From Macrostomum lignano (Eukaryota): a DNA stretch of 49,303 nucleotides. Shown here piece by piece: positions 1 to 49,303 of the stretch. The stretch's first letter is position 1, and each line of letters begins with the position of its first letter. Location of the stretch: assembly GCA_002269645.1 (NCBI GenBank), contig NIVC01004347.1:1-49303 (forward strand), written 5' to 3'. The notes beneath the pieces are model-generated. The model was not told the DNA's origin. It did no database searches and saw nothing but the letters and a program-made list of their open reading frames with translations. The translations under genes and the position numbers were made by a program.

Positions 1-666
1 AACTTCAGTGGTTTCCTTTTAGCATTAGCATGCATGTACACACGAGCGTAGTTTTAGTTTCAAAAAACTCTGAATCCCAAATATAGAGATATGATATGCA
101 TTTCAAAAAGCGAGTCCAAATTTTGTGTTATATATAATGCGATCTGCACTTTTTTCCCCATCCGCATCGCGCCCGATCCCACTTTCTCCTCTCGCGGTGA
201 CTCCTGATAGCCCACCGTTTTTTTCGGCTTCGATGGCCTGGCGCTTCCCAGTGCCGGTTGTATCCCAATCGACATTGGCTCAGTGTAGAGATAGTCATCG
301 AATAATGATTCTAATTCGTCAGCCCTTGACACCGGGGGTGGCGTGAGTCTGAATTATTAACCATGGGCGGCGGTGGGTGGTCTTCTCCTGCGTTTCATGT
401 CAGCAGCGCCTTGCCTGTGTGCCATTTCGCTAGCCCGGACCAGCTCTGGATTAGCACTTGGCCTGCCTGCCTTTGATCCCCCGTGCCTCGCTCCACCCTT
501 TGCTCATTTGAGCGTGTCGCCATGGAGTAGATGAGGAAAGCATGTCTGCTGGATTACCCCCCCCCCCGGATCAAATTACCTTTCCAGATCTGCTGCTCCA
601 GTTGCTCACATGTGTTGCGAATTCTCAGCAACCACCGACGTTAGCTCCTTTGTCCGAATCCCGCAG

Positions 667-3600
667 GTGGTCGCCCTGCACTCGGACGTGCTGCCGCAGT
701 ACAAGCAGGAGGCGCCGAAAACTCGCCCCATATAATTCTTCACTACGCGGCATTCAAGACAACCTGGGATTGGATCATACTGATACTAACCGGCTACACT
801 GCCGTCATGGTGCCGTTCAATGTTGCATTCAAGAACAAAACCATGGACGACGTAGCTTTCCTAGTGTTAGACAGCATCGTCGACGTCGTGTTCTTTATTG
901 ACATTGTGCTCAACTTTCACACCACCTTTGTTGGACCCAACGGCGAAGTGATATCGGACCGTCAGTGATCAGAGTCAATTATCTCAAGGCTGGTTCGTTA
1001 TTGACCTGCTCTCCTGTCTGCCCTACGATGTGTTCAACGCTTTTCAACCGGAGTCCTCAGAGGTATTGCGTTCTTTTTCTTCTTCTAAATGCAGCAAGTG
1101 CACTCAACAATTTACAGTTTCCGCCCCCGAAACCAGTGGTCGGAAACCTCAGCCCCAAATGACGCAACTCACACCACGCCCGCGGTTCGCGTCTCAACAG
1201 TGGGTGATGCAATTTTTGCGTCACAAGGTCCCAGCTTAGGCTGGTGAGCAGACAGTGGAGAGTTATGGCTTGAGCTGCCCCCACTTGTGCATTAGAGATT
1301 GTGCATAAGCGCAATAGAGATGCGCTTACAAATTTGTAGCGAAAAACTTGAACAGAAAGAATTATTTGATTTGAGAGCGGCAATCAAAATACAGCTGTTT
1401 TTTCAACGGATTTCACAAGAATTTGCTTTTTCAGAAAAAATCAGCACAGGAAAATCCGTCTAAAAATACGCTAAAGAGATGGAAATTTAAAGGTAAAAAA
1501 TGCTTTTTTTCGAGAAGTCACACACCCTCAACGCTGCCTAAAAAGCTTTTTAAGCTTGACATTCAGTGTTTGAGAAGAGACAGTATGCTTTCTCTTGGAT
1601 ACCTTCTTACAGGCAGAAGGTAAAAAATGGAAGCATAAATTCGGGAATAGATTAGCTTTTTCTCTGCTTTTCTATCAGCGCGAACTCGCGTTATGTCGAC
1701 TGTCTGCTGGCTGACGCCGGCGCCCCGGACACTGCGGTGGCGCGGCTTTTGTTCGCGCCCAAGCCATGAAGCGCGCCCCTGTGACGCTGACTTTTACCAT
1801 CATGACAGCGTATTTTGTTGTGTGTTGTATCAAACATATAGCAAAGAGATTCTGGGAAAAAATTTTCAGCGCAGACAAAGACAATGAGCCAATGAGCCAA
1901 AGACAAAGTCATACAATACAAATAACTCATGGCTATTATTCATCGTCTAGCTATTGTAAAAAAGTGACAAAGTACACTTGGAACAGAGTATCAATGTAAG
2001 GCCCCCTAGCCAGCAGCTGTACACAGGGCTTAGTCAGGGGGGTAAGGAAAGCATCGGTTGCCCAGAAAATCGATAACACATCCCTTGCACGCGCACAGGG
2101 CGTCGCTGAAAAGCGTACAGTTGACAAACTGGGGTAGAAAGACAGGGTTGAGGTTTCGGGGACCCCCGGTTAGACAATCGATACACGCTCATAGCAGCAC
2201 CAAGCGAAATCGTCCAGCCTTATGATCATGCAGAAATCGGCCGCATTCAACTGCGGTGTGAAGAAGCCTTTTTGTTGTTAAACAAGGTTTGCCTGTGCAA
2301 GGGCGGATCAGCCCTACATGTAGGATTCCAAAATCCCGACATTTTACAATCCGGGATTGAATAGTCCCGAAATCCCGATGCTGTTGAAATCCCGGGATTC
2401 AAAATCCCGGAATCCCGGTGCTTTTGCAATCCCGGGATTAAAAATCCCGGGATTCGATTCCAAAAAAAATCCCGGATTCAAATCCCGGATTTTTGGCCCC
2501 AATCCCGGATCTCGGGATCCCGGGATTGGAATCCTAAGACGGACTGTGCGGCGTGCCGCGTGCAGTAGTCATGGTCTCGCGACTCTCAGAGTCTCAGGGC
2601 CTTTCATGTTACCAATTCCAGAACCAGAATCGGTTCGGAATTCCAAGAAAAACAGCAGTATAACTATTAAACTCTGTTAATATTTGACTGCCTTAACAGC
2701 CTCACTTTGCACGATTTTTCACTTTCTTTTTGGCGACTGTCATTCAATAATAAAAACTTTATAGCACGTATCTCCCTATAGTTATGGAGACAAAAAGTTA
2801 TACTTCACAAATTGGTTCTGCTTCTGGAACCAGAACAAGCACTATGAAAAGGCCCTCAGTCTCGTCTCGTGGTGGAAAACGAAAAAAGTTAAAATTATCT
2901 ATCATTTACAGTTCACATTAACAATTTTTAGATCAATTAGGACAGGAGCTTTGCAAATGTTTAGCGTTTCATTGAGAAACAGCAAAAACAAAAAAATGTT
3001 TTATTATTCAAATAAACGTTTAGACTTTAAATTATCTAATTTAGGCATTGAAAGGTTGTTCTAATCCCGGACCAATCCCGGGATTAAGGCCTTGAAATCC
3101 CGGGATCCCGATCCCGGACTTTTGCAATCCCGGGATTAAAAATCCGGGATTCGATTCCCAAAAAAATCCGGGATTCAAATCCCGGATTTTTGGCCCCAAT
3201 CCCGGGATCCCGGGATCCCGGGATCCCGGGATTGGAATCCCTACCTACATGTAGATGGGCTCTGTCGCGGAGAGAGCGGGTCCTCCAGAATGATAGAGAC
3301 ATTCGTTATGACGATCGTAGCGAACACTTCATCTATTACCTGTCTAGGATCCCCGAATTCCCATGTGGATCACAATGGCAGGGTACCAGCTTTCAGACAT
3401 GACGTCTTCCAGGGGGTCCATTTAGAAGGTAGGTTTATCTAGCGCAAAGGAAGTTCATGCGGTCATCTTCCAGAACGCGGGAAGCTATAGCATCTTCTTT
3501 AAGGGGCCAGATGCTGGACTGCTAGGGCACACGTAAACCCTCTATCTTAAAGAATCAAGCATCACACTTCATCAGACATAACTTAAATCGATGTGAAGTT

Positions 3601-6600
3601 AGTTGACGTCTTTTAAAACTGGTTTGAACAATCTTCGATTCACGCGGAGCTATACTTAAGAGCCTTTAGAAAGTCTCTCCTGCGTTTTTACAAAATCAGT
3701 TTTCATGGGAGTCCCCCATGCTATCGCCAACTTCAGGGCGGGATCAGCAGTCTATTCAGCGCGCTAAAAGTGGTGCGCCTACTAAGAATTGGTCGCGTAG
3801 CCCGCAAGGTTGACCAGTATCTTGAGTACGGCGCTGCCCTGCTCATCCTAATGATATTCGGCTTTGTCCTACTGGCCCACTGGATGGCCTGTATCTGGTA
3901 CACCATCGGTGTGCGCGACCTGGAGCTGGAGATCTGGTACGGCTGGATACCCCGCCTTGTTAACGACACTCTGGCGCCGCAGAACTGGACCAAGGCCACC
4001 TATCAGTCGGCTCTGCCAGACAAATCGTTGACTTACCTCACCTCGCTGTACTTTACCCTGTCGCTGCTCACCAGCGTCGGATTTGGTAATGTTGCCGCCT
4101 ACACCGAGGGCGAGAAGGCTGTGGTAGTTTTGTTCATGCTGCTGGGAGGTGAGGACCAACCATTCGTTTTCTTTCGAGCTGTTAGTGTATTACTAATAAC
4201 TATAGCAGTCCTAAACAAACATCAAGGTCGATACTACTGTCTCAGGCTCCCGCTGAGAAGCTGACCAGCTCTTCATTAACACGAACATTTCATAGCAATG
4301 TAAATGGTCAAAACAAAAAGTTCTTATAATGGTGGGGCTAAGTACAAGCTAGCAGATCTCACGCCTGGTTTCAATTGCCGTTCCTGATAACGAAAATTGG
4401 CCTGAGGCTTCTGTGTACAAGAATGTACACTGCCTGACGATGAGAAGTAAAGGCCGCTGTACACCTGCGTGAGTGTGTGCCTTAGTAACGTATCCGTGTG
4501 CGTTGCGTGCTTAGAGGCCAGCGCAATGGGCAGAACTGCCTTGATTCTCGGCAGAGCTCAAAGCAGCTAGACAGCATAAATCGGGAAATTTTCGCAATAG
4601 CTAAACAAGCAGTTCCTCACCTGGATCTCCCAATTTGCCGTATCGCAATTAGCTGGACTCTTCGGCAGATGGGGCTCGATCTTGCCGTTTTGCTCTGCCC
4701 TCAACTGAGCGCGCAGTTGAGGCATCCCAATCGGACGGGCCCTCAGCTTCCGGTCTCGTCAGTTGATGGGGGTGTTTGCTCGAGAGGCTGCAATTAAGGA
4801 GCATCAGGCTGTAGTTCAGTCTCTGCAATTTCGTGTGCGCGGTTAAATGTTTTGCAAAATTTCGGCAGGCTCCGAGCGCGATCTAAATTGCTTGCCGAGT
4901 CGCTGCAGATCTGCGTGCTGCTCTTTGCTCTTTTGAAGCAGCGCGCTCGTAGGCTTGGGGGCAGCTCTGAGATGAATCTGGTTTATCTAGGAAGCCCCTA
5001 TGCAGCCTCTTCTCTTTTCGCGATCGGAACAGCATTGCTTCATTAATTTGCTTCGTTTCGAGTGTATTTGCAGCGCAAAGAAAAATTTTAATATATTTTT
5101 TTAAATGCTAGGGATTGAAATTTCAACCCGAACTCGCTGTGAACTCGTGCAAAATTAGAGATTCAGTTTGTGACTTGATCAGAATCTGATTCGTGTATGA
5201 TCGCAAGTGGATGGAGCTAAATCAACTAATAATCAATATAAATGTCATTTTATTCAATAAACTACGAGCATAAGAACTCCTTATTAAAATTCTTCACTTT
5301 CCATGCAGCCCTAGTCTACGCGACCATATTCGGAAATGTGACAACAATATTCCAGCAGATGTACGCGTCTAGGGCGCGCTATCACGAGATGATGAACAGC
5401 GTAAAAGAGTTCATGAAGATACACGACGTGCCTAGAGAACTGGGCGAGCGGGTAATGGACTATGTAACGTCGTCATGGGCAATTACGAAGGGAATTGACA
5501 CGACAAAGGTAAGAGAGAACGGAATGCAAGGGGGTTGTTTCATAAATTGTGTCCTAAGACTGACTTTCAAGTTCCAACTCAGGACTCAGTCATAAGTGTG
5601 TTCTATAGTCTGACTTCTAACTGTAATCTTAGGTAAGATCGAGTTCATGCGTCAGGGGAAGAGCTGATGGAGCTGGTAAAGATACTGTGCCTGGATAATC
5701 CGTCCATGGTCATCTATGGTACGAGTAATCTGTAGCTGATACGAATACCAGAGAAAGGAAGCAAAATTTTATTCCTACACGATGCCACTCAACTTAGGAC
5801 AGCTCTCGGTGTGCCCTAAATTAGGATCAAAGTCGGGGGTTTCAGCCATGGAATGCCATGAATGGAGTGTCTTTATAAAACACTTCGACCATAAGTTCAA
5901 TCTTGCGCGAGTATCTCACTCCAGGGCGAATCTCAGTTGGATCCCAGCTAAGACTCAATTTTATCCATAGAAGCGTCACTCCTAAGTTTAGCCCACAGGC
6001 GCGCTCTGTGACGTTGTTCTCAGTTCTCAGACCACATACAGTGAAAGAGTTGCTTGTTAAACAAAATCCAATAAATTTGAAGTTCTTTCGTCAAACAATA
6101 ACTGTTGACCTTTTGGACGGCTTCAATGGCCATCAGCTGACTGGTAAAATTGGTTCATCTTTTTTCGTTGTCCAGCGGTCGAAAAGAACAGATAAGGAAA
6201 ATTGTAATTGATTCATTTTTATTCATCTCAGGCAGTGTCATCAGCATGGCTGGCTGATTGGGATAATTTTCAGACGCTGAATGGATGCTGGAATAGGCTG
6301 CCAATTTACTGACAGAGGCAGTGAGAAAGCTTGTCAGGCAATGTGCCCCGTGATGAGACGCGCGATGTCAGACATGCCAGCGCATCATGAAGCAGCAGAT
6401 GCTGAGGGGAGAAGGGAGGGGAGAACGCAGCAAGTCCACTTTCGCCCCAGTTGATAATTGATGAGTGCCGCTTCGACCCCGGGTCCGCGTAGTCTCAAGA
6501 GAGTTGGTTGTCATGGAGCTCTGAGACCAAGTTCACTTCTCATCTGAGAGCGCAGGGGCTTTTTCACCTGCTATCAAGTAGTGACGAATAAATATTTATT

Positions 6601-9600
6601 ATGGTAAATCCACTAAAGTTGCATTTGTATCCGAAAAACCCCATTTCGCTAAGTGGATCTGGGCAAATTTTCTGAAATCAACTGTTAAGCGATCGAAGCT
6701 TTCATGCTTGCCAATGGTACTGCGCACTGCGTCAAGCTGGCCATTTAAGGTGGTACATGTTACTTTCCCCCAGCGAGTTTTAGCCTAGTGGCTAGAGCAT
6801 CGGACTCTCGACTGGAAGGTCGGGGGTTCAATTCTTGACCAACTCGGAACAATTTGTGTCCTTGAACAAGACACAACTCTGCATTGCTTCAGTTCACCTA
6901 GCTGTAAAATGAGTACCACGGGGTAGTTGAATGTGTGTGTGGCGACCCCCCAGTCCTTAGACTTGGACTGAACAGCCGTACGCAGCCTTCAGATGCTCCG
7001 CGCGATAGCTGCGTCTGAGCGGTCGGTTTCACATGTGGCTATTAGGGCGTTGTAGTCAATTATTATTATTATTATTATTCATTTATATTATTACTTTTTA
7101 GGTGTTGAACTACTGTCCAAAAGACATGAAAGCGGACCTGTGCGTCCATCTCAACCGCAAGGTGTTCAACGAGCATCCAGCGTTCCGTCTGGCATCCGAC
7201 GGCTGTCTTCGCTCGCTGGCGATGGCCTTCGCCACGGTGCACACAGCCCCGGGCGATCTTATTTTCCATCAGGGCGAGAGTCTCGACCAGCTCTGCTTTG
7301 TGGTCAGCGGCTCGCTTGAGGTTATTCAAGACGACGAGGTGGTTGCTATACTAGGTGAGACAATCCGTCCCCACTGCGCATACTTGTCTGCATCCGCGCT
7401 TCTGTCCTGCTCCATACACCCACCCCGCTCACCCAACCCCCACTAACCAGTTCACCCAAACTCACCAATCCCATCCCCTCCACTCCATGCCCCACATAAC
7501 TCCACTCACCTACCCCACCTCCACACATCTACCCCATTTCCACTCACCTACCCCACCTCCACTCACCTACCCCACCTCCACTCATCTACCCCACCTCCAC
7601 TCACCTACCCCACCTCCACTTTCCCAAAGCATTCTCCAAGCGCGCATCGTTCCCCGCATCTGTAGCCCAATATTCGCCCACCTTGAACCGGCAGGCAAAG
7701 GTGACGTATTTGGCGACACCTTCTGGAAGGAGAACCCGCTTGGCCAGTCGGCGGCCAGCGTTCGCGCCCTCACCTACTGCGATCTGCACTGCATCAAGCG
7801 CAATTGCCTGTTAGATGTGCTCAACTTTTATCAGGCCTTCTCAAACTCGTTCGCCAGAAATCTCGTGCTCACCTATAACCTGAGGCATCGGGTAAGTGAC
7901 AAAATTATAATAACAATTTCTAGTGTCTTTAAGCATCTTAGTGCCCGTCTTATTGTGGCTTACGTTAGTTCTTGTCTAAGACAAGACTTAAAGAGTTGCT
8001 GCAGTCAAGGCTCAAGATGGGGGTTGCTGAGAAGTCAAGGCTCAAGATGGGGGTTGCTGAGGAGTCAAGGCTCAAGATGGGGGTTGCTGAGAAGTCAAGG
8101 CTCAAGATGGGGGTTGCTGAGGAGTCAAGGCTCAAGATGAGGGTTGCTGAGGAGCCAAGGCTCAAGATGAGGGTTGCTGAGGAGCCAAGGCTCAAGATGA
8201 GGGTTGCTGAGGAGTCAAGGCTCAAGATGAGGGGTGCTGAGAAGTCAAGGCTCAAGATGGAGGTTGCTGAGAAGTCAAGGCTCAAGATGGAGGTTGCTGA
8301 GGAGTCAAGGCTCAAGATCGGGGTGCTGAGAAGTCAAGGCTCAAGATGGGGGTTGCTGAGAAGTCAAGGCTCAAGATGGGGGTTGCTGAGAAGTCAAGGC
8401 TCAAGAACTGGGTTGCTGAGAAGTCAAGGCTCAAGATGGAGGTTGCTGAGGAGTCAAGGCTCAAGATCGGGGTGCAGAGAAGTCAAGGCTCAAGATGAGG
8501 GGTGCTGAGAAGTCAAGGCTCAAGATGAGAGTTGCTGAGAAGTCAAGGCTCAAGATGGGGGTGCTGAGAAGTCAAGGCTCAAGATGGAGGTTGCTGAGGA
8601 GTCAAGGCTCAAGATCGGGGTGCAGAGAAGTCAAGGCTCAAGATGAGGGGTGCTGAGAAGTCAAGGCTCAAGAACTGGGTTGCTGAGAAGTCAAGGCTCA
8701 AGATGGGGGTGCTGAGAAGTCAAGGCTCAAGATGGAGGTTGCTGAGGAGCCAAGGCTCAAGATGAGGGTTGCTGAGAAGTCAAGGCTCAAGATGAGAGTT
8801 GCTGAGAAGTCAAGGCTCAAACTGGGGGTTGCTGAGAAGTCAAGGCTCAAGAACTGGGTTGCTGAGAAATCAAGGCTCAAGATGGGGGTGCTGAGAAGTC
8901 AAGGCTCAAGAACTGGGTTGCTGAGAAGTCAAGGCTCAAGATGGGGGTGCTGAGAAGTCAAGGCTCAAGAACTGGGTTGCTTAGGAGTCAAGGCTCAAGA
9001 AGGGAAGTTGCTTGTAACACACACTCTGTGCCTCGGGGTTGGCCCTCATTAGTGAGAGCTGCACGTCAGACCCCATTAAAAATCGCCTTTCAGATTGTCT
9101 TCCGCAAGATTGCCGACGTCAGGCGGGAGCGCGAGCTGGCTGAGCGGGGCAAATTCGAGCCGCCACTGATGGACCTGAGCTCCGATCATCCGGTGCGCAA
9201 GCTCATCTCCCGATTCAAGAAGGCCTCCGACGGGTCCGTCTCTGCCGGCACTCTGAAGCCTAACGGAGAAGCAGTCGGGCCGCAGTCGGAGGTCGGCAGC
9301 AGCGGTGAAGTTTTTGAAGCTCCGAGCGCGAGTAGCTCAGCACATGGCGGCGGCGGCAGCGGCGGCGGCGGCGGCGGTGGCGGCTCCAGATGGTCGCGCA
9401 TGTTCAGCGCTCGCCGCTCCTCTGTGTCGGTGGCCTCGCCATCCGGTATTTCGGCCGCCAGCGACAGCCCGGCCGCCCTCGAGGCCGGCGTCGCCTCCGA
9501 GTCCGCGGCTCCGCCCATCATCGTTGAGGAGGCGGCGCCGCAGCCAGCCAAGAAAAAGCCGCCGCAGCCTCCGCCGAAAAATCCGCTGCTGCAGGCGGCC

Positions 9601-10020
9601 AAAAAGCTGCAGACTTCGTCGACATCTCAGCAAGAACAGCAGCAGCTGGACGCATCGCTGAAGTCCCTCGCCAGCCTCTTGACAGAAACTCGCGAAGAGC
9701 TTCGCAGAGAGCTCGCCAGCCTCAACGGCCGAGTTAGCCGCGTGGACACGCAGCTACGCGAATTCCTGCGCCTCATCAGTCCGCTGGATTCGCACTGCCA
9801 GTCTCTTGAGTCCACGGCGTCCACAGACAGTGAGCAGACTCGGCAGGAGCCTGCACTGGCTCCTGACAGCAGCAGCAGTGGTGGCGCCGGCGGCGGCGGC
9901 GGCAGCTCCAGTCAGAGTCCGAACCTGTCCGGCAAGTCCGCTGCGTCCTCTTCGTTCTCGTCGTCGGCTTTCAGCAGCGGCCAAGGCCTCGGCAGCGGTG
10001 GTGGCTCCTCGCACTGCTGA
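667..10020 (+). CDS. eag: Ether-a-go-go voltage-gated K+ channel (Kv10/KCNH1-KCNH5 type), 5'-partial; exons 667-1062, 3737-4148, 5309-5508, 7102-7354, 7695-7891, 9094-10020
   Basis: All exons are flanked by AG/GT with compatible phases (0,1,0,1,0). Translation shows EAG hallmarks: [14 protein letters not shown]1-S3 (WDWIIL...[20 protein letters not shown]), S4 [13 protein letters not shown], pore SVGFGNV, C-linker [20 protein letters not shown] ([36 protein letters not shown]...[10 protein letters not shown]), intrinsic-ligand [26 protein letters not shown] segments and a C-terminal coiled coil. PAS-domain exons lie upstream of the window. Exon 667-1062 needs three +1 corrections (see findings). 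Confidence 0.95.
2321..3243. mobile_element. hAT-like non-autonomous DNA transposon (MITE-type, composite)
   Basis: Left end TAGGATTCCAAAATCCCG (2321); right end CGGGATTGGAATCCCTA (ends 3243). Identical 8-bp flanks CCTACATG at 2313-2320 and 3244-3251. Dense subterminal palindromes AATCCCGGGATT. An 8-bp TSD and TAGG(G) ends are typical of hAT. Confidence 0.8.
2596..2857. mobile_element. Possible small inverted-repeat element nested in the hAT-like element
   Basis: AGGGCCTTTCAT at 2596 and ATGAAAAGGCCCT ending 2856 are imperfect inverted repeats; AGTCTC flanks both sides (2590-2595, 2858-2863). Confidence 0.4.
4405..4530 (+). mobile_element. SINE family A, 5'-truncated copy
   Basis: TGTACACTGCCTGACGATGAGAAGTAAAGGCCGCTGTACACCTGCGTGAG...GGGCAGAACTGCC matches the copies near 36040 and 41510. 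Confidence 0.6.
6772..7080 (+). mobile_element. tRNA-derived SINE family B with CORE/V/Meta-like central domain
   Basis: A-box-like TAGCCTAGTGG and B-box-like GGTTCAATTC, then TGTGTCCTTGAACAAGACAC...CTTCAGTTCACCTAGCTGTAAAATGAGTACC, and an (ATT)n tail. A second copy lies at 35299-35594 (-). Confidence 0.75.
7500..7620. repeat. 19-bp minisatellite (CCACTCACCTACCCCACCT) in eag intron
   Basis: About 6 tandem units read directly; boundaries approximate. Confidence 0.8.
8005..9000. repeat. 30-bp minisatellite (GAAGTCAAGGCTCAAGATGGGGGTTGCTGA) in eag intron
   Basis: About 33 units; the period is visible as in-register 60-base lines at 8041-8340. Confidence 0.95.
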
Positions 10021-10039
10021 TTGGCATCGCCAGTCTTCA

Positions 10040-10155
10040 CTGGACTGAACTGCTGTCTCAGCATTGATCACGTGACTCTGGACTGAACTGCTGTCTCAGC
10101 ATTGATCACGTGACTCTGGACTGAACTGCTGTCTCAGCATTGATCACGTGACTCC
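10040..10155. repeat. 38-bp unit x3 just after the eag stop codon
   Basis: TGGACTGAACTGCTGTCTCAGCATTGATCACGTGACTC repeated three times. Confidence 0.9.
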
Positions 10156-10779
10156 GGTTGCATTGCTTTGATTCCAGTTGTTGATTTTGCAGTTGATCAC
10201 CATACTCGTAGCTGTGCATCTATTTCACACCCGACACATTGGCGCCCCTATCAGCGGTGAAATCGCAAATAATCTCTGATCGCTCACCATTTCCATTACC
10301 ACGGCTCGAACCTTTTGCTTTTTGTTAATGCTTCGTTGCATTAACGATGCGACGCTAATGCAACGTTGGATTTGCAGCTCCTTGGTTCCGAATTAAATCC
10401 AGCTTTTATGCACCCCCAATCTCAATTTGCATTGTTCAGCACCTACATGTAGCATCCGGCTGCAGAGCATATTTTCCTAGAAAAATAACAAAGCAATGTC
10501 AATCTACAACAAGGCACAATTGAGGCGACCTAATCATTTGAAAAGCTGAAGTGTCGTGTCTGTGTAGAGAGTTTGTGTTTAATCATAGTCATTATTTTAA
10601 CTGGTTATCTGTCTGTGTATGAGTATCTCATTTTCTTATAAACACATAAAATACAGCTTGCCGCCGTATTGCACTCCTGTCTCTCTTTGCCTACCTCTGT
10701 TAATCTTTCTTCTTCTCTCCCCATCTGCTTTTGCCTCTTCCTCTTTCCTGTCTCCCCCTCTCAGTTCCCAGTTCCTCCC

Positions 10780-11490
10780 TTTCTGTTTCCCCCCCTCTGT
10801 CTCCTCCTCTCTGTCTCCCCCTCTCTGTCTCCCCCTCTCTGTCTCCCCCTCTCTGTCTCCCTCTCTGTCTCCCCCTCTCTGTTCCCTCTCTGTTCCCCCT
10901 CTCTGTCCCCCCTCTGTCTCCCCCTCTCTGTTCCCCCTCTCTGTCCCCCCTCTGTCTCCCCCTCTCTGTCTCCCCTCTCTGTCTCCCCCTCTGTTTCCTC
11001 CTCTCTGTCCCCCCTCTCTGTCTCCCTCTCTGTCTCCCCCTCTCTGTCTCCCTCTCTGTCTCCCCCTCTCTGTCTCCCCCTCTCGGTCTCCCCCTCTCTG
11101 TCTCCCCCTCTCTGTCTCCCCCTCTCTGTCTCCCCCTCTCTGTCTCCCCCTCTCTGTCTCCCTCTCTGTCTCCCCCTCTCTGTCTCCCCTCTCTGTCTCC
11201 CCCTCTCTGTCTCCCCTCTCTGTCTGCCCCTCTCTGTCTCCCCTCTCTGTCTCCCCCTCTGTCTCCCCCTCTCTGTCTCCCCCTCTCTGTTTCCCCCTCT
11301 CTGTCTCCCCCTCTGTCTCCCCCTCTCTGTCTTCCCCTCTGTCTCCCCCTCTCTGTCTCCCCCTCTCTGTCTGCCCCTCTCTGTCTCCCCCTCTGTCTCC
11401 CCTCTCTGTCTCCCCCTCTCTGTCTCCTCCTCTCTGTTTCCCCCCTCTCTGTCTCCCCCTCTCTGTCTCCTCCTCTCTGTTTCCCCCCTC
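10780..11490. repeat. Pyrimidine-rich 12-14-bp minisatellite (CTCTCTGTCTCCCC)
   Basis: Direct reading; explains the spurious ORFs at 10619-11597. Confidence 0.95.
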
Positions 11491-12309
11491 AATCTCCCCT
11501 CAGTTTTCCTTTCTCTGGCTCCTCCGTGTCCATCAATTATAGCGGATTTAATGCCCCGATAAATTTAGGCAGACATTTCCAGACAAAAATTGCTTAAATA
11601 TTGACATGAATTTCATGAATTTTTCATTTTCAGCGATTATTTAAAAATGCCTTATTTGCTACAAAAGCTTTTCCTACTAATCAACCAAAATTGAATTGAA
11701 ATTGAAACTTTCACTATGCATCATTGAATTAAGGGAGCAGACTTTTTGAGTCCAAATCCTAAATTGGAGCTCAAGCTCCGATAAAAAAGCGCGCATTCAT
11801 AATTGATGCCCAACCCAAGCCGAGCACTTTTTGTCCCCAGCAGCGCTGCTGGCCTCCTGGCATTGGCAAACGAAGCACTTATAGATCCTCTTTTTGGCTT
11901 CAAGTTCCATCGCATGTTTTCTCTTCCACGCGGCAGATCAGCTCCCAACGGACCTTAGCAGCCTGGATGTTATCAGCCATGTCTTTCCGTGTCTGTTCGT
12001 GTAGCCATGGGTCAAGGCTTCGATCTGTGGCGGGGGTCGCCGGAGCACTGTGCTCAGCTCATGTGAGACAGTGCTCTGGCTCTGCTAAGACAGCAGAGAC
12101 TCTTGGAAAAACAACAACTTCTCTGCTATCTGTCAGCTAGTTGTTTGCTTGCACTGAAAACTTAAGAGATTAATTGTTAGTTCAGACTAGCAATCTTCGC
12201 CCCCCGTTGGGGGACATCTGTATAGAATCTCCGCTCTCTACAAGTAACAAAAAGAAAAAGAAAACAGACAAAATACTTAAATGAAGTGCAATGCAAAAAG
12301 AAATCATCC

Positions 12310-12560
12310 CAAGACAGCAAGCATCCCCCAGATAGCAAGCATCCCCCAGATTGCAAGCATCCCAAAGATAGCAAGCATCCCCCACATAGCACGCATCCCC
12401 CAGAAGGATAGCATCCCCAGATAGCAAGCACCCCCAGATAGCAAGGATCCCCCAGATAGCAAGCATCCCCAAGATAGCAAGCTTCCCCCAGATAGCAAGC
12501 ATCTTCCAGAGAGCAAGCATCCCCCCACATAGATAGCATCCCCAAATAGCAAGCATCCAC
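12310..12560. repeat. 18-bp minisatellite (CAGATAGCAAGCATCCCC)
   Basis: About 13 tandem units. Confidence 0.9.
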
Positions 12561-12649
12561 CAGACAATAAGTAGCTAGTGCGACAATTTCCTTAGCATTA
12601 TAGTGGCTCCTTTAAAATTCGCTTACTTTTACGTTTGAAATTGTGTATC

Positions 12650-15600
12650 TTTTATGTTTGACATGGTGGCTCTTTAATTTTTGACATGGTGGCTCTTTTA
12701 TGTTGACATGGTGGCTCTTTTATGTTTGACATGGTGGCTCTTTACTGTTTGACATGGTGGCTCTTTACTGTTTGAAATGGTGGCTCTTTAATGTTCTACA
12801 TGGTAACTCTTTTATGTTTGATACGGTGGCTTTTTAATGTCTGACATGGTGGCTCTTAAATGTTTGACATGGTGGCTCTTTAATGTTCTTCATGGTGGCT
12901 CTTTAATATTCTACATAGTGGCTCTTTTATGTTCGACATAGTGGCTCTTTAATGTTTGACATGGGGTCTCTTCAATGTTTGACATGGAGTTACGTATATG
13001 TTTGACATGGTGGCTCTTTAATGTTTTACATGGTGGCACTTTCATGTTTGACCTGGTGGCTTTTTAATGTTTGACATGGTGGCTCTTAAATGTTTGACAT
13101 GGTGGCTCTTTAATATTCTACATGGTGGCTCTTTTATGTTCGACATGGTGGCTGTTTTTTGTTCTACACGGTAACTCTTTTATGTTTGATACGGTGGCTT
13201 TTTAATGTCTGACATGGTGGCTCTTCTATGTTTGACATGGTGGCTCTTTAATGTTTGACATGGTAGCTCTTTTATGTTCGACATGGTGGCTCTTTAATGT
13301 TCGACATGGTGGCTCTTTTATGTTCGACATGGTGTCGCTTCAATGTTTGACATGAAGTTACGTATATGTTTTACATGGTGGCTCTTTTATGTTCGACATT
13401 GTGGCTCTTTAATGTTTGACATAGGTTCTCTTCAATGTTTGACATGGAGTTACGTATATGTTTGACATGGTGGCTCTTTAATGTTTTACATGGTGGCACT
13501 TTCATGTTTGACCTGGTGGCTCTTTAATGTTTGACATGGTGGCTCTTTAATATTTGACATGGTGGCTCTTTTATTTTTGACATGGTGGCTCTTTAGTGTT
13601 AGACATGGTGGATCTTTTATGTTTTGCATAGTGGCTCTTTTATGTTCGACATGGTGTCTCTTCAATGTTTGACATGGAGTCATGTATATGTTTGACATGG
13701 TGGCTCTTGTATTTTTAACATGTTGGCTCTTTAATGTTCGACATGGTGACTCTTTAATGTCTAACATGGAGTCACGTATATGTTTGACATGGAGTCATGT
13801 ATATGTCTGATATGGTAGGTCTTTAATGTTTTACATGGAGTCACATATATGTTTCACATGGTGGCTATTTTATGTTTGACATGGTGGTTCTTAAATGTTC
13901 GACATGGTGGCTCTTTAATGTTTTACATGGTGGCACTTTCATGTTTGACCTGTTGGCTCTTTAATATTTGACATGGTGGCCCTTTTATGTTCGACATTGT
14001 GGCTCTTCAATGTTTGACATGGAGTCATGTATATGTTTGACCTGGTGGCTCTTTAATTTTTGACATGGTGGCTCTTTAATGTTTTACATGGTGGCACTTT
14101 CATGTTTTACCTGGTGGCTCTTTAATGCTTGACATGGTGGCTTTTTAATATTTGATATGGTGGCACTTTCATATTTTACCTGGTGGGTCTTTAATGTTTG
14201 ACATGGTACCTCTTTTATGTTCGACATGGTGGCTCTTTAATGTTTTACATGGTGGCTCTTTAATGTTTGATAAGGTGGCTCTTTAATGTTTGACATGGTG
14301 GCTCTTTAATGTTCGACATGGTGGCTCTTTAATTTTTGACATGGTGGCTCTTTAATGTTTGAAATGGTGGCTCTTTAATTTTTGAAATGGTGGCTGTTTT
14401 ATGTTTGACATGGTGGCTCTTTAATGTTCGACATGGTGGCTCTTTAATGTTTGACATGGTGGCTCTTTAATTTTCGAAATGTTGGCTGTTTAATGTTTGA
14501 CATGGTGGCTCTCTAATGTTTGACATGGTGGCTCTTTAATGTTTGACATGGTAACTCTTTTATGTTCGACATGGTGGCTCTTTTATGTTCGACATGGTGT
14601 CATTTCAATGTTTGACATGAAGTTACGTATATGTTTTACATGGTGGCTCTTTTATGTTCGACATTGTGGCTCTTTAATGTTTGACATGGGGTCTCTTCAA
14701 TGTTTGACATGGAGTTACGTATATGTTTGACATGGTGGCTCTTTAATGTTTTACATGGTGGCACTTTCATGTTTGACCTAATGGCTCTTTAATGTTTGAC
14801 ATGGTGGCTCTTTAATATTTGACATGGTGGCTCTTTTATTTTTGACATGGTGGCTCTTTAGTGTTAGACATGGTGGCTCTTTTATGTTTTGCATAGTGGC
14901 TCTTTTATGTTCGACATGGTGTCTCTTCAATGTTTGACATGGAGTCATGTATATGTTTGACATGGTGGCTCTTTAATGTTTGACATGGTGGCTCTTTAAT
15001 ATTTGACATGGTGGCTCTTTTATTTTTGACATGGTGGCTCTTTAGTGTTAGACATGGTGGCTCTTTTATGTTTTGCATAGTGGCTCTTTTATGTTCGACA
15101 TGGTGTCTCTTCAATGTTTGACATGGAGTCATGTATATGTTTGACATGGTGGCTCTTGTATTTTTAACATGTTGGCTCTTTAATGTTCGACATGGTGACT
15201 CTTTAATGTCTAACATGGAGTCACGTATATGTTTGACATGGAGTCATGTATATGTCTGATATGGTAGCTCTTTAATGTTTTACATGGAGTCACATATATG
15301 TTTCACATGGTGGCTATTTTATGTTTGACATGGTGGTTCTTAAATGTTCGACATGGTGGCTCTTTAATGTTTTACATGGTGGCACTTTCTTGTTTGACCT
15401 GTTGGCTCTTTAATGTTTGACATGGTGGCTCTTTAATATTTGACATGGTGGCCCTTTTATGTTTTACCTGGTGGCTCTTTATTGCTTGACATGGTGGCTT
15501 TTTAATATTTGATATGGTGGCACTTTCAAGTTTTACCTGGTGGGTCTTTAATGTTTGACATGGTACCTCTTTTATGTTCGACATGGTGGCTCTTTAATGT

Positions 15601-16270
15601 TTGACATGGTGGCTCTTTAATGTTTGATAAGGTGGCTCTTTAATGTTTGACATGGTGGCTCTTTAATGTTCGACATGGTGGCTCTTTAATGTTTGACATG
15701 GTGGCTCTTTAATGTTTGAAATGGTGGCTCTTTAATTTTTGAAATGGTGGCTGTTTTATGTTTGACATGGTGGCTCTTTAATGTTCGACATGGTGGCTCT
15801 TTAATGTTTGACATGGTGGCTCTTTAATTGTCGAAATTGTGGCTCTGTTTTATGTTTGACATGGTGGCTCTTTAATGTTCGACATGGTGGCTCTTTAATG
15901 TTCTTAATGGTGTCTGTTTTATGTTTGACATGGTAGCTCTTTAATGTTCGACATGGTGGCTCTTTAATGTTTGACATGGTGGCTCTTTAATTTTCGAAAT
16001 GTTGGCTGTTTTATGTTTGACATGGTGGCTCTTTAATGTTTGACATGGTGGCTCTTTAATGTTTGACATGGTGGCTCTTTAATGTTTGACATGGTGGCTC
16101 TTTAAAGTTCGACATGGTGGCTCTTTAATGTTCGACATGGTGGCGCTTTTAGGTTTGAAATGGTGGCTCTTTAATGTTTGACATTGTGGCTGTTTTATGT
16201 TTGACATTGTGGCTCTTTAATGTTTGACATGGTGGCTGTTTTATGTTTGACATGGTGGCTCTTTAATGTT
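12650..16270. repeat. 23-bp satellite (CATGGTGGCTCTTTAATGTTTGA), about 157 units, with higher-order duplications
   Basis: Direct reading. The variant unit CTTTAGTGTTAGAC recurs at 13591, 14856 and 15040 (offsets 1265 = 55x23 and 184 = 8x23). Confidence 0.95.
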
Positions 16271-16989
16271 TAGCATTTTGTGTTTTCAAGGTGTTTTAAT
16301 AAAAAAAACATTTTTCACTACTAAGATTCGAACCAAGGTCGCTACATTAGCATTCCAGTCTGTTTGCATCCGGCTATCTCTTTTCAATTGGAGCACATGA
16401 ACTGTGGCCCTTATAATTCAATACTTATAGCAAGTCGGTTAGAGTAAAAATTTATGACATAATCAATTTCTCAGTCAGCCAGTATCAGTCTCAATTTAAG
16501 TTAGCAATATGGTTACGCAATTTCAATCAAGTCTTGTGTGCGTTTCTGTGGCACTGTTTTCACCTTGTTGTGATGCAATCTTTATCACAATCGGAATTCA
16601 GTCAGTCAGTTTTTTCTCTAGCATTCTTACAATGCAATTCAAGTCAAAAATTTGGCTTGACCTTTGCAAAAAAGCATGTTTTTCGAATATTTAATCCCTT
16701 TAACATTGAGCAATTTCTTAGCCAAGATGCATGTACCGTCCCAGGAAAATTTCTGATCGAATGCTGCAAGTTTGAAGAAAATCGGTTGAGCCAATTTTTC
16801 TGAAATCAATCGCATACCCATATACAGACAACTCATTTTTAGTATATAGGATGCACTATTTAGTCCGCGCGTTGAAGTCCATGCACTTCAACCGAATTTC
16901 AACTTTTAATAACTTCTTAATTGACTCTGCGCTTTTCTTGCCAGATGGAGCTCAAGATGAGGAGAAGGGGAATAGTGCGGGAAAGGAAG

Positions 16990-17330
16990 GAAGAGAAGGA
17001 GAAGAGGATCAGGGGATCAGGTGAGAGAAGGGGAAGAGGAGCAGGGGATCAGGTGAGAGAAGGGGAAGAGGAGCAGGGATCAGGTGAGAGAAGGGGAAGA
17101 GGAGCAGGGGATCAGGTGAGAGAAGGGGAAGAGGAGCAGGGGATCAGATGAGAGAAGGGGAAGAGGAGCAGGGGATCAGGTGAGAGAAGGGGAAGAGGAG
17201 CAGGGGATCAGGTGAGAGAAGGGGAAGAGGAGCAGGGGATCAGGTGAGAGAAGGGGAAGAGGAGCAGGGGATCAGGTGAGAGAAGGGGAAGAGGAGCAGG
17301 GGATCAGGTGAGAGAAGGGGAAGAGGAGCA
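16990..17330. repeat. 32-bp purine-rich minisatellite (GGAGCAGGGGATCAGGTGAGAGAAGGGGAAGA)
   Basis: About 10 near-identical units. Confidence 0.95.
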
Positions 17331-17429
17331 GGGAGAGAAGAATAAGAAGAGCAGGGGAGAGCAGAGGAAAGAGGATCGGGGAAGAGAAGAAAAAATGAAA
17401 GAACAACGATAATAATGGTAGCTAAAAGA

Positions 17430-18025
17430 AGAGAGAAGCAGGGAGGAGAGAGGGAAGCAGGGGAGGAGAGAGGGAAGCAGGGGAGGAGAGAGGGAAGCAG
17501 GGGAGGAGAGAGGGAAGCAGGGGAGGAGAGAGGGAAGCAGGGGAGGAGAGAGGGAAGCAGGGGAGGAGAGAGGGAAGCAGGGGAGGAGAGAGGGAAGCAG
17601 GGGAGGAGAGAGGGAAGCAGGGGAGGAGAGAGGGAAGCAGGGGAGGAGAGAGGGAAGCAGGGGAGGAGAGAGGGAAGCAGGGAGGAGAGAGGGAAGCAGA
17701 GGAGGAGAGAGAGAAGCAGGGAGGAGAGAGGGAAGCAGGGGGGAGAGAGGGAAGCAGGGGAGGAGAGAGAGAAGCAGGGAGCAGATAGGGAAGCAGAGGA
17801 GGAGAGAGGGAAGCACGGAAGGAGATAGGGAAGCAGGGGAGGAGAGAGGGAAGCACGGAAGGAGAGAGGGAAGCACGGAAGGAGAGAGGGAAGCACGGAA
17901 GGAGAGAGGGAAGCACGGAAGGAGAGAGGGAAGCACGGAAGGAGAGAGGGAAGCACGGAAGGAGAGAGGGAAGCACGAAAGGAGAGAGGGAAGCACGGAA
18001 GGAGAGAGGGAAGCACGGAAGGAGA
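17430..18025. repeat. 20-bp purine-rich minisatellite (GGGAGGAGAGAGGGAAGCAG changing to GGAAGGAGAGAGGGAAGCAC)
   Basis: In-register 20-bp units at 17461-17680 and 17821-18020. Confidence 0.95.
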
Positions 18026-18443
18026 GCCCATTTTCCTGTCATGTTTTTACCAATGCAAACGAAAGTGGAATTTTAGGCAGTTGGGAAACACTTAAGTCTG
18101 TATTTTGTTAGACAGAAAGTTTCAGCAGGAGAGCAGTTCGTACACGTGAACTATGAGCAGTTAGCAAAGCAGCTTATCTAACGTCTGCCAGAGAAAGAGT
18201 TCAAATGCACTGTTTTGGCGCAATACAGTCAAGAAAGATTGTGAACTTTGACTGGCTAATGCTGAAAGATCATGATACCAGGGGGAGGGGGCTGAATCAT
18301 TTCTGCTGATGCAGCACACTTCAGGCCAAGCCCGGTTGCTGATTTTCGCTCAAAAAGTGCTGACAAGATTTTGTAATTGAAAAAACCAATCGAAAATTTC
18401 GAACCCAAAGCCACCCCCCAAGATATGACTGCAGGTTGAAGTC

Positions 18444-18473
18444 TATAAAAGTGAGCCAGATTTTCAGCTATCA
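18444..18473 (+). promoter_or_regulatory. Candidate TATA box (TATAAAA, 18444) with an Inr-like TCAGAC about 27 nt downstream, upstream of the vitellogenin-like gene
   Basis: Motif and spacing only. GATA-type sites at 18173-18179 (AGATAAG, -) and 18468-18473 (TGATAG, -). No transcript data. Confidence 0.3.
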
Positions 18474-18571
18474 GACTCAACAAAGCCCCAGATTGGTGGC
18501 AATCAATATAAACCAGTTGGTTAACTGAAGACAGGACGACAAATATAACTCTGCTTGACAACAACTCAGCC

Positions 18572-21500
18572 ATGAAGCTGCTGTTTCTATTGGCCTGCGT
18601 AGGCCTTGCCGGTAAGTTTTGTTGCTTCTGCCGAGTGGTCTAGCGCGGCGCTCTGATGTGCCAGCGGCCCAGGCTCGATTCCAAGTGCAGTCACATTAAT
18701 TTGGGGCTGAATTGGAATCTCGGCTTGGCTCTGCTCGTGCAATTAACGCCTTTGATGGCCAACCCCCAAGGCATAGTGCAGTTAGGGCCGCTGTACACTC
18801 CTGTGTGAGTGTGTGCCTGTGCGTTTGACTGCGTACGTATCCGCGAGCTTGTGTGCCTGCTCAGGGGAGTCGGCGGAATGGGCAGCAATGCCTCTCGCCG
18901 GTTGTAAAATTGTCGCTTGAAGTGCGCCAAGGTGTATACAGCCCCTTGCTTTTAAGAAAAAACCGTTGCTTTTTGTTTAACATAAGTCCTATCCGTCCTG
19001 TCCGAATAGCTTACTGCAAGTAGAAAAGCAAGTGTAAGGCAGGAAAAATTCTATTAGTTGGTTTTTTACTTTTACAGCCTCGGCAAGTCTCCGGCCAGCC
19101 GGGCAGCTGCGGGCCGGCACGCCCAGGCAGCTGGAGTACCAGTACGATGCTCAGATTGGCAGCGGCATCGAGGAGATCAGCGGCCAGTTCAGCACTGTCC
19201 GCATGCGCTTCCGCGTCCAGATGCGCACTGACGGTGCGGCTTCCGCAGTCGCCGGCGCCGAGAAATGGACGGTGACCTTCACCGAGGTGAACCTCCGACA
19301 GAGGATCAACGCCACGGAGCAGCTGCCGAAGACGATGCTTCCAATGGCCGAATTCCGCAACCTGGAGGACCCCCTGATGTGGGCGCAGGTGGAGCGGGCT
19401 CTCAAGCAGCCGTTCGCTGTCCTGCTGCGCTCTCGGGAGCAGAAGGTTGCCAAGGTGCTGTTCAACGAGGCCGAGCCATTCTGGAGCGTCAACATCAAGA
19501 AGGGCTTCCTGAGCATGCTGCAGGTAGACTTCGTCCCGAAAATCCCGAAAAAAATGGAGAACGGCCAGTGGACGAAGGAGCAGGACGAGGTAAAGAAGCT
19601 CGCTTGTTGTCAATGACTCGAAGTAGTTTAGATAGTCGCAGTAGTTTAGCAACCGTAACTTGGTTTAGTGAAGAGAAAATTCAAGTACAATGTTACTCAT
19701 AATTAGCTTCTAGCTATGGAGGAACAGTTCTATAGTTAAAATGGGTACTGATTGGATAATACTAGGAAGAGATACAGATAAATATAGACGAAGTCAATCT
19801 TAAGCTTTTGATAAATCAATCGACAATCCGAAATTTCAGATGACAACCGCCGCAGTCTGCCGGACATTCTACACCGCCGACCAGATCGAATACCACGAGT
19901 CCGACTCGCCAGTCTACCGTGTCGCCAAGTCCATCGACTTCAACAACTGCCGCAACCCCATGGACGGCAGCCGCGGCCTGGCCGCCATGTGGAACGGCCT
20001 GCGGCACCACGAGAGCCTCCGGTCAGCTAGCCAGGAGGGCCGCAGCTCCGACTTAGTTAGCGTCAGCAACCTGGCTCAGTACCTGGTTGAAATGGGCGGC
20101 GACCGAGCCAGCCCGCTGATTAGGAAGGGCTGGGCCCGCACCGTGCACACCCTGTCTCCGAGCAGCGACTCCCAGCACGGCACTGAGAAGATCTTCTCCG
20201 TGTAAGTACTGTAATGTGCACTCTGCTACTGTAAATATACGCCTGAAGATTGAATTTCATATGATGCCAGGAAGTTTATGAATGCAACCGGACGAGCATT
20301 TGACACGCCCTAAACTCGCCGTCACGTCCCACCTTGCAGGCAGAAGCTGAAACTCATCGGCAGCGACGATATCTCCGCCTCTGACGTTGAAGCCCTGGAG
20401 GCCCTGACAGAACAGCCCGAGGGACTACGTCTTATCTACCCCCAGGAGGCCAGGAACATCGACCGAGAGGCCATGCTCAACCAGGTCGTTCGCCAGTTCC
20501 GCAAACTGTGGATGACCGACCGCCGTAGCGAGGTTGACATGCCCTCACTGGAGCAAATCGTTCGAATCCTGCGGTTGCACCTCAAGCGCGTTGAAGACAT
20601 TGAAGCCGTTGCCCAGCAAATCAGCTCTCAGGGAGCTCCTGTCCTGCGCGACTTCATCATGGATATCTGCCCGCAGTTGGCCAACCATGGCTCAACCGAA
20701 TTCCTGATGCGCATCGTGAGGGCTCTGGTGAAGACCAGCAGCCAGCCCAGCGCAACTAACATCGCCCAGATGGCTGGCGTGTCCATCGAACACATCCCGG
20801 CAATCTTTGCCAAGCTCAGCATGACCAGCAAGTGGCAGCTGCGCACTCTACGAGTTGTGCTCGACACGGTGAACGACAGTGAATTCCGCTCCAAGCTGAT
20901 GACCGCCGAGCGGATGCCGATCTACTCCGCTGCCTGGCTAAGCCTCGGCGCCATGGTGAACGTGTACTATGGCCGGCAGGCCGGTATCGAGCCCTACCTG
21001 CAGCCGCTGAGCGACGCTGCCGCCCCCTGGGAAGCCCGACGGATCCACGCCGCTAGCTCGGAAGAGTTCCGCCGCGAGTTCATCGCCGAAGTGACCGCGG
21101 GTCTAAGACGCACCGATGCTGGACGCGACCTGGCCTTGAAGGTAGCCAAGAACTGCGGCCTGTTCGAACTGTACGACCAGCTTGGCCCCATCATCCGAAG
21201 CCGTGATGCCAGGAAAGTTTCCGAGCGCGTGCAGGCCGTCTATGCCACGCAGAACATGCTCCGTCGCAACAGTCTGACCCGCGTCACCGCCGAAGACGCC
21301 AGGAGTGTCGCTCAAGAGGAGAAGTACATCCGAGAGGACAGCGAGTACAGGCGCCACTTCGAGGCGGTCAGCAGCCGAATTCACGCCGACCTGATTGCCT
21401 GCTTCCGCAACGCCCGCGAAGATCCGGAGCTGAGAATCGCTTGCTACCGCGTGCTGATGCAATGCCCCAACGTCAAGCAAACTGTGCTGAACATGCTGGT

Positions 21501-24500
21501 GCAGGCCATTCTGAGCGAGCCGACTCAGCAGGTTTACGCCTATTGTGTCAGCCACATGGCTCAGATTGCCAGCAGCTCTCTGCCTCGCTATGACCGCGTC
21601 CGCCCGACCGTCCAGTCTGTTTTGTCGATGCTGCAGCGCCGGGAGCCAATGGAGCAAGTCTACAGCCGAGTCTTCCACGGCCAGCTGTGGGACGAGCTGC
21701 ACAAACTGGGTCTGACAGTTGAGACCGACATGATCGTCTCTGACAAGTCATTCGTGCCGCGCTGGAGCCACATCAAGATCGAGCACCAATCTATGGGCAA
21801 GAACGTTCCAGCCCTGGAGATCAGCATGCGTACTGAGGGTTTGCAGAGCGTGCTTGCCAAGTTGGTTGGCCCCCGCAGCGCCCTATATGCTGACAGCGTG
21901 GCCAAGCTGCTCAGGCGTTCTGCTCGCAGCCTCGACGCCTCCGTGGACTCCGAGCTTCTCGATATTCTGCCCAGAATGCTGGCTGAGGTGCCGCAATTGG
22001 ATCTGACCTTGGCATTCATGGGATACGATGTTATCTACGTGAAGAGCGTCCGCAAGCTTTCCTCCTCATCCTCCGATGAGCTCAGGAAATCTGGCAAAGC
22101 CGAAGCCATCGTGAAATCGCTGGCGAGCATGGGCAACATTCTCAAGTCATTTGGCAGGCTGTTCTCCATCAGCGCTAACTACGAGCTCCCGACTCCCGCC
22201 GGGTCCATCCTGGACCTCAACTGCTTCATGACGCTTGACTTTAAGCCCGCGGTCACCATTGAGCCCAAGGGCAACAGCGCAAGCAAAAAATCCGGCTACC
22301 AAGTGAAGGCCTCGCTGCCAATCGTTATCAAGGGCTTCAAACGGTTCGGTAGCAATATGCACATCCTTAACCACTATCATCAGTGGCTGACCACTCTGAA
22401 GGTTCTCAAGCAGTCAAGTCAAGAATTCGTCATTCAGATGGACGCTAGCGACGCGAAGCAGCCAGGCTTGAAACTCTTGATGGCCGTGCCCGGCTCCAAG
22501 TCGCCGATCGTGCAATTTAAGAATGCTGCCTACTCTACTTTCACCGAGTCCAACATCCAGTCGGGCAGGATCAGAGTGTCCAACAAAAATGTCACTGTCG
22601 TACACAGGCAGATCCAGAAGCAGAAGCGGTTGGACTTCAGTCCGGTACTGAGCAACCTTTTGGCCCCATTCGGCTACAAGCTGCAGGTGCAGGGCAAGCA
22701 GCACTTCACCGCCGATCTGTACAAGGCTCCATGCAGCCTGCTGTCCGGCCCGTCCGAGTTTACTGTGTTCCTGGAGCCCACGACCGAGGAGGAGACCCGA
22801 CGCACCGTGTTCATCAGCAGCAAGCTGAAGGTTATCGAAGACGAGGAGAGCGCCAAGCCACCCCAGGTGCGTCTGGAGGTGGACAATGTCCGCATCCAGA
22901 GCGACAGCAGCGAGACAATCAAGCAGCGTCTCGTCAGCGCCGTCTTTGAGCCGCGCGACTGGTCGGCCTCTCGGAGGACGTTCCGCTGCAGCCTCCGCTA
23001 CCATCTCGGCCTGCCGTCTAGTCAGCAGGCCAGCGGCTACCAAATGACTGTCAACGGCCAGATTGACCTTCCCGAGGACCTGCCTATGTCGCCCAGGAGT
23101 CTCCCTCTGCGATCCGACGAATGGTTCAATGACAGGCGCCTGCGCATGGAGCTTCGCATCAACGATGAGGAGTCACAAGTAGGCAAAATCGAGGTTCAGT
23201 TCTCTTCCAACCCCGAGCTGAAGAAGCTGTTGGTCGATTCCGGACTGTCCGAGTCCCAGATGAAGAAGATGTTCCCGCGCATCGCTGCCTGCCTGAACGA
23301 GTCCCGCCAAAGCGTCCGGGAAGAGCCGCTGAAGGCCAATCCGCTCTTCACGCCAAGCTGCATCCGCCAGTTCAAGAAGTTCAACAAGCTCAGCCAGGTC
23401 GAGATTGAGATAACCCAGTCGGCTGATTGGTTTATGAACCCGCAAGCCAGCCCACTGCTTCTCGCTGCTATCCAAAAGATCCAGGACTACCTGAAGCCCT
23501 ATTTGACTCTCAGCGAGGCCCAGAGGAGCCATGATGCTAACAAGATCACCATCGTTTCTCGTCCGTCCCCGGTTGACTTCCGCGTGCAGCACCTGAACGT
23601 CACCTGCCCTCACCGCAGGAACGTCTGGCGCTCCATTCAGCTGCCTGCCGTTCCGTTCACCTGGGCTGGTGTCGTGCCCATCGCCACCTCAGCTATGGAC
23701 TACGCCAAGGGCGGCAGGACCAAGTGCAGCCTGCTGCACTCGCACATTAAGACCTTCGACGATGTCGCCTACAGCATCCCCAAGAGCCTGTTCAGCCGGA
23801 TCGCCGAGAATCAATGCCCAATGCTGCTAGCCAAAGATTGCTCGAAAGCCAAGGAATTCCAAGTCCTGGCGCACATTAAGGACGGCAAGAAGTACATCAC
23901 CATGCACCTTAACACCGACTCAAGCCGCCCGTTTGTCATAGAGGTGAGCAAACCAATCAACAGCGACCAGGCCAAGTCCACCGTGAAAGTGAACGGAGTC
24001 GAGGTGGAGCACAGTGAGGAGCCGCGAGAGGAGGTTCAGATCTATAAGCACACTGTCCGCGCTGAGAAGAGCCCGGTGACTGTTGAGATCAGCAAGTACC
24101 GCTACGCAGGCACCGTCATGTACAGCATCAGCAGCAAGCAGCAGCAGGTCAGTCTGCTGGTTGGCGGCAAGAAGCTGCGCACCGTTGAGATCCGGGTCTC
24201 GCCCTTCTATCGCAATCGAATGTGTGGCCTCTGTGGCGACTACGACAGCGAGAAATTCCGCGAGTTCAAAGGTCCCAACTACCACCGAGTGGCCGCCACC
24301 GAAAAGAAAATGATCGAGCAGTATGTCCTGCCTGTGTCCGACAGCTGCCGCATGGACCAGTCTGACAGCTTCGAGCAGGCGCAGAGCATCGAGCTGAGCC
24401 GGCCGAACTACCGTTCTCACTGGTCCTCCGACATGCCCAGGAGGCGATCCAGCTGCCAAATCGTCGCCGGCAAAAAGGTGAAGACCTTCAAGCACGCCGA

Positions 24501-25719
24501 GCTGGAGCTGATGTCCCCAGCGCTGAAGCAGATCGTTCAGGACACCGAGTGCGCTGCCAAGCTAGCCGTGGCCAAGATCGGTGACCAACGCGTCCGCGTC
24601 TTCCTGCACTCCAGCCGCAGAGAGGTTTTGGTGAAGGTCGGCAGCGAATACGAGCAGCGGCTGTCAATGTCTCGTCCAGCTTCCACGGAGCAGACCAGCT
24701 CCCCAGCTCCGTCTGGCGTGGCTGCCCACCTCGAGAAGCGGGCTTCGCAAGCCGCTCTGAGGCTGATGAAAGACGACAACAAAGTCACGATCAAGGTCAC
24801 CCGGGATCAGCGAGTTGTCATCAAGGCCAGCGAGGTGGACGACCGTGAGGACGCCATCTGCGAGCTGTCCCATCCATCCCAGATGTCCCAGGCTGACCGC
24901 AGCAGTGAGAGCGTCTTTGACAGCCTGAAGACTTTCACCGACGCGGAGGAGAGCCCTGTCTGCCGCGAGCAGCTGAGGCGCCGCCTCAACCAGTGCCGCG
25001 TGTCACCCGCCCGCGTCCAGCCGTTCCACGTCCGGGGTGAGTCCGACTGGTGGCAGCCGCGGTACATGGACGCCCAACTGCTGAACCGCCTGGCTCAGAC
25101 CCAGACTCCGCTGATCCTCAGCGCCGACCAGATTGCTGAAGGCTCCGCCGTCTACAGCGTCCAGATGGTGCACGAGCGCCCAGCCGGCAGTGCAGACAAC
25201 GACCAGCTGATCCGACACATCCTGCTGAAGAAGGACCGCGACACCCTCGCCAAAATCAGCATTCCAGCTCAACTGGGCAGCAGCTCTGCCGCCCGCGTCA
25301 GAGTAACCTACCGCCGCGACGGAGCCGAACGCACCGCGGACAGCTCTGCCGAGGAGGACATCGACAGCGACTTCCGCCTGTCTGTCAGTGAGCAGCGCAT
25401 CAGTCTGGTGCACAAGAGCCGCCTGTACCAGCTGGACATTGAGCCGCAGGCTGGCAAGCCGGAGATCACCATCGTGCGGTCGTCCGCTCACCCGAGCTAC
25501 GCCAGAGTTGGTCTCTGCCAGGCGAACCAGCTGGCGGAGGTTCGCGAGCACCACGCCAACCCACGCGCCGTCCTTGTTGGCGCGATGCGCGCCACCGTCC
25601 GCGCCCGCGGTCTCTCCTCAATGCTCAGCGAAGCCGAGATTGTCCGCTACAGCCGCCTGCTCAGCGCCATCGAGCGAGCCGAGGACGAGCCCTCTAGCAC
25701 TGCTGAGGCGCTTTGGTAA
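18572..25719 (+). CDS. Vitellogenin/apolipophorin-type large lipid transfer protein, about 2097 aa; exons 18572-18611, 19078-19589, 19840-20201, 20340-25719
   Basis: Signal peptide MKLLFLLACVGLAA; splice phases 1,0,2 close correctly. Vitellogenin_N-type motifs (YQYDAQIGSGI, WSVNIKKGFLSMLQ, AKSIDFNNC, ELRIACYRVLMQCP, QQVYAYCVSHM, SFVPR...LEISMRTEGLQ). Canonical VWD at about 23725-24250 (CSLLHSHIKTFD...LAKDCS...RNRMCGLCGDYD). Exact subfamily not assignable by eye. Confidence 0.9.
18625..18910 (+). mobile_element. tRNA-derived SINE family A in intron 1 of the vitellogenin-like gene
   Basis: A-box-like TGCCGAGTGG and B-box-like GGCTCGATTCC, then GCCAACCCCCAAGGCA...GGGCCGCTGTACACTCCTGTGTGAG...GGAATGGGCAG shared with other copies. 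Confidence 0.7.
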
Positions 25720-27478
25720 CTCTGACCGGAAAACTCGAAAAAAACTGTTTTGGACCAACCGCCCATAGCCTGTAGAATATTGTCCCAACAACTTTTTAAG
25801 TCCGATTGCATTGTTTTGATTTTTATTGTCCGAATATATAATATTGTAATTTTAAGCTCAGAATCGTACTTGCATTAGTCAAGGAGAAACTGTAGCATAA
25901 AATTAAAAAGCGACAATCTTGCCTCGTAGCTGTGCAAATAAGGAAAATAACCATCACCCAGACAGATTTTTATTTCCACACACTTAAAAGTACGAGTAAA
26001 ATTCCTGTGCATTGCATTGCGTTCCCTAGGAGTCAAATACAAATACATTACTACTATTAGACCTGTGTGACCCATTCTATTTGCAAAATTAAAAAGAACT
26101 GCTGCAGTCTCCAAGCTCTCTTAACGTTTATTCCTTTAGCTAAATTTTTTGACACAATTTTCTACGACAGTTGCAGCCTGCAGAAATGTTTGCTGCAGAA
26201 AGTGTAAGGTCTGGCAACGTCTTTTGTAATTTTATTCAATCAGAGAATTGAAAAATGGTTATAAAAAAAGAATACAAAATCTTATTTTTTGTTCTTAGAG
26301 GGAAAAAGAAGTACATTGTATTATTATCGGATTTAAAAAGTAGCTACAGCATCCAGTGAAGTGAAAGTGTCTCACTACTATTGAGAGTACGCGGGCCCGT
26401 GTCTGTATTTTCAGACTAACAATAAAATGTTAACATTAAAACAAAGGATAATAGTTTTTAAAGGGAAGCAATATAAAAATAAAGATTAATTTATTGTACG
26501 CCTAAGTTGGCTTATAGAGTTTGCCTCTCTTAAATTTTCAAAGCCAACTTAATTATTGCTTGAAATCAAGCCACTTTGAAATTTCCGGTTTTAAAACTCC
26601 AAACTCCAACTGCAAACGTTTTCTCTGGTGTCAACATGTTTGAATACCAAAAATAAAGAGCCGTGTTTCAGCTAAAGCCAAGGACAATCGTAATAACGCA
26701 AATAAGCTTGTAAAACACAGAGATCGGCTGGCTATAAAAATATTCTTACAAAAAATGGAGTGAGCAAGAAAAGCGGAAGCGGAAGCGATTTGGGGGAGTA
26801 AAAATTAGCAGAGTTGTTTGAAATAGCTGTTCGATTTAGCTGAGAATAGAACGAAAAAATCACATAAATTTCTTCATAATTGAATTCTTTGAGTATCTTA
26901 ACGTAAAGTAAGAAAGTTTTCGAAAAAATGTGCATAACACCAAAAAATTAACATCGATAAATAAAAAGCAATAGTCTTAAAAAATGAAAATAATAAAATA
27001 TAACAAAATATACATTGTTTGAATTTATCGATGCAAGATATTTTTTCAACGATAATAATACTCATAACAATGATTATAGTGTCAAATATTATTCAGTTTT
27101 TGACATTGTTATTATAAAAAATAATTACATTATTGACAATTTTTAATATGAAATTAATAATAATAATTTATATGTATTATATTTAATATAGTTTAACACA
27201 GCCCTGACGAAAAATGCAGAAAAAACAAAACAAAGAAGTGAAGCTGTAATAAAAGTAGAAAAAAACCGCGAGAGATTTTCAAGTGAAAAGAGATGGATTT
27301 TTGTTTTTTTACGAGCTAAGCTGTTGTCACGATCAAGCTCGGGGAAGAGGGAGTAAAAAATAATAAACAACCAAATAAAAAAATCCAACGTGGAAGGCTT
27401 ACAGATATTTGTGTATAGTGCAAGTCTCTATCATGTGTAAAAATTTAAAACCACCTGGAGAGCAGCAGACGAGGCCGA

Positions 27479-30400
27479 TCAGGCTGTGACGCTGTCGTTA
27501 AGCAGCTTCTCGGTCTCCTGCTCCTGAGCCATCCTGCGGGCCTTGCGCGTCTTCCGAGCCGCCAGCTTCTCCTGGCGGAGTTTTGCCGCGGTTTTTTCAT
27601 ACTTAGTCACATTCTCACAATTTGCACATAACCCCACGGTGCTACCATAGGCGGAAAATTGCTTAAAAAATTCACCGGAAAAGTTATTTGTCACAATCGA
27701 CAATCGAGTTATTAAGGATTCCATGGAAGAAAAAATTAAAATTGTACTCGTTCGTTTTAGCTTAAAAAACAATTTTCTGTTTTTACCATAGATTATATTG
27801 GAAATTTACTGCAATGTAATTGAATTCTTTCAAATTGTTGTCAATATGCGTATTAAAGAAGAGTTATTACGAGCTACAATTTAAATCGAAACAAATTCAC
27901 AATTTTTTTCAGCAAGTCCATGAATATTGTATTGTATGCATATTTTAAATCTACTCGAAGCTTAGCACACTGTCTTACATGAAGCAAAACAACTCAAAGC
28001 AGCATGGTGCTGCGGCGTTTCACAAACCCCAAATTTTACAATATAAAAATTATTTTTTATATTCTTTCACCTTAATATCTAACCCCAAACAATGTGAATA
28101 TGTTCTTGATGCTATGAAATTTCGGGTTTGTGAAAGCAACCCTATCGTACAAGGTTTGTATTGCCTTACAATTCAAATTAGAATCGTTACAATTGCAATT
28201 TAATATATAGACTTCAAAGGGGACATTTAGCGGGTTGATTTTCCTGGAGGCTTTGACTACAATAACTGAGTGGGTCGAAAAATTGTGCTACTAAATTTTC
28301 TGACTTCATAACTGTCCAATACTTGCATTGCAGTTCAACTGTTGCAGTTCTGGATTCGCACTTTCCACAAAACGCTCACTAATGGCGACTGTTGTAACAC
28401 CGCACAGCTGCCAGGAGCCTTTCAGCAAAGAGAGGATGCGTGCTCGCCACCTTGTATCTCTCCCAATGCAGGAGGAAGTCGCTGTGCATCGACTCCGTGC
28501 ATTGTTCGCTCCATGGCCCCAGGCCTGTTTTGTCTTTGGCGCGGCAGAAGTCACCGACGTGGTGGAAAATCGCGTGGATTTTTGGACTGATGGAAATGCC
28601 GAGATCGGCATAACTGGTGCGAAATTCCTGAATCGCCTGCTTGAAATTGGGACGCAGCTCACTCCCGAAGCATGACACCACGACCGAGTTCAACGCTCGA
28701 AGGGCGGCAACAAACGGCAGCGCTGCCATCGGGCACATCGCTTCTAGCAGGTCCACGTTGCGCAGCAACTTGCGGCTCGCATTGCCAGTGAAGCTGCCAC
28801 CGTGATGCTTGTCACGTTGGACATTGCAAGCTGCAAGCCAAGCTTCGCTCTCGGGCCACACACCATGCAGACCCTCGTACAGTACATGGACCGCACCGGT
28901 CAGCAGGTGCAGCTCCGGCGGAGGGACAATGTGCAACACCGGGACTTCAACTCCAGCGGAAAAGATGCTGGGCTGGACGACGTTATCGAAGTGCTTAGCT
29001 AGTTGGCGTTCACCACCAGCAGCCAGGTAGGCCTGGTATTTCTCACTGAGGCTGCCAAAGGTCCTTGGCTCGCCGCAGCTGTCAAGGCTCCCTTTATTGA
29101 CGTTGCACCAGGTGCAGGGATGCGAGCTGCTGTGGGCCATCAAGCCGAGCAGGATGTTGGCAAGCTTCAGGTCGCACGCGATGCTGATGTTCGCCGACAG
29201 AAGCTGCAGGCGGCAGCTCTCCCAGAGACACTCCAGGTTCCTGTGGTTCTCCTGTGTGTTGGGAGCGATGCCAAGGATGACGGCCCGATGCACGCCAGTG
29301 TCGAGGAATCGGCGATCAGCCCCCTTCTGCTGCTCCTCACCAGCACACACGCACAGGTCAAAAACGGATATCGAGAGCTTCAAGAACCCACCTCCACCAT
29401 CGATTCCAATTCTGACGACTGTGGAAGCAACATCCATCAGCCGGCGGTTTGCAATCATGCGGCCCAGGAGCTCGACCACATCAGTGCAGACAACGGCCCA
29501 CTGCTCAGCTGGAGTCTGCCTTCCCCTCTCTTCTCGGATAAACGCCAGCTGCTTCGCTTGGAAGAGGTCATCCAGTTCGTGATCCATCTCCCTCAATGTC
29601 TGCCGGATGTTGCTCTGGACAGCTGAGGCGCCAATCGAAGACCGAAGATTTCGAAGTACAACCTCCGTTTTGCGCGAACTGAGGCCCAGCTCACCTTGCA
29701 GATGACGCATATTATCCGCCGTGAAGACCGCTGTTGGCTTCCGAGGCGGCGGATTCACGGCCAGCCTCATTGAGGGTCCAGCGTTGGATGCCAGCACGGT
29801 GATGCCCGAGGCTGTGTCTCCGGAGCCTGAAGTAATAAGTTTCTGCCGCACAATTGTTGTGGCGAGCCGCTCTGGGAATTCCGGGGACGCTTCCTGCAAC
29901 AGGGCATGCGCATTCTGCAGTCTTGTGGGTCTGTTGCATGTGTGCGGCTTGCCCCTGCCAATAGGACTGATGCAGAAGGAGCAGACCTTGACCATTTCGG
30001 GCTTGGGCGTTGTAGCCTCGTCCGCCGTCAAACTCGGCCGCCCAACAGACCGCTTTGGGACGTTGGCTTCTGGAGGATGGACTCTGCATCTGGCAGTGCT
30101 GCAGATCTTACAGTCGCATCCATCTTGGCCCACTGATCGGGTCACCGGCAGTGGCTGCACGTCCCTGAAGTCATACATCGGTGGCACATCAGCCCGTTGG
30201 CCCTTCTCCAGCTGCTGCAGAGCGAATCTGCACGTGCCACAAATTGCCTTGGGAACGCGATTATCGTGCAGATCGTAGAGCCAGCCACTGTGCCGATTGA
30301 TGATGGCCAGCATCCAGGGCGTAACGGATCGCAACTCTTTTGCCTTCGAAAAGCACAAAATGCAGATCCGATTGAGGCAATCTTCGTGTGACAGTGGCAT

Positions 30401-33400
30401 GACAAAAACTGTGTACACACAAGCACAATCGTTGCAACTAAATGTTTGGATGAAACACTTTTAGACAGAGTTGGACAACAAAACCTCTTCAAACGGGACC
30501 TCCTTACGTTTGAGGTTTGACGTTTATATTGATGAAAAACATAAATGAGCACGATGGCATTACAAGACTGAGGGTGGTTCGGCGAGTGCTTGGTGCAAAG
30601 AGCACACACCAATGTACAATATCATACTTTGTATGTACAGCTCAGGAAGAGAGAGAGCAAGCCACAGCGTACGAGTGCTTACCTACGTATGTAGAATGGT
30701 GGAGGGATTGGCTGAGGGTAAAGCTTTGGGTCTGGGCGGGCTGGGTAGATCTGAACCAGTGACTCATCCGAACAGGGTGAGTACGAGTATAAAGGCTCAT
30801 TCACAACGCCATCAAACAAGCAACCATACTCACATGACTTACGTACAAAGGGATGAAAAACTATGCAAATGTCGTGTGATCACTTGAAATTTGGTCTCGT
30901 TTGACGGTGGTGTGAATGGGCCTTAAGACTCTCTTGTGGTAGGCCCATCCAAGTCAAATGTGTAGCTTTTAGGCATCAACCAATCATTGATGAATATCAG
31001 TAACATGTTTTTTAATGCTTGCCTTTGATCCTGGACTCAATCGAATTGATTTCTAAACAGTACGGTGATACTTTGCTTTTTTATTAATTCGTCTATGGTA
31101 AAAACTGAAAATAGCACTTTTTGAGCTAAAACGAACAACTACGATTTTTATTTTTTCTTCAAACGAATCCTTACTAATTCGAGTATCGATTGTGACAAAT
31201 AACTTTTCCGGTGAATTTTTTTAGCAATTTTCCGACTATGGTAGCACCGTGCCCAATGCTCATTACCCAATGCACATTGCCCAAATGCATATTACACTAA
31301 CCACTTCACGTATGCAAATCTGGGTTGTAAGCATAGCATAATCTTAATAACAATGAAAACTACGATTTCCGGGAATTATAAACACTATCGGTAAAAACTC
31401 ACCTGCAGTCCACGCTCCACTCGAGTCCTGTTCAGCTCCTGAGCTCGCTGGTACTCCTCCATGTCGATCTCGTATTGCTTCTTGATCGAGTCGATGTCGC
31501 CTATTGAAATGAAATTGTCGGACGAGAGAATCCAGTTTAACAGGCTGAAAGATTTCTGCTTTCTAAGGACACACTGTGGGCGCATTGAGGGTGAGAGCTG
31601 CTAGACACCCTATCACAGCAGGGTGAACTATGGAACTAACCGCTGCCAAAAATTGTGTCCACAAGAGGGTGTTGTGGACACCCCGGTGTAACCCATTCGG
31701 CGACATCGCCCCACAATCGCCTCACTCTGTGCCTTGGGGGTTGGCTCCCATGGGTGTGAAGCGCACGACAACCCCCTGGAAAATTTTCGAGCAGAAGCCC
31801 CAAATGAACACGTTTGCGCACGGAATCGAACCAGGGGTCGTGGACTCAGACGCATTTACCACTGAGCTGCTCCGCCCCCTAACCCGGGCCAATTCGGCTT
31901 AACTTGCAGCGCTGGCAGGCCCACTCGGTTTGCAATAGACAGAAAGTTGCAAATTTTATTGCATTGCACTGACCGAACAGCTGATCCTGGCTGGGCGGCG
32001 GTGCCAGATCCTTCAGAGACACCGCGTCAATCTTTGGCATGGACTCCATTGCTGATGCCTGCGGCGTCTCCGCGCTGCCCTCGCCTTCAGCCGCAGCCTC
32101 ATCGTTCGATTTCTCCTTGCCCTTTCTGCTCTTCTTCGATCTTTTCTTTGAGCCTGCGATCTCCGGTGTCGCTTCGATGCCCATCGGGCTGGGCTGGACT
32201 CCCTCCGGCTGCACTACCTGGACATTCGTCATCAGCTTCTGCATCTCGTCCTGGTTCAGAGTCTCCAGCTGCTCTTGCAGACGCCTGGCGTCGGTTAAAT
32301 TGGCATCTGAAAAATTTTCCCATTTTTTAGTTTCTTATTGTTTTGCAAAGAAGCTTAGCTTTCTATTGCAAATTCTAACAAAGAGTTTCTAAGGAGGACT
32401 ATGAGAAAATGGCAAAATGACAGCTGGAAGAGTCTGGAAGGAGTGACTTATCTAATCCCATATAGAGAGGCTGGCTGCTCATCTACTCCCATATAGAAAG
32501 GCCGGTTGCTCATCTACTCCCATATCGAGAGGCCGGTTGTCTATCTAATCCCATATAGAGAGGCCGGTTGTCTATCTAATCCCATATAGAGAGGCTGGTT
32601 GCACATCTACTCCCATATGGAGAGGCCGGTTGCACATCTACTCCCATATGGAGAGGCCGGTTGCCAATCTAATCCCATATAGAGAGGCCGGTTGTCTATC
32701 TAATCCCATATAGAGAGGCCGGTTGTCTATCTAATCCCATATAGAGAGGCCGGTTGCACATCTACTCCCATATGGAGAGGCCGGTTGCACATCTACTCCC
32801 ATATGGAGAGGCCTGTTGTCTATCTACTCCCATATAGAGGGGCTGGTTGCTCATCTAATAGCAGGAAGGAACCCTATAATTGAAGGGCCGTAAGAGTGAC
32901 CTACACGTTTGACCAGCTGATAAAACCCCCAACATATGAAGAGATGCTGAATTCTCAAACCTTCATCTAGCCCAGCCTCTGCTGCAGCCTGCGGTCCCAG
33001 TAGCTCCTCCAGTTTCTGTTTAATCAGCCGAACTCGTTCGGTTCGCAGCAGCCGCTTTTTCTCAAAGAGCTCCTCGGTGGCTGACAGCAGGTCCCGGTCG
33101 ATGGTCTTGTTGATCACCTTAATTTGGAGAAATAATGCCACTGGTGATGCTGAGTGGACTGCGTCGAGATGAGACTCAGGGGGCGAGGAAGGCCATTCTC
33201 GTGTAGGGGGGATTCCTGGAGAGGGGTGATTCCCAGGGAGGGGGTGATTCCCAGGGAGGGGGTGATTCCCAGGGAGGGGGTGATTCCCAGGGAGGGGTGA
33301 TTCCCAGGGAGGGGCACCCAGGGAGGGGGTGATTCCCAGGGAGGGGTGATTCCCAGGGAGGGTGATTCCCAGGGAGGGGGTGATTCCCAGGGAGGGGTGA

Positions 33401-36400
33401 TTCCCAGGGAGGGGTGATTCCCAGGGAGGGGTGATTCCCAGGGAGGGGTGATTCCCAGGGAGGGTGATTCCCAGGGAGGGGTGATTCCCAGGGAGGGGTG
33501 ATTCCCAGGGAGGGTGATTCCCAGGGAGAGGTGATTCCCAGGGAGGGGGTGATTCCCAGGGAGGGGTGATTCCCAGGGAGGGGTGATTCCCAGGGAGAGG
33601 TGATTCCCAGGGAGGGGTGATTCCCAGGGAGGGGTGATTCCCAAGGAGAGGTGATTCCCAGGGAGGGGGTGATTCCCAGGGAGGGGGTGATTCCCGGAGA
33701 GGGGTGATTCTTGGAGAGGGGAGATTCTTGGAGAGGGGAGATTCTTGGAGAGGGGTGATTCTTGGAGAGGGGTGATTCTTGGAGAGGGGAGATTCTTGGA
33801 GAGGGGAGATTCTTGGAGAGGGGAGATTCTTGGAGAGGGGAGATTCTTGGAGAGGGGAGATTCTTGGAGAGGGGAGATTCTTGGAGAGGGGTGATTCTTG
33901 GAGAGGGGTGATTCTTGGAGAGGGTGATTCTTGGAGAGGGGAGATTCTTGGAGAGGGGAGATTCTTGGAGAGGGGAGATTCTTGGAGAGGGGTGATTCTT
34001 GGAGAGGGGAGATTCTTGGAGAGGGGAGATTCTTGGAGAGGGGAGATTCTTGGAGAGGGGTGATTCTTGGAGAGGGGAGATTCTTGGAGAGGGGAGATTC
34101 TTGGAGAGGGGAGATTCTTGGAGAGGGGAGATTCTTGGAGAGGGGAGATTCTTGGAGAGGGGAGATTCTTGGAGAGGGGAGATTCTTGGAGAGGGGTGAT
34201 TCTTGGAGAGGGGTGATTCCCGAAGAGAAGTGATTCCTGGAGAGGGTGATTCCCAGAGAGGGGTGATTCCCGGAGAGGGGTGATTCCCGGAGAGGGGTGA
34301 TTCCCGGAGGGGGTGATTTCCGTGTTGGGGTGATTCCTGAGAAGGCGTGACAAGCTGTGTTACAGACCGTGTCGAACCACTGCAGCAGGGCGCCAGCCCG
34401 CTGGAACATGGCCCGGTAGACAGACATGGCGTGCATGTGCCGGTCCAGCGTGGCCACGTCCGTGAAGATATTACTGGTCGCTCGCTCCAGCGTGACCACC
34501 TGAAGCGTCGGAAATTGTTAGTTGTTGTTGGTTTGTTATAATCATATTTAAAAAGATACGTGTACTTCAATAAACCGGATTTCCGGATTGACAATTCGTT
34601 ATTGATTTTTTAAAATAATTTTAATTTTCAATTTTTAGAAACTTTGGTCAATTATGGATAGTTTTGCTTGAAGCCGAATTTCCGGATTGGCGGGTCGTTC
34701 TTGATTTGTTATAATTTTCTGTCCTTTTTTAGAGATCGAAATTCCTTAGCGATTGCTCCATTGCGATATCGTTCCGTGTAACCTTTATTGTTATTTTCAA
34801 AATTATGAGACTATAAGGTTTCTTAGAAACCGATTTAGTTAAATTAAAATCCAGCATTTTTTCATAACCTTGATAAATATTTTATCTTAGATTTTTTCGC
34901 TATATTGCTCACCAGATATTACCTTTTATGAACTAATTTCCGAGCTTGTAAACGCATTTATTCTATATAGTAAAATTTAATTGTCAAATATCAGCTCACC
35001 TCATCAAGCTTGCAATAAGGAAAATCGATGCCCTTCAAATAGTTCTGGCTGTTGCGCAAATTGGCGCAGGCTGCCACCAGGTAATTGCGCGTCTCCGTGG
35101 CAACCGCGTAACGCCGCTGCATATCCCTGTGCGAGGCGCGCGGGGCGGCTGATTGACTCATTGAGCAAAGAACTAATCGGTAATTGTATGTAAGTAGTAC
35201 TAGTAAAAGTACATATAAAGTGGAAGAATGAGAGATCTAGAGATGTCGAAGAAGATTTAATATTTTGCGTTAAGGTTGCTTACTTTTTGTAATGGGATCT
35301 GATTGATTGATTAATTAATTAATTGATTACACCTGCCCTAATGATGGGCAGATGTGCAACCGACAGCTCAGCCGCAGCTATTGCGCGGCGCATCTGAAGG
35401 CTGCGTACGGCTGTTCAGTCCAAGGACTGGGGGGTCGCCACACACACCCTCAATTACCCAAGCTAATGCTGGCACCCATTTTACAGCTGGGTGAACTGAA
35501 GTAATACAGAGTTGTGTCTTGCTCAAGGACACAAATTGTTCCGAGTGGGATCGGGAATCGAACCCCCGACGCTCTAACCACTAGGCTACAATCCCCTCAT
35601 TAGGCTTAGGATGAGAAATCTTGACAGCTGGTTTCTGAGTTGGAAATTTATGACACCGATGTGTATATGCAAATTAAAGGAAGTATGACAACTGAATCTG
35701 ACTCACTGAGGCGGCATGCAGCCGCAGGTCTCCCACTGCTTGACGCCGTGGCCCAGCTGGGCGCAGGCGTGGTGAATCAACAGACGGCCGGCCTGCCAGC
35801 GGGCCTTTGCCGCCGCGATTCTCTGCTGCCTGTCGCTGGTGGCGTCGTGCTCCCGTTCCAGCCGGAACTCCAGCTCGCTGCCGTACTTGCCGTCGAAAAT
35901 GGCAGCTGCAGGTTTGGAGTGATTTCGTTTCTTATCTAGAGAAAACGGTTTCCACTGCTCACTAACGGGGGCAGGGCGAAATTGGCAGAGGAGGCTGTCG
36001 TGCGATCCACAGCCATGAGGGCCGACCCCCCAAGGCACAGAGAGTGTACATGCCTGACGATTAGAAAGTCAGGGCCGATGTACACCCTGTGTGAGCGTGT
36101 GTACGAGTGGGCAGAATTGCCTCAGTGCAGGTGCCCACAAACCTGCGAATATTTATTTCATATCCACTCGTATGCGAGTAATACACAGTACAAAGTTTAT
36201 AAAAGATCGTCTATTGAAGAGTAGTTATCCACAGGTGAGGCTCTGGCTCAGCAGTTAAGACCAAGTTAAGGACTCAGAAAGGGATCGTTTACTGTCACAT
36301 CTGGACACAGATATAGAGCTCAGAAAGCAGCTTGATAAACTTGTGAAACCCATGCTCACTTCGAATCGTCCTCGGATTGAAGCATAGAAGATGAGAGAAT

Positions 36401-38721
36401 TAAGTTGCGTCTTTTAGCTGACAATTGTCGTTGTCTGAGTTATCCCAGGGAGAAATCAAAGCTTAAGCAGTCTCTAAAAAGAAATCAAAAATAACTTTTC
36501 AAACAGCTCACCGAGCATCACATCCTGATCCCGGTAGAGGCCTTGCAGCCGGTTGGCGTGCTCGTGAAGCTCCTTGACGGCCTGTCGGGCGCTCTCCCTG
36601 ATCCGCACGGCGGACTCAAGCTCGCGCTGGGCGACCTCCTGCTTGTTGAGGGCGGTCACGAACTCCTCCTGCTCGCGAGACATGCGCTCGTCGAATGCGG
36701 CCTTGTCCGCGATGAAGGAGTTCACGCTTATCTGCTGCATTTCGTCAACGTCCTGCTTCTCCTTGCGGCTGAATGGGAAAGTGAGGCCGAAGGCTTGCTG
36801 TCAATACTTCTCAAACTGTGATACTCAGGTAACAGCTGCTCAAACTGTGATACTCAAGTAACAGCTGCTCAAACTGTGATACTCAAGTCCAACAGCTGCT
36901 CAAACTGTGATACTCAAATCTGACAGCTGCTCGAACTGTGATACTCAAGTCCAACAACCGCTCAAACTGTGATACTCAAGTCCAACAGCTGCTCAAACTG
37001 TGATACTCAAATCTGACAGCTGCTCAAACTGTGATACTCAAGTCCAACAACTGCTCAAACTGTGATACTCAAGTCCAACAGCTGCTCGAACTGTGATACT
37101 CAAATCTGACAGCTGCTCGAACTGTGATACTCAAATCTGACAGCTGCTCGAACTGTGATACTTAAGTCCAACAACTGCTCAAACTGTGATACTCAAGTCC
37201 AACAGCTGCTCAAACTGTGATACTCAAGTCCAACAGCTGCTCAAACTGTGATACTCAAGTCCAACAGCTGCTCAAACTGTGATACTCAAGTCCAACAACT
37301 GCTTAAACTGTGATACTCAAGTCTAACAACTGCTTAAACTGTGATACTCAAGTCTAACAACTGCTTAAACTGTGATACTCAAGTCCAACAACTGCTCAAA
37401 CTGTGATACTCAAGTGTAAGCTACTCAGAGTAGCGAGCTGCACAGAAAGCTACAGATTCAGAGTTTGAAATTAATTTTCCATTTGCATCGCTGTGTAAAT
37501 ATCATTGCAGTTATCAGCTAACCAAAGCAGCCAACAATGATCCGAGAGCTTACTCGCTGATTAGATAAGAACTGAGTTCTTACGTTTGCTCCTTGCGCGA
37601 CTCAAACACGGCCGTCAGTCGCTGGATTTCTTCCTCAAGGGCTTTGAGCTCGTCCCATTTAATCTGCAGGTGCTCCACTGAGTTCATCGCCTCAAGTCTG
37701 TTGATCTCTTTTTCAATCTCAACATAGCGAAGAAGCGTGTCAGCGTCCATTGTGGTCTGCGTCACCTGCAGTCAGGTGCAAATTTATTTATGGTTATTAA
37801 GACTCCCGCAGTTCAAGACGGCAGTTGGCCTGCAACCCGTGGGGAGGCAGGCAGCCATGCCGTCCCATTGATCAACAAGGATATGTGCGCACACACGCTG
37901 GGGAGGCAGGCAGCCATGCCGTCCCATTGATCAACAAGGATATGCGCGCACACACGCTGGGGAGGCAGGCAGCCATGCCGTCCCATTGATCAACAAGGAT
38001 ATGTGCACACATACGCGCTCATACAGGGTTTACGGCGGCCCTGACTCCCCGACTCTCTAACAGTCAGACCTTAGAGATTTAGTATATTGTGATTAAACTA
38101 CACAAAACACACTATGAAACTTCATTAAACACACGATGAAACTTCATTAAACACACTAAGAAACTCTAAACACACCATGAAATCCGTTGGATACACTATG
38201 AAAACCTATTAAACAAACGATGAAACCCATTAAAAACTCTAGAAACTCCGCTAAACACAATAAAATCCGTTAAACACAATGAAAACCCATTAAAAACACA
38301 ATGAAATCCATTAAACAAACTCGGAAACTCAATGGTTTCAACTTACAGCCTCGTCCTCTTGTGGCGGCGCCGACGGAGCCGAGCCGTTGGCATGGCCATT
38401 ATTGTTCGTCATCTGCTGTTGCTGCTCAAAATTGAAGGCCGATCTGCTTTCAGGCTGGGGCGCTGGTTGTTGCTGGAACTAGAATTTGTTTTTGTACATT
38501 GTTTTGCTTATGTCTTTAACTTGAAATGACTACTACTGCCTTAGTAAAGGTCATATTTTAACCAGTTAAAACACCACGCGGTTCAATGAAAATACCTGTT
38601 GATCATTTTGGCGGCTTGCGCTAGGAAAGTTACTGGAATCTTGAACGTCCATGCCTGACGGATGCTTTGGATAAGCGGTGACAGATCCTCTGCTTTTTTG
38701 AGCACTTGCTGAAGAACCCAT
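27479..38721 (-). CDS. Uncharacterised coiled-coil protein, about 611 aa; exons 38721-38596, 38478-38347, 37765-37584, 36768-36512, 35905-35707, 35126-35000, 34499-34368, 33117-32961, 32306-31974, 31500-31403, 27571-27479
   Basis: Eleven AG/GT-bounded exons whose phases chain without a stop (1836 nt including stop). Start MGSSASAQ; coiled-coil segments (EIEKEINRLEAM, EQEEFVTALNKQEVAQREL); core AIFDGKYGSELEFRLE...ARWQAGRLLIHHACAQL...ATETRNYLVAAC...FPYC...LERATSNIFTD...LLQWFDTVINKTI. No family name assigned. Confidence 0.85.
27635..27792. repeat. Terminal inverted repeat of the Chapaev-type element (low-coordinate end)
   Basis: CACGGTGCTACCATAGGCGGAAAATTGCTTAAAAAATTCACCGGAAAAGTTATTTGTCACAATCGA..., the reverse complement of 31092-31251. 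Confidence 0.92.
28379..30400 (-). CDS. Chapaev-type DDE transposase with RAG1-like N-terminal zinc finger, 673 aa from ATG 30400
   Basis: H-x7-C-x2-C (HEDCLNRICILC)...DNRVPKAICGTC...CDCKIC; IGIDGGGGFLK (D codon 29399-29401); ACDLKLANILLGL...HPCTWC (D codon 29171-29173); PPPELHLLTG; FTGNASRKLL; SPKIHAIFHHV; LGPWSEQCTESMH (E codon 28493-28495). The motif order matches Chapaev transposases and the RAG1 core as I recall them. Confidence 0.88.
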   Translation of the reverse strand: MPLSHEDCLNRICILCFSKAKELRSVTPWMLAIINRHSGWLYDLHDNRVPKAICGTCRFALQQLEKGQRADVPPMYDFRDVQPLPVTRSVGQDGCDCKICSTARCRVHPPEANVPKRSVGRPSLTADEATTPKPEMVKVCSFCISPIGRGKPHTCNRPTRLQNAHALLQEASPEFPERLATTIVRQKLITSGSGDTASGITVLASNAGPSMRLAVNPPPRKPTAVFTADNMRHLQGELGLSSRKTEVVLRNLRSSIGASAVQSNIRQTLREMDHELDDLFQAKQLAFIREERGRQTPAEQWAVVCTDVVELLGRMIANRRLMDVASTVVRIGIDGGGGFLKLSISVFDLCVCAGEEQQKGADRRFLDTGVHRAVILGIAPNTQENHRNLECLWESCRLQLLSANISIACDLKLANILLGLMAHSSSHPCTWCNVNKGSLDSCGEPRTFGSLSEKYQAYLAAGGERQLAKHFDNVVQPSIFSAGVEVPVLHIVPPPELHLLTGAVHVLYEGLHGVWPESEAWLAACNVQRDKHHGGSFTGNASRKLLRNVDLLEAMCPMAALPFVAALRALNSVVVSCFGSELRPNFKQAIQEFRTSYADLGISISPKIHAIFHHVGDFCRAKDKTGLGPWSEQCTESMHSDFLLHWERYKVASTHPLFAERLLAAVRCYNSRH
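30793..30923. mobile_element. PIF/Harbinger-like MITE (131 bp) nested in the Chapaev-type element
   Basis: AGGCTCATTCACAACGCCATCAAAC...GTTTGACGGTGGTGTGAATGGGCCT imperfect TIRs; TAA on both flanks (30790-30792, 30924-30926). Confidence 0.7.
31092..31251. repeat. Terminal inverted repeat of the Chapaev-type element (high-coordinate end)
   Basis: Ends ...TTTTCCGACTATGGTAGCACCGTG, followed by the CCC TSD. Confidence 0.92.
31715..31879 (-). mobile_element. SINE family A, 5' half
   Basis: Reverse complement reads GGGGGCGGAGCAGCTCAGTGGTAAATGCGTCTGAGTCCACGACCCCTGGTTCGATTCCGTGCGCAAAC (A and B boxes)...GCCAACCCCCAAGGCACAGAG. Confidence 0.7.
32450..32850. repeat. 31-bp intronic minisatellite (CTACTCCCATATGGAGAGGCCGGTTGCACAT)
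   Basis: About 13 units. Confidence 0.9.
33210..34340. repeat. 18-19-bp G-rich intronic minisatellite with two subtypes (GGTGATTCCCAGGGAGGGG / GAGATTCTTGGAGAGGGG)
   Basis: Direct reading; explains the spurious ORFs at 32851-34594. Confidence 0.95.
35299..35594 (-). mobile_element. SINE family B, second copy
   Basis: Reverse complement: TAGCCTAGTGG...GGTTCGATTCC...TGTGTCCTTGAGCAAGACAC...TTCACCCAGCTGTAAAATGGGTGCC...GGACTGAACAGCCGTACGCAGCCTTCAGATG, then an AT-rich tail; collinear with 6772-7080. Confidence 0.75.
35985..36130 (+). mobile_element. SINE family A, 5'-truncated copy
   Basis: CCCCCAAGGCACAGAGAGTGTACATGCCTGACGATTAGAAAGTCAGGGCCGATGTACACCCTGTGTGAGCG is near-identical to 41497-41570. 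Confidence 0.7.
36815..37415. repeat. 31-bp intronic minisatellite (AACTGTGATACTCAAGTCCAACAGCTGCTCA)
   Basis: About 19 units. Confidence 0.95.
37841..38005. repeat. 59-bp tandem repeat, about 2.8 copies
   Basis: GGGGAGGCAGGCAGCCATGCCGTCCCATTGATCAACAAGGATATG... starts at 37841, 37900 and 37959. Confidence 0.85.
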
Positions 38722-40803
38722 GGTAAAAGTTGCGGTGCAAATTTCTGCAGGTAATCTGGAAGAATGTTTAAGTTATTTGGCATTTAGCTGTTTGATAAAA
38801 ATCTTGAAATTACGCTCGTAATTCGCAAAATTTCTTAGTTATTCATTAAAAACATAATCTACTGCTGGTTTTACGATACGATAACTGAAAAAATATGAAG
38901 ATGCAAATAATATAATTTTTCTTTAAATTACGGCTTAGAAAAATTACTTTTTCTATACTTTCATGCTTTCATACATTAGCCACAAAGATTTTTCTATAAC
39001 TGGATAGAAGCCGGCGCATAATAATAAAACTTTTCAGAAAAAAAATTGTACATAAAATATACAAACATGAATTTTTCAGCATGCATGCCAAAGCTACGAA
39101 AGAAGAGCATGCAACTGCATGCTCCGAAATATTCCTCGGAAGGAAGTCATTCTGAACAAATGGCCGAACTCTCTACGCCTACGGCAGTAGATTTTTTAAA
39201 GTTCAACTTTTAAAAAAATACTTATATTCGTTAAGACTATTATTTTTTATGATAATCACAAAAACCTTCACTACAATACTTCGTTCAAAAAGATGGATCG
39301 ACGCAAGCGTGTATGTTTTATTAGTCAGCGTTAGAAATGTGTCATAGAAACGAACTTAAATATGTTTACATTAGCAGTGTTCAGAATTTCAATAGGTAAA
39401 ACAAACAAATCGTAATCGAAGAGCAAAATGAAAATTCATAAATTAAACTTTAAACAAAAATTCTAAATTAAAACTAAAAGCAAAATTTTAAGTTGATGAA
39501 ATTATTCAATTGAAAAACATTTACAGTCACTATAAAACAGTAGCTAATTGTATTTGATGTGAGGTCACTTTCGGATAGAGCCAGTTGAAGCCGTATATTC
39601 AGATGAAACTTTATTCAGCCTCTTTTCGAAACATTGTAGACGTGTTTTGTGTAAAATTAGATCAGAGATTTTAGTTTAAAAGAAAAATTGAGCTTTCTCG
39701 AGTCTAAACACATCTTAAAAATATCTCACAAGTCTGCCGGATTTTTTGGCTTAGAGATGGATAAACAAATATATAATTATGTGCTCTTAAAGCGCGGCTA
39801 ATTTTTAAAATAATATCCAGAACTAAACTTACTACCTTTTTGATACCATTTTAATGCATCATAAAAACAAAAACACAGAATATCTAGTGTAAATTTTTTT
39901 TAACTAAAAAATTCGATTATAGTTCGATGAACTATATTGATTTAAATCGAATCAGTTCTGTTAGTCTTAGATTTAATAAGATAAAGCTATTTTATCTTAT
40001 TTATCTTATCATAGAGAAAAAATTTATCTATATTTATATTTATATTTATTTATATATTTATATTTATCTATGGTTTAGTCGTTTAGTCTAAGAAATAGAA
40101 TTTTATAAACCAACTAACTTTTGAAAGAATCGAATTATTTGCTAACTACTTTAAATCCACTCATTTTTAAGACAATGAATACGCAGCAGACATTGGAATG
40201 GTTTATGTTAGTATCGTGTCAGTGGCAGTTTGGTCGATCTAATTATTTGTGTAGATCAATATGTGTATATAGTATTTGTATTGAATTTCAAAGATTACTA
40301 TATACTTTATAAGCTTATACTCTATCTACTTTAAAAAATTGTGGGTAGAACAGAAGGGAATTTCTGTAGAATTTTATAGAATTGAATATCAAAATCTTAA
40401 TATTAGTTATTTATTTATATAATAAGCTTTCTAAACTATAAATGAGCAGATACTAATTTCTGTTTGTTTTAAAGTGAAAATTATCCATCATTGTACAAAT
40501 AAACTGTATTGACAGTGGATTAACTTTAAAAAAAAGAGACTATTTAAACAATTTAATTTACAAAGATCTGAATTCTCATCCACTGCATACTGCTAACACA
40601 TTAGTTTAAGAATACCAATAAGTAGCATTAACTGAGTATATTTTGCCTGTATCTAAATATCATCCAGATCTTTTATTCTTTAAAGGGATTCATTTGTTAA
40701 TTTGAATCAAGTGTCTTCGAACTTAGTTATTTATGATTTTTATGCTCTATTTAAAGCAGAAATATACTTTGCAGAGTCGTTCATTTGTTGACTAATAGAA
40801 AAA

Positions 40804-43800
40804 ATGCAGCGAGAAGACACGGACGTTAGCGAGGTATCGACCGACAGGACGCTGGAGCTTCAGTCAGCGACGCCGAGGCAGCAGCAGGCGAAGCCGAACG
40901 GAACTGCGCCCGATTCTGCCACCGCTGATGTCACCAGCGATGAGGAGAACGAAATCATCCAGGAGCTGAAGGAAGAAATTAAGCGCAAAGTTCGAGAGGA
41001 TATCAAGGTAAAATCTACGTAAAGTGTAGCATCCAATAAAGTATGCTTAATAAGTAGGTTACTCTAATCAAGCTTTAACTTCGTATTTTAACACAATGAA
41101 ATTAATGGCGATCACTCTAGTCTGTAAAAGTCTTCCTGTTTCTTGTGTACTATTAGTGCAGTCAGTAATCCAATCGCACAACTTTTTAATTGTCAGCTGC
41201 TGGCTATAGCTAGATATTGCAATGTGCTCGTAAAAATCCAGTTGTTCGTATTTGAAGCACTTAAACTGATGCATAAATTTGCTTATGTTTATTGTTCACA
41301 TGTAATAACTGACCTGGCCGAATGAGCTGTGACCTGAACTGACCACCCAAAGGGGCAGAGCAGCACAGCCGTAAACGCGTCCGAATCTCGCGCCACGAAC
41401 CCTTGGTTCGATTCCGTGTGCAAACACATTATTTTGAAGGCCTGGCGCTAAACTTGGCATGGGAGGCTTTCGTGCGATTCACATCCATGAGGATCAGCCC
41501 CCAAGGCACAGAGAGTGTACATGCCTGACGATCAGAAAGTCAGGGCCGCTGTACACCCTGTGTGAGCGCGCGTGCCTGCGTACAGTATTGGCGCACTTGT
41601 GTGTGCTCAGGAGTCAGCGGAATGGGCAGGATTGCGTCAGACCAGGGCAATTATCATTATCAAATCGAACACCCGCAGGATGAGCTGGCCAGGTACGATC
41701 TGAAGAATCTGTCCAGCCGGACTGAATCCGCGGCCTCCAGCGCCCGCGACCAGTCGGACCCCAACGGCCTGCTGCCGGAGCGGGACGCCAAGTACACCGA
41801 GGCCTACCAGCGGATGCTGAAGCTGGACAAGATTCTGCGGAAACGGATGGCCAAAGAGCGAGAGGTCAAGCGGCAGAGAATTATGCTGGAGAAAAGGTTG
41901 GAGACTCGCATTGGTGCAGTCCCTCTTCGATTCCGCATTCCATCCCTCTAATGCTGCTCCCAATCCGCTCTTCGTAGATTTCATCTCTAATGCGACCTAA
42001 AGTCCCCTCCGATTCCATTCTTAGTCCGCTCTGTACAACTCTCCGAATCCGCCCTCAATCCGCCCTTTTCCCCCCTATTCCGCCCTCAATCCCCTCTCCA
42101 TCCCCATTCCGCCCTCAATCCCCTCTCCATCCCCAATAGTCCGCCCTCAATCCCCTCTCCATCCCCAATAGTCCGCCCTCAATCCCCTCTCCATCCCCAC
42201 TATTCCGCCCTCAATCCCCTCTCCATCCCCCATTCCGCCCTCAATCCCTTCTCCATCCCCACTATTCCGCCCTCAATCCCCTCTCCATCCCCCATTCCGC
42301 CCTTAATCCGCTCTCCATCTCCCCCTATTCTGCCCTTAATCCACCCCCAAATCACCTGCCAACCGTCGCCTCTGCCTCGCCGCGCTCCCAGGATCAAGGA
42401 GGAGCTGGAGCAGCTGCGCACCGAGGCAACCTCCAGGCGGACAAACGACGAGATGAGCAACACCATGAAGTTCCTGGCGCTGACGCCCAGCGACGGCGGC
42501 ACCAGACGGGACGGGGATTCGGCCCTGCAGGATGAGTACAGCGATGAGCTGCCGCACGAGCCGGTGTTCCCCACCGAGTACCTGTTCGACGAGGCACAGG
42601 AGTCGGCTGGGGCCAACGAGGAAGGCACCGAAGTCGGTGGCGGAACCGCCCGGTCCGGAAAGACGAGCCGGAAGCAGCAGCAGCAAAAAGACGGCCGGAA
42701 GAAGCAGGCGGCCGGTTCGGGCGCGGCAGCGAGCGGCGACTCGTCGAAGGATTTTATAAAGCGAAACATTGAGGTTAGTAACAGAAGAGTAGTCGGATGC
42801 TTCCTTAGCAACAGAGACATGAGTAGTCGGACGCTGCCTTAGCAACAGAAGATGAGTAGTCGGTCGCTTTCTTAGCAACAGACAGATGAGTAGTCGGACG
42901 CTTTCTAAGCAACAGGGAGATGAGTAGTCGGATGCTTTCTTAGCTACAGTGAGATGAGTAGTCTGATGCTTCCTTGGAAACAGGAAGATGAGTAGTCGGA
43001 TGCTGCCTTAGCAACAGGAAGATGAGTAGTCAGATGCTTCCTTAGCAACAGAAGATGAGTAGTCGGACGCTTCCTTAGCAACAGAAGATGAGTAGTCTGA
43101 TGCTTCTTTAGCAACAGAAAATGAGTAGTCTGATGTTTCCTTAGCAACAGGAAGATGAGTAGTCGGATGCTTTCTTAGCTACAGGGAGATGAGTAGTCGG
43201 ATGCTTCCTTAGCAACAGGAAGATAAGTAGTCGGACGCTTCCTTAGCAACAGAAGATGAGTAGTCGGACGCTTCCTTAGCAACAGAAGATGAGTAGTCTG
43301 ATGCTTCCTTAGCTACAGGGAGATGAGTAGTCGGATGCTTCCTTAGCAACAGAAGATGAGTAGTCGGACGCTTCCTTAGCAACAGAAGATGAGTAATCTG
43401 ATGCTTCCTTAGCAACAGGGACATAAGTAGTCAGACGCTTCCTTAGCAACAGGGACATGAGTAGTCGGATGCTTCCTTAGCAACAGGGAGATGAGTAGTC
43501 GGATGCTTTCTTAGCAACAGAGGATGAGTAGTCGGACGCTTCCTTAGCAACAGGGACATGAGTAGTCGGATGCTTCCTTAGCAACAGGAAGATGAGTAGT
43601 CGGATTCTTTCTTAGCAACCGAATCAGCTTTTTTGCATTCGTCCTTATCAACAATAAGGTTGACAGATTAAAATAAATAAAATCATGGCCAAAAGCTTCA
43701 CAATTCCTCAATCTAAATTTCACAGCTGGCAGCAGCTTCAAACGACGTCGTTGCCATGACGCCCGAGGAGAGAGAGCGGCTTGACTCGTTGCTGCGCGAT

Positions 43801-46800
43801 TTGGACAGCATTCCGGACCTGCCCGAGGAGTTTACGGTGCGTACTGAGTGCGCAAATTAGCCTACTTATATAAGTAGGCAGATGCGGAATCGCTTTTAAT
43901 CAGAAATTTATTCGCCTAAAAAGTACTTGCCATTTTCAGAGCTCAATGCTTCCAAGCAACACCAGTTAGTGGATAAAATATTGACACATGTGTCTTGCGC
44001 CTACTTAAAAATAGCAAGTATTGAATATGAAGGAAAAATTAATGATTTAGTGATAATACTACTAATTAGTAGCTAAAATTAGTTTCTAGAGCTCGAATTA
44101 GGCCCCTATCTAATATTGGGCGTCGAGGACACACAGACTCGCTCACCTGTTGTTGCTTTCAGCTGGACCCTGAGATGCTCAGCTTACCACCAACACCATC
44201 GACTGTTCTCAGCATTGGAATAGTTTGTTGCCAATTATGCTTTGTATTTTTTCATTTAGTTTGATTTTTTTTTATTCTTTATTGTTTGGTTTGGTGTCTG
44301 GGGAGCTGAGAGCGGTCTTGGCTTGTCACAGTGCTCTCTCGCATTTTACACAGATGTAACACATTCATATTGCTAACATGAGTTATGAAGGCCGACAAGT
44401 GGCTGTCACTGGAACGGCTAAAAATTGTTTCACAGCTGTTTACAATTATGTAAAGATTTAATTGGCACAAATTTCTAATAAAAAATGGTTCACACTGTTA
44501 ATTTAAACATTGCTATGGAGCACAAAAATACGGTTGAATATCATTTTAACAAAATAATTATTTAATTAAGTCCAACAGAAGCCATGTAAGACCATTGTTC
44601 ATTTTTTGATATTGGCTGTGCTTCTCATTCATTTTTGGCGTCTAAAAAGCAAATGTGCCTGAATGCTGCGCGTCTTTATTGATTTTGATGTCATGTTTAT
44701 CGATTTTATTCGTGTGTTTATCGATTTGATTTGTTTGTTCATCAATTTGTTTCGTGTGTTTATCAGTTTGAGTAGTATGTTTATCAGTTTGATTCGTGTG
44801 TTTATCAATTTGATTCGTGTGTTTATCAATTTGATTCGTGTGTTTATCGATTCGATTCGTGTGTTTATCGATTTGATTCGTGTGTTTATCGATTTTATTC
44901 CTGTGTTTATCGATTTGATTTGTGTGTTTATCGATTTGATTTGTTTGTTCATCAATTTGTTTCGTGTGTTTACCAATTTGATTTGTTTGTTGATCGCTTT
45001 GATTCGTGTATTTATCGATTTGGCTTGTGTGTTTATCGATTTGATTCGTGTGTTTATCGATTTGATTTGTGTGTTTATCGATTTGATTTGTTTGTTTATC
45101 GATTTGATTCGTGCGTTTATCGATTTGATTTGTGTGTTTATCGATTTTATTTGTTTGTTCATCAATTTGTTTCGTGTGTTTATCAATTTGATCTGTTTGT
45201 TGATCGCTTTGATTCGTGTATTTATCGATTTGGCTTGTGTGTTTATCGATTTGATTCGTGTGTTTATCAATTTGATTCGTGTGTTTATCGAGTCGAGCCA
45301 TCGTGCATATTGATTTAAATCAGCGTGGCTATCAAGTTGAATTTCATTTTTATCATGCCTTATGCTTTATATGAATTGAATCAAGTTGCCATGGGTTCGT
45401 TGGCTGTGCACACCGCCTGTGGCGTGTTTTCATCGTAAGAAACTAAACAACACCGGAAAATTTCACTAGCGCCTCCCACCGCCGCTACTACGGCAGGATT
45501 CGAGCTCGGGCTACCAGCTGGCGGAGCTCAGCCCGGGCGAGGGCTACCGAGTCTCCGACGCCGATTCGCGTCGACTACGCGAAATCGAAGCCAGCCTGGC
45601 CCGCCTCGGCTCCGTGCCGCCGCCAGCGCTGACCGCCTGGTCGGAGGAGTCGCCGTCGTCGGCAAGGCGACAGTCGGAGCTGAGCGACGCGTACAGAGCC
45701 ACCGCGCTGCAGCGGGCTGCGGCCGGCCAGGACTGGGATCTGGACAGGCTCGGCGAGAAGGCGCTCGCCGAAGTCAAAGAGGAGCGACTGATGAGTCACC
45801 GGCTGGAGGAGCTGAACAGCCGGCTTTCTTTGATTAGCAATGAGGTGATTTCTGGCTTTGTGGATTTGTTGGATTTGAGATGTTGGATTTGAGATGCTGG
45901 ATTTGAGATGTTGGATTTGAGATGTTGGATTTGAGATGCTGGATTTGAGATGTTGGATTTGAGATGTTGGATTTGAGATGTTGGATTTGAGATGTTGGAT
46001 TTGAGATGTTGGATTTGAGATGCTGGATTTGAGATGTTGGATTTGAGATGCTGGATTTGAGATGTTGGATTTGAGATGTTGGATTTGAGATGTTGGATTT
46101 GAGATGTTGGATTTGAGATGTTGGATTTGAGATGTCGGATTTGAGATGCTGGATTTGAGATGTCGGATTTGAGATGTTGGATTTGAGACGTCGAATTTGA
46201 GATTTTGGATTTGATATGTTAGATTTGATATGTTGGATTTGAGATGTTGGATTTGAGATGTTGGATTTGAGATGTTGGAATTGAGAAGTTAAATAAAGTT
46301 TTAGCATATGGACTTCGATCTCAGACTGTAGCTGCAAGTTGAACACACTCTAAGGACTGTATGAACTTTAATTAACGCCCCATCCCCTCACACCGGCAGT
46401 CGTCCCAGGGTCCACTCTCGGCCGAGGCCATGTCCGCCCTGCTGTCCGACTGCTCCCGCTCTATCGCTGCCAGCCACAGTGTCCGGGACGCAAATTCCCA
46501 GCTGGGCAGCCACCGCAGCCTGCAGTCGACGGCATCTGCCGCTGGGCCGGCGAGCGCCGCCAGCGAGACCGGCGGCGACGTCGATTCGCTGTCCTCCGCC
46601 AGGCTGCCAGACGATGAGGCGAGCCGAGAACTGGCTATTCAGGTGCGCCCGTGATCTTCCTGTTGGCAATTGTTTTTAATAAACAGCGGGAGTAACTATC
46701 TAATACTTATTATCAGAGTCTGTTTACTCTATTAGTATCAATAGTTTTCTGCTATTGGCTAGATTAGCAATCCGTTCTACTCCTACATTTTAATTATCCG

Positions 46801-47189
46801 TGCTAGGATGCGCATTCTGTCTACTGTCAACATTAGTAGTATAAACCGCAACATATTGCATTCAGGTTCCGCCCCTGGATCGCGCAGTTCTCGACCGCTT
46901 GTTAGCCGACGCCAGGGCTGCCGGGATTGGCCAGAACTGGGCCAGGCCGGAGCCAATCACAGAAGAGGAGGAGGAGGAAGGCGAGGCGGACGCGCAGACA
47001 GTCAGAGGCTCCAGTAGTTTGAGAAACGGCGTCGGTCTCGACTCAAGCAGCGACGACGATGAGGCCTGCGACGATGAGGCCTGCGACGATGAGGACGGAG
47101 GCGAGAGGCTGGTGCTGCCGGACATCAGCCTGTACGCCAACATGAGCGCGCCGAAGACGCCCAATTCTGGTCGGTACTCCGCCGGCTGA
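40804..47189 (+). CDS. FSIP1: Fibrous sheath-interacting protein 1 (FSIP1) homologue, about 618 aa; exons 40804-41007, 41679-41896, 42392-42773, 43726-43836, 45470-45844, 46400-46642, 46866-47189
   Basis: Phases chain correctly (0,2,0,0,0,0). Motifs match the FSIP1 family as I recall it: MLKLDKILRKRMAKEREVKRQR, NTMKFLAL, PVFPTE, KDFIKRNIELA...VAMTPEERERLDSLLRDL, EGY...RLREIEASL, LGEKALAEVKEER. The true start could lie further upstream. Confidence 0.8.
41350..41660 (+). mobile_element. SINE family A, near full length, in FSIP1 intron 1
   Basis: tRNA-like head with GGTTCGATTCC B box, shared body (AAGGCACAGAGAGTGTACATGCCTGACGATCAGAAAGTCAGGGCCGCTGTACACCC), and an ATTATCATTATC tail. Confidence 0.7.
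42050..42350. repeat. About 30-32-bp C-rich intronic minisatellite (CCGCCCTCAATCCCCTCTCCATCCCCAATAGT)
   Basis: About 9 units. Confidence 0.9.
42775..43620. repeat. 33-34-bp intronic minisatellite (AGATGAGTAGTCGGATGCTTCCTTAGCAACAGA)
   Basis: About 25 units starting at the splice donor. Confidence 0.95.
44690..45290. repeat. 21-bp intronic minisatellite (GTTTATCGATTTGATTCGTGT)
   Basis: About 28 units; explains the ORFs at 44629-45318. Confidence 0.95.
45865..46280. repeat. 14-bp intronic minisatellite (GATTTGAGATGTTG)
   Basis: About 29 units. Confidence 0.95.
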
Positions 47190-47359
47190 GGATATCCCGT
47201 CTGGCTGAGCATGAGCTCAGCAGCCATGCAGTTAGAGCTCCATCTCATACGTGCGGTGTTTCCTGTTCGGAGGGGGAGATGAAGATGAAAGGACTCGAGT
47301 GAGGATTCTGATGGCAGTTAAAGGTGCTGTGAGATTTGGGAAGTAAACAGACAGAATGC

Positions 47360-48050
47360 TGTTTGTGACACTGTTTGTGGCACTGTTTGTGGCACTGTTT
47401 GTGGCACTGTTTGTGGCACTGTTTGTGGCACTGTTTGTGGCACTGTTTGTGGCACTGTTTGTGGCACTGTTTGTGGCACTGTTTGTGGCACTGTTTGTGG
47501 CGCTGTTTGTGACACTGTTTGTGGCACTGTTTGTGGCACTGTTTGTGGCACTGTTTGTGGCACTGTTTGTGGCGCTGTTTGTGACACTGTTTGTGGCACT
47601 GTTTGTGGCACTGTTTGTGGCACAGTTTGTGACACTGTTTGTGACACTGTTTGTGGCACTGTTTGTGACACTGTTTGTGGCACTGTTTGTGGCACTGTTT
47701 GTGGCACTGTTTGTGGCACTGTTTGTGGCACTGTTTGTGGCACTGTTTGTGGCACTGTTTGTGGCACTGTTTGTGGCACTGTTTGTGGCACTGTTTGTGA
47801 CACTGTTTGTGGCACTGTTTGTGACACTGTTTTTGGCACTGTTTGTGGCACTGTTTGTGGCACTGTTTGTGACACTGTTTGTGGCACTGTTTGTGACACT
47901 GTTTGTGGCTCTGTTTGTGGCTCTGTTTGTGGCACTGTTTGTGGCACTGTTTGTGGCACTGTTTGTGGCACAGTTTGTGACACTGTTTGTGGCTCTGTTT
48001 GTGGCTCTGTTTGTGGCACTGTTTGTGGCACTGTTTGTGGCACTGTTTGT
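47360..48050. repeat. 12-bp minisatellite (CTGTTTGTGGCA) downstream of the FSIP1 stop
   Basis: About 57 units, in register across 60-base lines. Confidence 0.95.
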
Positions 48051-48649
48051 GGTCCTATTCTAAGGAAACGCTTTCCCAAATCCAATTGATGCTCTGCAGA
48101 AAATATTACTAAATTTCTTGTCAAGTCAGTTTTAGATTCAAACACCTATTTCACAATAGTGCTTGCTCTCGTTGATAAGCTTCAATGCTGAACTGTCTGG
48201 CACCTGTTCTTCTGGCACCAATTGCTTCTTCTTTCTGTGTTTGACAGCAAAATTGCATTTATTGCCTATGAACATATCTTGATATCTTTGTACACTCCTA
48301 TTGTACTGACTTTAATTGATTGACTGGTTCCCAAATATGCCAGCTATATTTGAATCGGGCTGCTGGTGTTAATCCTAGCTTTTGTTTCCGTTCAATCAAG
48401 CTTTATAAATAAAATCACTGGCTGATTGAAGCGGCCGATTCTGCCTATTTTGACAAAAACACAGTTCTTGTCACTGCCTGATTACCTGCGTATTGCTACT
48501 TGAAGTAGACAAACTGAATATTTGCAACTTCAAAAATCATTTTCACTTCCAAAATTTAAATTCAAAAACTTTTGTTTGTGAGTTGTCTGAAACTATGAAG
48601 AAATTATGCGTCGACCGAATTCTACCGGAAATTCCCCCAACAGGGAATT

Positions 48650-49240
48650 CTCTCTGAAATGACCCCACCCGAAGAATTCCCCCAAAATCCCCATCCCAGT
48701 GAATTCCCCTCAAAATTACCCCAATGTCAGAGAATGCCCTCAGTATTACCCTACCAATTTTTATTTTTTATTTTTTATACCCCTACCCCTACCCATAGAA
48801 TTACCCTCAAGGATACCCATCCAGCGAATTCCATCAAGATACCTACCCAGAGAAGTTCTCTCAAAATTACCCCACCCCAGAGAATTCCCCTCAAAGATAC
48901 CCCACCCCAGAGAATTCCCTCAAAGATACCCCACCCAGAGAAATTCCCTCAAAATTACCCCACCCCAGAGAATTCCCTCAAAGATACCCCAGCCCAGAGA
49001 ATTCCCCTCAAAGATACCCCACCTCAGAGAATTCCCTCAAAGATACCCTACTCCAGAGAAGTTCCCTTAAAATTACCCCACCCCAGAGAATTCCCCTCAA
49101 AGATACCCCACCCCAGAGAAGTTCCTCAAAATTACCCCACCCCAGAAAATTCCCCTCAAAGATACCCCACCCCAGAGAATGTCCTCAAAATTACCCTACC
49201 ATAAAATTACCCTCAGGATACCACCGCAGAGAATTCTCCC
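48650..49240. repeat. About 30-31-bp minisatellite (CCCAGAGAATTCCCCTCAAAGATACCCCAC)
   Basis: Degenerate tandem units. Confidence 0.85.
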
Positions 49241-49303
49241 CGAAATTTCCCCAGGCGCAATTCCCCGATTAATTCCATCCTTAGAGATCTCCCCCCTCAT
49301 TTA

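Follow-up and report, generated by a model that had tools for sequence, protein, structure and literature searches.

A probable new family of Chapaev-group transposons with a RAG1-like transposase core in Macrostomum lignano

We analysed a 49,303-nt stretch of Macrostomum lignano DNA (contig NIVC01004347.1, hereafter the window), in which positions 27635-31251 are occupied by a DNA transposon of 3,617 bp with the ends CACGGTG...CACCGTG. The element is very probably an autonomous cut-and-paste transposon of the Chapaev group, belonging to the sub-group of Chapaev-1_AA and Chapaev-1/2/5_HM, and sequence comparison suggests that it is a new family-level member of this already described sub-group. 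An earlier note on the same DNA had described an intact TIR transposon related to Chapaev and RAG1/Transib, a description that our data support. The distant RAG1 kinship of the transposase is known for the Chapaev group, making this an ordinary new member and no missing link.

Insertion site and termini

The insertion point lies in a 14-bp minisatellite on the downstream side of a vitellogenin-like gene, approximately 1.9 kb away from it. The earlier observation that removal of the element restores a local repeat held up: when the flanks are joined, the 14-bp tandem array grows from 3.1 to 3.7 copies. The search for an empty-site allele proposed in the earlier note was also carried out, and NIVC01000562.1 (L066, ~19646-19649) of the public M. 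lignano assembly has such a site, with 300-bp flanks that are 98.7% and 99.7% identical to those of the window. Because this empty site exists at the exact position, the element boundaries are proven, and the approximately 99% identity of the flanks implies that the insertion (or an excision) was recent.

The window junctions read AACCC before the element and CCCAA after it. The left flanking CCC (27632-27634) is a candidate TSD copy, and the right flanking CCC (31252-31254) opens the 14-bp tandem array (31252-31295) that was the insertion target. The exact CCC TSD that had been claimed stands only in part: CCC is indeed found on both flanks, but the empty allele reads ATAA-CCCC-AATGC, and the net duplication relative to this sole empty allele at hand is, therefore, 2 bp (the inner CC alone). 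Deleting the element plus 2 bp regenerates the empty allele exactly, whereas deleting the element plus 3 bp leaves it one C short. A 3-bp TSD would apply only given a pre-insertion CCC, which requires an indel in the C-run and is uncertain; a 4-bp TSD is excluded. As the TSD is 4 bp in five of the six relatives whose ends could be resolved, either the family differs from its relatives in this respect or the window junction is atypical.

The approximately 158-bp imperfect TIRs were reproduced as previously described, with arm tips identical at 64/66 positions. The left TIR spans 27635-27792 (plus strand, 158 bp, tip CACGGTG) and the right TIR 31092-31251 (minus strand, 160 bp); over approximately 160 bp the arms show 142 matches, 19 mismatches and 2 gaps in 163 columns (88% identical, 12% differing). 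Mismatches crowd inward, with 2/66 in the outer portion versus 19/97 in the inner portion (Fisher p = 0.0016), and this non-uniformity means that the arm differences are probably older than the insertion, which points to inherited arm asymmetry in preference to decay in situ. The sequence CACGGTGCTACCATAG is read at both termini (2 matches in the window versus 0 expected). A further motif, TACCATAG, has 5 matches in the window versus 0.69 expected, and four of the five are placed mirror-symmetrically in the TIRs: in the left arm, on the plus strand, at 27643-27650 (+9 to +16 from the tip; a candidate transposase-binding site) and at 27784-27791 (+150 to +157, marking the TIR inner edge), and in the right arm at 31093-31100 and 31236-31243. 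The relatives have CAC..GTG termini in common and long TIRs (130-340 bp).

Between the TIRs and the coding region, on the minus strand, lie an AT-rich non-coding segment downstream of the ORF (27793-28378; 3′ UTR or subterminal region, with 33% GC over 27635-28378) and a non-coding segment upstream of it (30401-31091) that is presumed to hold the promoter and 5′ UTR (40.7% GC over 30401-31251).

The transposase

The single stop-free ORF reported earlier was verified at 28379-30400 on the minus strand. It encodes 673 aa plus a stop codon with no need of an intron, has a GC content of 57.5%, and its product aligns end-to-end with 40 relatives. The family is large: its close homologues in animals number 82 (from Hydra, Macrostomum and a sciarid fly), and at E<=1e-3 it extends to 10,482 cluster representatives.

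Residues 1-160 (29921-30400, minus strand) form an N-terminal zinc-finger region, identified by HMM comparison with the published Chapa alignment. The ligands of its Chapa/NZD-type module are H5, C13, C16, C54, C57, C95, C97 and C100, and an additional CCHC module is formed by C140, C143, H153 and C155; these ligands are kept in 120-139 of 143 relatives. An HMM of the family N-terminus scored 40-70 bits on four published Chapa domains (Chapaev-2_HM 69.8, Chapaev-1_AA 52.2, Chapaev-5_HM 41.4 and Chapaev-1_HM 40.1), 23.9 and 16.6 bits on echinoderm RAG1L NZDs, <10 bits on all Chapaev3 references, and <9 bits on the RING-bearing Chapaev-1/2_BF, NV and ACa. The finger that had been likened to those of Chapaev and RAG1, thus, agrees with the published Chapa/NZD alignment.

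Residues ~280-673 (28382-29563, minus strand) form a RAG1/Transib-like catalytic core, consisting of an RNase H fold with an inserted zinc-binding helical domain. The signature motifs of CMC transposases, defined as C(2)C, LH and H(4)H (PMC4079192), are found as CTWC (residues 429-432; 29105-29116), ELH (496-498; L497-H498 at 28907-28912) and H609-x4-H614 (28559-28576), conserved in 128-143 of the 143 relatives. Alignment by hhalign pairs D410 (29171-29173; the second catalytic Asp, 143/143), C429, C432, H498, H609, H614 and E632 (28505-28507; the catalytic Glu) with RAG1 D708, C727, C730, H795, H937, H942 and E962, respectively, and L497 falls on RAG1 L794, bearing out the parallels drawn earlier for CTWC, H-x4-H and WSEQCTE. 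The second Asp is separated from the two Cys by 19 and 22 residues in the window protein, as in RAG1, and C429/C432 with H609/H614 make up a C2H2 zinc site. The first catalytic Asp, D334 (29399-29401; D in 142/143), lies outside the hhalign alignment, and its probable correspondence to RAG1 D600 is suggested by motif and fold: the IDGGGG motif resembles CDGMGD of RAG1 in its DG-G pattern, and D334 ends the first core strand (327-334) of the model. All mapped putative catalytic and zinc residues are present, each of them shared by 127-143 of the 143 relatives.

The AF2 model of the protein (pLDDT 86.9) was compared with known structures, as the earlier note had proposed. The top 27 Foldseek matches were all RAG1, BbRAGL or HzTransib (best E 1.9e-12), and the next fold was the hAT transposase Hermes (E 0.036). 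Similarity at the sequence level is marginal: hhalign gave 85.7% (E 5.4e-6) against a RAG1-family profile of three RAG1 sequences, but the family profile gave only 7% (E 0.005) against a single RAG1L sequence, and no RAG1 or Transib/HzTransib chain in the PDB was found at E<=10 by phmmer or a 41-sequence profile.

Proposed mechanism and activity

Our data are consistent with a model, inferred in its chemistry and binding sites, where the TIRs would be bound by the 673-aa transposase, possibly via the paired TACCATAG motifs, with contacts made by the Chapa/NZD-type zinc fingers of its N-terminus and by DNA-binding parts of the core. The RNase-H-fold DDE site (D334, D410 and E632), putatively braced by the C2H2 zinc site and by H498 of the LH motif, would cleave at the conserved 5′-CAC...GTG-3′ ends, probably by the nick-then-hairpin chemistry of RAG1, Transib and hAT. 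Integration by a short staggered cut would generate the 2-3-bp duplication at the window site.

With its catalytic residues all intact, the element is possibly an active candidate, and it is plausible that it is still mobile. The youth that the earlier note suggested does not show in the TIRs, whose arms are only 88% identical. There is a real, if smaller, chance that the element looks intact but is dead or a single-copy relic, with the ‘empty site’ representing the ancestral state of a paralogue or an excision footprint. Two departures from the family at near-invariant positions fit such a relic and might impair the enzyme: K371H (29288-29290), the most notable, where 130/143 relatives have Lys and none has His, and N505H. 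The TIR arms are also less alike than in several relatives (98-99%), only one copy of the element is visible, a 15-billion-protein collection contains no near-identical protein (best 41% identity), giving no sign of recent amplification, and one footprint base added to CCC could account for the CCCC of the empty allele. Against decay, however, the ORF is fully open, with 108/118 family-conserved positions retained as well as every catalytic and zinc residue, and neutral decay simulated at 6% per site left the ORF open in just 1.7% of trials. The uneven TIR mismatches, probably older than the insertion, also speak against decay, and the close match of the flanks to the empty allele indicates a recent insertion (or excision).

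Relationship to known systems

The group to which we assign the element is known as CMC-Chapaev, or as the Chapaev clade of an extended Transib superfamily (Kapitonov & Koonin). Chapaev elements are recognized by TIRs ending invariably in 5′-CAC...GTG-3′ and an N-terminal Chapa domain, both of which are present here, and by TSDs of 3-4 bp; the window element has a 3-bp CCC direct repeat, or 2 bp net versus the empty allele.

The earlier note took a 3-bp TSD to fit Chapaev3, with which the element shares CAC...GTG termini, a short TSD, motif order and an evidently homologous DDE core (Garfield_BM: BLASTP 1e-12; hhalign 98.4%, E 4.8e-15). Assignment to Chapaev3 (Garfield, Merrow and Conan; PMC4079192, PMC3014272) is, nevertheless, very improbable, being refuted on three defining features: the N-terminal zinc domain is of another type than C..FCYICG..DQDKxWAPH..REPxDHxxDCYFC, as the HMM scores indicate; the duplicated CC(C) is not the TWA that Chapaev3 duplicates between A and T; and, with TIRs of approximately 158 bp and a length of 3.6 kb, the element exceeds Chapaev3 some tenfold in TIR length and twofold in overall size (Chapaev3 TIRs 11-19 bp, elements ~1.8-1.9 kb or, taken more broadly, ~1.8-2.6 kb). 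Identity to Garfield_BM is only 21%. A non-canonical Transib with a 3-bp TSD, resembling the recently reported Nozomi, Hayabusa or Transib-6, is more doubtful still. The CACGGTG ends do resemble the Transib/RSS heptamer, and 3-bp TSDs occur in some Transibs (the canonical 5-bp TSD is absent here), but Nozomi-like transposases have ~43% identity to HzTransib and 100% in HHpred, and Transibs lack the NZD/Chapa domain that the window protein has. The PDB sequence searches refute this reading, and the likeness to Transib is in the fold alone.

The earlier note also raised the possibility of a poorly described intermediate lineage. Read as an undescribed lineage between Chapaev and Transib/RAG1 that would stand nearer to the ancestor of RAG1 than the Chapaevs already known, this is unlikely, albeit less so than the Chapaev3 and Transib readings. 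RAG1 core chains rank above HzTransib among the structural matches, echinoderm RAG1L scores best on the N-terminal profile after the element's own sub-group, and the ligands H5 and C95/C97/C100 would match the ZFb scheme that a 2026 preprint calls ‘type I’ (RAG1-like). However, the PDB holds no CMC structure, and RAG1/Transib top fold matches are, therefore, expected for any Chapaev. The motifs thought to be more RAG1/Transib-like than Chapaev3 proved to sit in a core whose sequence similarity to RAG1 is marginal, and, with the family profile run in the same way on both, far weaker than to Chapaev3. The element also lacks a RING finger and a RAG2-like partner ORF. Neither the lineage nor its RAG1-likeness is new: the sub-group is already in the Chapa alignment of Kapitonov & Koonin (PMC4411706, Additional file 5), and the RAG1-likeness of Chapaev cores and N-termini has been published (PMC4411706; bioRxiv 10.64898/2026.01.24.700457).

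In its overall core fold the transposase agrees with RAG1/RAG1L (BbRAGL and echinoderm RAG1L) and HzTransib (E 1.9e-12 to 1.7e-5 in Foldseek, TM 0.46-0.57 on target). Catalytic Asp, CxxC, LH, H-x4-H and Glu follow one another in an unchanged order at nearly the same distances, the CAC-initiated ends are reminiscent of the RSS heptamer, and the NZD/Chapa-type N-terminus is shared with RAG1/RAG1L. The element differs in a TSD of 2-3 bp versus 5 bp, in long TIRs versus heptamer-spacer-nonamer ends, in the lack of an NBD recognizable by sequence, and in the need for a profile to reach 86% in hhalign. Members of the RAG1/RAG1L clade (TransibSU/RAG-like transposons) have RAG1-type cores with >30% identity to one another across ~600 aa, next to a RAG2-like gene; the window element has ~13% structural-alignment identity and a single ORF.

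The N-terminus also bears a weak likeness to the Drosophila ZAD, in a module embedded within the larger multi-zinc domain. Residues ~13-65 give Pfam zf-AD E 0.013 (score 16 versus a cut-off of 28), and ZADs are the five top fold matches of the N-terminal model (probability <=0.96, RMSD 2.1 Å over 63 columns) at sub-significant Foldseek E values of 0.17-0.5, echoing the published ZFa-ZAD link.

The closest known systems are Chapaev-1_AA of Aedes aegypti and Chapaev-1/2/5_HM of Hydra (Repbase; Kapitonov & Jurka 2007). Like the window element, these have a Chapa-type N-terminus with identical ligand spacing and no RING finger, a CMC-type core carrying the three signature motifs, CAC...GTG termini and animal hosts. 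The reference set consisted of N-terminal Chapaev fragments and one Chapaev3 protein from paper supplements, and across the N-terminal ~120 aa available for this sub-group identity is only ~26-33%, which sets the window element apart as a separate family, and its TSD of 2-3 bp contrasts with the 4 bp of five relatives.

Element anatomy and empty site

The element at window 27635-31251 (3,617 bp) is an intact Chapaev transposon of known type, new at the family level, although the family may already be catalogued in Repbase or Dfam. Its terminal inverted repeats (TIRs), of 158 and 160 bp, align with 142 matches, 19 mismatches and 2 gap columns, and their tips are identical at 64 of 66 positions. 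The 16-mer CACGGTGCTACCATAG is found at both element ends (two occurrences in the window, against 0 expected by chance), with CCC directly outside each. A single stop-free ORF on the minus strand (28379-30400) encodes the 673 aa transposase; its GC content is 57.5 %, compared with 33–41 % in the non-coding parts of the element. Because 40 relatives align with the protein over its full length, the ORF requires no intron. The octamer TACCATAG brackets each TIR arm, at +9-16 and +150-157 from the tip. Four of its five copies in the window (0.69 expected) lie at these mirror positions within the TIRs, and they are plausible candidate transposase-binding sites.

The element lies approximately 1.9 kb downstream of a vitellogenin-like exon on the plus strand (20473-25719; 1,748 open codons; Pfam VWD, Vit_open_b-sht and Vitellogenin_N), and the 99 % identity of this ORF to the Macrostomum lignano protein BOX15_Mlig008746g5 identifies the host. 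The earlier note had suggested a search for empty-site alleles, and one was found: the public M. lignano locus NIVC01000562.1 (L066) can be aligned to the window left and right of the element but does not contain it. The left flank alignment ends at window 27636 and the right begins at 31252, the two abutting at L066 19646-19649, with identities of 98.7 % and 99.7 % over 300 bp on each side. The empty site so defined, in an allele or a very recent paralogue, fixes the boundaries of the element without recourse to the TIRs. The anatomy originally proposed is correct. In the reconstructed empty allele, a minus-strand stop-free stretch of 65 codons with a Lys/Arg/Glu-rich tail crosses the insertion site (window 27479-27634 and on into the left TIR); it is too short for a gene call, and gave no sign that the insertion disrupted a coding exon.

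Elsewhere, window 12186 and 16850 map to L066 7644 and 7643. As these positions adjoin in L066, the intervening block (12187-16849), which has no counterpart there and contains a 23-bp satellite of 158 copies (12626-16271), is a second large segment present in the window and absent from L066. Minisatellites are unusually dense across the window (49 TRF rows, for example 8003-9012, 10777-11499, 33205-34337, 42783-43619 and 47359-48052), and the copy number of several, such as the 30-bp array at 8003-9012, differs from the public assembly.

Target-site duplication

A 3-bp target-site duplication (TSD) had been proposed from the CCC flanks, which are indeed present on both sides, but the net duplication relative to the empty allele is only 2 bp. 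The empty allele reads ATAA-CCCC-AATGC and the occupied allele ATAA-CCC-element-CCC-AATGC. Deletion of the element plus 2 bp restores the empty allele exactly, and deletion of the element plus 3 bp leaves it one C short; the net duplication is therefore CC, unless the pre-insertion allele was CCC. CCC is present in other units of the 14-bp array at the insertion site, homopolymer indels are common between the window and L066, and the extra C of the empty allele could have been left behind by excision. Complementary termini rule out a duplication of 4 bp.

Ends of relatives were defined with gapped BLAST; numerous metagenome contigs end within the long TIRs. Five relatives with both ends definable carry 4-bp TSDs (AAAA, where 3 bp is also possible, CACC, TTAT, TGGT and GACT), and a sixth has none. 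All termini of relatives with definable ends are of the CA[C/Y]...GTG type, and many relatives have long TIRs (130–340 bp, often 98–99 % identical); being shared, long TIRs and CAC ends are both traits of the lineage. The short TSD of the element, not yet settled at 2 or 3 bp, is unusual for this lineage. Our literature search for a stated 4-bp Chapaev TSD found only the wording ‘3- to 4-bp’.

A second, distant Chapaev-type element of M. lignano (31 % amino acid identity; NIVC01000691.1, locus L003, 3503-6870; 3,368 bp) has 216-bp TIRs that are approximately 99 % identical, and was excluded from the TSD tally, having CAGCGC...GCGCTG rather than CAC...GTG termini and no recognisable TSD. A further relative, on a contig of ENA ERZ26222911 (L001, 3379-6664), has 334-bp TIRs approximately 98–99 % identical and an intact 677 aa ORF, and appears to be a very recent copy from a metagenome-derived animal. 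Family members are also encoded at many loci of the JAAUX* and JAAUY* metagenome sets.

Transposase core

The transposase belongs to a very large family: 10,482 cluster representatives match at E<=1e-3, and 82 close homologues come from animals, among them Hydra, Macrostomum and a sciarid fly. A Pfam search returned nothing above threshold, and only weak matches to zf-AD and DUF1280. The latter, a Caenorhabditis elegans family of unknown function, matched residues 231-346 (window ~29363-29710; E 0.088); judged by this similarity, DUF1280 proteins may derive from Chapaev-type transposases.

Sequence comparison places the core much closer to Chapaev3 than to RAG1. The Chapaev3 transposase Garfield_BM (supplement of PMC4079192) matched the protein by BLASTP (E 1e-12, 21 % identity) and the family profile by hhalign (98.4 %, E 4.8e-15) over the whole core, and the CMC signature motifs C(2)C, LH and H(4)H are all present. 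In the PDB, neither phmmer with the protein nor a 41-sequence profile found a transposase or any RAG1/Transib chain at E<=10. The hhalign comparison was uninformative with one RAG1L sequence (7 %) and gave 85.7 % (E 5.4e-6) with a three-sequence RAG1-family profile. The fold of the AF2 model (pLDDT 86.9) gave 27 significant Foldseek matches in the PDB, all to RAG1 core, BbRAGL or HzTransib (E 1.9e-12 to 1.7e-5), followed by hAT Hermes (E 0.036); since the PDB holds no CMC structure, such matches are expected for any Chapaev.

The parallels with RAG1 motifs drawn in the earlier note were confirmed by residue mapping, based on the hhalign alignment and on numbering in which chain index + 258 gives the mouse RAG1 residue. 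The second catalytic Asp, D410, corresponds to RAG1 D708, the Cys pair C429/C432 to C727/C730, the LH motif L497-H498 to L794-H795, the His pair H609/H614 to H937/H942, and the catalytic Glu, E632, to E962; the second Asp precedes the two Cys by 19 and 22 residues in both proteins. We infer that RAG1 D600 (CDGMGD) has its counterpart in D334 (IDGGGG), where the first core strand ends. The mapped catalytic, zinc and LH residues, all present here, are kept in 127–143 of 143 relatives. The protein retains 108 of 118 strongly conserved positions, deviating at K371H (Lys in 130 of the 143 relatives, His in none) and N505H. All catalytic residues are conserved, and the element is a candidate for activity.

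Age and mobility

The TIR arms are 88 % identical overall, with mismatches concentrated inward (2/66 outer versus 19/97 inner positions; Fisher p = 0.0016). Under simulated neutral decay at approximately 6 % per arm, the ORF was still open in 1.7 % of trials. An open ORF being improbable under such decay since insertion, the arm asymmetry was probably inherited from the source copy, and recency is better supported by the approximately 99 % identical empty allele than by the TIR arms.

No second copy occurs within the window, and the exact protein has no database record; the closest among 15 billion proteins is 41 % identical, and the closest metagenomic fragments 54–57 %. Neither Chapaev nor CMC is named in the M. 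lignano transposable element paper. A tentative reading, which we consider rather improbable, is that M. lignano harbours a low-copy Chapaev family that is active today, with a staggered cut that has shifted from the 4 bp of the lineage to 2–3 bp.

Classification and significance

An HMM of the family's first ~165 residues, scored on N-terminal reference sequences from Kapitonov & Koonin 2015 (PMC4411706, Additional file 5), places the element in an already described Chapaev sub-group and not in Chapaev3. Scores were highest for Chapaev-2_HM (69.8 bits), Chapaev-1_AA (52.2), Chapaev-5_HM (41.4) and Chapaev-1_HM (40.1), followed by two echinoderm RAG1L sequences (23.9 and 16.6); every Chapaev3 reference scored <10 bits, the RING-bearing Chapaev-1/2_BF, NV and ACa <9 bits, and human RAG1 2.5 bits.

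The fit to Chapaev3 suggested in the earlier note therefore fails on three defining features, as the TWA TSD, the N-terminal domain type and the short TIRs are all missing. Its other proposal, a lineage intermediate between Chapaev and RAG1/Transib, draws some support from the N-terminal domain of the sub-group, which is closer to RAG1L than to other Chapaev sub-groups; however, RAG1-likeness of both core and N-terminus is a published property of Chapaev (PMC4411706; bioRxiv 10.64898/2026.01.24.700457). Recently described non-canonical Transib elements do have 3-bp TSDs, but they are excluded, as their identity to HzTransib is approximately 43 % and they have no Chapa domain; a host-domesticated gene is ruled out by the TIRs and the empty site.

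M. lignano is a model flatworm with established transgenesis. An intact element, missing from an approximately 99 % identical allele in such a host, is a reasonable candidate for the first Chapaev activity assay and structure, and could serve as a marker of recent transposition in the species. Were the family indeed active at low copy number, it would provide the first Chapaev transposase open to experiment, and a direct handle on how a RAG1-like core and an NZD/Chapa domain of RAG1 type function in a free-living transposon. To our knowledge, Chapaev transposases are the only ones outside the RAG lineage with a RAG1-type N-terminal zinc domain, and none has been biochemically characterized. 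The latter point is also made by the limitations given in bioRxiv 10.64898/2026.01.24.700457.

The picture of RAG evolution is unchanged; the relationships that the element illustrates are already published. Twelve N-terminal Cys/His are conserved (H5, C13, C16, C54, C57, C95, C97, C100, C140, C143, H153 and C155), and the ligands, one N-terminal His and three C-terminal Cys, would correspond to the ‘type I’ RAG1-like scheme of the same preprint. For the N-terminal region modelled alone (pLDDT 83.7), the five top-ranking matches, all non-significant, were to Drosophila ZAD domains, in a PDB set lacking the RAG1 NZD structure. This likeness and the weak zf-AD match are in line with published work that links ZFa, one half of the RAG1 NZD/Chapa domain, to ZAD (bioRxiv 10.64898/2026.01.24.700457).
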